A stretch of 57,251 nt of DNA from a virus. Taxonomy: Duplodnaviria > Caudoviricetes. Below, piece by piece: positions 1 to 57,251 of the stretch. Both the position numbers and the translations under genes were made by a program. The stretch is taken from the IMG/VR virus record IMGVR_UViG_3300025608_000026, positions 1-57,251 of that record. One strand, given 5' to 3'. The first letter of the stretch is position 1, and each line of letters opens with the position of its first letter. The notes beneath the pieces are model-generated. The model was given only the letters and a program-made list of their open reading frames with translations, was not told where the DNA came from and did no database searches.

Positions 1-222
1 TGCATCAGTCTGTTGCGCTTGAAATTGTGATGCTTGTTGGTTTACAGTTAGATCTTCGTAGGTATTTTCCATACCAGCGAACTCATTTGTAAGTTGAAAA
101 TTTCTAAAATTATTTTTGTCTGCTTGAAATTCTGCATTAGCAGCTTTTTGTTCTCTTTTACGAGCACCGCTTCCGATCATTGACCCAACTATCTGTGCTG
201 TACTTCCTATTATTTGTCCCAT
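1..222 (-). CDS. Putative internal virion/ejection protein, N-terminal part (runs off window edge)
   Basis: Manual translation from ATG 222: MGQIIGSTAQIVGSMIGSGARKREQKAANAEFQ...ENTYEDLTVNQQASQF. Gly-rich hydrophobic N-terminus followed by an Ala/Gln-rich helix; lies downstream of the tail genes. Confidence 0.55.
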   Translation of the reverse strand, partial: MGQIIGSTAQIVGSMIGSGARKREQKAANAEFQADKNNFRNFQLTNEFAGMENTYEDLTVNQQASQFQAQQTDA

Positions 223-223
223 G

Positions 224-628
224 TTAGTATTGTATTATTAATTCATAGCTCGGTGTTTTATCCACCGTGAATCCTGCTTGTTTATATTGTTCTAATAACA
301 CGCCTGGTTTTGCCCAGGCAAATGAATATTTACACCCTAGATCTTCTGCGAAGCCAGTTGTAAAATCCACCAATAACTGTAATGCGTCACTTCTATCGTT
401 ATCCTTATAATATCTATCGGAAATAACTATAGCTGGAATTGCAGTCTTTGAATTTGTTGTGTAAAGAAACATTGCCGCGATTGGGTCATGTTCTTTACAT
501 ACCATAAAGCCACCTAAACCGTTTTCAGGTAAAAAGTCTCTTTGCGGTACAGCTTGATCGTAAGCTTCCCACCAAGATGGTAGGAAACCCCAATCAGATT
601 CTATTAATTTTCTTACTTGTAATTTCAT
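224..628 (-). CDS. GNAT-like acetyltransferase-fold protein
   Basis: 134 aa; VRKL N-terminus, GGFMV..AAMFLY strands, C-terminal LLEQYKQAGF resembling the GNAT Y-xx-GF motif; position beside internal virion genes. Confidence 0.5.
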   Translation of the reverse strand: MKLQVRKLIESDWGFLPSWWEAYDQAVPQRDFLPENGLGGFMVCKEHDPIAAMFLYTTNSKTAIPAIVISDRYYKDNDRSDALQLLVDFTTGFAEDLGCKYSFAWAKPGVLLEQYKQAGFTVDKTPSYELIIQY

Positions 629-951
629 TAAATACTTGATTGAAATACCTCGCTAGATATAGCGTATAATTCAGCTCTATCCGTGCTGTCGTTAACTAAT
701 GTTGTTGTAGCTTCATATCCTATAATGCCAGAAACCTCTGTTTCAGCTGGCTTAGAAAAGAATATATAATCGTCATTCGCTGGTATTGCTACGTTTAAAC
801 TTCTATTTACATTGCAAGATAGCCTATCGTTTGCTACAGAAATAACAGCGCCTAATTTTACAGGTGTTGAGTTTTGTAAATAATAAACAGTATCCCCCAA
901 AGAGAGGGATACGTTTATTTTATTGTTAAATGTTAATACTATTTCTTCCAT
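628..951 (-). CDS. Hypothetical structural protein
   Basis: 107-aa beta-rich ORF in the tail operon, TAATG-coupled to the next gene. Confidence 0.5.
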   Translation of the reverse strand: MEEIVLTFNNKINVSLSLGDTVYYLQNSTPVKLGAVISVANDRLSCNVNRSLNVAIPANDDYIFFSKPAETEVSGIIGYEATTTLVNDSTDRAELYAISSEVFQSSI

Positions 952-967
952 CGTATAGTTTAAATAA

Positions 968-3900
968 TTATGTTACAGTTATATTAATTTTCAACCCGTA
1001 ATGCATTGTTTTAACTGGATGATGATAAGAGCCTGGTTCAACACCAGTAGTGTCAATAGAAAGTTCAACTTCTCCATAATCAATTTGTGTTAATGTAACC
1101 GAATCTATACGATTGTTTGTAGACCCTGCGATATAATACTCCTCTGGTGACAATACAGTATCGTTGGCAACAAAATTTCCTATTGCTGTGTGTCCCCCAA
1201 AACCAGTAGATGTGTATTCAGGTGCCACTGCCATACGAAGGCGTAGCTTTTTTATTGTGCCACTCGGTATAAATACCTCTTCTGTACCTGTATAAAACCT
1301 TGGAATCACCCAGCCATTAAGGAAATACATTGCTCCCCCTAAGAAAACCCCGCCATCATAAGCTTTGAAGTAAGGAGTTCTATCAACCGCATACCCTCGA
1401 GCATAAATAGTAGGTGCATACCAACTACTGCTACGAATATCAAAACTAGATGCAGGATGCTCGCCATAGGGTGGATACCCCTTTATTGCACTGAAAGAAA
1501 ATTTATCAGACAACTTGCCAGCTACTCCTCCGGTCCATTCATATAATGCTTGCCCTGTGCTTGGCAAAAAATGGATGATGCCTCCGACGTTGGGAATAAG
1601 CCACCTACCATCTGAAATAACACCTAATTGAGGTATACCAACCAACTCTCTGTCCGCATTATAAGTGTCACGAGCAAGGCCTTCGTTTGTTCTACCATAC
1701 CAACCGGCATAAACAAAAGGCTGCCATACAAATTCATTTGATTTATAAGGGTTTGAAAAATAAGCCCAAGTTGCCGGACCGATATATCCCTCGTTAACGC
1801 TTACTCCAATAATTACATCTTCAACACCGTCCGCTGACAACGTTATGGTAGCAAACGTAGCTACCTGTCCATTGCCATTTCCTACAGCATCATAAGTTAC
1901 AGTGCCATCACCAGTTCCAGAAGAGCCTGACGTAATGTTAACAATGCTAGGGTCGGAAGAAACTGCCGTCCAGTTTAACGCGCTGTCATTAGTTGTTACC
2001 AATATTGTTTCCCCAACGGAGCCTAAATTAGTAATAGTTTTATTTAAATAACTAGGGTTTAAATAAAGATCAGCCGCTGCTTGTTTAAGGGTGATTGTAT
2101 TCTCTGTGTTTCCGGAAGTAGTTCTTACTTTTAAATCTATGCTTTCGTTTACGTACAAAGTGTTTTCTGAAACATCTAAAAATACCACTCTATTGTTACT
2201 TGGTTGTACTTGATAAGTTATGGTCCTAACGGGATTTGAAGATATTTCAACACTCCCATTAACACTTAAAATATTTCCATTAACATCTCTTAAGTTTTCA
2301 TCCCAATCTCCTGAAAAATAAACATAAGCAGATGTACCGCCGACCGCAGCGTAATTAAGTGTAGCGTTAGAACCTGTGCTATTAATAGTTAACTGACTTT
2401 GAGCAATGCCGCCGTCTGTAATACTAAAACTTTCGGGGTTTGCTGCCGCAACATTTATTGTTATAACAATATCACTAACATTTGGCGCTGATAAAGTTAT
2501 TGTTTCTGAATATGCCGAACTGCCTAAAACACTGTTTGGTTGAGCGCTAAAATTTAGCGTACCGCTTCCAGAGCCGCTAGAATTTGATACAAAATTAACT
2601 AAGCTAGGATTAGACGATGTTGCTGTCCATGCAAGCCTTCTGTCATTTATAGTTATAGCTATTGGACTGCTAGTTGTACCACCGTTATCTAAATTTATAG
2701 TAGTTTCGTCTACAGACCAAGCTAAGGGCGCAGTAGTAACTGTTATGGATGTTAAAACTGTATCACCATTAGCATCTACATAATTATTATATTGCCCAGC
2801 CCCAGGCTCCAGTCTAATAGCACTGAATAAAGCATTGAAGCTTTCTGTTCCAGATATAGTTGGGGTTGGAAGCTCAAACGTAAACTCTGGAGATGTTACA
2901 AAGTTACCACCTCGGGCTGTATGTGCGCCTTCAGGAATAGGGTCGGGTACCGCAAACGCCAGTGGGAGGGTACTGCCTTCCGCATCTCCGGCTTGTCTCC
3001 ACCCGGCAGATGTGCTAGTAGCGTCGTTATTACTTGTAAACCTAAACTTTAAAGGAGTAGACGTTGGTGCGTTTGTTGGGTCAAAATCTACAGCCTCTAC
3101 ACTTATAGTTGTGTATTCATCAAAATTTATTGCCTGAGTAAGTTGTATGTTTTTTGATATACTAGGGTCAGTAACAGATGTAATCGTAGCAGTGCCGTTT
3201 TTTACTGTGGTACCTGTATTAGCCTCTAAAGGCGTTATTGTAACAGCAGTTGTTCCATCTGAACCTGTTGCAGGTGTTAAATCAAAAGCACTAATTACAA
3301 TAGGATGTGAGATAGTAACTACATCGCCAACAGAAGCTATACCTTGAAAATTATATCCAAAAACTGTTATTCTGTCCGGATTACCGTTATTTACATTATA
3401 CCCAGGTTCTCCACCTAAAGATCCACCGCCTGAAACTAACGTAGTGCCATTAATTGTTATACTTACATTAACGTTGGGATCTGAAAAAGCTGCTCTTAAA
3501 GCTGCTATTTTAGCATCAAAAGCTGATTGGCTTTGAGCGGTTACCGGGAAATTGGGACTACCGCTTCCTCTTATGTCAAAATAACTAGACGCTACAACGT
3601 TTAAACTGGTGTCTACTACAAAATTAAATTCATTATAATTAGTAACACCCGCATCTCCTGTAATTGTTGATGTAAACCCACCTGCACCAGAGGAACTATC
3701 AACATAAACGTCCATTGTGGTTGAAGTCGTTGTAGAATCAAAAGCATGGCTTGTTTTTTCTACAGTAGTTCCTGATTCGTATGTTTTAATTTCTACAGCA
3801 GGATCTCCTTCCGCAATGTTTATATATATTATTATATCATCAAAACCATCCGCTGATAATGTTATAGTCTCTTCATCTAAAGCATCTCCTATACTGTTTG

Positions 3901-6900
3901 CTGATGCGGTATAGGTAATAGTACCATTACCGGTTCCAGAAGAGCCTGATGTAATGTTAACAACGCTGCTATTTGATGAGACTGCTGTCCAGCTTGACGC
4001 TTGGTTAGTGGCCTCTACCGTTATAGTATTATCAACAGCACCTGTATTTGCTATATCAATATAAGTTGGAAAAGCATATAACTCGTCTAACTCAATTGGA
4101 GCTATAGAAACGTTTACAATTTGGTCTTGCTTTCCTGGGGAAGAAACTGTTATTATAGCCTCTTTAGGAGTTGCTTCGCCTGTATTAGAAGCTGCGTTAA
4201 ACGTAATTGTACCAGTTCCAGTTCCATTTGCTCCATTCGTTATATTAGCTATGTTGACATCAGAAGACACCGCTGTCCAAGATCTGCTGTTTGATGCTAA
4301 AATATCTATGATGTTATTGTTCTGCCCGTCATTTGGTATTTGAAAAAACTGCGGGGTAACAACAAAACTATCATCTGTTGGACCTTCTGCAATATTAATT
4401 GGTACCACAATATCATCAAATCCTTCTGACGAAAATGTTATATTGGTAGATTTTGCAATATCAAAAGGTAATACTACAGGAATGCTAACAAAAACATCAT
4501 TTGTTCCCACCCCAGTGCTATTGGAAGCAATTTGAGCAATATTTTCATTTTCTATTACAGCTGTCCAACTAATCGTAGATGAATTAGAAGCTACTGTTAT
4601 TGTTTTTTGAGTTGAATATTCATCAAAATTTAAAGGCGATGGAGTGGCTGTAAACGTTACAGCATCCCCAGCATAAACAGTTATAGAATAAACTAAGTCA
4701 GGAAGGCCTGGCGAAGATATAGTTACAGTAGCGTTGGTTTGGGGTTCTCCAGGCGCATTGCCTGTAGCTGTATAATCAATACTCCCGTAGCCACCTGTGT
4801 TTGGTCCAATACTATCTATTTGTACTACCGCATCATCAGATGATACCGCAGTCCACGTAAGATTTGGGTTGTTGTGAGTAATATTTATATTATTTATCTG
4901 ATCGGGCAGTATATTGTTTGGCAAATCACGAGAATAAGAAACTAGACTCCAAACCGTTGTAACACCAACAGCTACATTAATGGTTATAACTATATCTGTT
5001 TGGCCGGGTGCAGACAAAGTAATTGTAGCGGAGGTGGCTGCAGCATCGAAACCATTAGGGGAAGCTGTATAAACAACTGTACCGCTCCCTGTTCCTGAGC
5101 TTCCTGAAGTTATATTAACAACGTTAGGATCTGACGATACAGCAGTCCAAACAAGACCAGTGTTTGTAGTGTTGACTAATATAGTTTGTGCTGTTGCACC
5201 TGTATTAGGGTGATTTATTTCGCTGTTAGATGTAGTGCTGAATGTTGTAATAGTTTCTGTTTGTGTAACATTTATTACTATGTCAGATTGATCTACCGCT
5301 CTTATAGTTAAAAAACCTGATGTTGATCCATCATAACCATTGCTTTGAGGCACTTGAATGCGTAGCGTGGTTGTTCCGTCGCTATATGGTACAGAAATAG
5401 CAGACTCCAATGTAATTCCTTCAACGGAAAAAACAACGCCATCACCGCTAGGTATTAAACTAGCATCTATCGTGTGATTTAACACAAAAGAAACATCAAT
5501 AGCATCGCCATTTGTTGATGATATATCTCCTTGTAATGTATTAAAAATTATTTCGCTACGAGTTGGATCAAGTGGGAAAGCGTCGCTTACGTCAGCAACC
5601 CCGTCGCCATCATCGTCTAAATCTGTAACATCAGGATCTCCATCAGTGTCTGTGTCTATATATGCGTTGCCATTAATAGAAATATTTACGTCATTGCTGT
5701 TTCCTAAATGAGTTCCGCTTAAAGCGCCGTCTAACTGAGTATATGTAGGCCCGGCTCCAACTAACGTAGGGCCGGTAATAGCCACGGTTCCATCGCCGGA
5801 AGTGGTCAAGCTAACTAAATGTGGGTTATCAAAAACTAATCCGCTATCGCTAGTTATAGTATAATTTTTATTCCAAGATCTGCCTTCAATATTTACAATG
5901 CTAGATAAATTGTCAATAGTCATTGTAGTTTGAGCTTCGTTAACCCCTCTATTGTTATCCCCAGAATTAAAAAAAACTGTTGAAATTGCTTTTGGCCCAC
6001 CGGTTGGCGTAAAGTCAAATAAAGCAGGGGAAGGCCCGTGAACCCCTTGTAACACCCAGCTCACTGTAATTGTTGATGTTGGTGTTCCGTTAAAAGCTAA
6101 GCCAGAAAGAGAAGCAATTGTTGGGCTAATTGATATAGAGGCTATATTGTTTTGAGAATGCCCATTAGCAACAAAACTATTAACAGTAGCTGCAAAGTCT
6201 GTGTCATGCCACGTAAACCCATCTATCGCGGTTAAAACTACGCTAAGCTCTGTTCCTGTAACTGTTGCACCAGCCGCTGAGCCAACGTACGTTATTGTTT
6301 TTTTACTTACTGTATAATTTGGGCCATCAGTAAAGTTTAATACAACCGCTGGCCTTATAAAAGCAACAATGTTAGTTAATTGTATTTCATACAAAGCGTC
6401 TTCATTTTGCATAATTCCACCGGAATATTCTAAAAATAATAGTAAATTTCCGTCGTCGTCCAAAGAAGCGGTTCCTTGACAAAAATCAATACCAGGATCA
6501 ATGTCTGCAGTAACAAGAGATATTTCTTCATTAATTTTTAGATTAACTAAATTTGCAGCAACCTCAGCAGCTGTCCCAAGCAATGTCCATGAATCAGCAC
6601 CTGGACTAATCGTTAACCTTATAAAACCTCCATCAAATTTTTGTCCTTCTTCTAGTGGACCTATAACTGTATCATGGGTCCATTCTGTTGCAGATATAAC
6701 TGCTCCGCCTTGAACAGGCTGAGGTACATCTACGTCATTTGTTTGAAATCTAATTGTTACTTTGCTAGTTGTGTCTTGTTTTAGTGTAGCTAAAACTACG
6801 TTTGTAGCCTCCGAACCCTCTTCAGCTACAACTTCAAAGCTCCAGTCTATATTGGTAACGTCGTCGTTTGTATCTGGGTCGCATATAGCGTTGTCTGCTG

Positions 6901-7834
6901 AAGCATCAGTTGCTGAACTTGGTATTCTAACCGTTTGCGTAAAAGCGCCATTAGAATCAATTAAAACAACTATAGATATAGCTGGATATGTTGCAGATGA
7001 TGTTGATGGAGTTACGGTTGGTGTAATATTAACAGTTGCTTGAGCCCCTGCATCACCTGTTGCTGTAATAATTATAAAACCACCATTTAAGCCATCAAGA
7101 TTATCTGTATTAACATCTATGTTTTCAATTGATAATGTTTCTACTACATTAAAATCTTCAATTGGCACAGTTACAATATTACCACCGCTGCTATCGGTAA
7201 TGTCACCTGTCGTTACAGCAACGTCGCCTAGCACTAAATCATCATTTGGGATAACTACAATTATGTCGTATACTAAGTCGCCATCGTTGTTTAAAACACC
7301 ATCACCTAATTCAAAAGGCGTTGGTAAATCAATAGTTAAATCATCTGGATCACCATCATTGTTTGTATCAGGCAATTCGTTTTCTTCATCTGATTTTATT
7401 ATCAATTCACCTACTACTATTTCGTCCCCCTCTTCCCCGTCAACAATTACGTCGAGTGTACCATCAGTAATTAAGTTGCCATCAGCGTCTAAAACGTCAA
7501 ATTCAAAACCATCGCTGGGAGTGTCATCAAAAGTAATGTCCCCCTCTACAGTTATGCTTGAAATAGCCGCGTCTCCAGTTAAATCTAAATTAGATTCAAT
7601 ATCTTCTTCTCCGTAGTTTATAGAATCAATTAAATCAAATGTTATTACAACGTTTGCTCCAACCTTTGTTTTAACAATATTTTCATATATATTATTAGGG
7701 TCGTTAATTGAAAAATCAGCTGTTCTTAGCCTAAAGCCAGGAAGCGGAGTAAGCTCCAGCGTAACAGTCTGAGTGCCAGCGCTGGTGCCTATTTGCCCAG
7801 TTATACTAGTTATAGTATACGTATAATTAGCCAT
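968..7834 (-). CDS. Large acidic virion surface protein with BACON/Ig-like repeats and TSP3-like Ca-binding motifs
   Basis: 2288 aa; seven W-T-A-x-S-S...GTG..T(V/I)xY-type repeats; motif DTDTDGDPDVTDLDDDGDGVADVSDAFPLDP; aromatic-rich C-terminal domain. Confidence 0.75.
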   Translation of the reverse strand: MANYTYTITSITGQIGTSAGTQTVTLELTPLPGFRLRTADFSINDPNNIYENIVKTKVGANVVITFDLIDSINYGEEDIESNLDLTGDAAISSITVEGDITFDDTPSDGFEFDVLDADGNLITDGTLDVIVDGEEGDEIVVGELIIKSDEENELPDTNNDGDPDDLTIDLPTPFELGDGVLNNDGDLVYDIIVVIPNDDLVLGDVAVTTGDITDSSGGNIVTVPIEDFNVVETLSIENIDVNTDNLDGLNGGFIIITATGDAGAQATVNITPTVTPSTSSATYPAISIVVLIDSNGAFTQTVRIPSSATDASADNAICDPDTNDDVTNIDWSFEVVAEEGSEATNVVLATLKQDTTSKVTIRFQTNDVDVPQPVQGGAVISATEWTHDTVIGPLEEGQKFDGGFIRLTISPGADSWTLLGTAAEVAANLVNLKINEEISLVTADIDPGIDFCQGTASLDDDGNLLLFLEYSGGIMQNEDALYEIQLTNIVAFIRPAVVLNFTDGPNYTVSKKTITYVGSAAGATVTGTELSVVLTAIDGFTWHDTDFAATVNSFVANGHSQNNIASISISPTIASLSGLAFNGTPTSTITVSWVLQGVHGPSPALFDFTPTGGPKAISTVFFNSGDNNRGVNEAQTTMTIDNLSSIVNIEGRSWNKNYTITSDSGLVFDNPHLVSLTTSGDGTVAITGPTLVGAGPTYTQLDGALSGTHLGNSNDVNISINGNAYIDTDTDGDPDVTDLDDDGDGVADVSDAFPLDPTRSEIIFNTLQGDISSTNGDAIDVSFVLNHTIDASLIPSGDGVVFSVEGITLESAISVPYSDGTTTLRIQVPQSNGYDGSTSGFLTIRAVDQSDIVINVTQTETITTFSTTSNSEINHPNTGATAQTILVNTTNTGLVWTAVSSDPNVVNITSGSSGTGSGTVVYTASPNGFDAAATSATITLSAPGQTDIVITINVAVGVTTVWSLVSYSRDLPNNILPDQINNINITHNNPNLTWTAVSSDDAVVQIDSIGPNTGGYGSIDYTATGNAPGEPQTNATVTISSPGLPDLVYSITVYAGDAVTFTATPSPLNFDEYSTQKTITVASNSSTISWTAVIENENIAQIASNSTGVGTNDVFVSIPVVLPFDIAKSTNITFSSEGFDDIVVPINIAEGPTDDSFVVTPQFFQIPNDGQNNNIIDILASNSRSWTAVSSDVNIANITNGANGTGTGTITFNAASNTGEATPKEAIITVSSPGKQDQIVNVSIAPIELDELYAFPTYIDIANTGAVDNTITVEATNQASSWTAVSSNSSVVNITSGSSGTGNGTITYTASANSIGDALDEETITLSADGFDDIIIYINIAEGDPAVEIKTYESGTTVEKTSHAFDSTTTSTTMDVYVDSSSGAGGFTSTITGDAGVTNYNEFNFVVDTSLNVVASSYFDIRGSGSPNFPVTAQSQSAFDAKIAALRAAFSDPNVNVSITINGTTLVSGGGSLGGEPGYNVNNGNPDRITVFGYNFQGIASVGDVVTISHPIVISAFDLTPATGSDGTTAVTITPLEANTGTTVKNGTATITSVTDPSISKNIQLTQAINFDEYTTISVEAVDFDPTNAPTSTPLKFRFTSNNDATSTSAGWRQAGDAEGSTLPLAFAVPDPIPEGAHTARGGNFVTSPEFTFELPTPTISGTESFNALFSAIRLEPGAGQYNNYVDANGDTVLTSITVTTAPLAWSVDETTINLDNGGTTSSPIAITINDRRLAWTATSSNPSLVNFVSNSSGSGSGTLNFSAQPNSVLGSSAYSETITLSAPNVSDIVITINVAAANPESFSITDGGIAQSQLTINSTGSNATLNYAAVGGTSAYVYFSGDWDENLRDVNGNILSVNGSVEISSNPVRTITYQVQPSNNRVVFLDVSENTLYVNESIDLKVRTTSGNTENTITLKQAAADLYLNPSYLNKTITNLGSVGETILVTTNDSALNWTAVSSDPSIVNITSGSSGTGDGTVTYDAVGNGNGQVATFATITLSADGVEDVIIGVSVNEGYIGPATWAYFSNPYKSNEFVWQPFVYAGWYGRTNEGLARDTYNADRELVGIPQLGVISDGRWLIPNVGGIIHFLPSTGQALYEWTGGVAGKLSDKFSFSAIKGYPPYGEHPASSFDIRSSSWYAPTIYARGYAVDRTPYFKAYDGGVFLGGAMYFLNGWVIPRFYTGTEEVFIPSGTIKKLRLRMAVAPEYTSTGFGGHTAIGNFVANDTVLSPEEYYIAGSTNNRIDSVTLTQIDYGEVELSIDTTGVEPGSYHHPVKTMHYGLKINITVT
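1790..5250 (-). repeat. Intragenic tandem BACON-like domain repeats
   Basis: Copies such as WTAVSSDPNVVNITSGSSGTGSG, WTAVSSNSSVVNITSGSSGTGNG and WTAVSSDPSIVNITSGSSGTGDG; DNA-level similarity (ccagaagagcctga near 1917 and 3936). Confidence 0.75.
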
Positions 7835-7837
7835 ATT

Positions 7838-10800
7838 TTATTGTACATTAAATGTTATTGTAGTGTTTCCGCTTGGTTCTGACGGTGGATTACCATTAAC
7901 TAAGGTAGCGCTGGTCATTGAGCCAATACCAAGATACTCGTTTTGAGATGAGTTTGATTGTATTGAAAACTCATAAGCGTTTTCATTATTAGCTAAGCCA
8001 TTAGATATGCTTTTTAAGTTATCTTTTTTATAAAAATCTATAGGACCGTTCGGATCTATTAAATTATTTAATTCAGTGATAACGTTAACATTGCTAATAC
8101 CATTTATATTGTTATACCATTTACCTTCTTTATTTTCAAAATCAATAACATAACCAGCTTGTTGATCGGTAAGTATAAAAGGAACTTGCCAACCAGCCGT
8201 TCCCTCGTAGTTAATTGTTTTAAAACTTTTAATTGCAGAGGGTTCTTGATTAAATACAGTAGTTAAGTATGATTTATATTGAACATTGTAAAAGTTATTT
8301 CTATTAACGTTTACTGAATTATGCTGCCATATATCACCTTGATTAAATGTATAAAAAATGTTATTAACAGAAACACCAGCTTCTGGCACATATGAAACCC
8401 TAGAAACCCAACCTTTTTGATCTTCAGAAAAAGTTAAACTATAATCGTCTAAAGACAATAAGTATTGTCCATTATAAGAATCATAGCTACCTATTAACTT
8501 GCTTGAATTGGAATTTAGTTTGTCTCTAAAGAAATCACTCATTCCGGATTCTGAAATTTCAGTAATGCCATCTGTTGATATTCTTATGACAGAACCTCTT
8601 GGTCTATCTGTAAAATACATTCTATTCGCATACGATGCAAAAGACGACGGGTCTAGCCCAATACCAAAATCACCTAAAAACGGAGTGGTCTGTCCTAATA
8701 CTCTATTAGAAGCTACAACCTGTGGGTTACCTGAACCACTATACAATATGTCTTTATCAGCCATTATTGTGAACACTTTGCTTTCGCATAAAGCCACTAA
8801 ATTAGTGTCTCTTGTGTGAAGCTTTTGCAAGCTGCCATAGTTGGGTTCCAAATCTTTAGTTATACCATCTGAATAAACAAATTCATTTAACCTGTTTGTT
8901 CCAGTTCTAGAGTTATATATTCCAGAAAATATTAAACCAGCTTTTCTTCTTTCTTTTGCGTAGTTTTCTTGTGGCACATTTACTCTAACGCCCTTAGCCA
9001 TTTGAACAGAATTGAACTTATCAAATACTCTTTGTGTTTCTAAAAACACCCCATCTTTAACAAACGCAATACAATTATAAAAGTCTAGCGTGTGTGTATT
9101 CCCGTGCTCTGCAATAGGTATAGACTTGCTAGCTTCCCAAAATAAGTTAAGATTACTATCTTCAATTTCAGGAACTGTTTCAAACCATATTGTTTGCAAT
9201 GTGTTTACTTCGTTCTCATCATTGAAGGTAGATTGACCTGTTGGTAACTTGTGTAATCCTACTGGAATTTTTAGTTCTTTGCCTAGCAATGTTTTTCTAA
9301 CCGTAAAGTTTTTATTGCTTGTACTTCTTTTTACTTTAGCAAAGAAAGATCCTTGTATATTTTTAAGAGCATTTTCCGTAATCTCGCCTTTAAATATTGC
9401 AAAGTCTTGATCTCTAGGGTTTACTCCAACCGGCTCTTCTAAAACAATTTTCAAGATGTCTCTAACGTCGTGATTTTGGTCATAGTTGTGTTGAGAAAAA
9501 CCTAATGAAATTTCAAGAATTTTTATTTTATTTTCGGTTGATTTAATTGTATCACTTGTGCCTAAATCACCTACTCCATACCAAAGACCCCCTTCTAATT
9601 CAGAAACGTCAATTGTTTGAACCCATTCAGCAGGTTGGATTTCGCTAACATCGTCTCTTACTGACAAACTTCCTAAATTTTCAAAAGCAAGAATATTATT
9701 AAGAGCTGATATTAAAGGTATGTTTTTATATCCACTTGAATTATTACTTATTTCGTAAAAAAGTTCCGTATCGTTTTCAGTGTATAAGCTAGAGTGCTGG
9801 TCGTTGTTACCTCCAAAACCTTCTTTCGTTAAGAACACGCGCTTACTACTGTCAGTTAGAAAATTAAAACTGTCACTTACGTAACCATACTGCACGGTGC
9901 TGCCGACTTTTCTTGTTTCTACAGGCAGCTGGTTTCTAACTATATCTGGAGCTTCGTTTTCAATTTCTATTATACGGTGCTTAGATAAATTTTTAACTAT
10001 ATGGTTAAACTGCTCTACGGGTGGAGCTGTTGCATTAGGATCAACAGGAGTAGATAATGTTCTAAATGTAGTATCAACAATATTCATGTAAACATTCCCC
10101 TTATCTCTTGATCTTTCTTTAAAAATCACAGGACGCACTCTGTCGCCCACCTCTAGTTGATACTCTACGGTAACATAAAACCTAAAGTCTTTTTCGCTAT
10201 TACCATCCTTTTTTATGTCTGTTATTATATAGTTTGCTGCTCTTTCATATCCAACCCCGCCTGGTTGGCTGCTGAGACTCGCAAAAGTTTGATTATTTTT
10301 TACTTTTTGAAAAGAAGCGTTGGAGCGTATAAAAGCATTATTTTTATTGAACGCTTTAGTTCTTCTAACAAAATTAAGGTCTCCTTCAAACTCAAAAGAA
10401 TAGTTACCCGCAACAGTACATGTAAAAATCCAATCAGGGTTGTTGCATGTACTATTAAGCCCGTTATGTTTTGCCGACTGGTCGGAAGTGCCTGCAACAC
10501 CAGGAGCCCAAATAACGGTATTCCTGGTTTCTAAATCCTCACTTTTGTCTACATTAAAGTTAATAGTATTTAAACTTCCGTCTGTAATATCACTAGACTG
10601 TTTAGTAAAAGCAAGTGAGTTAGTACCGTTACCGGTGATTAGATCACCGTGAGTATGTCTTCTAGGTATTATAAAAGTATCTTCACTTACTTTATTTCTG
10701 TCATTAGAATCTATTTGCAACCATATAAACTCGCTATTGTCTTTATCTCCATCGCCATCATTAAACGTGTTGTAAACAGGAAAATTATGGTGGTCGTTAG

Positions 10801-12103
10801 AAGAGTCCTTAACGTAGTATTTGAAATGAGTTGCCCACTGTTCTTGCGGTGATTTTTCCGCATTAGGCACTGCACTCGTTATTTTAGCTTCTAAAGACTG
10901 GGTTCCGTCAGAACTAAACTTACTTGTATATTTAGTTCCTTCGCCTACTAAAAGTGCTCCTTGTCTGCCAAAAGCGTCTTCGTAAACAACTCCAACTTCA
11001 TAATCCCTAGCTCCCTTAACGCTTAATCCGCTAAAAGTTGATTTTTCCTTTTGAGTTACTGTTATATCAGCGGAAGCTTCTTGCTCGAAGCCAAATTCAT
11101 AGTTACCATATATAAGTCTATTAGCAGTAACCTCTTGAGCTTTAGCTAAGGTTGGTATACTATCAAAATGTCTTGATAATTGATTATTAGGTAGAGCCGA
11201 GTAAAAAGATCTTTTTGTAAACACCTGATCTTTTATATAATTAGGATCTGTACCAAAATCTTTTTTACGTATTGTTTTTAAAGTATATACAGTTGAACTT
11301 ATTGATTCTGTGTATAGCACTTCTACTTCAATAACATCTTCTTCTCCTCTTGGTATATTACCAACGGTTATTTCTGTTACTATATTTCTAGCTGCTTTGT
11401 TATAACCTTCTTTAAAATGCTCTTTTGAGTCATACTCATCAACTTCAAATACAGGTTCTGTAAAAAACGAGAACGGGCTGTATTCGCCATCTGAAAATTT
11501 CCATCTGTATGCAAATTGCGGAAATATTTCTTCAAAAGGAAGTATTTCTTTATCTGCATCAACAACAGTTTTAATTGTTAACCTTTCCTTTGGGTGCGGT
11601 TTGATTACAGTTAAATCGCTATCTAAAAAGTTTCTTGAATATATTTTTGTTGGAACTGCTGAATGATTCGCTTTTTTCCACTTACTAATATTAAGTTTAC
11701 GTGGCTCATTTCTGTCGTCTGTCCAAAACAACATTCCATCAATGATGTTAATTCCAGTAATTAAAAAATCAGTTGAAAAGTTTAAAGTACCACGTACCAA
11801 TATATTTACTTTTCCTGAAGCGGGTACATATTCATATATTCCATCAAAAGCAGTAGCTTTTATAAACCAATACACATTACCAGTCGATGAATCTGCTATT
11901 GAACCAATAACCTTGGCACTAGGCTCATTTATAACACCAACAGCTTCGTTGCCCAATAAGTTTTCAACAGTGCTAGCGTCTGATGATTCTGAAGTGCCTA
12001 TATTTACATTTAAAGCATCTCGATATTCTCCGGGACTAATTAGCCGTTCGTCTAAATCTTTATTTAAACGACCTGCTAAAAATGTATTTTTAATTTCTGG
12101 CAT
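7838..12103 (-). CDS. Tail tubular/nozzle (stabilisation, P22 gp10-like) protein
   Basis: 1421 aa; N-terminal F..G.LNKDLDERL..GEYRDALN and beta-propeller-like segments typical of crAss-like/podoviral nozzle proteins; synteny. Confidence 0.7.
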   Translation of the reverse strand: MPEIKNTFLAGRLNKDLDERLISPGEYRDALNVNIGTSESSDASTVENLLGNEAVGVINEPSAKVIGSIADSSTGNVYWFIKATAFDGIYEYVPASGKVNILVRGTLNFSTDFLITGINIIDGMLFWTDDRNEPRKLNISKWKKANHSAVPTKIYSRNFLDSDLTVIKPHPKERLTIKTVVDADKEILPFEEIFPQFAYRWKFSDGEYSPFSFFTEPVFEVDEYDSKEHFKEGYNKAARNIVTEITVGNIPRGEEDVIEVEVLYTESISSTVYTLKTIRKKDFGTDPNYIKDQVFTKRSFYSALPNNQLSRHFDSIPTLAKAQEVTANRLIYGNYEFGFEQEASADITVTQKEKSTFSGLSVKGARDYEVGVVYEDAFGRQGALLVGEGTKYTSKFSSDGTQSLEAKITSAVPNAEKSPQEQWATHFKYYVKDSSNDHHNFPVYNTFNDGDGDKDNSEFIWLQIDSNDRNKVSEDTFIIPRRHTHGDLITGNGTNSLAFTKQSSDITDGSLNTINFNVDKSEDLETRNTVIWAPGVAGTSDQSAKHNGLNSTCNNPDWIFTCTVAGNYSFEFEGDLNFVRRTKAFNKNNAFIRSNASFQKVKNNQTFASLSSQPGGVGYERAANYIITDIKKDGNSEKDFRFYVTVEYQLEVGDRVRPVIFKERSRDKGNVYMNIVDTTFRTLSTPVDPNATAPPVEQFNHIVKNLSKHRIIEIENEAPDIVRNQLPVETRKVGSTVQYGYVSDSFNFLTDSSKRVFLTKEGFGGNNDQHSSLYTENDTELFYEISNNSSGYKNIPLISALNNILAFENLGSLSVRDDVSEIQPAEWVQTIDVSELEGGLWYGVGDLGTSDTIKSTENKIKILEISLGFSQHNYDQNHDVRDILKIVLEEPVGVNPRDQDFAIFKGEITENALKNIQGSFFAKVKRSTSNKNFTVRKTLLGKELKIPVGLHKLPTGQSTFNDENEVNTLQTIWFETVPEIEDSNLNLFWEASKSIPIAEHGNTHTLDFYNCIAFVKDGVFLETQRVFDKFNSVQMAKGVRVNVPQENYAKERRKAGLIFSGIYNSRTGTNRLNEFVYSDGITKDLEPNYGSLQKLHTRDTNLVALCESKVFTIMADKDILYSGSGNPQVVASNRVLGQTTPFLGDFGIGLDPSSFASYANRMYFTDRPRGSVIRISTDGITEISESGMSDFFRDKLNSNSSKLIGSYDSYNGQYLLSLDDYSLTFSEDQKGWVSRVSYVPEAGVSVNNIFYTFNQGDIWQHNSVNVNRNNFYNVQYKSYLTTVFNQEPSAIKSFKTINYEGTAGWQVPFILTDQQAGYVIDFENKEGKWYNNINGISNVNVITELNNLIDPNGPIDFYKKDNLKSISNGLANNENAYEFSIQSNSSQNEYLGIGSMTSATLVNGNPPSEPSGNTTITFNVQ

Positions 12104-12106
12104 ACT

Positions 12107-13048
12107 TTAGTGTTTTATCCATTTAGATTTGCCTCTTAGCACTTGAGCCATCTCTTCAGATTTATAGTTAGTTAACCTTATTTTTGTATTTCGCATTTTA
12201 GCACTTGCTTCTTTTTTGTATAAAGCAACTCCTGGCGCGGCAGATGGCCTTAGTTTAGCCAAATTATACAACATGTAAGCATATAGAGCGTCTTCAGCAA
12301 GCTTTGGCACATAAACCTTAGATAAGTCTCCGTCGTCTGATAAGCCATCAGAAATGTAGTCTAAAACAATTAGCTCATCTTGTTTAACCCCTCCGTCAAA
12401 AAATATTACACCGTTTACTTTATCAATATAAAATGTGCTAGCTGCCGACATGTACTCTGGGTTAGCGCCAAACTTCTTATTAAAGTAGTCGAAGTTATCG
12501 TCATTGTAATTATTTCTGTAATAATCATTAGCCTCTAGGTTAACATCACGAACGTCTGGATCCTGAAATCTGCTAATTGTATTAGAAGCAGAAGCCTCTT
12601 CTATATTACCGTCAGCATCGTAAGTATAGTCGTAGTCGCTGTCTTGTAATGGAGCGGTGGGGTTACCAGTTTTTCTGCCTGGTAATAAAGGTTTTTTATT
12701 GCCTAGTTTATCAATGCAAGACACTTTTACATAAGAAACGTAATCTTGTGGCAATGGTATTTGTCTAGCTGGGTTTAATTCAACCTCAATGCTTTTTTCA
12801 GAGTGCAAAACATCATAGCTAAACTCTTGTAATCCTCTTTGTGCCCAAAAAGCAACTTCGTACTCAGGCACTTTAGCTAAAATTTTATCGTCACCTATAT
12901 AAGCAACTACAAAGTTGTTTATTACGTCTTCTAAGCTTGTTCTTTGATAATAGCCTAAGCCCTTAAAATCTGCGGGGATGTTGTCTGTATCGTTTTCAAA
13001 CTTTGCGTAATAATTTTTTTCAGTATATATTTTGTTTAACTCAGCCAT
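12107..13048 (-). CDS. Tail ring / head-tail adaptor protein
   Basis: 313 aa; contains LPQDYVSY motif; lies between capsid and nozzle genes. Confidence 0.55.
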   Translation of the reverse strand: MAELNKIYTEKNYYAKFENDTDNIPADFKGLGYYQRTSLEDVINNFVVAYIGDDKILAKVPEYEVAFWAQRGLQEFSYDVLHSEKSIEVELNPARQIPLPQDYVSYVKVSCIDKLGNKKPLLPGRKTGNPTAPLQDSDYDYTYDADGNIEEASASNTISRFQDPDVRDVNLEANDYYRNNYNDDNFDYFNKKFGANPEYMSAASTFYIDKVNGVIFFDGGVKQDELIVLDYISDGLSDDGDLSKVYVPKLAEDALYAYMLYNLAKLRPSAAPGVALYKKEASAKMRNTKIRLTNYKSEEMAQVLRGKSKWIKH

Positions 13049-13746
13049 TATCGTTCAGATTGTGTTACTTGTTGTTCTTTTTGTGCTGCCGCTTGAGCTA
13101 CGTCTATTGATTTAGTAGATAAGCCAGCGTATTGACATATCTTAAGTACCAATTCAGTTATTTCCGATGGATGCAACTCAAAATCTGTTGACGTGTTTGC
13201 ATTATATACGGCTTTACCGTTAACAGTTAAATAACTCCAATTAACTTCAGCTGGTATTCTTACGTAACTTAAGTTAATTTCAGTAACCCCAGTAGATGGT
13301 GAAACAACTAACCCGCCTTCATGGCGTGCGTATATAGGGTTTTTAACTGTTGGCTTTGTTAGCTTAGATTTATTTACATATAAAAAGTCTTTAGTTGAAA
13401 CTTCTGTTGCAAAAGTATTATTTAAAGAAATTGCTATTAGCGAATAAAAATTACTAGGGTAAGCAAAATAACTGCTAGTAGTATTTCCAGCAGCATTGTT
13501 AAAAGTTGTTGGCGTTAAAGTATCTTCGTTTTCAAAAAAAGATATTTTTTCCTCAACATTCTTTTGAATATCAGAGTAATCTGAATCGTTTGAAGGAACA
13601 TAATTTCTTAAAGAAAAGTACCCTCCAAAAATTTCATTTTGGGCTTGGTTTGCAAATAAGTTAAACTCTACAGGAGGTAAATAGCCCCGCTGTTCTTTAT
13701 TAAGTATTTTTTGCACTGTTTGATAAACTCTATCTATACCTACCAT
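13048..13746 (-). CDS. Head-tail connector (ring) protein
   Basis: 232 aa; ILNKEQRGY..P.EFN.FANQAQ and Y.R.P motifs; synteny. Confidence 0.55.
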   Translation of the reverse strand: MVGIDRVYQTVQKILNKEQRGYLPPVEFNLFANQAQNEIFGGYFSLRNYVPSNDSDYSDIQKNVEEKISFFENEDTLTPTTFNNAAGNTTSSYFAYPSNFYSLIAISLNNTFATEVSTKDFLYVNKSKLTKPTVKNPIYARHEGGLVVSPSTGVTEINLSYVRIPAEVNWSYLTVNGKAVYNANTSTDFELHPSEITELVLKICQYAGLSTKSIDVAQAAAQKEQQVTQSER

Positions 13747-13768
13747 TGATTTGTTTTATTAATTAGAT

Positions 13769-13796
13769 GGTTATGATTAAACGAATAATCATAACC
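13769..13796. other. Perfect 11-bp intergenic hairpin
   Basis: GGTTATGATTA-6 nt loop-TAATCATAACC; no U-tract. Confidence 0.6.
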
Positions 13797-13803
13797 TGGT
13801 GTT

Positions 13804-14529
13804 TTATGAAAGTTTCTTTTCAATAGCTTTCATAACGTCTACGCCTTCATCTGTTTTTAAGAATCGTGCAAACGCTGCATATGGGTGTTCATCAAATGGA
13901 ACTGTCATAATTTTTTTACTATTAGTTGACCATTTGAATATTGTGTTGTCGTCTGTTAATTTAACGATGCCAGCTTCGACACATCGGTTTGCTAAATTAC
14001 GAAGTTTAATATCTTCGTCCTGTGCTACTTCAATAAATAGCTTAGGCATGTTTCTAGCAAACATATAACAATCTCTTTTGATTTCTTTAGAAGACATTTT
14101 AGTTACATCAGAACCAATTTCAGTTCTTAATATAGCTTCTAAGTGCTCTATATCAAGCTCTTGAACTAGTTTTAATGCTTCTAGCTCTAGTTCTATAATA
14201 TCTATATCATCTATAGCTTCTTGCACAAAATCAATTTCTTCCCATAGGTTAAACCTGTCCGGGTGATAAAGTGAAAGCAATTGTTGCAATAAAGGCTGGT
14301 TTCTTGGCACTGTTAAAACGCCATCAGTAAATACGATGTGCTCTAGCTTTGCAAAACCGTCTTGTTCATCCGCAAATAAAGACTTTTGATTAGTAGAGTA
14401 TCTTAGCTCTCTATTAATACCTTTTTCTTCATCAAAGAACAAAAGCCCCGTGCTTTTTATTTTATAAGTTAACGGCGACATGCCGTTTTTAAGAACATAA
14501 GTTCTATCTTTAATTTCCCAATTTTTCAT
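13804..14529 (-). CDS. Hypothetical protein downstream of major capsid gene
   Basis: 241-aa ORF with A-rich leader. Confidence 0.6.
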   Translation of the reverse strand: MKNWEIKDRTYVLKNGMSPLTYKIKSTGLLFFDEEKGINRELRYSTNQKSLFADEQDGFAKLEHIVFTDGVLTVPRNQPLLQQLLSLYHPDRFNLWEEIDFVQEAIDDIDIIELELEALKLVQELDIEHLEAILRTEIGSDVTKMSSKEIKRDCYMFARNMPKLFIEVAQDEDIKLRNLANRCVEAGIVKLTDDNTIFKWSTNSKKIMTVPFDEHPYAAFARFLKTDEGVDVMKAIEKKLS

Positions 14530-14551
14530 ATATAATTTAATAAGATAATTT

Positions 14552-14598
14552 AAAAAAAATAACTGAAGGGGCGACCGTTAAGCCACCCCACAGTTATA
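14552..14598 (-). terminator. Rho-independent terminator after major capsid gene
   Basis: Minus strand ATAACTG-T-GGGGTGGCT-TAAC-GGTCGCCCC-TT-CAGTTAT followed by a T-run; the G-U pairs only form on the minus strand. Confidence 0.85.
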
Positions 14599-14606
14599 TT
14601 AATCTA

Positions 14607-16055
14607 CTACTTCAATAAGAAGAAGTTGTTTGCACCTTGAGTAATCAAACATCTTTCAGATAAGAAATTAACTCGCATTTCGTCTACAGAAGAAGTATAA
14701 GCTCCTCCAACAGATCCAGTGATCCAAGTTTTCATTTTTCTATCATCAGTTTCAGATGAACGATAACGGATGTGTAAGAATGGACGCTTGATGTTTTTAC
14801 CAAGATCTTGATCGTACACAGTAGATGTACCTGCAGGAATAATAGCTCCTTCAACATCTCCAAATCCACCGCGAGTTGCGAAGTCATTTAGATATTTCCA
14901 GTCAGTTTTGTAGAAGTCATAAGAACCTCTGCGGAAACCGCTAAATCCTAGGTTAAGAGCCATATCTTCAGAGTTGTTAAATACTCCGTAAGAAGTACCT
15001 CCTGCTCCGTAAGAATTTTTAGCTGCCAGTGCATCGTCAATTGCTAAAGATAAAGCGCGGTTGCTATAGATCATATTTTCTTCAATAGATCCGTTTTTAT
15101 CTAATTGCTTAAGGATGCTGTCAAAACCAGTCATGTCAGAACCTAGATCTGTAGAAAGACCTCCGTATACATTTCCACGTGATTCTAATGCAGCAAAGAA
15201 TCCTTCAGAACCAGAATAAGTTCCAATATCAGATCCTGCTCCAGCAGTTTTTACTGCTTCAACCATAGTCATTTCTAAGTTGTCTTCAAAACGTAAACGA
15301 GTTTCGTGCTCAGACTTTAGGTACCATAGGTATCCGCTAGCTCCGTTTTCTGAAGCAACTTCAATCCACCCGATTTGTGCAGTGTCAGAACCATTAACAG
15401 CATAGTTATCTTTTAAGATAATAGGCTTGTTAGTGTAAGAAGAGTAGTCAGAATCTACAGATCCAACCATCCCGTCAGTTCCTTTTGCAAATTCAGAACC
15501 ATAAGCAAGTACTGTAGCGTGGTGATAAGAAGCAGCAGAGGTAACAGCACCAAAGTTAGCAGCAGTATAACATACAGCTGTAAAAGTACCTGTGTCTCCA
15601 GCTCCAGCAGCTCCAGCAACTGTAACAACACCTTTTAATACAGGACCAGTAGCAACGTTTGCGCTAGTTTGTCCTTGTACCATAATGGTTTGTCCAGCAC
15701 GGAATATAGGCGCAGCGCCAGCAGCATGTGCAGATCCATCAGCGTTAGCATCAAAAGTTACTGTAAATTCAGTAGCTCCGTTAGCCCCAGGTGTTCCAAG
15801 AGCAACATTTTGGTAACGCGTGTGCAGACGCCCTTGCTCTACCCAACGAATTTCGTCAGATGTAGATGGCATTTCGGCTGATACCATACGTAAGAAAGAA
15901 GAAATAGAACGGTTTCCGTAAATTTCAGCTTCCTTTTCGTATACGTCAGGTAAAAATTGTTTTGTAAAATCGAAATCATTAATGTAATTTCCTTGAAATA
16001 ATACTCCCTTAGTTGCTGAGGGAGATAAGTGTTCAATGCCAGTAGTTATAGCCAT
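14607..16055 (-). CDS. Major capsid protein
   Basis: 482 aa; QFLPDVYEKE.E.YGNR.ISSFLRMV.AEMP..SD.I.W.EQGRLH resembles marine Bacteroidota/crAss-like capsids; follows portal and scaffold; strong terminator downstream. Confidence 0.85.
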   Translation of the reverse strand: MAITTGIEHLSPSATKGVLFQGNYINDFDFTKQFLPDVYEKEAEIYGNRSISSFLRMVSAEMPSTSDEIRWVEQGRLHTRYQNVALGTPGANGATEFTVTFDANADGSAHAAGAAPIFRAGQTIMVQGQTSANVATGPVLKGVVTVAGAAGAGDTGTFTAVCYTAANFGAVTSAASYHHATVLAYGSEFAKGTDGMVGSVDSDYSSYTNKPIILKDNYAVNGSDTAQIGWIEVASENGASGYLWYLKSEHETRLRFEDNLEMTMVEAVKTAGAGSDIGTYSGSEGFFAALESRGNVYGGLSTDLGSDMTGFDSILKQLDKNGSIEENMIYSNRALSLAIDDALAAKNSYGAGGTSYGVFNNSEDMALNLGFSGFRRGSYDFYKTDWKYLNDFATRGGFGDVEGAIIPAGTSTVYDQDLGKNIKRPFLHIRYRSSETDDRKMKTWITGSVGGAYTSSVDEMRVNFLSERCLITQGANNFFLLK

Positions 16056-16071
16056 TGTAATAAATTTTTAG

Positions 16072-17286
16072 TTAGTTTTTTAGTTTCATTCTTAGTTTAG
16101 AACTAGAATCACCTGATACAACTTTAAATTTCTGTCCAGATTTAGTTTGTACAACGCCTTCTTTTCTGGGGTCCATATTAATATTTTTAGCATCCTTAGC
16201 GGCATTGCGAAGAGCATCGGCACGGCCTTGCTCATAAAAATGTTCTGCAAGCTTGTCTGCATTTCTAGCAGCAAACAATGCTTTATGGTATCCCTTAGCG
16301 TCACTAATCTGACCATCATCTCCTAAAAATCCTTTAACAAAATTGTTAATGTCTGATTGCTGCGTTTTTGTTTCAGCAGCATTGTTGACTTTAAATCGGT
16401 ATTTATTGTTTCCAACCTGGAAATCAAAACCTTTAAATTTGTCATTAAAAACATTATCTGTTTTTTGTAAAAAAGATTGCTTTAGTTGTTCATTAAATTC
16501 AGCGCTCTGTTTATATTCGTTATAATACGTAAAAGCTTCTTGGTACTCCTGAGGAATATCTTGTTGCTTATTCAACTTGAGGTCAGCATAATATTTCTCT
16601 TTGTTTCCTTCCAAAAACTTTTTAGCATTAAATAACTCTTCTTTAAACGCTCTCTTCTTAGAGCGAATTTCTCTTGGGTCATCATCTTCATCATATGAAA
16701 AATTATCTTCCATATATTCTGAAACTTCTTGAGCGTCCCAAGGTTTTGATTGATTATAGTACTCTCTTAATAAATCACCATCATTATACGATGATAAATC
16801 TTTGTTTAACAAAACATAATCTTCAACAGTTCCGCCAGTTTCTTCCATAAACTTTATAAGCTTATCAACATTTTCTGGCAAAACAACCGGAGCAGCGGGC
16901 TCTGGCAACTCATTTACTTTAGCGGAGTTTGCGTCAACTGCAGGTTTTGTATCTACCGGCGCTTCGTCTTCTTCTTCGATAACGAGCTCGAGCGGAGAGC
17001 CTTCTTCGGTTTCGGTTTGCTCCCGTACTTCTTCGACCACTTCTTCGCTATTTCCGGTTTCATTTTCCACAGAAACCTCCTCTGTTTTTCGCTCTTGAAC
17101 GGCATCTTCTGTTGGTTTGTTTAGTTCGTCTAAATTAATTTTAGGCACTTCGTCTACTGTTTGACCAGCAGCTTCTGGGGTAATGTCCCCAGCTTCAACC
17201 GCTTTGTCTAATACAGCTTGTTCTTGCTCTTGTGCTGACTTTTGTGTTGTATCGTCAACAACACCTTTAATTTTCCATTCACTCAT
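16072..17286 (-). CDS. Capsid scaffolding protein
   Basis: 404 aa; very acidic low-complexity N-terminal half, helical C-terminal half; between portal and capsid genes. Confidence 0.65.
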   Translation of the reverse strand: MSEWKIKGVVDDTTQKSAQEQEQAVLDKAVEAGDITPEAAGQTVDEVPKINLDELNKPTEDAVQERKTEEVSVENETGNSEEVVEEVREQTETEEGSPLELVIEEEDEAPVDTKPAVDANSAKVNELPEPAAPVVLPENVDKLIKFMEETGGTVEDYVLLNKDLSSYNDGDLLREYYNQSKPWDAQEVSEYMEDNFSYDEDDDPREIRSKKRAFKEELFNAKKFLEGNKEKYYADLKLNKQQDIPQEYQEAFTYYNEYKQSAEFNEQLKQSFLQKTDNVFNDKFKGFDFQVGNNKYRFKVNNAAETKTQQSDINNFVKGFLGDDGQISDAKGYHKALFAARNADKLAEHFYEQGRADALRNAAKDAKNINMDPRKEGVVQTKSGQKFKVVSGDSSSKLRMKLKN

Positions 17287-17317
17287 AATTTAATAATATA
17301 TAATAGTTATTGTTTTT

Positions 17318-19702
17318 TTATCTAGGCTCAAAACTGCTTAAATCAATACCCCCTAAAACATCATTGCCTTTAGACTCAAAAGATTTCTGAGGTTTTGATA
17401 TTGACGGCGGGCCAGATATATCAGAATCTGTAATTTTGGCTCCAGCTATTTCTTTTTTAGCATCTAGCTCCATTTTTTTAAGCTTAGTATTTAAATCAAA
17501 TTCAAATTGCATTAAACTCTTTTTAGTTTCAGCCTCAACCTGTAGTTTTCTTATGTCAAAACTAGATTGAGCTTCGGCTAATTTAGTTTTAGCTTCAGCC
17601 TTCATCATTTCAGATTGACCCTTAGCCATTTCTGCCGCTTGAGCTGCTTGCGCGTTTGCTTGAGACTGTGCAGCAATATTTCTTTCTGCCATCTGCTGAT
17701 CTTGCGCTTGTTTCTTAGCTCTTCTAAACTTAATAAGTTGATTTGCTAATTTTATATTTTTTATCTGCCGTATGTCTATTACGTCATCTAAACTTATTTG
17801 ATCCCTCGACAATGCAATTTGTATGTTGTTTTCAACTAATTGTTTTTCATCTTCGTCAGGGTCAAGCTCTAAGAATATACCAAAGTCGTGCATATGCAGG
17901 TTATCCATTTCCTGTAAAGCACCTACGCTAAATCTACCTATGCCTGTAATCATTGCATCTCTTTGGGGATGAAAAGCCAGCACATCTTTTATTCTAATAC
18001 ATATTGCTTCTGCTAAAGTTGACGTTATGTACATTGATGAATGCAACACGTGTCTAGTGGCTGTGTTAGAATTAGCGGCAGCTAATTTTTGAACGCCTAC
18101 TAAAGCATATTGGTCTGGGTCACTTCCATCTCTAGCTTCATTAAGTCCTGTTACATCGCGTATCATGTTTAGATAGTAGTTGTAAGCTTGTATTAACATA
18201 GTAGATTGTTGTCCACCACCACCAGGTAATTCTTGAATAGGTATTTTACCAGGGTTCATTTCCCCATCAACCGTCATAGATCTACCTATAACAGACCCCG
18301 TTTGGAAGTACATGTTTAATGCTTCTTGCGGGTTATAGTTAGTACCATTTCCTAAATCAATTTCAGCCAAGCCGTCCGCATCTAAGTAAACGCCCGAGGG
18401 TGTCATTCTTTGCAGCACTTGTTGCAGTTTTAAATGTGTAAGCTGTATTAAATCAGCATATGCTACCATTCTGCCAACTAAGCTTTCAATTTTGCCTTGG
18501 TACATTCTAGGTGCGCTAACAACGTAATTCATCATTACCTTATTAGCATTAGAGTCAGGTCTAACCATATTAGTAGCTTTCTCCCATTTGAGAAGACTGT
18601 TAGCGCCTAGCACCATTACACCTTCATAAATAGCTTCAATAGCTGTTTCTACTTTTTCAAACCTAGTTCTTTGATCTTTTGGAGGATTAAATGTATCGTC
18701 TTTTTTAATCGCTTTTTTTGCCCCAGTAGATGTTTCTTTTATTTTATAAACACTTTTTTCCCAAGTTTTCCAATTAAAATAAAGAACACTTAATGTGTTG
18801 CTGTCATAAGAATCATCTAAAATGTTTGTTGCGTAATCGTAGTTTTTATAATTACTAGATTGTTTAACAGCAAGATCAAACTCTTCATCAGATAAATTAG
18901 GAAATTGTTTTTTAAGCTCGTTTGCTTTAATTTGTTTTACTTCTCCGAAATAATATACATCTTGAAAATTAGGGTCCTCAGTATACGAATACACTAAACT
19001 AGAAGGGTCCACATACTCAATGGTAATACCGTCAGTATTATTAAAGCCATGCTTAGCAGCTGCCATCCCAACAACAGTTTGATCGTAATCTAAGCGCTTT
19101 TTTGTTTCAAAGTATTTGTTTCTTTTAAATACGTTTTCAACACTTTGCTCAATAGCTATTTCCGTTTGTTGTTTGTAGCCAATTTGCATGTGTAGCTCCA
19201 ACTCTTCTGGGCTAGATGGCAAATCTCCCTTTTTTACGTTCCTAACATTTACGCCAAGCTTATCTTCAATTTCGTTCATTAAATCTTGAGTATTCATATC
19301 CTCAAGAATCATTTCTACAAAATTAGTTCTTTCTTTAACAGAAGTAGGGTCTTGCGCAAAAGCTTTTATAGTAAACAATCTGTCTTGCATTCCGTTTACA
19401 ACAATATCTACAAACTTAGGAATAATTGGGACTGGTGTCCAATCTAAGTTTAAATAAGATAAATCGCCGTTAACAGAAAATTCGTCTTTGTACTTTTGAA
19501 TTGATTGCTCACCTCTTGCATATAATCTTAACTTATGAAAGTCTCTTTGGTTTTGAGCAAACCTTCCTGTACCAGATGATTTTCTGAACCACTCATTTTG
19601 TATACCTCGCGCCACTTCCATTCCGTAGTCTTTGCTCGCTTTGGTAGCATCGTCAACCGATTGGCTGGGAAATTGGGTAACTTGTCCTGTAGCTTCTGCC
19701 AT
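17318..19702 (-). CDS. Portal protein
   Basis: 794 aa; LDWTPVPIIPKFVDIVVNG motif, Q/A-rich C-terminal coiled coil; immediately after TerL. Confidence 0.85.
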   Translation of the reverse strand: MAEATGQVTQFPSQSVDDATKASKDYGMEVARGIQNEWFRKSSGTGRFAQNQRDFHKLRLYARGEQSIQKYKDEFSVNGDLSYLNLDWTPVPIIPKFVDIVVNGMQDRLFTIKAFAQDPTSVKERTNFVEMILEDMNTQDLMNEIEDKLGVNVRNVKKGDLPSSPEELELHMQIGYKQQTEIAIEQSVENVFKRNKYFETKKRLDYDQTVVGMAAAKHGFNNTDGITIEYVDPSSLVYSYTEDPNFQDVYYFGEVKQIKANELKKQFPNLSDEEFDLAVKQSSNYKNYDYATNILDDSYDSNTLSVLYFNWKTWEKSVYKIKETSTGAKKAIKKDDTFNPPKDQRTRFEKVETAIEAIYEGVMVLGANSLLKWEKATNMVRPDSNANKVMMNYVVSAPRMYQGKIESLVGRMVAYADLIQLTHLKLQQVLQRMTPSGVYLDADGLAEIDLGNGTNYNPQEALNMYFQTGSVIGRSMTVDGEMNPGKIPIQELPGGGGQQSTMLIQAYNYYLNMIRDVTGLNEARDGSDPDQYALVGVQKLAAANSNTATRHVLHSSMYITSTLAEAICIRIKDVLAFHPQRDAMITGIGRFSVGALQEMDNLHMHDFGIFLELDPDEDEKQLVENNIQIALSRDQISLDDVIDIRQIKNIKLANQLIKFRRAKKQAQDQQMAERNIAAQSQANAQAAQAAEMAKGQSEMMKAEAKTKLAEAQSSFDIRKLQVEAETKKSLMQFEFDLNTKLKKMELDAKKEIAGAKITDSDISGPPSISKPQKSFESKGNDVLGGIDLSSFEPR

Positions 19703-19704
19703 TT

Positions 19705-21933
19705 TTATTGTATTATTTTACTATTTGATCCTGAATTATTATATCTTGAAAAACCAAAATCTATTTTTTTAACTTCTCTTGCAGTCTTAGATGCATATAA
19801 ATGTCTTTGGCATGCCATTATAGCTAAGCCTGAACTTATTGATGCATCAAATTTTGTTCTTTTATTTATATCAAATTTAGCCCAGTCTTCAAGCGTTCTT
19901 TGAAAATACATTTTACCACATTCTCCGTTATCTTTTAATCCAACGTGATCTTCTATGTAACTTTCAATTGCTGCGGCATGAGCTTGTCTTATATCTTCCG
20001 AAGAGTTTGGTATACCACCTAGCTCTTTTTCTGTTACAGACAATTTGCTTCTGGCTTTATCGGGTCTGTTCATTGAATAACCTCTATAACCTCTTCTTTT
20101 AATATGATATAATAACCTAGGTTTATTGTTTTCCGCTAATATTGGCATTCCGTAGAATATTATTGCCATGAGTACATCTTCAAAAAATATTTCAGCAGTT
20201 TGTGGCCTAGCAACATATTCTAAAAAGAACTGGCTTGAAGGAACATCCGCTAGCATGCTAAAGGTTGTTAAACCGTGCAATGCTCCGTTTGAACCACCTC
20301 CATCAACTGTTCCGCTAATATCGTAGCTATCACAACCAAAAGCCCCTAAGTCTTTATTGCCAGGATACTTTATACCGTTTTGAACAATTATATTATTTTG
20401 TAATTCAACAGGAGGTATCCAAGATAACTTAAATCTTCCTGTTTTATTTGGATGAAACTCTACCGTAGAATCTTTAACTCCGTTTTTCCAGTTAAACGAT
20501 CCACGAGTAACGTATCCGTTCATTGTCATTTCTTCATTAAAATCTACTTGTTCGTATATCTTATTTAAATTAAATAAAGATCTTGCTATTTCATCTCTGA
20601 AAGCATGCTTCTCATATCTAGGAAACTGACGATAAAATTCATTTAACGCGTCATTATTTCCTTTAAGCCCATCTGCTTCATTCTCCCAATGCTCGATAAC
20701 TCCAATATAGATGAGTTCTCCGTCGATTCCTTCAATTGGTTTTTCTGGAGTATCAAATACAGGAAATCCATATTTATCAATGAATCCTTCGTAATTCCAT
20801 TCCATTGGTATGAACAAAGAATATAATCCACTAGCAGTCTGCCCATTGCGATTTCGCTTCGTAACTTTTGAGTCATAATATAATTTTTTAAAATTATCAC
20901 CCCCTTTGTCTAAAGCATTAGAGGTAGACCCCATCATACACTTACCAACTATCTTAGCACCTAGTCTTAAACAAGTTTTTGTTACTCGCCAGTTATTAAG
21001 AATATTGTCAGGCTTCTCCCATTTACCAGATTCATCGTGTACTAGTAGTCTTAATTTTTCTCCATCATAAGAGTTGTCGCCGGTATTTTTCCAGTCAATC
21101 GTTGTGTCAAGACCCTTTTGTTCGTCACCGGACGCTTCGTTAACTGTACTTCTTGTAAGTCTTCTTGACGGAGTCTTGTAGGAAAGTTCTGTCTTTGGTC
21201 TTTCCATTCCGTCTTGGATCGGCTTGAAGAAGAACGGATAGTTCGTTGAAATCGGTACGACCTTATCAGTGAACATCTTCTTAGCGTCACTTCCAGACTT
21301 CGATAAAATTCCAAATCTTGCATCTCTGGTGACTGTAGCTTGATCAACAGTCTCTGAACTTCCCATGAAGGAAAAACCAGACCGTCTGTTTTTGAGGTAG
21401 CACATGCCATAACTTCGTGGATCAGCCTTGCACGCTTCCCAGAAATAATAGAAGATTCTATTTGCTTGCCGAAAGTCTGGGGATCCAACGTCGATTTTTG
21501 TCCAGTTGAGGTACATATAGTGTGACCCTGTAATGTAAGTCGGGGTACCGTTGCACATGAACCAGTCACCATCATTACGCTTATTATACTCACCGTCAAT
21601 ATAATCGTAGTACCTTTCTCTAGTATCTTCTGGAAGTAATTTAAAATCATATACTGTTTTTATTTTTTCTAAAGAAGTAGGCTTAAGTGTTTTTGTAAAC
21701 ACCTGCTCTTCTTTTTTTAATTCTTGACCATTAACATCTTTAGGCACCAAAGGCAATCCAACACGTAAATTTTGTATTTCGTATATTTCACCTAGAGTAC
21801 CATCTTTACTAATGATAACACAGTCTAAATCTAAATTATATCCGTACTTAAATTTTTTGTGCTTGTTGTCGTTTTTAACATCTTTTCGTTTAAGATGATC
21901 GTCGTGTATAGCATAGAGTGTTTGTTGATACAT
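19705..21933 (-). CDS. terL: Terminase large subunit
   Basis: Walker A-like LKNRRSGFS, Walker B LLVHDESGK, coupling motif GSTSN, nuclease motifs FGCDSYD and FDASIS. Confidence 0.9.
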   Translation of the reverse strand: MYQQTLYAIHDDHLKRKDVKNDNKHKKFKYGYNLDLDCVIISKDGTLGEIYEIQNLRVGLPLVPKDVNGQELKKEEQVFTKTLKPTSLEKIKTVYDFKLLPEDTRERYYDYIDGEYNKRNDGDWFMCNGTPTYITGSHYMYLNWTKIDVGSPDFRQANRIFYYFWEACKADPRSYGMCYLKNRRSGFSFMGSSETVDQATVTRDARFGILSKSGSDAKKMFTDKVVPISTNYPFFFKPIQDGMERPKTELSYKTPSRRLTRSTVNEASGDEQKGLDTTIDWKNTGDNSYDGEKLRLLVHDESGKWEKPDNILNNWRVTKTCLRLGAKIVGKCMMGSTSNALDKGGDNFKKLYYDSKVTKRNRNGQTASGLYSLFIPMEWNYEGFIDKYGFPVFDTPEKPIEGIDGELIYIGVIEHWENEADGLKGNNDALNEFYRQFPRYEKHAFRDEIARSLFNLNKIYEQVDFNEEMTMNGYVTRGSFNWKNGVKDSTVEFHPNKTGRFKLSWIPPVELQNNIIVQNGIKYPGNKDLGAFGCDSYDISGTVDGGGSNGALHGLTTFSMLADVPSSQFFLEYVARPQTAEIFFEDVLMAIIFYGMPILAENNKPRLLYHIKRRGYRGYSMNRPDKARSKLSVTEKELGGIPNSSEDIRQAHAAAIESYIEDHVGLKDNGECGKMYFQRTLEDWAKFDINKRTKFDASISSGLAIMACQRHLYASKTAREVKKIDFGFSRYNNSGSNSKIIQ

Positions 21934-22190
21934 TATTTAGTACGGCCCTCCACACCAAAAAACTCACGCTTTTCTTTTTTGCTATCTGCGTTCAACGACT
22001 CAAGCTCTTCTACTTTAGCCATCATAGCCATGGCATCTTCCATAGCTAATCTATAGGCTGATGCTGAAACTTTAACTTTTTCTGGATCTACTTCATTAAG
22101 ATCCATCTTCTTATCCATAACTTTGATAAGTTCGTTAATAGCGTTTTCAGAAGCTTTTAGTAGTTCTATTCTTTTTTTCTTTATGTCCAT
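21933..22190 (-). CDS. Putative terminase small subunit
   Basis: Helical protein (likely start MDIKKK at 22190) directly upstream of and TAATG-coupled to TerL. Confidence 0.45.
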   Translation of the reverse strand: MDIKKKRIELLKASENAINELIKVMDKKMDLNEVDPEKVKVSASAYRLAMEDAMAMMAKVEELESLNADSKKEKREFFGVEGRTK

Positions 22191-22743
22191 AGTTGATAGT
22201 AATGTCTTGTGATAAAATTCTATATAATTTTTTATCATCTATGTTAAACTCATATTCAGAATCAGGTGTAAACCCAACCACATCCCCATAGGACAACCCT
22301 AAGGAGTTTAAATAATCATTTGTATATGTAAGCCTCCCTAATAGTTTTTGTTCGCTATCGGTGCTCCATATGTCTTCGTTCTCTATTGGCTCCACAAAGC
22401 AATACTGAATTGGGCAATGCCATTTACCGTTTTGCTTGTATGCGAATATTTGATCCTGAGCTACAGTATAGTTATTTTCATCAATATAGTTACCAGAGTT
22501 TCTTTCGTTGCCTCTAACATCAAACCAACGTCTGAATACATTGTGATGCACTATAACTTCATCACCTGTCTTTATAGGCGTTTTGATATTAATAGGAGCA
22601 TTAACAACAGTTCCTATTCTATTAACAAAATGATAATCTCTTTCTGTAATTTCAGTGTTTAAAATTAATTCTTTGTCATCGACAGACACTTTATTATCGT
22701 ATCGATTATTAGTTGATATAATATAATTGTATAATGATTTCAT
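22147..22743 (-). CDS. Tandem double GroES-like (Cpn10-fold) protein
   Basis: Both halves align by eye with GroES: GTVVNAP..IKTGDEVIV..YTVAQDQIFA, and CFVEPIENED..GDVVGF..EFNIDDKKLYRILSQDI. Confidence 0.6.
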   Translation of the reverse strand: MKSLYNYIISTNNRYDNKVSVDDKELILNTEITERDYHFVNRIGTVVNAPINIKTPIKTGDEVIVHHNVFRRWFDVRGNERNSGNYIDENNYTVAQDQIFAYKQNGKWHCPIQYCFVEPIENEDIWSTDSEQKLLGRLTYTNDYLNSLGLSYGDVVGFTPDSEYEFNIDDKKLYRILSQDITINYGHKEKKNRTTKSF

Positions 22744-22962
22744 TTAATAGTCTAGGTTATATTCAATTGATATAGCCATGTTACTATTAAAGTTTTTCCA
22801 CGGCAGTTGTGTTCCGTTTTTTTCTATGTAGATTTTATATGATCCATTCTCTTCTAGTATGTCGCATATCTTATGTCCTCCGTAAACTTCTTGTCCTACA
22901 GAGTAGTGCATTGCTTCATTTTTATAATCTTGACCAATGCTTATTTTTCTAATTAATTTCAT
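22744..22962 (-). CDS. Small hypothetical protein
   Basis: 72 aa from ATG 22962 (MKLIRKISIG...), A-rich leader. Confidence 0.6.
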   Translation of the reverse strand: MKLIRKISIGQDYKNEAMHYSVGQEVYGGHKICDILEENGSYKIYIEKNGTQLPWKNFNSNMAISIEYNLDY

Positions 22963-22972
22963 TGTATTTATT

Positions 22973-23329
22973 TTAGTATGTCCAAATGGTAGTATCAGGC
23001 GCTCCTGGATAACCAATACCTACGTGAACAAAATTACTTTTTCTTGAAATACCTATACGTTTAAAACCACATTTAATAGCCGCTGCAACTAACTTGAACG
23101 TTGCTTCACCGCCAACACATTTAATGTCAACAGCAGCTCCGTGTGCGTGTTCCCCTGGCTTTTCTTTCTTAGCTTCAATAGGGTGATCTGGTGATCTATA
23201 AGATGAATTAATAACTATAGGGTAGCCATACTCTTTTCTGAGCGCGTCAAGCATGCCTAATAGCTTAGGATCCATTTTGTCCATATTGCCTTTGAAGTCT
23301 ACTTCATCCGAAAAATACTTTAATTTCAT
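22973..23329 (-). CDS. Peptidase M15-family endolysin
   Basis: SSYRS..H, H-x6-D (HAHGAAVD) and FVHV zinc-ligand pattern; next to holin-like genes. Confidence 0.85.
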   Translation of the reverse strand: MKLKYFSDEVDFKGNMDKMDPKLLGMLDALRKEYGYPIVINSSYRSPDHPIEAKKEKPGEHAHGAAVDIKCVGGEATFKLVAAAIKCGFKRIGISRKSNFVHVGIGYPGAPDTTIWTY

Positions 23330-23344
23330 ATAATATATTTTTTA

Positions 23345-23683
23345 TTATTCACAATCTTCAAGTGCTTTAATTTTTAATTTCATGTCATCTATATCCGAAA
23401 AATACTTGTCAGTGTTTTTTTCTATATACAAAAGTCTTAAGTTTTGCTCGGCGTCATCAGGTAAAGCACCCATTTCTCCTCTAGGCCATTTTATCCTAAA
23501 TTCACTGTTCATTTTAACTTCTGACTCCATGCGCATCACTGAAACCTCTAAAGCTTTTATTTCTGAAAGTAATGTAAAGTAAACGCCTGCAATAGAAAAT
23601 AAACCCATAGCTATAGCTATTAAAGTTTTTAAATCAACCTGAACATCAGGTTTTCCATCACCGTCAATATCAATTTTTGCCAT
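23345..23683 (-). CDS. Single-TM coiled-coil membrane protein (lysis cassette)
   Basis: Hydrophobic LIAIAMGLFSIAGVYFTLL followed by a coiled coil. Confidence 0.5.
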   Translation of the reverse strand: MAKIDIDGDGKPDVQVDLKTLIAIAMGLFSIAGVYFTLLSEIKALEVSVMRMESEVKMNSEFRIKWPRGEMGALPDDAEQNLRLLYIEKNTDKYFSDIDDMKLKIKALEDCE

Positions 23684-23837
23684 TTGTTAGCTTTTTATAA
23701 ATGTTAATACATGTATAAATTATAGTTAATAAAAGTACCGCGGTTTGCAAAGCGGGGTTTACCCCTTGCATCATCGGCGAACTAGCTACAATAGCTGTAA
23801 TATTTAGTCCGTATATTTTAAGGTCTAATAGTGTCAT
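23670..23837 (-). CDS. Small two-TM holin-like protein (not in ORF track)
   Basis: Manual translation MTLLDLKIYGLNITAIVASSPMMQGVNPALQTAVLLLTIIYTCINIYKKLTNGKN; fills the gap and overlaps both neighbours. Confidence 0.6.
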   Translation of the reverse strand: MTLLDLKIYGLNITAIVASSPMMQGVNPALQTAVLLLTIIYTCINIYKKLTNGKN

Positions 23838-24250
23838 TTATGTTTGTTGTTTCCCATTACTTTTTCAAACCCTCTACTTCCAAAATAGCCCATAAAAACT
23901 ATTTGTAAAAGTGATTTCACTGTATCAAGCCCTTCTAATTGGTATGCCCATCCTATTACGAAGGCAACCGTTAAAAAAGCGAGTGTTAACGGACGAACAT
24001 TAGACGCAAGCCATGATCCACTTCTGGAATCAGCTACCCATCTTTTAGTTATGCCATCAAATTCGTGTATTTCTTGCTCTAACTTTTTAAGAGCAATTTG
24101 TTTATCTTCCTGCGGCATGTCCGATCCACCTATAATGGCTTTGATCACACTACCCACTGGAGTATCTCCTGCTATAGCACCTACGACGCTAGGAATTTTC
24201 TGTAGTAGAAATTTCCCAACGTCAGTGTCTTTAAATTTTTTTTTACTCAT
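23834..24250 (-). CDS. Holin (3TM/GTA-holin-like)
   Basis: RW.AD..S.SWLA.NVRP motif followed by TM segments and YFGSRG.EK. Confidence 0.7.
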   Translation of the reverse strand: MSKKKFKDTDVGKFLLQKIPSVVGAIAGDTPVGSVIKAIIGGSDMPQEDKQIALKKLEQEIHEFDGITKRWVADSRSGSWLASNVRPLTLAFLTVAFVIGWAYQLEGLDTVKSLLQIVFMGYFGSRGFEKVMGNNKHK

Positions 24251-24252
24251 TA

Positions 24253-27207
24253 TTATCCCTCTCCGAATTGTCCTTTATTATGCTCCGCCGTTACTTCAGT
24301 TGGTGTTAAGGCTTTGTCGTATATTTTAAAGTCTGATATTTTTCCATTAAAATCATACGTATTGTTAGTAGAACCATCAAACTGCCCTAAAACTACTGGA
24401 ACGGATGGTCTGCTATATATTACGTTTTGAGAAGCTGAATTATATTGTGATAATTCAGAAACAGCAACGCCATCAACATAAAGAGTTGGTCTGTTGCCTA
24501 GCGAGAAGGTGTGCATTATATGATGCCATTGACCAGATGTAAAGTAATCTTGCATATCAAATTCTACTGAATTTCCGTGTCCACTAGAATTATAGTATAT
24601 AGAAAAAACAGCTTTACCTACACCATTATCGTTATATACATACCAAGCAAATGACCTATTATCAGTACCCGTTGTATATTTTGTAGCTATCGCATTGTTT
24701 GCGTTAATATCTGTTATATTTACCCACATTCCAATTGAACCTCCACCGCTAAAACTCATAGGTATTACTACCTCGTCATTTAAACCATCAAAATCAAAGT
24801 ACCCTCCTGGATTAAAAGTAGCGCCAGTTATAGTTCCATCATTCCCATTAGGATAGCTAGGCTTAGTGAAGTTATAGTTTTGGCGTATTTGGTCTTGGGT
24901 TAGTGCCGATGAGTATAGTCTAAATTGAGCTATTTTTCCGTGTAAATCGGATATACTACCACCAACATACTTACCTAAAGATATACCATAAGATAAACCG
25001 TTTTGACCACCCCCACCTGCGGTATAACTTCCTATTGTATTTCCATCTACATAAAAGGTATATGTAGCCGCGCTAGCAGAAGAAAGTGTTAATGCTAGAT
25101 GATACCATTTTCCTCTTCCAAATCCACTTGTTCCAGTTTTAATATTGTTTTGGTCTATTATTTCAGAACCTGATGCATTAAAATCTCTAGGAAACCACCC
25201 ATAAGATGCGTGCCAGTAAATTCTTAAACCAGCACCTGAATCACTTGGTCCTCTCCATAAGAATGTTTCTTCGCCTGTTCCATTAGGGTCTAAATAAACC
25301 CAGCCTTCGTAAGTTGCTCCATTGGTATGGTCAAAGTCTGCGTGGTTTGAAATGGTTAAGCCTTCATCAGAGTTTTCTTTTACTGTTAAAAACCCTCCTA
25401 CTTCTTTGTCAAAATCTGCTTCTTGTACCCCCGCTAGTGTTGTTACTGTATGGCTATTGCTTGACAAATCGCTAACTGTTGTACCACTTCCGCTATAACA
25501 AGAACTATCCCCTAAGTCTAAATGTAAAACAGGGTCAGCGCCTGTTGTTATGCTAACATCAAAATCATTATCAGCTACACTGGGTATAAAATCATATATA
25601 TTTCCGTATGTTCCTCTTTCCATATTAGAAATTGTCATTCTAAAATAAGAATATCCAACACTTGCTGAAAAGGTAGCTGTTTTTTCTGTCCTAGTGGGGT
25701 TTAAAGCAAAACCACTTGCTTTTTGCTGTGTGCTTCCTAATAGCGTATATGTATTTCCATCTGTAGATCCATAAAATTTACAAGTTCCAGTATATCCTCT
25801 GTAACTTTGCTCGCTTTCTCCCACTAAAAATCCGTCTACAGAAACAGGTTGACTCATTGCAAAATTAATAGTATTATTTGCTTCAGTTGCCCCGTTATCT
25901 CCAAAATTTGTGGTAGCCGTAGAGTCTTGTAAAGTAGTACTATCAAACGTGCCACTTGTGGTGGTGCTTGTTATTGAAGAAACAAAATTATAAAAATTCT
26001 CAGTGCCATCTTGGCTATAAGAGGTTGTAGTTGTCTCTTCTTTTATTAATTCGGTTTCGTTAGTGTTTTTAGCTACTGCGTAGTAGATGAATTTTATGCC
26101 AGAATTATTAAAAGACACACCGTTAAAAGAAAAACCATCTCTGTGAATGTTTATATTATAACCTGGTGTAGCAGTAGTGCTGTTTGTATTAGCTTCAAGA
26201 TATTTGTTAAATTCGCCAGAAGCAGTGCTAGTTTTATTATCTACCATCCACCAGTCTTGAGTCGTATTTACTGCCTTAATAATTATAAAAGCAGGTTCAA
26301 AACCAGTATAAACTTTATTTCCTGCTGCAGAAGTTCCTGTATAACTACCTACTTTACTTACACCTCTTTTAGAAGTGAAGCAGTAGCAAATTACATCATT
26401 GCTGTTACCGAACATAAGAGGGTTATTAGAACCAATTTTTGTAGTTCCCCAATTAGAGTAATTCCACAAGCTTGATGCGTTTGGAGTTACAGCTGCTGTT
26501 GTTAATGGTATATAGTTTTTATCAAGGTCATTAGCCATATCTTTATGCCAAACAGCCCAAGGTCCCGATACTAGTGGTTTACAAATTACCATTTCAACTG
26601 CTTGGCTTAATCCATGTCCTGCTGTTACTGCGCTAGTTCCACTATTGTATTTAACTATACTAAACCCTAAATCATTATTAGCACTAACTTGCGAAGGTAT
26701 ATCTCCATCTGTATTAGGTACCGCTGCACCTCCTGCTTTAAAGCACCAAGCAACGTAATCCTCCCCAACCGTGTTAGTTCTACCTCCGTTTCCTGTTATT
26801 GTAAAACCCTCTGGCTGAACAGACGTAGGCATATTAGTAGATGTGGCTTCTGCAGTGCTTTGGTCTGATGCAAGGTAAGGTGCGGGAGATGTGATACCTC
26901 TTACTGAATCTACAATAGCGTGAGCATCTGTTGTATCTCTATTTTTTATCCAAATTAAGTCAGGTTGAAAACCCACGGTGTCAATTACGTGCGGTGCTGA
27001 TGCCCCTGTATAAGTAACAGTATTAAAATGCTCTGAAACGTTTGTAGTAGGCGTATATTCGTGGTCTGTTATATCAACCCATTCAGTACCATCTCCATCG
27101 TAGCTATCTACATCGTTGGCATCTAAATGGAGTATTAATCCTTCCTCGCCTGCATTGCCTCCGCTAGATGCAGGAGATGATAAATTTATGAGTTGTTTAT
27201 TAATCAT
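24253..27207 (-). CDS. Tail fibre/receptor-binding protein with concanavalin A-like (LamG) domains
   Basis: LILHLDA..SY.G.GT.W.D; FNTVTYTG..VGFQPDLIWIKNR; two WYHL/WHHI...LYVDG...F.G.I..F.LY..ALT modules. Confidence 0.75.
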   Translation of the reverse strand: MINKQLINLSSPASSGGNAGEEGLILHLDANDVDSYDGDGTEWVDITDHEYTPTTNVSEHFNTVTYTGASAPHVIDTVGFQPDLIWIKNRDTTDAHAIVDSVRGITSPAPYLASDQSTAEATSTNMPTSVQPEGFTITGNGGRTNTVGEDYVAWCFKAGGAAVPNTDGDIPSQVSANNDLGFSIVKYNSGTSAVTAGHGLSQAVEMVICKPLVSGPWAVWHKDMANDLDKNYIPLTTAAVTPNASSLWNYSNWGTTKIGSNNPLMFGNSNDVICYCFTSKRGVSKVGSYTGTSAAGNKVYTGFEPAFIIIKAVNTTQDWWMVDNKTSTASGEFNKYLEANTNSTTATPGYNINIHRDGFSFNGVSFNNSGIKFIYYAVAKNTNETELIKEETTTTSYSQDGTENFYNFVSSITSTTTSGTFDSTTLQDSTATTNFGDNGATEANNTINFAMSQPVSVDGFLVGESEQSYRGYTGTCKFYGSTDGNTYTLLGSTQQKASGFALNPTRTEKTATFSASVGYSYFRMTISNMERGTYGNIYDFIPSVADNDFDVSITTGADPVLHLDLGDSSCYSGSGTTVSDLSSNSHTVTTLAGVQEADFDKEVGGFLTVKENSDEGLTISNHADFDHTNGATYEGWVYLDPNGTGEETFLWRGPSDSGAGLRIYWHASYGWFPRDFNASGSEIIDQNNIKTGTSGFGRGKWYHLALTLSSASAATYTFYVDGNTIGSYTAGGGGQNGLSYGISLGKYVGGSISDLHGKIAQFRLYSSALTQDQIRQNYNFTKPSYPNGNDGTITGATFNPGGYFDFDGLNDEVVIPMSFSGGGSIGMWVNITDINANNAIATKYTTGTDNRSFAWYVYNDNGVGKAVFSIYYNSSGHGNSVEFDMQDYFTSGQWHHIMHTFSLGNRPTLYVDGVAVSELSQYNSASQNVIYSRPSVPVVLGQFDGSTNNTYDFNGKISDFKIYDKALTPTEVTAEHNKGQFGEG

Positions 27208-27208
27208 A

Positions 27209-27721
27209 TTATAAAGATATATCGAATGTAATTACAGCTTCTTTATCTGTTAAAGCATTAATAGCTGTTTCTTTTGTATCTACCGCGGATCTAATTGCAT
27301 CACGTCTTGTAGATATTTCAGTTGGTATTGCAGTACCTTTTTCTGCATTTCTAACAACTACCCAGTCTGTTTTTGCAAACTCAATATTAGCGCTTGCTTT
27401 TAATTGAGATATTTTATCAGCTTTCAAATCAGCTATGTCAGCTAGTTCTTTATCCACAACATCGTAAACAAAACACTCTACTGGTATTTCTGTTTGTGCA
27501 TCAAAACCCGGATGCTCATAAGAGCTATCAAAATGCAAGTTAGTAATGCTTTGAGTTATTTTGTTATAACTAGGAACTACCACGTTATGAAAACCTAATT
27601 GCTTAAGTTTAAACTCAGGCAAAGTATTCGCTTTTAAAATAGTTTCTCCCGATGCACTCTTTAATATTTTTGGTATAGTATTGTACTTTACAACCTTACC
27701 ACTTTCTAATCTTGCTTTCAT
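27209..27721 (-). CDS. Tail fibre assembly chaperone-like protein
   Basis: C-terminal KTDWVVVR.AE.GTAIP.EI.T.R.AIR motif; directly upstream of a fibre gene. Confidence 0.55.
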   Translation of the reverse strand: MKARLESGKVVKYNTIPKILKSASGETILKANTLPEFKLKQLGFHNVVVPSYNKITQSITNLHFDSSYEHPGFDAQTEIPVECFVYDVVDKELADIADLKADKISQLKASANIEFAKTDWVVVRNAEKGTAIPTEISTRRDAIRSAVDTKETAINALTDKEAVITFDISL

Positions 27722-28050
27722 TATGCTGCTGCTGTTCCTATTGATGCGTAATATACAGGTGTAGATGCGTCAACGCAGAGAACTTGTATTAAAGTTACTC
27801 CAGCCGCATCAACTGTATTGCCTGTTACTTCTCTAACTGATGCTGGTAACGTAACAGCAGATTCCCCTGTGACAACAATATCTTTAACTGCTGCTAATTG
27901 TGGGTTAGTAAAAGTTAACGTTGTTGCTTCAGTTGTTGTTATATTAAATATATCCGCTGCGCTGAAATCGCAAGAAGCGGCTCCTGATAAAGGTGTTACT
28001 GTAGTAGCGACTCCTTCGAGTAAGCCACTTTTTACTTTTGTTTGTGCCAT
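27721..28050 (-). CDS. Small fibre adaptor protein (paralog 1)
   Basis: MAQTKV N-terminus and IQVLCVD...YYASI C-terminus, shared with 28775 and 39452. Confidence 0.55.
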   Translation of the reverse strand: MAQTKVKSGLLEGVATTVTPLSGAASCDFSAADIFNITTTEATTLTFTNPQLAAVKDIVVTGESAVTLPASVREVTGNTVDAAGVTLIQVLCVDASTPVYYASIGTAAA

Positions 28051-28056
28051 TGTTAT

Positions 28057-28773
28057 TTATTTTTCGCTATAAAGCGTTGAAATTTCTGCTGAAGTTAACT
28101 GTCTGTTAAAATGCCTATATCTGTCTATTAAAAAATTGTCGTCATAGAAGGCAACACCATTGCTCCAAATTCCACCAATCCAATTGACGTTACTCACAAG
28201 AGCACCAGGTGTTCCATTTCCTGATACAAAAGGGCAAACAACCATAGGTTGACCGTTTATAGAAAATTGATAATTTAGGGCTGAAACAAATGAAAAAGTA
28301 ATAAGGTTCCAATCTGCTTTGTTTAGTTGAACCGTGGCTTGAGTATAGCAATACCTATAAGTAGTAGGTATTCTGACAAGCATGAAAAACTGAAAAGCAT
28401 CATCTGCTGCGGAATAACCAACACTCACGTAGCTCCAGTAATAATAGTTGTTTTGGTGTTGCGTGAATAGCCTAAAATTTCTATTGATTGACCAGTCGCT
28501 AACGTTTGGTTTAAACCACATACTTACGGTGTCGCCGTAGGATATACCTCTATGCCCTACTACTTTATTAGAAGATGGGCCTAGCGAAACAGCTTGACCA
28601 AATAACCCGCTAACGTAGTTGCCACCGCCAGATGCGTTAACGCCGCCTGTAGCATCGCTTGTGTTGCCGTCAAATTCATACAGCGTAAGTAGCGAGCTGT
28701 CGCTAAAAGGATCTAATTGACCTAAACCCACACTTCCTAATAATGGCCCTGACAATAAACTTCCCCCTAACAT
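28057..28773 (-). CDS. LamG/ConA-like lectin fibre protein
   Basis: LYEFDGNTSD, G.FGQA, TVSMWFK, WNLITF and IDRYRHFNRQLT..EI..LY motifs. Confidence 0.7.
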   Translation of the reverse strand: MLGGSLLSGPLLGSVGLGQLDPFSDSSLLTLYEFDGNTSDATGGVNASGGGNYVSGLFGQAVSLGPSSNKVVGHRGISYGDTVSMWFKPNVSDWSINRNFRLFTQHQNNYYYWSYVSVGYSAADDAFQFFMLVRIPTTYRYCYTQATVQLNKADWNLITFSFVSALNYQFSINGQPMVVCPFVSGNGTPGALVSNVNWIGGIWSNGVAFYDDNFLIDRYRHFNRQLTSAEISTLYSEK

Positions 28774-28774
28774 A

Positions 28775-29128
28775 TTATGTTGATGGTTGAGTTATAGTGT
28801 AAAAGAACTCTCCATTCCCTGAGTCTGACGTGCAGATCATTTGAATAAAGTTTTTTACACCTGTTGTGTTATCAAAAGCAGTACCTGCTAAATCAATAGC
28901 CTCTGATGGAAATGAAATATCCCCAGAACCTGCTGCTCCAGTAGCTACTAGTATTTTTACCATACCTACTTTATAATCACTAAATGTTAATGTTATCGCT
29001 TCGTTAGGCGTTAAAGTAAACACCTTAGAGCTATTCCAATCTATATCAACAGTTGCTGCTGATACCAGCGGAGTGGAGGAAGAAAACTCTTCGCTTACAA
29101 CTCCTGATGTTATTTTTGTTAATGCCAT
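28775..29128 (-). CDS. Small fibre adaptor protein (paralog 2)
   Basis: MALTKI N-terminus; IQMICTS...FFYTI C-terminus. Confidence 0.55.
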   Translation of the reverse strand: MALTKITSGVVSEEFSSSTPLVSAATVDIDWNSSKVFTLTPNEAITLTFSDYKVGMVKILVATGAAGSGDISFPSEAIDLAGTAFDNTTGVKNFIQMICTSDSGNGEFFYTITQPST

Positions 29129-29129
29129 A

Positions 29130-29912
29130 TTATAAAGATAAACCTAATTTATTATTAAAAAAGTCGTCATTCGCTTGCACTTCAGCTTGTGTTAGTTTTT
29201 TCGTATATGCTAATACTGCAAACATATAAGCATCTAAACCTACGTTAGTATAACCAAGCCCAATTCTAATATTTTGAGTTGTATTAGGAGGTGGTCCATA
29301 AACAACATTTTTTGATGCCGTTTGAACCCCGTTTTTATACCAGTGCGTAGTGCTAGCATCTCTCGTAAAACACCAGCTTTGCCAAGCATTTAAAGTTATA
29401 CTTGTTCCGCTGCTATATCCATCGTAAGGACTCGCATTTCCACCGCTGGTGCCAAAATAACAATTTATTACTCCATTTCCTTCGCGTGTCCAAGTACCTT
29501 CTCCTCCATAAGCTTGATCCCAGTAGTTTTGCCTACCTGAATCGCTCAATGGATATGACAATATATAAACTGATTGTGCAGCCGAAAAGTCAAAAGCAGC
29601 ATTATTACTAACCGTTGCATAGTAACTAGTAGAGCTTGGGAAACGTAAAACGTTATTAATACCTCCGTATGTACCAAAATAGCTGCTAGCAAAACCGCTT
29701 GTGCTTAGCGTTGCTGTTGCATTAGTGCCACTTAAATCAGGCCAATTTGTTCCAGAGCCACTAAATTGATCGGACTGTAGGTTTAGCACAAGACCATCCG
29801 TGACTACAGATGAAGATGAATATATTTCACTCTGACCAAGCTGAATATTATCTATTTCTGTTGCTCCTAAATATGCTTTTGTAAAATCTGTACTACCAAT
29901 TTTAAATCCCAT
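29130..29912 (-). CDS. LamG/ConA-like lectin fibre protein
   Basis: VTDGLVLNL..WPDLSG and W...C.T...WYKNG...Y.K.LT..EV motifs. Confidence 0.7.
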   Translation of the reverse strand: MGFKIGSTDFTKAYLGATEIDNIQLGQSEIYSSSSVVTDGLVLNLQSDQFSGSGTNWPDLSGTNATATLSTSGFASSYFGTYGGINNVLRFPSSTSYYATVSNNAAFDFSAAQSVYILSYPLSDSGRQNYWDQAYGGEGTWTREGNGVINCYFGTSGGNASPYDGYSSGTSITLNAWQSWCFTRDASTTHWYKNGVQTASKNVVYGPPPNTTQNIRIGLGYTNVGLDAYMFAVLAYTKKLTQAEVQANDDFFNNKLGLSL

Positions 29913-32900
29913 TATGTTATAAAATATAATTTAGTTGAGTCGTATGTAGATAAAGCGTCATACTCAGCTTGTGTGCCTGTCCAAAATGTTAACCCAGTTG
30001 TGTCATCGCTTGTGTCAATAACACCAGGTATATCCGCAGAAACTAAAGTCACAGCCCCTGTTTTGTTTTGTACGCTTGTAACATCAGAGGTTATGCTTAT
30101 CGCACCTGTTTGTCCGTTTACGCTTGTTACCGGTGAAGATGTGTTATTTAAAGATGATAATGTTATCACCTCAATAGTGTCATCTTCTGCTGGGTTTTCT
30201 CCATCAAATACAATATTGCTTCCTGATAAATTATACGCAGATTTTTGTTGGTATATACCACTTACAAAAACCATTGTAAATTCTTTACTTACAGGAGAGC
30301 CATTTACTAACGGGAAAGTTGAACTTGCACCGTCTGCTGTAAATACATCACTTGTCATTGTACTTGTAGACACAACATTAGAAGCTGATGCTGAATGACA
30401 TTTTACTTCGATACTATAACCATTTTGAGGTGCAGTGTCAAATACTATGTTTGTACCACTTAGCTCATATTGGTCTTTAGCCTGGTAAACACCGTTTATA
30501 TATACATCTGTATAATTCTTATCTGAAACAGCGTTAGCAGCTAAATCAAATGATGTAGCTGATCCTGTTCCTGTAAAACTATTTATAGTCTGAGAACCAA
30601 CATCTAAACTAGCAACGCTTATTGTGCCAGCTATAAAAGTAACTTCAACTGTGTGCCCATTAGATGGAGCTGTTGTAAATACTATGTTACTGCCTGATAT
30701 ATCATAAGTACTAGATTCCTGGTAAATACCTTGAACATGCACTATAGTAAATGACTTTGCCTGAGGAGTATCGCCTAAAGCAAAAGTTCTTGTTGTTCCG
30801 TTTCCTGTAAAAGATGCTTTTTGCATTGAAGAGCCTTCAGTGCCGGCGACAGATACTAAATGTGTTATACTTACATTTTCTGTACCAGAAGCCGGTATTG
30901 CATCTGCATCAAATGTAACAGTACTTCCACTTACTTCGTAATTAGAAGGAAACTGATAAACACCATTAACATATACATCAACATTTTGTTTAGAAGCGAT
31001 AGCATCGTCTAAAACAAAGTCTCTATTAGATCCGTTTCCTGAAAAAGTTTTCTTAACTATAGTACCAGCCACTCCGCCGCCTCCAGAACCCGCGATTGCA
31101 CCCCATTCGGTTGTGTAACCTTCAAATTGGTCGTCGTCTGTATTGTATCTAAACATACCAGCAACTGCAGGATCAGGTCTTTCAGCTGTAGTACCGTCTG
31201 GAACGCGTATGGCTCCCGTTGTGGCAATATCTACTACTTGCCCTGATTCAGATATAACTGAGTCGGTTAAAGTATCTGTATCGCTAAATTTTGGTAAACT
31301 ACCAGCAGTTCCAGAACCATCAACAAAAGCAGTATTTCCCGCTAAAGCTGTGGTCGCGGTTGTTCCAAACCCAGGAAATGAATCTTTTTCTGTGTTTGCT
31401 GTTATAGCTGCGGCTTGTTCGGTAGTTATACCTGTTTTTCCAGTATTAGTTACTATAGCAGCTGCTTGTTCAGATGTTATACCTGTTTTAGCTGTGTTAA
31501 GAGCTACAGCAGAATTTGCAGCAACTCTAGCTTCTGTATAATATAAGTTTGTTGTTCCCTCGGCAATGCCGTCAGAATTTACAGTAGATGCTTCCCACTC
31601 TGTTGTAGAAGAGTTGTATTGTAAAAGTTGATTGTCTGTTGTTCCCGTAACATTTACATCAACAAGATCTCCTAGCTGCGCAGATGCTGCTACTCCGCCT
31701 AAGTTAGTGGATGCTAAACTTCTAAAAGTTCCAGCTGTTAATATTTTAGCGTCAGAAGAGTCTGTTAAATCAGTTGTTGCACCACTCATTACAATAGCCC
31801 CAAGATAAATAGCCTGTTGGGCCGTATTGTCAGCTTCAGTAAAAGATTCTAATAAATAGTTTTTTTCTGCTGTATCTAAAGAGTTATATTCATCAGTCCC
31901 GTAGTAAGATACTATTACATCCGGTGTTGTTGGAAAATAAAATAGTCTCTGTACACTGTAATGCCCACCACTAACATTGGCTAGAGTACCGGTGCCATCA
32001 TCATATTTAGTAGGGTCTATTGTTGCATAGCCCGCACCGCTGTTTGTGTCTTTAATAAAGCTTCCAGAGCCGTCGCTTCTATACCTATGTATAACAGCTC
32101 CAACTTTAGCTCCATCCACTACCGTGGAAGGGTTTTCAGGATCGATAGAATAGTTTCTACCTAAAGCAAAAGCTGTTCCAGCAGATCGATCAATGCTCAA
32201 GTTAGCTCCGTTAGCCGAAACTTTATGACCTGACTTTTTAAGAGGCCCAAAAGAAGCTATAAACTCAGAGTGTTGAGACATCTGGTTATAAGCAGTTCTT
32301 GGAAATGTTTTTACAAAGTTAATAGACCCATTAGTATATACAACCGAGCCGATTGGTATAGTTGATCTAAATTGCGCCTCTGTAAACGCTGTAGATTGTT
32401 GTTGCACGTTGCCACTTGCATCTATATATATCCAAGAGTTTTTCTGAACAGTTGTTGGACTTACGGTAATTGCATCACCATTTTCGTCAACAACGTTTAT
32501 AGTTTGAGTTAGCCACTCAATTGAAATTATTTCTGGGTGTGGCTGTTGACCGGCAATTTTATTTAGGTCGTTAATTATACCATCTCCAGCTTGTATTATA
32601 AATTGTGTTGAATTGGTATTAGACAACTCTCCTCCGTTTAAAATACCAGTAGGCAATAACTCAGTTAGTTTATCAATACTTAAGTCATGGCCATCGTACC
32701 TAAAATGCAATGTATCATGGCCATCTTCCGTTTTATAGTATAAACCATTATCAAAAGTAGGGGTCGATGCTTCTGTTGTTCCAAACTCTAAAGTGCCTGG
32801 CAAAACAACATCTGTTACGTTTTGAAATTCACTATTTGTAGAGCTGTATTGTAGTATTTGATTGTCTTGAGGATTAGTAATTTCAAAATCCGATAAATCG

Positions 32901-34573
32901 TTTATTTCTAAACTAGCAGGAGCAAATTGCCAGTTGTTGCTCCCAACAGAACTAGACTTAAGGAACTTGCCGGCTTGGGCAGTTCCAGGATCTGTATTAA
33001 TAATATCGCGTAGTTGATATGTGTGCAGCCAAGTAGGCATCCATTTGCCTCCATCAAATGCCGCATTCCAAAACAAAAATTGGTTTATATTGTTAACGCT
33101 ATCAGATAAACTAGCCACATTAGACAAACTACCTAAAGTGGTAGTTGCACCAACTTCAGCCCACACACCGTCCCCTCTATAAAACTTGTCGTCGTTATCG
33201 CTAGCAGGCACGCCAATAGCTGCATCAACCGCTGCTTTCGTTACTGTTAAATCCGGTTTGTTCTGTATAAAAGCTTCGCTGTTTGTGTCAGTTTCGCTCC
33301 AGTCAGATTTAACATTTGATACTTTACTTGCATTAGCAGTTATCGCACTAGCTTGTGCCTCGGTTATTGTGGTTGGTTTGTTCTGTATAAAAGAATCGCC
33401 AGTTGTAGCGTTCCAATCAGACTGTACATTTACCTCAGCTCCTGTGGCAATGCCGCTTAATTTAGTTCTTTCAGAACTTGTTATAATAGACCCCGACCCA
33501 GCGTCAGTCACATCGCTTAAGTCAGTTACATTGTGAAGGCTTAAGTTTGTTAAGTCTGTGGGCTTGTTTTGAATAAAAGCGTCCCCGCTTATTGCACTCC
33601 AGTTTGATTGAACATTTACTTGTGCACCAGACGCTATGCTATTTAGTTTTGTTAAAAGAATATCAGTAAAATCATTTGCAGATAATCCTTTTCCTTCAAC
33701 AGAGTCCTCTTTGGCGTTTAAAGCGGCGGTAAGGCCAGCTATATTAGAAATAGCTAAACTATCTAAAGTTTCTTTGTTTGCCTCTATAAAGTCCACTACT
33801 TCTTGTAGTGAATCCAAATCAACGTTATCGCTAGCAAGCAAAGCATTTATAGTGTCTATTAAATCTTTAAGCGCTTTACCTTGATTAGCGGATAAGGGTA
33901 CATCTACAGCTGTAGAAGTTAGAACATCTACAACGTCTGCGTGTATTAATCCGTTAGCTGTAAAGTTATTTAAACTTGTGCGTTCATCATCTGTAATGAT
34001 AATTCCAGATCCAGCGCTAGTTACATCACCAAACTCAGTTACTGAATCATCAGAAAAATCCTGGTCATATAATGCAGAATAATTAGACACAAAAAAGCTA
34101 TCGTCTACAGTCAAATTACCATTAGTACCTCTTGGGGTTAATGTTAATTTTTTGTAAGCGGCGCTATCATGATCCTCTATAGCCGTAACTTCATAAATAC
34201 CAAACTGGTTTACGTTACCTTTTTTAGATATTTTTATGAAATCGTTATCTGCATTTTCTAAATACTCTGCTACTGATAAACCTGTTTTATCAAGTACGGA
34301 TATGTATATTTGATTTATAGCACTAAACGCAGCTTGAGAAGCTGTTCCAGCATTAAGGTTAATTACACCAGTAGGTGTTTCACTAGACGCTACGTAGTCT
34401 TGGTATGTAAACGTAGAGCCGTCAAAGCTTTCAACAAGACTATCCTCGTTAACTACGCTTACTATAGACTCAATAGTATAATTCTTAGTTTGTCCAGTAA
34501 GACTATCGGTACCTAAAACCTTATCTAGCTTATTTAATGTGCTGTCTTGACCGTACGTTGATATTCTAGCCAT
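29912..34573 (-). CDS. Long modular tail fibre/hub protein
   Basis: 1553 aa; PLSANQGKALK, 3x NV.S(D/N)W....(A/S)FIQNKP, 4x F(T/S).(N/T/D)G...F.L...V.V.G(V/I)YQ..Y..SG..I/V.F repeats, VTSVNGQTG, terminal WTGTQAEYDAL..YD...LYFIT. Confidence 0.75.
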   Translation of the reverse strand: MARISTYGQDSTLNKLDKVLGTDSLTGQTKNYTIESIVSVVNEDSLVESFDGSTFTYQDYVASSETPTGVINLNAGTASQAAFSAINQIYISVLDKTGLSVAEYLENADNDFIKISKKGNVNQFGIYEVTAIEDHDSAAYKKLTLTPRGTNGNLTVDDSFFVSNYSALYDQDFSDDSVTEFGDVTSAGSGIIITDDERTSLNNFTANGLIHADVVDVLTSTAVDVPLSANQGKALKDLIDTINALLASDNVDLDSLQEVVDFIEANKETLDSLAISNIAGLTAALNAKEDSVEGKGLSANDFTDILLTKLNSIASGAQVNVQSNWSAISGDAFIQNKPTDLTNLSLHNVTDLSDVTDAGSGSIITSSERTKLSGIATGAEVNVQSDWNATTGDSFIQNKPTTITEAQASAITANASKVSNVKSDWSETDTNSEAFIQNKPDLTVTKAAVDAAIGVPASDNDDKFYRGDGVWAEVGATTTLGSLSNVASLSDSVNNINQFLFWNAAFDGGKWMPTWLHTYQLRDIINTDPGTAQAGKFLKSSSVGSNNWQFAPASLEINDLSDFEITNPQDNQILQYSSTNSEFQNVTDVVLPGTLEFGTTEASTPTFDNGLYYKTEDGHDTLHFRYDGHDLSIDKLTELLPTGILNGGELSNTNSTQFIIQAGDGIINDLNKIAGQQPHPEIISIEWLTQTINVVDENGDAITVSPTTVQKNSWIYIDASGNVQQQSTAFTEAQFRSTIPIGSVVYTNGSINFVKTFPRTAYNQMSQHSEFIASFGPLKKSGHKVSANGANLSIDRSAGTAFALGRNYSIDPENPSTVVDGAKVGAVIHRYRSDGSGSFIKDTNSGAGYATIDPTKYDDGTGTLANVSGGHYSVQRLFYFPTTPDVIVSYYGTDEYNSLDTAEKNYLLESFTEADNTAQQAIYLGAIVMSGATTDLTDSSDAKILTAGTFRSLASTNLGGVAASAQLGDLVDVNVTGTTDNQLLQYNSSTTEWEASTVNSDGIAEGTTNLYYTEARVAANSAVALNTAKTGITSEQAAAIVTNTGKTGITTEQAAAITANTEKDSFPGFGTTATTALAGNTAFVDGSGTAGSLPKFSDTDTLTDSVISESGQVVDIATTGAIRVPDGTTAERPDPAVAGMFRYNTDDDQFEGYTTEWGAIAGSGGGGVAGTIVKKTFSGNGSNRDFVLDDAIASKQNVDVYVNGVYQFPSNYEVSGSTVTFDADAIPASGTENVSITHLVSVAGTEGSSMQKASFTGNGTTRTFALGDTPQAKSFTIVHVQGIYQESSTYDISGSNIVFTTAPSNGHTVEVTFIAGTISVASLDVGSQTINSFTGTGSATSFDLAANAVSDKNYTDVYINGVYQAKDQYELSGTNIVFDTAPQNGYSIEVKCHSASASNVVSTSTMTSDVFTADGASSTFPLVNGSPVSKEFTMVFVSGIYQQKSAYNLSGSNIVFDGENPAEDDTIEVITLSSLNNTSSPVTSVNGQTGAISITSDVTSVQNKTGAVTLVSADIPGVIDTSDDTTGLTFWTGTQAEYDALSTYDSTKLYFIT

Positions 34574-35023
34574 TTATAGTTTGTCTTTGTTAAATTTAGT
34601 TATTGCATTCGCATATACCTTGTCTACATAGGTTGAGCGTTTGCCTATCTTACTTCTTTTAGCATCAATAGGCATATCTTCTTGTCCAATTAATATTTTA
34701 TATATTCTATTAATAAGACGCTTACCGCGCATAGATACTTTGTATTTATTATGGTCACCTAAACGACCGTTACCTTTATGTATCTTTTCAACCCAGCCTT
34801 CTCTTTGTAATCGGTAAAAGCGTTGCCGGTCCCAATGATAATACATTGTACCGTTTTGAAAATCCTTTATTGTAAAGTATTTTATAGGATCTAAATAAAA
34901 CAATAATTCTAAATCTGAAATTGATATACTATTTTCTTTACAAGCCCAGCGTGATACAAGTCTATAATATTTAAGAAAGTCAACCTTTAGTTCTCCTCGT
35001 TCTAAAAAATCACTTCTATCCAT
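34574..35023 (-). CDS. Winged-helix (MarR-like) DNA-binding protein
   Basis: ISISDLELLFYL...FYRLQREGWVEK...YKVSMRGKRLI wHTH pattern. Confidence 0.55.
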   Translation of the reverse strand: MDRSDFLERGELKVDFLKYYRLVSRWACKENSISISDLELLFYLDPIKYFTIKDFQNGTMYYHWDRQRFYRLQREGWVEKIHKGNGRLGDHNKYKVSMRGKRLINRIYKILIGQEDMPIDAKRSKIGKRSTYVDKVYANAITKFNKDKL

Positions 35024-35283
35024 TATAAAACTATAATAACATCCTGCTCTTGTATAACCTTAAATACATCATTACCGATTTCAATATTATGACCAGCATG
35101 CCTATCGTAATATATCTTATCATTTTCATTTATACCTTCGACAAACGTACCAACTGACTTTACGTCAGCGGTACGGTATCTTATATCTTCTCTGTGGTTT
35201 TCTGCAAGTAACAGCCCACCCTCAGTTTTCTTTATGTCTTCTTTTATTTCAGAAACAATTATATATTTACCTATTGCCTTCAT
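35023..35283 (-). CDS. groES: Co-chaperonin GroES
   Basis: 86 aa; KTEGGLLL mobile loop, SVG, DKIYY, IQEQDVI; adjacent to groEL. Confidence 0.9.
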   Translation of the reverse strand: MKAIGKYIIVSEIKEDIKKTEGGLLLAENHREDIRYRTADVKSVGTFVEGINENDKIYYDRHAGHNIEIGNDVFKVIQEQDVIIVL

Positions 35284-36865
35284 TCTCTCTCATATTTGAA
35301 ATTACACAATCAGTTGATAATATAGTCGTTGCTACAGAAACTGCATTTTGCAAGGCAGACTTTGTAACTAGCACTGGATCGATAATACCTGCTTTACGCA
35401 TGTCTTTAATCTTACCGTCTGTTACGTCAACACCCATACCCCACTTACTTAGATCTTTAAAATCAGAAGGATCTAAACCAGCGTTGGTTAAAATTTTAAC
35501 GAACGGTGAATGGAATGATTTTTTCATAATATCAATACCTAATTGTTCACCTTCGTTTTTAGCGGGTACATTCAGTGTAGAAGCTAAAAAACATAAGGCA
35601 GCACCTCCACCTGGAAGTATACCTTCTTTCTTAGCCGCGCGAACCGCGTGTATAGCATCATCAACTCTGTCTTTTTTCTCAGACACTTCAACTTCAGTAT
35701 CACCGCCTACATATACAATAGACACGCCTCCATTTAAAATAGCTAATCTACTTTCAATGTGTGGTCGCATAACGTGGTGATCTTCTTCAGCTAGTTGTGC
35801 TTGCAAATACTCTACTCTTTCATTTACTCCGTCTGGCGCTTCAGCAATTGCTAAAGTTGTACCGTCATTATCTATAATGGCTTTGTCAGCCGACCCTAAC
35901 ACTTCAGGGGTGATATTGTCTAAAGAATCACCTAGATTCTCGTCAATAACAGTAGCACCCGTTAGAAGGGCAATATCATCCAGAACATCCTTTCGTTTTA
36001 GCCCGAACGACGGTGGATCGATAATATTGCACTTAATATTGCCCTTTACGTGATTCATTGCTAATGCAGAAACAACTTGCTGGTCGCAAGGGGCAATGAG
36101 TAATAGCGATCTATTGGACTTGATTGCAAACTCTAATATTGTTTGTATGCGTCTGATATTAGATACCTCAGACGAACATAAAAATACAAGTGGCTTTTCT
36201 AGCTCACTTATTTCTTTTTCTCTATTTGTATGAAAGTGCATACTTTTCGATGTAGACTTAATATGAGTACCGTCTACAGATTCAATATACGTTTCATTTG
36301 TTGGGCTGGTCTCCATTGTAACCACTCCATTCTCGCCAGCTAGTTTAAAAGCTTCTGCGATAAAGTCCCCTAACACGGGGTCATTGTTTGCTGATATACG
36401 CGAAACGTGGTTTAGTCTCTTATCATCTACAGCAACTCCTTTTTTAGTTAGAACATCCACAGCGTGTTTTGTAAAAGCCACCATGCCATTCTTAACGTCT
36501 CTAAATGAATACGATTCAGCGTCTTTATCAAAATAGTTTTTAATGATAGATTGCGCAAGAACCGTAGATGTTGTTGTACCGTCACCTGCTTTTGATGCTG
36601 TTTGTCGAGACGCCTGTTTTAACATAGTAACCCCTAAATTTTCAACAGGGTCTTCTAAGTTAATGTAATTTGCAACAGTTACCCCATCTTTTGTAACGTG
36701 AGGGCTACCGAAGTCATCTTCCAATACTACGGTGCGACCAGAAGCACCTAAAGTGCTCCCTACCGCTTCCGCTAGTTTATTTATGCCTGATATAAGTCCG
36801 TTCTTAGCTTCTTGTTTAAAACTTAGTTTCTTGACTATCTTGGGCGATCCGAATTGTATTGCCAT
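35267..36865 (-). CDS. groEL: Chaperonin GroEL
   Basis: TLGASGR.V, VTKDGVTVA, AGDGTTT, EKKDRVDDA, GILPGGG, GIIDP..VT..AL.NA.SVA; no GGM tail. Confidence 0.97.
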   Translation of the reverse strand: MAIQFGSPKIVKKLSFKQEAKNGLISGINKLAEAVGSTLGASGRTVVLEDDFGSPHVTKDGVTVANYINLEDPVENLGVTMLKQASRQTASKAGDGTTTSTVLAQSIIKNYFDKDAESYSFRDVKNGMVAFTKHAVDVLTKKGVAVDDKRLNHVSRISANNDPVLGDFIAEAFKLAGENGVVTMETSPTNETYIESVDGTHIKSTSKSMHFHTNREKEISELEKPLVFLCSSEVSNIRRIQTILEFAIKSNRSLLLIAPCDQQVVSALAMNHVKGNIKCNIIDPPSFGLKRKDVLDDIALLTGATVIDENLGDSLDNITPEVLGSADKAIIDNDGTTLAIAEAPDGVNERVEYLQAQLAEEDHHVMRPHIESRLAILNGGVSIVYVGGDTEVEVSEKKDRVDDAIHAVRAAKKEGILPGGGAALCFLASTLNVPAKNEGEQLGIDIMKKSFHSPFVKILTNAGLDPSDFKDLSKWGMGVDVTDGKIKDMRKAGIIDPVLVTKSALQNAVSVATTILSTDCVISNMRENEGNR

Positions 36866-36899
36866 TTTATTTAATTTAATTTAATTGATATAAGTTATA

Positions 36900-37244
36900 T
36901 TAGCAGTTCCATTTACGGCGTGCTGCTCTACCACGCTCTGATGTCCATGATTTGGACCTTGCACAAAATGATTTACGTCTTTTTGCCGCTTTGCTCCCCT
37001 TCTTAAGTTTAGAAGGAGGTGTTGTAACCGCAGTCTTAAGTTTAGACCCTGGGTTATCTTTGCGATACTTCGCTACACCTTTAGCTGTCATACCGCCACC
37101 TGCTTTTCCACCAGTTCCACTTCCAGATTTTACTTTAGCGTAATATCCTTTAGATTTTTTACGTGATGGTGCATTTGACTTTTTGCGTTCCAGAGGAGAT
37201 CCCCCACATCCGCAGCTAGCAAACTTATTAGTAAATGGTTTCAT
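36900..37244 (-). CDS. Small K/R-rich protein
   Basis: 114 aa; GGMTAKGVAKYR..NPGSKLK and RRKSFCARS motifs. Confidence 0.65.
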   Translation of the reverse strand: MKPFTNKFASCGCGGSPLERKKSNAPSRKKSKGYYAKVKSGSGTGGKAGGGMTAKGVAKYRKDNPGSKLKTAVTTPPSKLKKGSKAAKRRKSFCARSKSWTSERGRAARRKWNC

Positions 37245-37480
37245 TTTGTGTTATATTTTTTTGTTCCTTTGCCGTAACCACCCCTGTTAACTTTAACAGA
37301 TACAAATTTACCCTTGTTGTGGTCCCAGTCTTTACCTTTTATATTTATCCCCCTCTTAAGTGCCGAGCGTCTTTTCTTTTGATTCTCCGCCTTCATAGCT
37401 CTACGCCGGGGAGTTTTAGCATATGCAAGGTCACGGGCCGCTTTTTTCTTACGAGCCGCAGGAGATAATTTTTGTGGCAT
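37241..37480 (-). CDS. Small basic protein
   Basis: 79 aa, K/R-rich, translationally coupled to its neighbours. Confidence 0.6.
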   Translation of the reverse strand: MPQKLSPAARKKKAARDLAYAKTPRRRAMKAENQKKRRSALKRGINIKGKDWDHNKGKFVSVKVNRGGYGKGTKKYNTK

Positions 37481-37569
37481 TATCTAATGTCTACGTATGG
37501 CTTAGCCGCAGGCTTTGCTGCTGGTTTAGCTACAGGCTTTACTTCTTTTACTTTTTTATCTTCTGACAT
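37480..37569 (-). CDS. Micro-ORF (29 aa) with KPAA repeats
   Basis: MSEDKKVKEVKPVAKPAAKPAAKPYVDIR; TAATG overlap with the next gene. Confidence 0.55.
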   Translation of the reverse strand: MSEDKKVKEVKPVAKPAAKPAAKPYVDIR

Positions 37570-37573
37570 AATA

Positions 37574-37708
37574 TTATTTTTTATATGGTTTTGACGAACC
37601 TCCACAAAACCTTCTTTTTAATGGTCCTGCTTTTTTAATAGCGTCTTTCAACACTTCAGGTAATTTATTTTGATCTCCTTTGAGTTCTCTTTTAAGTGGT
37701 CCGTACAT
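37574..37708 (-). CDS. Small basic protein (44 aa)
   Basis: MYGPLKRELKGDQNKLPEVLKDAIKKAGPLKRRFCGGSSKPYKK; TAATG-coupled to the upstream ORF. Confidence 0.55.
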   Translation of the reverse strand: MYGPLKRELKGDQNKLPEVLKDAIKKAGPLKRRFCGGSSKPYKK

Positions 37709-37833
37709 TATTTTTTATATTTTTTCATTGGTGACTTCTTAAGCCCTTTGCCTAAAAACATTTTAAACTCTTGTGCTCTTCCACCCATTTTTTTAATAGC
37801 AGACGGAATAACCGTTTTACCTTTTTTACCCAT
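37708..37833 (-). CDS. Small basic protein (41 aa)
   Basis: MGKKGKTVIPSAIKKMGGRAQEFKMFLGKGLKKSPMKKYKK; TAATG-coupled. Confidence 0.55.
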   Translation of the reverse strand: MGKKGKTVIPSAIKKMGGRAQEFKMFLGKGLKKSPMKKYKK

Positions 37834-37837
37834 GATA

Positions 37838-38101
37838 TTATTTCTTTTTAGTTTTCTTTCTTATACTTGAGGTACGTTTACCCATACCAGTTCTTTTCTT
37901 TTCAGCAACAGCTTTCTTCTTCTGTGCTGCAGACATCTGTGACCATGCCACAGGAGTCTTCTTATTAACCCTAACTGATGGCCTGCACTTCTTTATACCT
38001 TTACGTTTTGCAGAGCCACACGGGTTGCCTTTCTCATCCGTCCACTTTTCTTTAAACCAACGTTTAAGATTAGCACCTTTTTTAGTTTTGCTTACTGCCA
38101 T
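37838..38101 (-). CDS. Small basic protein
   Basis: 87 aa; LKRWFKEKW....G.PCG...KCRP motif, which I recognise from marine phage small proteins. Confidence 0.65.
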   Translation of the reverse strand: MAVSKTKKGANLKRWFKEKWTDEKGNPCGSAKRKGIKKCRPSVRVNKKTPVAWSQMSAAQKKKAVAEKKRTGMGKRTSSIRKKTKKK

Positions 38102-38102
38102 T

Positions 38103-38477
38103 CTATAAATTTATTTCTACCCATTCTAAATTTGCTTCATCCCATGCATATCCTATATTAGCACTACTTTCTACTGGCCTTGGTATACTTGATTCCCAAA
38201 CACAAGTTGTTTCATTTAATATCCAACTATCAAAAGGTTTTGGCGGTATAAAAGCATCCCTTGTAATATCGTATTTATAGCCGACACCTGCATAATTTTT
38301 TCTAAAATTACCATTATAAGAAGTTTGTACCCATTCAGCTGGACCATATAAACTATTTAAAAAATTTTTACCTTTTAATTCGCTTTCAGTACCATCTGCC
38401 TTTATTAGTGCATTATTATTTACAATGTGTACTGCTGTTACTATATTATTAGAATCTAATTTTGCAAAATGTGCCAT
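38103..38477 (-). CDS. Fibre-associated protein
   Basis: MAHFAKLD.NN.V...W.QTSYN..FRKNYAG.GY.YD..RDAFIPPKP..SW motif; follows the Gly-rich fibre gene. Confidence 0.65.
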   Translation of the reverse strand: MAHFAKLDSNNIVTAVHIVNNNALIKADGTESELKGKNFLNSLYGPAEWVQTSYNGNFRKNYAGVGYKYDITRDAFIPPKPFDSWILNETTCVWESSIPRPVESSANIGYAWDEANLEWVEINL

Positions 38478-38479
38478 AT

Positions 38480-39442
38480 TTAAACTGTTGTATAAGTTCC
38501 ATCTCCTGTATAAGATAATATTGTAAAATCACCATCTGTTGTTACAGTCGGACTTCCCGTTGTTATTCCAGTATACCCAGATGTTTTTATTCTTAGTATA
38601 ACAATACCAGAGCCCCCGGCTCCTCCGTTTGCAGATATATCAGCGTGTCCGCCACCACCGCCACCACCACCTGTGTTAGCTGTGCCTGCTATTGCTCTTT
38701 TGTTTGGCCCTTGGTATCCTCTACCGCCATCGCCACCACCTCCTAGGCCTCCTGGTGCGCCTATATTTGGGTAATTAATAGTATTTTCAAGCGTACCTGT
38801 ATCACTGTTTGAATTAACAGCGCCTCCGCCACCACCTGCATAATATGTAGCTGTTCCTGTTATTGAAGATTGTAATCCATCCCCTCCTTGCCCAGGAGTT
38901 TGAAGATTAGTCATATAATGTGCATGTGAACCACGCTCACCCGCGCCACCGCCTCCGCCGCCAAAGGCTACGCTTAAGTAATTATTTGAATTAAAAGATG
39001 GGTTTATATAATTAGAAGAGACGGTGCTAGTTGAACCACTCATAAAACCTTGGCCAGCGGTTCCTGCCCCTTCCGAATGAGTACCATAACTACTGGGACC
39101 ACCGCCGGAGCCACCATTGCTTCCGCTGCTAACTCCTGCTGTTGATTGGTAACTACCCCCTCCAGCCCCACCGCCTATAGATGTAATTGTTGTAATTCCA
39201 GGGCCAGAAATTGATGAGTTCAGACCGTTTGATTTAGTACCGCCAGCGCCACCTGCGCCTACAGTTATAGTAATTTGTGTTGAAGAAGCAGGGGCGGGAA
39301 TTGTATTGGTTAAAAATCCGCCAGCACCTCCACCACCGCCATAATACGCGTTTCCACCGGCACCACCACCGGCAACTGACAAATATTGAATATCGTATGG
39401 TTCTGAAACTGAGCCTATGCTTAAAAATCTTCTATTTAACAT
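38480..39442 (-). CDS. Glycine-rich domain fibre protein
   Basis: VAGGGAGG, ITVGAGGAG, SSITGTATYYAGGGGG, ANTGGGGGG and GGSGIVILR motifs. Confidence 0.75.
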   Translation of the reverse strand: MLNRRFLSIGSVSEPYDIQYLSVAGGGAGGNAYYGGGGGAGGFLTNTIPAPASSTQITITVGAGGAGGTKSNGLNSSISGPGITTITSIGGGAGGGSYQSTAGVSSGSNGGSGGGPSSYGTHSEGAGTAGQGFMSGSTSTVSSNYINPSFNSNNYLSVAFGGGGGGAGERGSHAHYMTNLQTPGQGGDGLQSSITGTATYYAGGGGGAVNSNSDTGTLENTINYPNIGAPGGLGGGGDGGRGYQGPNKRAIAGTANTGGGGGGGGHADISANGGAGGSGIVILRIKTSGYTGITTGSPTVTTDGDFTILSYTGDGTYTTV

Positions 39443-39451
39443 ATACTAAAT

Positions 39452-39952
39452 TTAGATTGAACTGTCAGAAGCGTAAGTTGCTACCGAATAGAAGAAAACA
39501 GGATCGGTTGCTGAATCGTCTACACATTCTATTTGAAGTAAACTAGTAACGGTGTTATCATAATCTGCCTCTGCTAATTTATAAAATGTATTAGTAGAAG
39601 TACCTTGTGCCTCTAAACCAACTGTTTGCCCTTTTAAAGGAAATATACTAACTACCTGACCTTTTTTATAGCCACTTAAGACTATTGTATAAGCGCCTGT
39701 TAAATCACCACTCAATTTAAAAACAGAGGCCGTTGAGCAGTCAAAACCAACAGCACCGTTCAATGCGGTGATTTCGGCAACTTCTGTAAATCTATTTGCT
39801 AATTTATCATGTGTTATAGCGTTGTTTACAATATTACTGCCAGCCACAGTGTTTAAGGCTATATTACTACCCGTAACAGTAGCACCTGCTATGTTAGCGC
39901 CAACCACCGTGCCTAAAGCTATAGTATCTCCAGTTATTTTAGTTAGTGACAT
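39452..39952 (-). CDS. Small fibre adaptor protein (paralog 3)
   Basis: MSLTKI N-terminus, 10-aa IA..TV.G.N repeats, LQIECVD...FFYSV C-terminus. Confidence 0.55.
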   Translation of the reverse strand: MSLTKITGDTIALGTVVGANIAGATVTGSNIALNTVAGSNIVNNAITHDKLANRFTEVAEITALNGAVGFDCSTASVFKLSGDLTGAYTIVLSGYKKGQVVSIFPLKGQTVGLEAQGTSTNTFYKLAEADYDNTVTSLLQIECVDDSATDPVFFYSVATYASDSSI

Positions 39953-39953
39953 A

Positions 39954-40373
39954 TTATTGTTTGTTTTTTAATGCTTTCAAAGCTGCATCTCTGTCGTCAA
40001 AGTCCAATGCTGCTTTAAGAATGATTTTATCCATAACATCGTCTTGGTTCTCCAAGATTTGTTTTTGTAGATTTATAATCATATGTTCTAGGTTATCCTT
40101 AGCGGCAACCAATTGATCTATCTGAAAGTCTTTCTTTTCCAACGCTGCTTTCAATGCGTTTATATCGTCTGGCTTAGATCCTGTAATAGTACTTACTACA
40201 AGTCCTATTGATGCACTAATTGTACCAATCAGCATCATCACCACTTCCTTATTAGTATCTAGAACTGGGTATTTCATTAGAATAAATATAATTGACATTA
40301 CTAATAAAAATATAAACAAACTGCCAACATAGTGGCGAATCTCTTTAGCTACTCCGTTCTTTGGTAGGTTCAT
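39954..40373 (-). CDS. Two-TM membrane protein with coiled coil
   Basis: Likely start MNLPKN at 40373; two hydrophobic segments. Confidence 0.6.
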   Translation of the reverse strand: MNLPKNGVAKEIRHYVGSLFIFLLVMSIIFILMKYPVLDTNKEVVMMLIGTISASIGLVVSTITGSKPDDINALKAALEKKDFQIDQLVAAKDNLEHMIINLQKQILENQDDVMDKIILKAALDFDDRDAALKALKNKQ

Positions 40374-40375
40374 GG

Positions 40376-40513
40376 TTATTTGTTTTTTCTGCATTTAGCA
40401 ATAGCTCCAGACGCATAAGCGCTCGGGAATACCTTGTATTGCTTCTTCACCTTATGGTAACACGCATCTTTTTTAAATAAAGGCGATGTTGCCTGTGGTC
40501 TACTCTTTTTCAT
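40376..40513 (-). CDS. Small basic protein (45 aa), first gene of the late arm (not in ORF track)
   Basis: MKKSRPQATSPLFKKDACYHKVKKQYKVFPSAYASGAIAKCRKNK. Confidence 0.7.
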   Translation of the reverse strand: MKKSRPQATSPLFKKDACYHKVKKQYKVFPSAYASGAIAKCRKNK

Positions 40514-40527
40514 AATATCGATGTTTT

Positions 40528-40742
40528 ATAGATAACTCCCCGTCCATACGGTTACAGGGAGCTAATCTATCTTACGAATGATGCAACGACCTGTACATTC
40601 ACTGTCTCAACCACTTCCTAGGTGGTATCTGAAAGGAACTAGGCTATGCGACTATGACACCTGCCTGATAAGCAGCCCTAACACAACGTGTCCATTAAGG
40701 TAGCGAAATATCATAAGCGCATATATAAGTATGCGGGTATCG
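40528..40742. ncRNA. Candidate structured non-coding RNA/leader
   Basis: ORF-free, GC-richer island with five adjacent hairpins and possible pseudoknot pairings. Confidence 0.45.
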
Positions 40743-41167
40743 TTTTTAATTAGTACAAATAAAGAATGATTGTGTTACGCTACACATTTAGCAATAAAAC
40801 CTAAATATAAAGTCCATATTGACAACGTATGCGGCTATGTATTGCATTATTTGCAGTGTTTGTGTATATATACATGTATAATTGCGTTATTGTTGCTACT
40901 AATTTTTTATCAGTTAGTTACACGCATTGTTACATACTCAATCATTGTAGCTATTTATTGAATAATATGCAAACATATGTATTGAATACTATTATATTAG
41001 TGAATAATTCTATGTTTATTCGCACTGTATTCAATTGCTTTATTACTGTTTGCATTATTATTGTTATATAATATGTTTTATCACATTATATTTAAAATAA
41101 CTTAAGTTTATTACTTATATAATATATATTACATAAAATTGTAAAAAGGTATAATTTTGTAATAAAA

Positions 41168-41200
41168 TACGTTACAAACCTTATTGTATTGTGATAATAT
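41168..41200 (+). promoter_or_regulatory. Repeated promoter-like motif, copy 1
   Basis: TACGTTACAA-N13-GTGATAATAT. Confidence 0.8.
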
Positions 41201-41224
41201 AAGTGTAATTAAAATATAAACATT

Positions 41225-41356
41225 ATGAAAAATTTAAACAAAATACTAGAGAGCTACAAAGGTTCGAACATGAACAAAGTGAGATTGAGCTATAAGTTAA
41301 AAAGTTATTATAACTTAAATGAAAATGAAAGAATTTATTTAAATAATAATCTTTAA
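41225..41356 (+). CDS. Early micro-ORF (43 aa)
   Basis: MKNLNKILESYKGSNMNKVRLSYKLKSYYNLNENERIYLNNNL; fills the space between motif copies 1 and 2. Confidence 0.6.
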   Translation: MKNLNKILESYKGSNMNKVRLSYKLKSYYNLNENERIYLNNNL

Positions 41357-41359
41357 AAA

Positions 41360-41392
41360 TACGTTACAAACTAACTATAAAAGTGATAATAT
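41360..41392 (+). promoter_or_regulatory. Repeated promoter-like motif, copy 2
   Basis: TACGTTACAA-N13-GTGATAATAT. Confidence 0.8.
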
Positions 41393-41418
41393 AAGTGTAA
41401 TTAAAAAATAATAATAAT

Positions 41419-41592
41419 ATGAGATTTCCAAAAACATTTACTAAAGAAAACAAAATAACTTTTTACACACAAAGAAAAAGAGAAATGGAAAATAGATTTA
41501 TAAAATCTATGAATGAAAACAAAGAAGATTTATCTAATAAAATAAATGAAGAGATAAAGATTTGTGAAAAAGAATTAAGTAAACTATTATAA
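41419..41592 (+). CDS. Early micro-ORF (57 aa)
   Basis: MRFPKTFTKENKITFYTQRK...EKELSKLL; stop codon abuts motif copy 3. Confidence 0.65.
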   Translation: MRFPKTFTKENKITFYTQRKREMENRFIKSMNENKEDLSNKINEEIKICEKELSKLL

Positions 41593-41594
41593 AA

Positions 41595-41627
41595 TACGTT
41601 ACAAAGTAAAAGTAAAAGTGATAATAT
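41595..41627 (+). promoter_or_regulatory. Repeated promoter-like motif, copy 3
   Basis: TACGTTACAA-N13-GTGATAATAT. Confidence 0.8.
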
Positions 41628-41650
41628 AAGTGTAATTAAAATAAAGAAAT

Positions 41651-41797
41651 ATGAAAATGTTTAAAGTAACAAAAGTACAAACTTGGAATAAAAACGGAAT
41701 ACCAACTAATTGGATTAAGTATATGAAAAGTGAAACAATTGAAAATGTAATAAAGCATTTTGGAACTGAAAACATTTTGAAAGTAGAAGAATGTTAA
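41651..41797 (+). CDS. Early micro-ORF (48 aa)
   Basis: MKMFKVTKVQTWNKNGIPTNWIKY...ILKVEEC; lies between copies 3 and 4. Confidence 0.65.
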   Translation: MKMFKVTKVQTWNKNGIPTNWIKYMKSETIENVIKHFGTENILKVEEC

Positions 41798-41803
41798 AAT
41801 AAA

Positions 41804-41836
41804 TACGTCACAAACTAAATAGAAATGTGATAATAT
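41804..41836 (+). promoter_or_regulatory. Repeated promoter-like motif, copy 4
   Basis: TACGTCACAA-N13-GTGATAATAT. Confidence 0.8.
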
Positions 41837-41840
41837 AAAT

Positions 41841-41888
41841 GAGAGTTTTATAAAATTAGTTGCCTCTCTTAAAACAATATTAACTAAT
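41841..41888 (+). promoter_or_regulatory. Candidate H-type pseudoknot in 5' leader
   Basis: P1 GAGAG(41841-45)/CTCTC(41864-68); P2 ATTAGTTG(41855-62)/TAACTAAT(41881-88). Confidence 0.4.
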
Positions 41889-41914
41889 GAAGCACACAAA
41901 TAAAAATATACAAT

Positions 41915-42136
41915 ATGAAAGAATTAAAAGAATACATGGAAGCTAAGAAAAAAGCTAACGCTTTAAAGTGGATGAAAGAAGATGGCTTCAACACTATCCA
42001 AGGATTCACACAGAACGAGTTTAATGAGTCTATGAAACAAATTAAGCGTAAGACCTCAACTACAAGAAGAAGTCACTCTAAAGGTAACTTATGGAACCAT
42101 ACAAATTTACCAAGAATTAAACAAGATATTTTATAA
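41915..42136 (+). CDS. Early hypothetical protein (73 aa)
   Basis: ORF track; A-rich leader. Confidence 0.65.
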   Translation: MKELKEYMEAKKKANALKWMKEDGFNTIQGFTQNEFNESMKQIKRKTSTTRRSHSKGNLWNHTNLPRIKQDIL

Positions 42137-42264
42137 TGGCAAATATATACAACCAAAAGTTTGAACTACACTTAATAAAAAAAGGGTATAACTTAAACAC
42201 AATAAGCTTAACCGAAAGTATAAAAGAATTAAAAAAATACGTTGCAAAACAAAAACAAAAGTGA
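42136..42264 (+). CDS. Early micro-ORF (42 aa)
   Basis: MANIYNQKFELHLIKKGYNLNTISLTESIKELKKYVAKQKQK; TAATG-coupled. Confidence 0.55.
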   Translation: MANIYNQKFELHLIKKGYNLNTISLTESIKELKKYVAKQKQK

Positions 42265-42270
42265 TAATAT
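42238..42270 (+). promoter_or_regulatory. Repeated promoter-like motif, copy 5
   Basis: TACGTTGCAA-N13-GTGATAATAT. Confidence 0.75.
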
Positions 42271-42286
42271 AATAAACAATAATGAT

Positions 42287-42616
42287 ATGCAAATAAAAAG
42301 AAACACAATGAACGAAGTAATAGTAAAAGATTTAATGAGCAATAAGTTTCCTGCATACCATAACAATAAAAACGGTATCGATTGCTGGTCACTATACAGA
42401 GGTCTAAAAGATCCTTACAACCACAACCAAACCGATCCACGAGTTACACTAATCTTGCACAGACCACATAGCTCAACATACGTAACATTGTCTGGCGACT
42501 ACAAAGAAGTTGCTGAATACATTACAAACCACGAATATAACTTTGAATCATTCATCGAACAAGATAAAAAACTAGGTGACTACTTAACAAGCGACGAAGG
42601 CAAATGGGGACTATAA
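42287..42616 (+). CDS. Early hypothetical protein
   Basis: ORF-track frame; start moved to ATG 42287 (or 42308), downstream of motif copy 5. Confidence 0.65.
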   Translation: MQIKRNTMNEVIVKDLMSNKFPAYHNNKNGIDCWSLYRGLKDPYNHNQTDPRVTLILHRPHSSTYVTLSGDYKEVAEYITNHEYNFESFIEQDKKLGDYLTSDEGKWGL

Positions 42617-42741
42617 AGAAAAAGAAAACAAATAGAGTAACTATAGCAAAGTTAACTAAAGAAAGAATACAAATAATAGAACAAGAATACTATGAACGAT
42701 ACAACTCAGGTATTCCACAATGGCAACAAAATATGTACTAA
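42604..42741 (+). CDS. Early micro-ORF (45 aa)
   Basis: MGTIKKKKTNRVTIAKLTKERIQIIEQEYYERYNSGIPQWQQNMY. Confidence 0.5.
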   Translation: MGTIKKKKTNRVTIAKLTKERIQIIEQEYYERYNSGIPQWQQNMY

Positions 42742-42742
42742 T

Positions 42743-42943
42743 ATGAAAAACACATGGATATTTTACGGACAATCTCACGATGGAATAAGAACTTTGCACC
42801 ACATTAAAGAATGTAAACGACCTGAAGCAACAAAAGAATATAAACAAATGATGCAGCTATTAGAAGATAATACTTATCATGTTACTGGTTATATGACAAG
42901 TAAGAAATGGAATCAAGAAAATCAATACATAAAAGTAATATAA
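42743..42943 (+). CDS. Early hypothetical protein (66 aa)
   Basis: ORF-track frame, likely start MKNTW. Confidence 0.6.
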   Translation: MKNTWIFYGQSHDGIRTLHHIKECKRPEATKEYKQMMQLLEDNTYHVTGYMTSKKWNQENQYIKVI

Positions 42944-43065
42944 TGAACACAATAGAACACTGCAGTATGTGCAACGAGCTTTTAGGCGAAGAAGAAGAAA
43001 AGTATTTTACTTTTGCTGTACACGAATTGCCTTTGTGTATGGAATGCACACTAAAAGATTGGTAA
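42943..43065 (+). CDS. CxxC...CxxC zinc-finger micro-protein (40 aa)
   Basis: MNTIEHCSMCNELLGEEEEKYFTFAVHELPLCMECTLKDW. Confidence 0.6.
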   Translation: MNTIEHCSMCNELLGEEEEKYFTFAVHELPLCMECTLKDW

Positions 43066-43068
43066 AAA

Positions 43069-43101
43069 TACGTTACAAACTAAATAAACAAGTGATAATA
43101 T
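43069..43101 (+). promoter_or_regulatory. Repeated promoter-like motif, copy 6
   Basis: TACGTTACAA-N13-GTGATAATAT. Confidence 0.8.
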
Positions 43102-43124
43102 AATTGAATATAAAAATAAATAAC

Positions 43125-43451
43125 ATGCAATCAAATAACAAACTAAACGAACTACAACAAGAATTCAACGACGAAGTATGGAATGCTTTCCACAACGCAG
43201 AAATAAACGACCACGATGATTTTTACGAGTACATGCATGCTTACATTGACAATGCAGTTATCTATTATGCAGATTGTGATGCTATACTCGAAGGAAATAG
43301 CGACTACCATTACAACGAACACGATTTATTTGATCGCCCTAATAGTTTAGAACAAGCAGCTTACGCTTGCTTATATGATTATCTAACCGAAAACGACGAC
43401 ACTGTTGTGTGGTCACAACTAGAAGAAGTACTAAACGAAGGAAAAGAATAA
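43125..43451 (+). CDS. Ocr-like (T7 gp0.3) DNA-mimic anti-restriction protein
   Basis: 108 aa, about 26 D/E versus 3 K/R; DDFYEYMHAYIDNAVIYYAD resembles T7 Ocr [21 protein letters not shown]. Confidence 0.65.
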   Translation: MQSNNKLNELQQEFNDEVWNAFHNAEINDHDDFYEYMHAYIDNAVIYYADCDAILEGNSDYHYNEHDLFDRPNSLEQAAYACLYDYLTENDDTVVWSQLEEVLNEGKE

Positions 43452-43462
43452 TAACAAAATTA

Positions 43463-43514
43463 AAAATTAAACATATATACTGATAATTAAAACACAAAAT
43501 TAAGCATATATACT
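43463..43514 (+). repeat. 19-bp direct repeat pair upstream of the tRNA-like RNA
   Basis: AAAATTAA(A/G)CATATATACT at 43463 and 43496. Confidence 0.6.
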
Positions 43515-43525
43515 AAAAACAAAAC

Positions 43526-43608
43526 GGGCGAGAAGTAGATTGACCGACAACGATGCACGAATAGCAACTCTATCGGAAACGCGGGTGCAACTCCCGCCTC
43601 GTCCACTA
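43526..43608 (+). ncRNA. Mini tmRNA-like RNA (tRNA-like domain only, Ala identity)
   Basis: 7-bp acceptor stem GGGCGAG/CTCGTCC with G3-U70 and A discriminator; T-arm GCGGG-TGCAACT-CCCGC; stemless D-loop ending TTGAC; CCGA/TCGG helix. Confidence 0.7.
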
Positions 43609-43632
43609 AATTTAATAAAACAATACAATAAT

Positions 43633-43740
43633 ATGACAATAGAAAATAAACTATGCTTGACTCAAAACTTAATTGATTTGTTCTTATCAGGTAAAATAAA
43701 CGAAGAAACATTTAACGAAACAATATTAAAATTAGGATAA
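43633..43740 (+). CDS. Early micro-ORF (35 aa)
   Basis: MTIENKLCLTQNLIDLFLSGKINEETFNETILKLG. Confidence 0.5.
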   Translation: MTIENKLCLTQNLIDLFLSGKINEETFNETILKLG

Positions 43741-43741
43741 T

Positions 43742-44074
43742 ATGACAACACTAGAAAAATTTCAAGAAGTATCAAAAATTTATTTTGTAGAGTCCGGCGG
43801 CGATTTAGGAATAGGTACACTACTAACTGCTGATGGCTATGATCTACACTATATTTCAGGCGACTTACGCAACTTAAACTGGGAAAATGAAGTATATTAC
43901 TATCAACCAGAATTTGACGCGATAATGGCAACTATAGACGAATACAGATTTAATAACGAAACAATAGCTGTTCAAGTTTATGATCTTGAAGATTATTTTG
44001 ACGAGTTTTATATGCTCGACTGGTTGCAAGACAACATGGACGAAGATGAATTTAACCAATTTACTAATGAATAA
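43742..44074 (+). CDS. Highly acidic early protein (possible nucleic-acid mimic)
   Basis: 110 aa, about 26 D/E versus 4 K/R; stop abuts motif copy 7. Confidence 0.65.
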   Translation: MTTLEKFQEVSKIYFVESGGDLGIGTLLTADGYDLHYISGDLRNLNWENEVYYYQPEFDAIMATIDEYRFNNETIAVQVYDLEDYFDEFYMLDWLQDNMDEDEFNQFTNE

Positions 44075-44107
44075 TACGTTACAAACTAATTGTTAACGTG
44101 ATAATAT
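44075..44107 (+). promoter_or_regulatory. Repeated promoter-like motif, copy 7
   Basis: TACGTTACAA-N13-GTGATAATAT. Confidence 0.8.
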
Positions 44108-44130
44108 AATTGAATATAAAATAAATAACT

Positions 44131-44331
44131 ATGGAACTTAATACAAGTATAAGTAAAACAGCAAAACAAATTGCAGATAAAACAACCGACTTTGTTTTTG
44201 AAGAACTAAACCACATAATTGAATGGCAACTAAGTGGAGACGAATATGACCATTTTCTAAATGACGACTATGAGTTAGTTAAAAGTTTGGCAATCAAAAC
44301 AATAATTGAAAACATTTACAAAAGATTATAA
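44131..44331 (+). CDS. Early hypothetical protein (66 aa)
   Basis: ORF track; follows motif copy 7. Confidence 0.65.
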   Translation: MELNTSISKTAKQIADKTTDFVFEELNHIIEWQLSGDEYDHFLNDDYELVKSLAIKTIIENIYKRL

Positions 44332-44332
44332 T

Positions 44333-44626
44333 ATGAATGATAAACAAATACACGAACGTGCTATACACAAAGCTGAATCTAAAATAAGTTTTATTGAGCT
44401 TGAAATGACTGTGCTTGAAAACGAAGTACCTTACATGGGCTACACTACAGAAATGATTGAAGGGCAACAAGCTTTCAAACGCAAAGAGATTGACACATGG
44501 CGCTATATAATAGACTGTATTAAAATAGTAGAAACACAAAGAATGATCGAAGAAGAAAAATATATCAAATCAGGAATGACTAATGTTGAATTACTACAAT
44601 CGTTAGCCGACTTAAACGCAAAATAA
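44333..44626 (+). CDS. Early hypothetical protein
   Basis: ORF-track frame, likely start ATG 44333. Confidence 0.65.
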   Translation: MNDKQIHERAIHKAESKISFIELEMTVLENEVPYMGYTTEMIEGQQAFKRKEIDTWRYIIDCIKIVETQRMIEEEKYIKSGMTNVELLQSLADLNAK

Positions 44627-44627
44627 T

Positions 44628-44786
44628 ATGACAGAATTAGAAATCGCACAACTAGACAGAGTAAACAACATCAAAGCATTAAAAACAATTGATGCTAAAG
44701 TTAATTATGTATACAACGCATTTGATATGGGATTGTCCCGAATGAATGAAGTAAGAGAATACTTTAAATTAAACATGAAAGAATAA
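44628..44786 (+). CDS. Early micro-ORF (52 aa)
   Basis: MTELEIAQLDRVNNIKALKTIDAK...FKLNMKE; stop abuts motif copy 8. Confidence 0.6.
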   Translation: MTELEIAQLDRVNNIKALKTIDAKVNYVYNAFDMGLSRMNEVREYFKLNMKE

Positions 44787-44788
44787 AA

Positions 44789-44821
44789 TACGCTACAAAT
44801 GAAATACATAAGTGATAATAT
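44789..44821 (+). promoter_or_regulatory. Repeated promoter-like motif, copy 8
   Basis: TACGCTACAA-N13-GTGATAATAT. Confidence 0.75.
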
Positions 44822-44871
44822 AACTGAAGAAATTAAAAAAATGTTTAACGAATTTTCTAACTACGAATGCA

Positions 44872-45090
44872 ATGGGTAAACTAAAAGTTCTATACAAGGG
44901 TAAATGGTATGAGTATTTAATTAACACGCAAGTTATTGATAAACAACTAGATAACACAATAGAAAATATATTAAAATATTATCCTAAAGACGCTATAATT
45001 GAATTTGATGAAAACCCTGATATAACTAATATAAATACGTTACAAGAAACAATTAATCGTGATAATGAAAGTAAACAAAATAACATTTGA
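44872..45090 (+). CDS. Early hypothetical protein (72 aa)
   Basis: ORF track. Confidence 0.55.
   Translation: MGKLKVLYKGKWYEYLINTQVIDKQLDNTIENILKYYPKDAIIEFDENPDITNINTLQETINRDNESKQNNI
45036..45068 (+). promoter_or_regulatory. Repeated promoter-like motif, copy 9 (inside ORF end)
   Basis: TACGTTACAA-N13-GTGATAATGA. Confidence 0.65.
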
Positions 45091-45385
45091 TAAAATAAAT
45101 GCACGGTGGAACATAATGAAAATGACTTCAGCGTATATAAATGCAGAAAAAATATTAATACAACAAACCGCAGTAGACATCGAGCAAAATAACGATACTG
45201 AAATATCATTTATTATGGATAACTTCGGTAATTCAAGACAATTAACACCTAAAGAAGTATTAAAAATTAAATTAGATGCTTTTGAATTGCAAGGTGCAAA
45301 GCTCCTTGAAGAAGAAAAATACGAACTATTTGCAGAATTAAAAGAACTATATGAAAAATACAAACAAGAATATGACAGACTTTAA
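45059..45385 (+). CDS. Hypothetical protein with UVR-like helical C-terminus
   Basis: ORF track; ends LLEEEKYELFAELKE; true start probably further downstream. Confidence 0.55.
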   Translation: MIMKVNKITFDKINARWNIMKMTSAYINAEKILIQQTAVDIEQNNDTEISFIMDNFGNSRQLTPKEVLKIKLDAFELQGAKLLEEEKYELFAELKELYEKYKQEYDRL

Positions 45386-46226
45386 AGTAATGCTAGCTAA
45401 ACCAATCTCATCTGAAATTGCGTGGCCTAACGTACATTTTGTACAGCCTAAACTCGACGGCGTTCGTTGCTATACACAACTTATTGACGGTGAAGTAAAA
45501 ATGTTTTCACGTAACCACAAAGAATTTAAAAATGTTAAACATATTACCACTGAGCTTACAACCTTTTTCAACGATAATCCAAATATTATTCTTGACGGCG
45601 AGCTTTACAATCATAAGTTTCGGGATAACTTTAATAAAATTATCTCGTTGGTCCGTAAACAAAAACCAACTCAAGCAGATAAGTTTGAATCATCTACTTA
45701 TCTTCAGTACCATGTTTACGATATGTTTGATAATAAATCACATCTTAGCGATTTTATAAACAGAACGTTAAATATTTCAGCATTTAAATCTAAATACGGC
45801 TGGCGTTCTATTCAAGAAGTAAACACTAAAGTAGTATTCTCCGATAAAGAAGTACAATCATTTCACACAATAAATAAAAACAACGGCTATGAAGGATCTA
45901 TCTTGCGAACAAACGGCGCATACGACCAACGACGATCAAACAACTTGCAAAAAGTTAAAGACTGGTCAGACACTGAGATTACGATTACTGGCTTCGTCGA
46001 AGGTAAAGGAAAGTTCAAAAGCGGTCTTGGTAAATTCCTCGGTGTTGATTCAGACAATCGAGTAGTTGAAGTACCTTGGCCTACACTAACCATACAAGAG
46101 CGCAAAGATATTTGGGCTGCACGTGGTTATTTTATTAATAAACAATTAACATTCGAGTACTTCGAGCGTACACCAGCTGGCGCTTATCGTTTTCCTCGAG
46201 CTAAAGCATTTCGTAATTATGAGTAA
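45372..46226 (+). CDS. lig: ATP-dependent DNA ligase (minimal type)
   Basis: Motif I QPKLDGVRC, LDGELY, YHVYD, GYEGSILR, LQKVK, C-terminal RFPR. Confidence 0.92.
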   Translation: MTDFKVMLAKPISSEIAWPNVHFVQPKLDGVRCYTQLIDGEVKMFSRNHKEFKNVKHITTELTTFFNDNPNIILDGELYNHKFRDNFNKIISLVRKQKPTQADKFESSTYLQYHVYDMFDNKSHLSDFINRTLNISAFKSKYGWRSIQEVNTKVVFSDKEVQSFHTINKNNGYEGSILRTNGAYDQRRSNNLQKVKDWSDTEITITGFVEGKGKFKSGLGKFLGVDSDNRVVEVPWPTLTIQERKDIWAARGYFINKQLTFEYFERTPAGAYRFPRAKAFRNYE

Positions 46227-46305
46227 ACTTATATGGGAATTATATAACAAAAATGAAATCAGTATTGAAATTGCTAACATATTATTAGATAAACATTATG
46301 AATAA
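46219..46305 (+). CDS. Micro-ORF (28 aa)
   Basis: MSKLIWELYNKNEISIEIANILLDKHYE; overlaps the ligase stop. Confidence 0.4.
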   Translation: MSKLIWELYNKNEISIEIANILLDKHYE

Positions 46306-46504
46306 AGATATAGAAATAAAATATAAAGATAAATATGAAACACCAGTTACTTTCAAAGGTACTGTTAACCAAGGCATTAGGCTTTTAATATCATTATCAT
46401 AAGCTATGCTATACACAAAAAGATACTTTAAAAGATATTTCACCAGACCATTAAGATAAAAAATATGAGCATTAAACATTATAGACATTTAACAACAACA
46501 AATT

Positions 46505-46735
46505 ATGCAGGAATTACTGAAAAACTTAAAGAAGCTCGCAAATCTATTAAGAAGAAACGCCCGCAAAAAGGATCACGCTGAACACTTATTTAAATCAATA
46601 CGAGTATTACGTAGCGAAATAATAGATGATGTGTTACAAGGCTCCATACGAGGCCGTATACCCGTTAAATCACTTAAACACAAAGCTGAGTTAATCAGAA
46701 AATACAGCAGAAGACTAAAATTATTAAGAACATGA
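46505..46735 (+). CDS. Basic hypothetical protein
   Basis: 76 aa, ATGA overlap with the sigma gene. Confidence 0.55.
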   Translation: MQELLKNLKKLANLLRRNARKKDHAEHLFKSIRVLRSEIIDDVLQGSIRGRIPVKSLKHKAELIRKYSRRLKLLRT

Positions 46736-47463
46736 AATGGTACAGCCATGCAACATACAAATCGCACTTAAACCAACTGTCTATAATTAACAGGATAGAT
46801 GAGGAAAGAGCACCGTATATAGAATGGCCAAAATCTATGGCCAATATATTCGAGCGTTCTTATCCTAGGATAGGTGTTTTAGATTTAACAGATTTAATGC
46901 AAGAAGGCTATTGTTCTTTTTACAGAGCATGGAACAAGCTTGATTGGGAACTTATCAATAATGCAGACGAAGAAGATCGGCCTGGCATTATAACGAACTA
47001 TTTAAAACTAAATATAAAAAATGGAATTAGAAGAGCTATAGCTCGCGATAGAGAAACTATCAGAATACCAGAATCATATTACACTATGAAACCACACGGA
47101 AACGCTCACGGCGGTAAATACGATGAAGCATATCAAACTGATATATTCTTAACCAAAACATTCGCTTCGTTCTTTAGTAACTATTACTTAGACGTTGCAG
47201 ACGAGCCTTATGGCTATGAACAAGAGAAGTTAAATGATTTACTTAATGAAGTAATGAACGAACATCTTAGTTTAATTGAAAAACAAGTTTTGTGCGCTTT
47301 TTTTGGTATCGATGAACCATATGACAACAAAGCATCAGTGAATGCAATAGCTGCAAGATTTCACCGATCAGACATATGGGTTAAGAAAATTAAAGCAAAC
47401 GCTTTGAAAAAGATGCAACAACCGCACATTAAAGAAATAATTGAAAAATACTTGCAAAATTAG
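46732..47463 (+). CDS. Sigma-70 family (RpoD-like) RNA polymerase sigma factor
   Basis: Region 2 DLMQEG...AWNKLDW and IRRAIARDRETIRIP (RpoD: DLIQEG, IADQARTIRIP); region 4 LSLIEKQVL..FFGID...IAARF..S..WVKKIKANALKKM. Confidence 0.85.
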   Translation: MKWYSHATYKSHLNQLSIINRIDEERAPYIEWPKSMANIFERSYPRIGVLDLTDLMQEGYCSFYRAWNKLDWELINNADEEDRPGIITNYLKLNIKNGIRRAIARDRETIRIPESYYTMKPHGNAHGGKYDEAYQTDIFLTKTFASFFSNYYLDVADEPYGYEQEKLNDLLNEVMNEHLSLIEKQVLCAFFGIDEPYDNKASVNAIAARFHRSDIWVKKIKANALKKMQQPHIKEIIEKYLQN

Positions 47464-47511
47464 TATACTTTTCACTAAATTTATGTAATATATATTATAT
47501 ATAATAAAGTT

Positions 47512-47751
47512 ATGAATACAAAATTATATGACATCGAAGATGACATTATTGACAGAGGTGATGCAACAAACATCACTGAAGCATTAAGTTATTATGCTAT
47601 TGAAAATGATAGTCCTTCGGACATTGAAATCTTAAACCAAAAGGTAGAACAAGATTATCACAACACGTACTATAACGCTAAAACAAAGTCTTATGGTACA
47701 CGAACAATTAAACTCGCCAATAAGGATTGGCACAAATTAAATAAAGTATGA
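47512..47751 (+). CDS. Hypothetical protein
   Basis: 79 aa ORF. Confidence 0.55.
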   Translation: MNTKLYDIEDDIIDRGDATNITEALSYYAIENDSPSDIEILNQKVEQDYHNTYYNAKTKSYGTRTIKLANKDWHKLNKV

Positions 47752-48320
47752 ATATAAATGAAAAGCTAAGTAAAATTCAGCACGATTTTAAAGCTAAAAA
47801 AAGTCGTAAGAATAACTTTGGTAACTATTATTTTAGATCTGCCGAAGATATTCTTGAAGCTATTAAACCCTTCTTGACAGAGCTAGGTGTTTATGTTACC
47901 ATTAATGAACGCGTTATTCTTTCAGAACAGTTTCCAATCATTGAAAGCGTTGCAACTATATCCGATGGTAAAGATGCTATACAAGCTGCCGCAATCGTAG
48001 GTGTTGATTTAAACCAAAAAGGTATGCAAATGCCACAAAAGTTTGGTTCAGCATCATCTTATGGTAAAAAGTATGCGTTAGGTAATCTATTGCTTATTGA
48101 TGATACAGCTGACGCTGACGCTACTAATAATCATGGCAAAGGTACTATCAATAGAACAATACCTGGTGCTAACAATGCTAACGCAAAGGTTAAGCCTGAA
48201 ATTACAGAAGCTAACATTGATAAAGCTAAAAAGTTTTTAGCTAACGGCGGGAAGATTGAAACATTACAACAAACATATTTAATTAGTAATGATATTTTAA
48301 ATAAACTAAAGAATGGATAA
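47748..48320 (+). CDS. ERF-family ssDNA annealing protein
   Basis: K...NNFGNY.FRSAEDILEA.KP and Q.FGSASSYGKKYAL..LLLIDD..DAD motifs. Confidence 0.85.
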   Translation: MNINEKLSKIQHDFKAKKSRKNNFGNYYFRSAEDILEAIKPFLTELGVYVTINERVILSEQFPIIESVATISDGKDAIQAAAIVGVDLNQKGMQMPQKFGSASSYGKKYALGNLLLIDDTADADATNNHGKGTINRTIPGANNANAKVKPEITEANIDKAKKFLANGGKIETLQQTYLISNDILNKLKNG

Positions 48321-49044
48321 ACAAGAGATATTAGAAAAGCTACGTGATGATGAGCACTACTACGGAGATTTTGGTAAAACCTATTTAAGTAATAGTGATA
48401 TTATGGCGTTGCTAAATAATCCTCTTGATTTCAAGAAGCAGTCTCCACCAACCACAGCAATGGTTATTGGGGGATATTTTCACACATGCATCCTCGAGCC
48501 TCACAAGCTTGAAAAGTACAAAATTGTTAAAGCATCTACACGGAACACTAAAGTTTACAAAGAAGTAAGCGGCAGTGATATTTGCCTTCTGGAAAAAGAA
48601 GCAGATGAAATTGAATTAATGCGTGAGGCTATGTTAGGTAATGAATTATTCAGAGACTTAATACAAGAAGGCAATGTTGAATACGAGGTACCTGGTTTAG
48701 TAGAGCTCGAGGGCATGACGTGGAAAGGTAAAGCTGATATCGTTAACCATACTCACCAACTGGTTATAGATTTAAAAACTACAGGTGATATTTCAAAGTT
48801 TACTAATTCAGCATATAGGTTTAACTACGACAGTCAAGCGTATATATATTCACAAATGTTTGGATATGATTTAGTATTTATAGTTGTTGACAAAAAGACT
48901 CATCAATTAGGTTTGTTTGATTGCAGCGATCGATTTATTCAATCCGGAATGAATAAAGTTTCAAATGCAGTACAAGTTTATGAAGAATACTTTGTTAATG
49001 GCGATGGCGATTTTAGCCAACATTATATTTCGAAAACCCTTTAA
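48313..49044 (+). CDS. PD-(D/E)XK exonuclease, RecE/ExoVIII-like
   Basis: LSNS, AM..G..FH..ILEP, KGKADI, IDLKTT and YD.QAY.Y motifs. Confidence 0.85.
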   Translation: MDKQEILEKLRDDEHYYGDFGKTYLSNSDIMALLNNPLDFKKQSPPTTAMVIGGYFHTCILEPHKLEKYKIVKASTRNTKVYKEVSGSDICLLEKEADEIELMREAMLGNELFRDLIQEGNVEYEVPGLVELEGMTWKGKADIVNHTHQLVIDLKTTGDISKFTNSAYRFNYDSQAYIYSQMFGYDLVFIVVDKKTHQLGLFDCSDRFIQSGMNKVSNAVQVYEEYFVNGDGDFSQHYISKTL

Positions 49045-49054
49045 ATTTTATATT

Positions 49055-49222
49055 ATGGCAAGAACACGAAAAAGAACGTGCGACGTTACAGGAGTAACAA
49101 CAAGTGAGAAAAACTTTTACACAAATCAATCTCACACAAAAGCAGTAGACAATTTGCGTAGATCTACAGGAGCTAACAAAGAGCAATTACGCAGAATGTT
49201 TAATCAATTAACCACTTATTAA
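49055..49222 (+). CDS. Small hypothetical protein
   Basis: MARTRKRTCDVTG...; start moved to ATG 49055. Confidence 0.55.
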   Translation: MARTRKRTCDVTGVTTSEKNFYTNQSHTKAVDNLRRSTGANKEQLRRMFNQLTTY

Positions 49223-49225
49223 ATT

Positions 49226-49552
49226 ATGGCAAGTATTATTTCAGCAAACATCGACTTAACTAAGATTGAAAAAGCTAAAATCTACGAAGGTAAGAAAGGA
49301 AAGTATTATCCTATTACTATTGTACTTAACGATGAACTCGGTCAGTACGGAGATTCTGGTTACATTCAAACTGAACAAACTAAAGAAGAGCGAGATGCAA
49401 AATTACCAAAGTCTTATTTAGGCAATGTAAAAGTAGTTTGGAGTAACGGTTCTAATGTGTCAGCAGCACCACGCGATGGTGATGGTGGCGGGCAATCTCA
49501 ACAAGGTTATGCTCCGCAACAATCTGCACAAGAACCAGATTTACCATTTTAA
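49226..49552 (+). CDS. ssb: Single-stranded DNA-binding protein
   Basis: IDLTKI..GKKGKY..I...LGN.K core, G/Q-rich linker, terminal DLPF. Confidence 0.75.
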   Translation: MASIISANIDLTKIEKAKIYEGKKGKYYPITIVLNDELGQYGDSGYIQTEQTKEERDAKLPKSYLGNVKVVWSNGSNVSAAPRDGDGGGQSQQGYAPQQSAQEPDLPF

Positions 49553-49614
49553 TATGAGAGACTATGATGATTGGATCTCCGACAGCGGAGACGGTAACAC
49601 TTTAGAAGACTAGT

Positions 49615-51318
49615 ATGAACACAACAGAGATCAATGGATATGTTATTGATATATTTAATCAATACGATCTTGAAAGCGGTAAAAAAGAGGGTATATGCCC
49701 TCTTTGCTCTGCTGATAGAAAACCTGAAAATCGCAAAGCCAAATGCGCTATGTATGATTGGGAACGTGGTCTCGGTACTTGTATGAACTGTGATGAAGTA
49801 TTTCAACTACACACCTTCCAACGCAAAGGAGGTAGCAACAAAGAGTACGTTCTTCCTGAATGGAAAAACAATACTACATTAAGTGACGGAGCTATCAAAT
49901 GGTTTGAAGGTCGTGGCATTTCACAAAAGACTCTCACTGCTTTAAAAGTTAGTGAGGGTCAAGAGTGGATGCCGCAAACTAGTAGTAATGTAAATACCAT
50001 ACAGTTTAATTACTTTATCAATGATCAATTAATTAACACAAAATTCAGAGATGGTAGAAAAAACTTTAAACTTGTTAAAGGAGCAGAGAAAGTATTCTAT
50101 AACCTTAATAATATTGTTGGCCACGACTGGTGTGTTATTGTGGAAGGTGAAATGGATGCTCTTAGCCTTTATGAAGTTGGCATACCTAATGTCGTTTCTG
50201 TACCAAACGGAGCTACGCTTAATCGCCTTAACCTTGATTATCTTGATAATTGCATTGAGTACTTTGAAGACAAAACTAAAATTGTTTTGGCTACAGACTC
50301 AGACGAAGCTGGAGAAAATCTTAAGCAAGAGCTTATCAGAAGGTTTGGCGCGGAAGTATGCTGGATGGCTGATCTGGGGAAACATAAAGATGCGAACGAT
50401 TTGCTTGTTGCTGATGGTAGGAATAAACTTATTGATGCTATACATGCTGCAAAGCCAGTACCGTTAGAGAATGTTGTAACTGTAAATGATATAAATGATG
50501 AACTTGAAGAATTTATTCACGAAGGTTTTAAGCCTGGTTTTCAAATCGGTCTTGATAACTTTGATTCTATCTTTAGTACTTACACAGGGCAGTTTATTAC
50601 CGTTACAGGTGTACCTAGCAGCGGTAAGTCTGATTTTGTTGATAGAATGGCTGTGGGCTACAACTTAAAGTACGGTTGGAAAACAGCTTTTGCATCTCCA
50701 GAAAACAAACCAACATTTTTGCATGCCCACAAGCTTATTAGAAAGGTTGGCGGGTGGATGCCTAAAACAGAAGATTTGGGTGGTAAAAAATGGAATGAAT
50801 GTTTTAATGTTGTTAATGATAATTTTTATTTTATAGAGTCTGAGCGCTATGATCTTGATTCAGTGCTTAAAAAAGGTGCTGAGCTTGTTAAGCGCAAAGG
50901 AATTAAATGTTTAGTTATAGACCCTTTTAACAAAGTTAAAATGAAAGGCTCAGGAGATATGTCTATAACAGATGCTACTATGGAGTATTTAGCACGCATT
51001 GAAACATTTGCTAAAAAATATGATGTTTTAGTTATTATCGTAGCGCATCCAACTAAGATGTATAAGAAAGATGACGGCACAATGGATGAGCCTACAATGT
51101 ATAACATTAAAGGTGGAGGCGAATGGTATGACGCAAGTTATCACGGTTTGCTTATTCATAGAGATTATTCTAACAATACTGTTAAAGCTAAAGTGCTTAA
51201 AGTAAAGTTTCAAAACTTAGGTGAAAACCAAGCAGAAGCTCATTTTAAGTGGAATCATGCGTCGGGTGATTATATGCCTATAGAAAACGCAATATCAGGA
51301 CCATTGCCATGGGAGTAA
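49615..51318 (+). CDS. Primase-helicase (T7 gp4/Twinkle-like)
   Basis: Zn finger CPLC..CMNC, TOPRIM VEGEMDALS and ATDSD, Walker A GVPSSGKS, LVIDP, VAHP. Confidence 0.92.
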   Translation: MNTTEINGYVIDIFNQYDLESGKKEGICPLCSADRKPENRKAKCAMYDWERGLGTCMNCDEVFQLHTFQRKGGSNKEYVLPEWKNNTTLSDGAIKWFEGRGISQKTLTALKVSEGQEWMPQTSSNVNTIQFNYFINDQLINTKFRDGRKNFKLVKGAEKVFYNLNNIVGHDWCVIVEGEMDALSLYEVGIPNVVSVPNGATLNRLNLDYLDNCIEYFEDKTKIVLATDSDEAGENLKQELIRRFGAEVCWMADLGKHKDANDLLVADGRNKLIDAIHAAKPVPLENVVTVNDINDELEEFIHEGFKPGFQIGLDNFDSIFSTYTGQFITVTGVPSSGKSDFVDRMAVGYNLKYGWKTAFASPENKPTFLHAHKLIRKVGGWMPKTEDLGGKKWNECFNVVNDNFYFIESERYDLDSVLKKGAELVKRKGIKCLVIDPFNKVKMKGSGDMSITDATMEYLARIETFAKKYDVLVIIVAHPTKMYKKDDGTMDEPTMYNIKGGGEWYDASYHGLLIHRDYSNNTVKAKVLKVKFQNLGENQAEAHFKWNHASGDYMPIENAISGPLPWE

Positions 51319-51584
51319 CAACTAAGCGACAAAAAGAAGAGGCTAAAAAACAGCTTCCCGCTTATATACCTAGCGATAAAGAAAGAGATTGGTATATGCA
51401 CTGTGTTAGATCAGGAGTTATAATATCACCTGTAGGTATATTAAACAAAACAGGTGAATGGCATATAGGAATAAGCTCACCAAATAATCACAAAGTAGTT
51501 CATAAATCACCAGAAATATGCGATCGTTATTCTGTATGGGAGGTGTTTTATAAATACTGTAAATATTACTATGATAAAAAATGA
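51309..51584 (+). CDS. Hypothetical protein
   Basis: 91 aa, coupled to both neighbours. Confidence 0.55.
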   Translation: MGVTTKRQKEEAKKQLPAYIPSDKERDWYMHCVRSGVIISPVGILNKTGEWHIGISSPNNHKVVHKSPEICDRYSVWEVFYKYCKYYYDKK

Positions 51585-52411
51585 ACGATGTACAAGAACA
51601 ATATAGAGGATTACTATCATCACTCGTCCACGGAGGAAAACCTAAGGCGGATAGAACAGGCACTGGCACGAGATCTGTGTTTGGAAGAATATTACGCCAT
51701 GATATGTCAACAGGATTTCCTCTGCTAACAACTAAAAAAATATTTTTTAAACATGCAGTTACAGAAATTTTATGGATTCTTCAAGGACGTTCAGATATTA
51801 AGTATCTTAATGACAATGGCCTTAATTATTGGGATGCGGATTATGAAAGGTCCGGTAGAACAGATGGGACTCTTGGTCCTGTTTACGGTGTTCAGTGGCG
51901 TAATTTCAATGGCGTTGATCAAATTACAAAATTGGTTAGAGAAATCAAAACCAACCCAACCTCAAGAAGACTCATGGTTAGTGCTTGGAACCCAGCTGAT
52001 ATTGGGGATATGGCTTTACCTCCATGCCATTATGGTTTTCAAATATACATAAATGATGGAAAAATGGATCTTATGTGGAATCAGCGATCAGCCGATGTAT
52101 TTCTTGGTTTGCCTTATGATTTTGCAATGTATGGTTTACTTTTACTTATGCTCGCAAAAGGTACTGGTTATGTACCTGGGCAGCTTATTGCGTCTCTTGG
52201 CGATTGCCATCTGTACAACAATCATATCGATCAAGCTAAAGAACAGTTGTCCCGTGATTTTCGGAAACTTCCTAATGTTAGCGTCGATTGGGGATTGGAT
52301 ATTGTCGAGGGAGCTGGAGGATTTTTAAGAATGCCTACACATAACATGATAAACATAGCAGGATATGACCCACACCCCGCAATCAGAGCAGAACTCAACG
52401 TCGGAGTTTGA
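51581..52411 (+). CDS. thyA: Thymidylate synthase
   Basis: DRTGTGT, FPLLTTKK, LGPVYG.QWR, MALPPCH and QRSADVFLGLP motifs. Confidence 0.97.
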   Translation: MNDVQEQYRGLLSSLVHGGKPKADRTGTGTRSVFGRILRHDMSTGFPLLTTKKIFFKHAVTEILWILQGRSDIKYLNDNGLNYWDADYERSGRTDGTLGPVYGVQWRNFNGVDQITKLVREIKTNPTSRRLMVSAWNPADIGDMALPPCHYGFQIYINDGKMDLMWNQRSADVFLGLPYDFAMYGLLLLMLAKGTGYVPGQLIASLGDCHLYNNHIDQAKEQLSRDFRKLPNVSVDWGLDIVEGAGGFLRMPTHNMINIAGYDPHPAIRAELNVGV

Positions 52412-52500
52412 GTATTGGTTTAAAAAGACTAATTACATGAGCAAATATCTAAACCCGGCAAGTAAAGAAATAATTAAAAAACTAAAAGAAACAAAAAGTT

Positions 52501-53274
52501 ATGGCTAAATATAAAATATACCATATACCAGGTGTTAAAATTGGTTGCACTACTGATATACAGAAACGTGTAGTCGAAACTCAAGGTTATAAGGATGGCG
52601 AGTATGAAATATTATTTCAAACTGATGATATTTCGTTAGCCTCGGCTGCGGAAAAAACATTGCAGCAAGATCTAGGTTATAAAGTAGATCGTCAATTATA
52701 TAAAAATTTATTTAAAAAATCTAATAAAATGAGCAAGTGTTCTTCTTCAGAGGCTACAACAACATTTAAAATATCTAAAAAAGATATTAATGCAAAGTTT
52801 TTAAAAAATATAAAAATAAAGAATGGATTCGGAACGTATGCCTTGGATGATGAGGCTAAAATTGAGTGGGTTATATCTAATGTTCATGCTAGCCAGTTTG
52901 GTCCTGGTACCTGTTATATATACAATAAAGCAATGGCGGAATCGGAAGAGTTCCAAAAATCAACCAGGGGATCTGTAAAACTAGATATATTTGATAACAT
53001 ACGCTATTGGGCTAAAACCAGAGGTTTGTATGCTCAAGGCGATGGTAAAACGCAATACATAAAATTACTCGAAGAAGCAGGTGAATTAGCTCAAGCTTTG
53101 TTAAAGGAAGACAAGCCTGAAATAAAAGACGCTATAGGCGATATGGTGGTTGTTTTAACCAACTTAGCTTATTTAAAGGGTTTTACTATAGAAGAATGTA
53201 TTGAGTCCGCGTATGGCGAAATTTCAAAGCGTACAGGCAAAATGATTAACGGAACATTTGTAAAAGATAACTAA
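52501..53274 (+). CDS. MazG-like NTP pyrophosphohydrolase with N-terminal GIY-YIG-like domain
   Basis: C-terminal KLLEEAGEL...IKDAIGDMVVVL; N-terminal IYHIPGVKIGCT..IQKR...E. Confidence 0.75.
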   Translation: MAKYKIYHIPGVKIGCTTDIQKRVVETQGYKDGEYEILFQTDDISLASAAEKTLQQDLGYKVDRQLYKNLFKKSNKMSKCSSSEATTTFKISKKDINAKFLKNIKIKNGFGTYALDDEAKIEWVISNVHASQFGPGTCYIYNKAMAESEEFQKSTRGSVKLDIFDNIRYWAKTRGLYAQGDGKTQYIKLLEEAGELAQALLKEDKPEIKDAIGDMVVVLTNLAYLKGFTIEECIESAYGEISKRTGKMINGTFVKDN

Positions 53275-53621
53275 TGAAAATAACTACACAAGATCAAATA
53301 GTAAAGCAAGTAATTAAAAAATTAGATGAGCGTAGTAATGTAGGCTATAAAAAGTACGGCGTAACTTTGCACGATGATGAACCTTCACTGCACAAATGGC
53401 TTAATCATATACAAGAAGAGTTACTTGATGCTTGTAATTATATTGAAAAGCTAAAAAGCGAAACCACAGACGTCTTAATTGATAAGATTATGAAAGATTA
53501 TCTTGAAGAAGATTCTCCTGTTAGTACTTATAGTGATCCAGGTCCGCCTGATTCATTAGGTACACAAACTATAACTAAAGGATCTGGTGATATACAAATA
53601 ACTTATACAACGGTTACTTAA
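53274..53621 (+). CDS. All-alpha NTP pyrophosphohydrolase-like protein
   Basis: RS.VG.KKYG.TL...WL.H.QEELLDA.NY motif. Confidence 0.5.
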   Translation: MKITTQDQIVKQVIKKLDERSNVGYKKYGVTLHDDEPSLHKWLNHIQEELLDACNYIEKLKSETTDVLIDKIMKDYLEEDSPVSTYSDPGPPDSLGTQTITKGSGDIQITYTTVT

Positions 53622-53622
53622 T

Positions 53623-54069
53623 ATGAAAAGACGAAGCAGGAAGAAAGGTCCGGTAGTCGCAAAGAAAACAACTTTTGATGGTATTAATTTTGCATCAGGT
53701 TTAGAAAAGTATACATATATAGCCCTTAAGAAAGAAAAACTATTTGAAGAATATGAAGGTGAAGTTTTCCAGTTGGTCGAAGGATTTAGTTTTGACAATG
53801 AAGCTTACGAGAAACAAGCCAATGGGAAAGGTGATTTTACTAACAGAGGGCAAAAGAAAATCTTGGGAATTAAGTATACACCTGATTTTACTGGACAAGA
53901 TTACATAATAGAATGCAAAGGAAGGGCTAATGAGTCTTTCCCTTTAAGATGGAAATTATTTAAACTATGGCTGAACAAAAACAAGGATGGAAGGACGTGC
54001 TACAAGCCGCAAAATCAGAAGGACGTGGATATGATGATACAGATAATCAAAGAAAAAAGAAAAAAATAG
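53623..54069 (+). CDS. Endonuclease I-like Holliday junction resolvase
   Basis: FASGLE, YTPDF and IIECKG motifs. Confidence 0.75.
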   Translation: MKRRSRKKGPVVAKKTTFDGINFASGLEKYTYIALKKEKLFEEYEGEVFQLVEGFSFDNEAYEKQANGKGDFTNRGQKKILGIKYTPDFTGQDYIIECKGRANESFPLRWKLFKLWLNKNKDGRTCYKPQNQKDVDMMIQIIKEKRKK

Positions 54070-54105
54070 CTGCATTACATTATAAGCGTCGTAAACTAGA
54101 TAAAG

Positions 54106-54315
54106 ATGTTAAAAGATACATTAAAGAAAACAGTAGACTTAACTCAAAAGAACTTGATGAAATCGGAACAAGAAACGGATTTTACTTTGGATAAGCATTA
54201 CGAAGAAAGGATTAACTTCCACATGAAAATGCTACAATACTATTTAAACGAACAAAACAATGAAGCCATGGCAACTAGAAATAGGAACGTATCCGGGGAT
54301 ATTATTCGGGATTAG
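54106..54315 (+). CDS. Hypothetical protein
   Basis: 69 aa ORF. Confidence 0.45.
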   Translation: MLKDTLKKTVDLTQKNLMKSEQETDFTLDKHYEERINFHMKMLQYYLNEQNNEAMATRNRNVSGDIIRD

Positions 54316-54400
54316 AACTTATATAGAGCAAGATTTTAGAGAGTATGTGCTATACATACCGTTTGTAGAACTGTGTTTAACTGTTTATGAAAATGAATGA
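54260..54400 (+). CDS. Small hypothetical protein (46 aa)
   Basis: MKPWQLEIGTYPGILFGIRTY...LYIPFVELCLTVYENE. Confidence 0.5.
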   Translation: MKPWQLEIGTYPGILFGIRTYIEQDFREYVLYIPFVELCLTVYENE

Positions 54401-54542
54401 AGTAGAAGACTACGTAAGAAAGAACTATAAAAAATTATATGGGGATAAAAAACTAATTATTAATGAATTTGGAACTCATTATGAAGTAAAATCAGGTATT
54501 GATGAAAGCCCTTTAATATTAAGCAAAACAATAACAGGATGA
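54393..54542 (+). CDS. Small hypothetical protein (49 aa)
   Basis: MNEVEDYVRKNYKKLYG...SPLILSKTITG; ATGA overlap with the next gene. Confidence 0.5.
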   Translation: MNEVEDYVRKNYKKLYGDKKLIINEFGTHYEVKSGIDESPLILSKTITG

Positions 54543-54757
54543 GCACACCTACAAGACAAGAATTAGCAGCTAAAGTCGGAACGATAAAAGCTGTTACAGA
54601 ACAAATAATTCAAGAAATGCGAATGATCGACGAACGATTAGCAGGATTGTTTGCTTTTATACAAATGCTACCAGAATATGAAGAAACAGTAGCAAAGCTT
54701 AAAGCTAAAGCAGAAGAAAACCAGAAACAAGAAGAAGAAACTAAATTAGATTTATAA
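54539..54757 (+). CDS. Coiled-coil hypothetical protein
   Basis: 72 aa ORF. Confidence 0.6.
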   Translation: MSTPTRQELAAKVGTIKAVTEQIIQEMRMIDERLAGLFAFIQMLPEYEETVAKLKAKAEENQKQEEETKLDL

Positions 54758-55726
54758 ATGGGATTATTTGATGAAAGAATTGCATATAAACCGTTTGAAT
54801 ATCCAGAGTACTATACTGAGGGATGGCTTAAACAAGCTCAAGCGTTCTGGTTACATACCGAAATACCTATGTCAGGTGACCTTAAGGATTGGAATGAAAA
54901 GCTAACGGTAAAAGAAAAGCATTTAGTAGGTAATATACTTTTAGGTTTTGCTCAAACAGAATGTGCTGTTTCGGACTACTGGACGCAAAAAGTTGTTGGT
55001 TGGTTTCCAAAGCACGAGATACAACAGATGGCTATGATGTTTGGCTCGCAAGAAACAATTCACGCTGTAGCTTATAGTTATTTAAACGAAACACTAGGCT
55101 TAGAAGATTATGAAGCGTTTTTACACGAACCTGCGACATCTGAGAGATTTGATAATCTTGTGGCTACTGCTGATAATAACCCCAGGTCTATTGGTCGCTC
55201 CTTGGCCATTTTCTCCGCTTTCGCTGAAGGTGTATCGCTATATAGTGCTTTTGCTGTACTGTATTCTTTTCAGTTACGAAATTTACTTAAGGGTATTGGC
55301 CAGCAGATGAAGTGGTCAGTTAGAGATGAGTCTTTGCATTCTAAAATGGGATGTCAGCTTTTTAGGCATATGTGTGATGAAGATGACACATTACTAGAGG
55401 CGTGTAGAGAAGACGTCTTAGAAGCTGCTAAAACGATGCTCACGTCTGAAGAAAAGTATATAGACAAGATGTTTGAGATGGGTGATATTGAAGGTATCAA
55501 AGCTTACGACTTAAAACAGTTTATTAGAAAAAGATTAAATGAAAAACTATCAGAACTCGGTTACCTCGACCTCGGGCAATACTTTGCATTTGACGAATCG
55601 GGAGCAGACAACCTTGACTGGTTCTACCATCTCACTGGTGGCGTTACTCACACTGATTTCTTTGCTGTTCGCCCTACTGATTATTCCAAAGCGAATGAAG
55701 GAGAAGATTTTGAAGATATGTGGTAA
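54758..55726 (+). CDS. nrdB: Ribonucleotide reductase class I beta subunit
   Basis: FW...EI, ETIHAVAY (radical Tyr), EGVSLYSAF, RDESLH and TDFF motifs. Confidence 0.95.
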   Translation: MGLFDERIAYKPFEYPEYYTEGWLKQAQAFWLHTEIPMSGDLKDWNEKLTVKEKHLVGNILLGFAQTECAVSDYWTQKVVGWFPKHEIQQMAMMFGSQETIHAVAYSYLNETLGLEDYEAFLHEPATSERFDNLVATADNNPRSIGRSLAIFSAFAEGVSLYSAFAVLYSFQLRNLLKGIGQQMKWSVRDESLHSKMGCQLFRHMCDEDDTLLEACREDVLEAAKTMLTSEEKYIDKMFEMGDIEGIKAYDLKQFIRKRLNEKLSELGYLDLGQYFAFDESGADNLDWFYHLTGGVTHTDFFAVRPTDYSKANEGEDFEDMW

Positions 55727-56082
55727 TGAGACAGTGTAATATTTGTAAGAAAAAGAAAAGCAATTCTAAGTTTAAGCATGATGGCAAGAAAACTTGTTCA
55801 AAGTGTGAATTTAGATGGAAGAAAAGCTTTTTAAGATTATTAGTGCAAGACAGAAGACTTAGTGCTAAAGAGCGTATTGCAAATAGGTTAGGATATATGG
55901 GGACAGCATTCATTATGATCTCTCCATATCTTTTACCTTATGGCAATATTGGAGCTATTACTTACATAATTGGCGGAATTGTTTCAACACCTCAAGTGTT
56001 TGTTGCAAAACAATGGAACTTAGTAATGGTTAACCTAAACGTAACCATAGGTTACTTAATATATTTAATAACTAACACATAA
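55720..56082 (+). CDS. Zn-finger plus membrane protein between nrdB and nrdA
   Basis: CNIC...CSKC followed by about three hydrophobic segments. Confidence 0.55.
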   Translation: MVMRQCNICKKKKSNSKFKHDGKKTCSKCEFRWKKSFLRLLVQDRRLSAKERIANRLGYMGTAFIMISPYLLPYGNIGAITYIIGGIVSTPQVFVAKQWNLVMVNLNVTIGYLIYLITNT

Positions 56083-57251
56083 TGTGGAATAATGAGTGGA
56101 AAAAAGGTGTTGACTACCCAGAGTGGGGAGACACAGAAGTTTATAAAAAAACAATTGGTGGATCCTACTTGCTTCAAGCAGAGACGCCAAGAGAAGCATA
56201 CCAGCGAGTATCTAGCGCTGTTGCAAGAAGACTTTACAAACCGGAATTAGCTGATGTATTCTTCGACTATATATGGAAAGGGTGGCTGTGTTTGGCTAGC
56301 CCTGTGCTTTCTAATACTGGCACAGATCGTGGTTTACCTATTAGCTGTTTTGGTATTGATGTCGCTGATTCAATAGCGGACATTGGAACAAAGAATTTAG
56401 AAATGATGCTCCTAGCTAAACATGGCGGCGGTGTAGGGGTAGGCATTAATATGATTAGACCCGCAGGTGCCAGAATTACAGGTAATGGAACTTCAGACGG
56501 AGTTGTCCCTTTTTGCAAAATCTACGACTCAACTATACTCGCGACCAACCAAGGTGCCGTTAGAAGAGGAGCTGCATCAGTTAATATCAATATTGAACAC
56601 CCTGACTTCCTCGATTGGCTTGAAATTAGGGAACCTAAAGGAGACGTCAACAGGCAATCTCTTAACTTACATCAGTGTGCTGTCATTGGCGATAAGTTTA
56701 TGCGAAAACTTGAGACGGGAGATCAAGAAGCACGACAAAAATGGAGCAAGCTTATCCAAAAGCGCAAAGCCACTGGCGAACCATATATCCTTTTTAAAGG
56801 CAACACGAACAAAGCTAACCCAGAGGCTTACAAAGCGAATGGATTAAAAGTACATATGACAAACATATGCTCAGAGATAACTCTACATACAGATGAGTCT
56901 CACAGTTTTGTTTGTTGTTTATCATCACTTAACTTAGAAAAATACGACGAATGGAAGGATACAAATTTGGTGTACGATGCGACTTGGTTCCTGGACGGTG
57001 TCCTGGAAGAATTCATTCAGAGAGCGAAGGGTCTCCGGGGGTTCGAAAATTCTGTGAGGTCAGCTGCCAAGGGACGGGCTCTAGGTTTAGGAGTGTTGGG
57101 TTGGCACAGCTTACTACAGAAGAACGGGATCGCCTTCGAAGGGTTGCAAGCCCAGTTCAAGACCAGAGAGATCTTCTCAAAAATAAAAATAGAGACTGAA
57201 AGAGCTTCAAGAAAATTAGCTGAAGTTTATGGTGAACCCTTGTGGTGTGTA
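56082..57251 (+). CDS. nrdA: Ribonucleotide reductase class I alpha subunit (truncated by window end; not in ORF track)
   Basis: Manual translation: ASPVLSN, LPISCFG, GGGVG, QGAVRRG, TGEPY, TNICSEI (NxCxE), VCCLSSLN, RALGLG. Confidence 0.93.
   Translation, partial: MWNNEWKKGVDYPEWGDTEVYKKTIGGSYLLQAETPREAYQRVSSAVARRLYKPELADVFFDYIWKGWLCLASPVLSNTGTDRGLPISCFGIDVADSIADIGTKNLEMMLLAKHGGGVGVGINMIRPAGARITGNGTSDGVVPFCKIYDSTILATNQGAVRRGAASVNINIEHPDFLDWLEIREPKGDVNRQSLNLHQCAVIGDKFMRKLETGDQEARQKWSKLIQKRKATGEPYILFKGNTNKANPEAYKANGLKVHMTNICSEITLHTDESHSFVCCLSSLNLEKYDEWKDTNLVYDATWFLDGVLEEFIQRAKGLRGFENSVRSAAKGRALGLGVLGWHSLLQKNGIAFEGLQAQFKTREIFSKIKIETERASRKLAEVYGEPLWCV

Follow-up and report, generated by a model that had tools for sequence, protein, structure and literature searches.

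Nine bipartite repeats and the genes they precede

The window analysed here is an entire 57-kb phage record from IMG/VR, representing a crAss-related podophage whose host is probably a member of the Flavobacteriia. Seventeen small ORFs (35-110 aa), tightly packed, with A-rich leaders and without Shine-Dalgarno sequences, occupy positions 41225 to 45385 of its plus strand, and among these lie nine copies of a bipartite repeat reported in a first-pass annotation. A bipartite pattern scan recovered all nine starts exactly, all on the plus strand: five copies match exactly (41168, 41360, 41595, 43069 and 44075), three carry one mismatch (41804, 42238 and 44789), and the copy at 45036 carries two, its second box ending in TGA rather than TAT. 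The constancy originally ascribed to the repeat words thus holds for five of the nine copies and was slightly overstated for the other four; the 13-nt spacer is, as described, invariant in length and variable in sequence. Chance would supply 0.02 matches, and nine copies were reached in none of 100 shuffles. The whole 57-kb record contains nine forward and no reverse copies, and the reversed pattern, applied as a control over the whole record, had no match. A weight matrix built solely from 75 distinct copies in related contigs gave the nine copies scores of 35.9 to 63.8 bits; no other site on either strand of the record exceeded 12 bits, and the best score from five shuffles was -3.3.

Each copy (plus strand throughout) can be assigned to the genes that it heads. 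Copy 1 (41168-41200; exact, 57.4 bits) precedes an ORF of 43 aa (41225-41356), copy 2 (41360-41392; exact, 62.6 bits) one of 57 aa (41419-41592), and copy 3 (41595-41627; exact, 62.1 bits) one of 48 aa (41651-41797). Orthologous putative promoters stand ahead of the same gene family as copy 2 in two relatives, L061 and L063; at the junction matching copy 3, L063 has none. Copy 4 (41804-41836; one mismatch, 47.9 bits) heads ORFs 41915-42136 (73 aa) and 42136-42264 (42 aa) through a 78-nt leader containing an inverted repeat, and both copy and leader are missing from contigs of sequencing run X2 and from L063. Copy 5 (42238-42270; one mismatch, 51.5 bits), which covers the final codons of ORF 42136-42264 and its stop, heads ORFs 42287-42616, 42604-42741, 42743-42943 and 42943-43065. 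Copy 6 (43069-43101; exact, 63.8 bits) heads an ORF of 108 aa (43125-43451), a tRNA-like element, and ORFs 43633-43740 and 43742-44074; copy 7 (44075-44107; exact, 57.4 bits) heads ORFs 44131-44331, 44333-44626 and 44628-44786; and copy 8 (44789-44821; one mismatch, 48.8 bits) heads ORF 44872-45090 (72 aa). Copy 9 (45036-45068; two mismatches, 35.9 bits) lies within this last ORF, with its -10-like box spoiled to TAATGA, and cannot be the promoter for ORF 45065-45385 because it overlaps the conserved start codon of that gene. L061 and L063 retain both of these mismatches, and the copy is probably decayed or weak. Further details of the first-pass annotation proved correct: upstream stops lie 3, 2, 6, 3, 0 and 2 nt before copies 2, 3, 4, 6, 7 and 8, within the claimed range of 0-6 nt; copies 1-3 are followed by the shared extension AAGTGTAATTAAAA and copies 6-7 by AATTGAATATAAAA; and at least eight ORFs in the array are shorter than 60 aa.

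Judged from their sequences, the small ORFs are real coding genes; by codon position, their differences from L061 and L063 number 203, 145 and 383. None of 19 small proteins matched a PHROG and no Pfam match rose above the cut-off, leaving the proposed anti-defence or host-takeover label without support. The tRNA-like element inside the copy-6 operon (43526-43608, plus strand) has an acceptor stem, a T arm and a CCA-like end and is 88% identical in L061; it scored 24.3 bits with the tmRNA model and 24.5 bits with the tRNA model, both below the gathering score, and ARAGORN found nothing there.

Downstream of the array and co-directional with it, a gene at 46732-47463 encodes a sigma-70-family factor of 243 aa (phrog_351, E 1.6e-11) that matches regions 2 and 4 of SigA/RpoD in profile comparison (E 2e-14), its Sigma70_r4 match being below the cut-off. 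As claimed, the phage also encodes an Erf-like annealing protein (47748-48320) and an ExoVIII/RecE-like exonuclease (48313-49044), both on the plus strand. A second repeated element, class B, occurs at 41116-41153 on the minus strand, facing the minus-strand structural arm (inverted pair I1), and at 47464-47501 on the plus strand, directly after the sigma gene and facing the Erf, exonuclease and replication genes. A single canonical host-type -7 box (TAATTTTG; 41152-41159, plus strand), 9 nt upstream of copy 1, might be an entry promoter read by the host; a minority of relatives have an exact TAHHTTTG no more than 130 nt upstream of their first copy.

Promoter-like anatomy and placement

We consider it probable that the nine repeats are promoters, each starting a short operon of tiny genes at the head of the rightward arm. 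As the first-pass annotation had proposed, the sequence features of the repeat are promoter-like in anatomy and placement: it comprises an A-tract, a -35-like TTACAA, a 17-bp spacer and TG-n-TAATAT. Across 88 unique copies, positions on which no selection had been made are also conserved: the four bases ahead of the motif are A (80-93%), and A34, A35, T37, G38 and A40 recur in 92, 90, 80, 73 and 86%, respectively. All nine copies are co-directional with the genes; the motif is present in 32 related IMG/VR contigs, within each of which all copies lie on one strand, and is nearly invariant although the arrays are just 76% identical. An ORF starts 14-30 nt downstream in 57 of 93 distinct copies (mode 23-24), and an upstream stop lies 0-8 nt ahead in 37 of them. 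From these features we infer promoter activity and a start point. The putative promoter would consist of a short A-tract followed by AATACG and TTACAAA at about -40 to -29, a spacer of 12-13 nt that is fixed in length and free in sequence, TG-n-TAATAT at about -15 to -7, and then AA-n-TG with a conserved A, the likely start point, from which a leader of some 16 nt without a Shine-Dalgarno sequence would extend.

Two strictly conserved words at a fixed distance could also describe operators, iterons, partition or packaging sites, bound by a regulator or by a replication protein, and one group of relatives (clade II, below) moves one word a helical turn (11 bp) nearer the core, as is typical of a factor-binding site. 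That the repeats are such sites and not promoters nevertheless strikes us as very improbable: copies are distributed over 3.9 kb, one per operon head, and the start codon that follows lies at a nearly constant distance; their orientation is strictly that of the genes; and a -10-like hexamer and a conserved A resembling a start point are part of the motif. Iterons and packaging sites, moreover, are usually clustered, not gene-spaced.

With the sigma-70-type extended -10 promoter (TTGACA-17-TGnTATAAT; PMC6847099), the motif shares a -35-like hexamer (four of six positions), the 17-bp spacer, a TG one base before a -10-like hexamer (again four of six) and an upstream A-tract. It differs in having ten plus ten near-invariant bases, far beyond the needs of a generic promoter; the expected host, in addition, uses a different consensus (-33/-7), and the clade-II version of the motif breaks the 17-bp rule. 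Conserved -35/-10-like phage promoters are in use in a Cellulophaga phage, and the polymerase of Cellulophaga can transcribe a promoter of the sigma-70 type in vitro, according to the available text of one preprint (bioRxiv 10.1101/2020.03.07.982082).

Gene content and repeat boundaries among relatives

The array had been interpreted as a set of exchangeable cassettes in which the repeat is a recombination joint as well as a promoter. Relatives do differ in gene content and order, and a few differences run exactly from motif to motif: the unit 41168-41359, bounded by two motif copies, is present in the window and absent from L061, and among the sequencing runs covering the array region, which are represented by contigs only, a contig of run X3 joins 43067 to 44095, copy 6 to copy 7. 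Several contig joints lie at the edges of copy 6, and six of 30 listed joint ends fall in motif windows (7% of the stretch), with the qualification that other organisms or repeats may be the origin of joints placed at less than 95% likeness. Where a putative promoter separates two genes, their adjacency is broken in 128 of 167 comparisons (0.77), as against 304 of 471 (0.65) where none does, a difference reached in two of 2000 permutations. Most breaks, however, occur at ordinary gene boundaries: promoter-less junctions hold 304 of the 432 broken adjacencies (about 70%), and nine of 60 indel edges lie within 10 nt of a motif window, about the chance level in a crude pairwise alignment.

Such mosaic gene content, the units and joints bounded by motif copies, the modest enrichment of breaks, and the Erf and RecE-like nuclease encoded nearby might be taken to mean that the repeat is primarily a recombination site and its units mobile PeSL- or integron-like cassettes, with promoter activity secondary. 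We judge this improbable, given the breaks at promoter-less junctions and the near-chance share of indel edges close to a motif; furthermore, neither an integrase nor a site-specific recombinase was found among the genes scanned, the array contains no stem-loop, and a promoter invariably leads some gene families and never leads others, as fits stable operon heads. A role of the repeat in recombination is partly supported, and we infer it in a limited form: identity of 25-45 nt between copies would sometimes serve for gain or loss of promoter-plus-gene units as a by-product, most reshuffling happening at ordinary gene boundaries.

The units are not PeSL elements, which the first-pass annotation had cited for T4-like phages, because stem-loop terminators are missing. 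In the available text of two reports (Arbiol et al. 2010, PMC2839356; Comeau et al. 2014, PMC4122927), PeSL cassettes resemble the array in having a strong conserved promoter repeated among small, non-essential, variable ORFs, and in relatives that differ by gain, loss and replacement of ORFs, some events being bounded by two promoter copies. In contrast to these cassettes, the present array has neither stem-loop nor terminator, with stop-to-motif gaps of just 0-6 nt; it belongs to a crAss-related podophage of a Bacteroidota-type host and not to a T4-type myovirus; its motif is unlike the host consensus; and its breakpoints are just mildly enriched at the motif.

Candidate readers of the array

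Two features were overlooked in the first reading: the motif does not resemble the promoter expected of the host, and its geometry differs between two sigma-factor clades. It departs from the TTTG/TAHHTTTG consensus (PMC6847099) expected of a Bacteroidota-type host at two of six near-invariant -7 positions. We surveyed 81 loci, 15 with a clade-I and 66 with a clade-II sigma factor. The geometry-I pattern occurred 34 times on the plus and never on the minus strand of clade-I loci, and not at all in clade II; geometry II, the same three words re-ordered, occurred 248 times on the plus strand and twice on the minus strand in clade II, and once and twice, respectively, in clade I. In clade II, TTACAA lies 22 nt from TAATAT and neither upstream word stands at the canonical -35 distance. 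One relative (L062) shares 54-82% amino acid identity with the window in backbone genes and just 27% in the sigma factor, and its putative promoters ahead of four orthologous genes are rebuilt to geometry II. Between clades, the sigma factor is better conserved in its region-2-like part (28/71) than in its region-4-like part (18/70) or linker (6/41), which matches a motif whose -10-like core is constant and whose upstream part has changed. In three relatives without a sigma gene the motif is missing, and the core word occurs at control level only.

It is this co-variation of sigma factor and geometry that suggests the phage's own sigma factor (46732-47463) as reader, a proposal to which we give about an even chance. 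The link amounts to one deep evolutionary contrast, drawn from a quick tree only, that shared ancestry or host could explain; class B, which differs between clades, could be the real target of the sigma factor; and the clade-I motif is a good sigma-70-type promoter, which host polymerase might read. Host polymerase with another phage factor seems an unlikely reader. We find it possible, if doubtful, that the host primary sigma, unmodified, reads the array as an ordinary set of strong early promoters and that the phage sigma serves others (e.g. class B) later. The array heads the early arm and the sigma gene follows it, without a predicted terminator in the interval, which makes the order of early promoter, then sigma, then later classes a natural one, and a weight-matrix scan revealed no other recognisable promoter of the sigma gene's own. 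In clade II, nine geometry-II copies occupy the 500 nt before the sigma start; an early host-read promoter suits this placement better, and reading by the phage sigma would need a bootstrap. The clade-I motif has the sigma-70 architecture that, in the available preprint text, Cellulophaga polymerase uses in vitro, and in both clades a class B-like element comes after the sigma stop codon and faces replication and structural genes. Against host reading, the host-read promoters of phage phi14:2 fit the Bacteroidota -33/-7 consensus and the motif does not; the sigma-less relatives lack the motif; clade II has no upstream word at the canonical -35 distance; and geometry switches with sigma clade even where backbone genes remain 54-82% identical.

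The middle promoters of phi14:2, a Cellulophaga crAss-like phage (bioRxiv 10.1101/2020.03.07.982082, available text), are likewise extended, conserved and multi-block in a marine Flavobacteriia phage of similar genome plan (GroEL, a muzzle-type protein and two divergent arms). Their sites, read from the record, are canonical host-type TTG-N19-TAnnTTTG, unlike the present motif, of which phi14:2 has no copy at up to three mismatches; no sigma gene was found in it. Promoters read by a phage-encoded sigma occur in phiEco32 (gp36; PMC12276001) and SPO1 (PMC13401047), which, in the portions of these sources available, likewise combine a sigma-70-family factor of their own with a private, conserved, non-host motif; here, in contrast, the motif heads small, early-looking genes upstream of the sigma gene itself, and the order of the three shared words differs between the two sigma clades.

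Whichever factor directs it, a bacterial-type RNA polymerase holoenzyme would read the array, which heads the rightward (early/replication) arm, each copy starting an operon of one to four tiny protein-coding genes. The terminator scan predicted none on the plus strand inside the array, and transcripts probably overlap and continue across the genes for ligase and sigma factor, as no terminator is predicted on the way. The motif type is private to one family of uncultured marine phages.

Sequence and anatomy of the repeat array

A pattern search of the window located the motif TACGTTACAA-N13-GTGATAATAT, on the plus strand only, at all nine starts listed by the first-pass annotation (41168, 41360, 41595, 41804, 42238, 43069, 44075, 44789 and 45036): five match exactly, three differ at one position and one (45036) at two, against a chance expectation of 0.02 matches. 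No minus-strand copy occurs in the window, and a reversed-pattern control was equally empty. That annotation had also proposed a scan of the whole record, an IMG/VR entry of 57,251 bases estimated at 89% completeness with about 11% of the genome missing. Using a weight matrix derived from 75 distinct copies in related contigs, with the window's own copies left out, we found sites confined to the array; its nine copies score 35.9-63.8 bits, and the rest of the window, on both strands, never exceeds 12 bits. In the output of a repeat finder, the record's two largest direct-repeat families both correspond to the array. Re-reading of the sequence bore out the described stop-codon gaps, the extensions shared between certain copies and the small ORF sizes, and added two overlooked features: copy 5 overlaps the 3' end of ORF 42136-42264, and copy 9 lies inside ORF 44872-45090, covering the conserved start codon of ORF 45065-45385.

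The motif can be read as a -35-like TTACAA, 17 bp, and TG-n-TAATAT. Under a sigma-70-type definition (a -35-like hexamer separated by 17+/-1 bp from a -10-like one, which a TG precedes by one base), the extended -10 layout TTACAA, 17 bp, TG-A-TAATAT is present in eight of nine copies. A generic sigma-70 scan was discarded as evidence, since its 50 sites against 42.5 expected in AT-rich DNA are not discriminating. Conservation outside the search pattern was counted over 88 unique copies, drawn from the window and from 32 related contigs: the four bases preceding the motif are A in 80-93%, those directly after TAATAT are AA (92% and 90%), the AA is followed after one free base by TG (80% and 73%), and the likely start point, an A at the seventh base 3' of TAATAT, is conserved in 86%. 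Copies are confined to one strand within each of the 32 related contigs. Among 93 distinct copies, an ORF start lies 14-30 nt downstream in 57 (mode 23-24) and the stop of the preceding ORF 0-8 nt upstream in 37. The arrays are about 76% identical among relatives, yet the motif is nearly invariant. All 24 sequencing runs are stored as contigs, from which no RNA start, end or strand can be read; RNA-run contigs do span the promoters and are uninformative either way. Judged by its sequence, the array is real and non-chance, and very probably a set of lineage-specific phage promoters before ORFan micro-genes. As a kind it is already known, repeated early promoters ahead of small ORFan genes being familiar in phages; what is new is the type of promoter, which departs from the host consensus and whose layout switches with phage sigma clade. 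Among the literature matches listed, no publication was found that reports the motif strings in a phage context.

The nine co-directional promoter-like copies are distributed among 17 small ORFs, and differences from two relatives (203, 145 and 383 at codon positions 1, 2 and 3) mark these as real genes. Nineteen small proteins yielded no PHROG match and none above the Pfam cut-off. Because no plus-strand terminator-like hairpin is predicted within the array (41168-45400), its units are probably expressed as nested, overlapping transcripts running on into the ligase and sigma genes. The leader of copy 4 is unusually long (78 nt; 41837-41914, plus strand) and contains an inverted repeat, GAGAG...CTCTC; leader and promoter are each present or absent across natural variants (sequencing runs X2 and X21, and the related contig L063). 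A tRNA-like element of 83 nt (43526-43608, plus strand) has an acceptor stem, a T arm and a CCA-like end and lacks normal D or anticodon arms. It scores 24.3 bits with the tmRNA model and 24.5 bits with the tRNA model, both below gathering thresholds, and was missed by ARAGORN, which found no tRNA or tmRNA gene. The element is 88% identical in the related contig L061, and its neighbours vary in contigs of run X3, as if it moved as a module of its own.

Genome setting, probable host and host promoter type

The array opens the plus-strand arm, after an AT-rich divergent gap, and is followed by genes for DNA ligase, a sigma-70-family factor (46732-47463, plus strand), Erf, an ExoVIII-like nuclease, primase-helicase, ThyA, MazG and ribonucleotide reductase. 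The structural arm (224-40394, minus strand) encodes terminase, portal and virion proteins, lysis genes, and GroEL-like and GroES-like chaperonins (35267-36865 and 22147-22743, respectively, both minus strand); a GroEL gene is also carried by the Cellulophaga crAss-like phage phi14:2. On the same strand, a 1421-aa protein with crAss 'muzzle' domains (7838-12103) adjoins a 2288-aa protein with an aspartate-rich stretch (968-7834), both probably ejected or tail-associated virion proteins. The larger matches no PHROG or Pfam family and no PDB sequence, and it lacks a DFDxD-type motif; a virion RNA polymerase as reader of the array was dropped from consideration, the sole D-x-D-x-D-type match of this protein falling in its aspartate-rich stretch, in a record from which about 11% of the genome is missing. 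Between a leftward repeated element (class B, below) and the first structural-arm genes lies a relatively GC-rich, apparently non-coding stretch (40400-40800), part of which (40576-40706) shares 85.5% identity with L063. The stretch may represent a structured leader or a small RNA; an Rfam search of it gave no convincing match.

The 87 terminase relatives among deposited phages are all, bar one unclassified record, phages of Flavobacterium, Cellulophaga, Tenacibaculum or Maribacter, and the micro-gene leaders are A-rich without a Shine-Dalgarno sequence, as described for Bacteroidota (PMC6847099). Together these features suggest that the host is probably a marine member of the Flavobacteriia. 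A megablast search with the array as query retrieved no close relative among 50,697 phage records; the motif has no copy in phi14:2 at up to three mismatches, and MW202828 contains one copy with three mismatches.

The promoter expected for such a host, according to PMC6847099, has TTTG at -33 and TAHHTTTG at -7, the latter with near-invariant T-12, A-11, T-8, T-7, T-6 and G-5. The array motif does not take this form: its best register is TATAAnTG, with A occupying -8 in 90% of copies and -7 left free, and it agrees with no more than four of the six near-invariant positions (five for copies 6 and 7). The middle promoters of phi14:2 are read by host polymerase, as stated in bioRxiv 10.1101/2020.03.07.982082, and their sites, which we read from the genome record, are TTG-N19-TAnnTTTG, exactly the host form, whereas the array motif of the window departs from that consensus. 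A canonical Bacteroidota-type -7 box, TAATTTTG, does occur at 41152-41159 (plus strand), 9 nt before copy 1. It is the only such box in a relevant intergenic place, is exact in a minority of relatives only, and might serve as a host-read entry point to the whole plus arm.

A phage sigma factor and two geometries of the probable promoter

The phage sigma matches SigA/RpoD regions 2 and 4 (profile, E 2e-14), and its start is always overlapped by a conserved 76-aa basic protein (46505-46735). A scan with the sigma alignment retrieved 232 relatives in IMG/VR. A quick tree of the best 80 of these (L097-L176) with the window's own sigma splits deeply into clade I (15 rows) and clade II (66 rows). 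Deposited Flavobacterium and Cellulophaga phages yielded no counterpart, nor did tblastn reveal a cultured relative with the window's sigma; with the sigma of L062, a related contig, it retrieved distant sigma genes only, 56 of 61 records being cyanophages and the few others Enterococcus, Staphylococcus or unclassified. A profile search of three phage records returned no sigma match, an empty answer that is no proof of absence there. Our literature search found no publication on phage sigma factors in Flavobacteriia phages.

Relatives with a clade-II sigma have a distinct promoter layout (geometry II: TTACAAA, 3 bases, AATACGA, 8 or 9 bases, GATAATAT), which uses the same three words as the window's own (geometry I) but with AATACG moved 11 bp towards the core and TTACAAA 5 bp away from it. 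The geometry I pattern occurs 34 times on the plus strand and never on the minus strand of the 15 clade-I loci, and on neither strand of the 66 clade-II loci; geometry II occurs 248 times on the plus and twice on the minus strand of clade-II loci, as against once and twice, respectively, in clade I. Where at least 4.5 kb of upstream sequence was available, at least two plus-strand copies of the corresponding geometry were present in six of seven clade-I and 39 of 43 clade-II loci. In L062, backbone proteins are 54-82% identical to those of the window and in the same gene order; its sigma is only 27% identical, and four of its orthologous genes are preceded by geometry II promoters. Between clades, the region-2-like part of the sigma (28 of 71 positions) is better conserved than the region-4-like part (18 of 70) or the linker (6 of 41), consistent with an unchanged -10-like core and an altered upstream part. 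In the sigma-less phages phi14:2, elemoA and MW202828, the core word occurs at control level only. The motif thus changes with the sigma and is missing from sigma-less relatives, as observed over what is effectively one deep contrast and three sigma-less genomes.

On this sequence evidence, we are evenly balanced as to whether the phage's own sigma would read the array. Five arguments temper that reading: the array lies upstream of the sigma gene; nine geometry-II copies of clade II lie in the 500 nt before the sigma start; the association of sigma and geometry is effectively a single evolutionary contrast; the class B element could be the target of the sigma instead; and a sigma-70-type promoter is transcribed in vitro by the polymerase of Cellulophaga (bioRxiv 10.1101/2020.03.07.982082). 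In view of these, reading by a host sigma alone is a serious if lesser possibility, and some other arrangement appears unlikely. Class B copies (core TTTATGTAATATATATTATATA) form an inverted pair, one facing the 40-kb structural arm (41116-41153, minus strand) and the other, directly after the sigma stop codon, facing the Erf and replication genes (47464-47501, plus strand); a class B-like element follows the sigma gene in both clades. Class B is likely a second promoter class with the TAATAT hexamer in common.

Cassette exchange and the promoter as a possible joint

The first-pass annotation had further proposed that the motif acts as a recombination joint, in the manner of the promoter-early stem-loop (PeSL) cassettes of T4-type phages. 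The likeness extends to a repeated, sigma-70-like putative early promoter among small variable ORFs. PeSLs, however, have a stem-loop terminator beside the promoter, which the array lacks, the upstream stop being only 0-6 nt from the motif; for want of a stem-loop, the array falls outside the PeSL definition. An integron-type cassette array was rejected: no integrase was found among 45 proteins scanned, and the motif is not an inverted repeat, in contrast to the imperfectly palindromic attC sites.

Gene-family maps of 14 arrays reveal a mosaic of common and unique genes in varying order. The first unit (41168-41359; promoter and 43-aa gene) is missing from L061, and a different promoter-led gene stands in its position in L063. 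One contig of run X3 joins 43067 to 44095, an exact removal of the copy-6 operon; others join 43100 to 43739, or lack both copy 4 and its leader. Six of the 30 joint ends listed lie within the nine motif windows (7% of the stretch in total), with the qualification that contig joints at less than 95% likeness may stem from other organisms or repeats; joints of the 'goes back' kind are indistinguishable from other gene orders in relatives.

Some indels between relatives end in the elements. Across 12 arrays, adjacency was broken in 128 of 167 comparisons with a promoter between the genes versus 304 of 471 without, a difference reached in two of 2000 permutations, with related genomes not independent. 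Nine of 60 indel edges fall no more than 10 nt from a motif window, about the level of chance for windows covering some 13% of the region, as estimated from crude, noisy pairwise MAFFT alignments in which replaced segments are force-aligned. The adjacency counts suggest that the motif is a somewhat favoured joint and not the main one: some events are promoter-bounded, and about 70% of breaks fall elsewhere. Certain gene families are always promoter-led (e.g., 6 of 6, 5 of 5 and 4 of 4) and others never (0 of 10, 0 of 8), which fits stable operon heads.

We propose, with slightly less than even confidence, that a large uncultured family of marine Bacteroidota phages, with 232 sigma-bearing stretches in IMG/VR, uses private sigma/promoter pairs to drive its early/replication arm. 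Each of the two deeply split sigma clades would read a promoter built from TTACAAA, AATACG and GATAATAT; in one clade AATACG would be shifted one helical turn towards the core and TTACAAA half a turn away from it, and in a genome with the other sigma the promoter before every orthologous micro-gene would have been rewritten to match. The two clades would then represent naturally paired, orthogonal sigma/promoter systems whose promoters also mark exchangeable gene units. Bacteroidota phage promoters are barely charted, and the motif of the window departs from the unusual -33/-7 consensus of the host. If the sigma/promoter link is causal, the family would present a compact case of sigma/promoter co-evolution and candidate orthogonal expression parts for Flavobacteriia, and the motif would provide a sequence tag for the true starts of dozens of micro-genes missed by gene callers in marine viral contigs.
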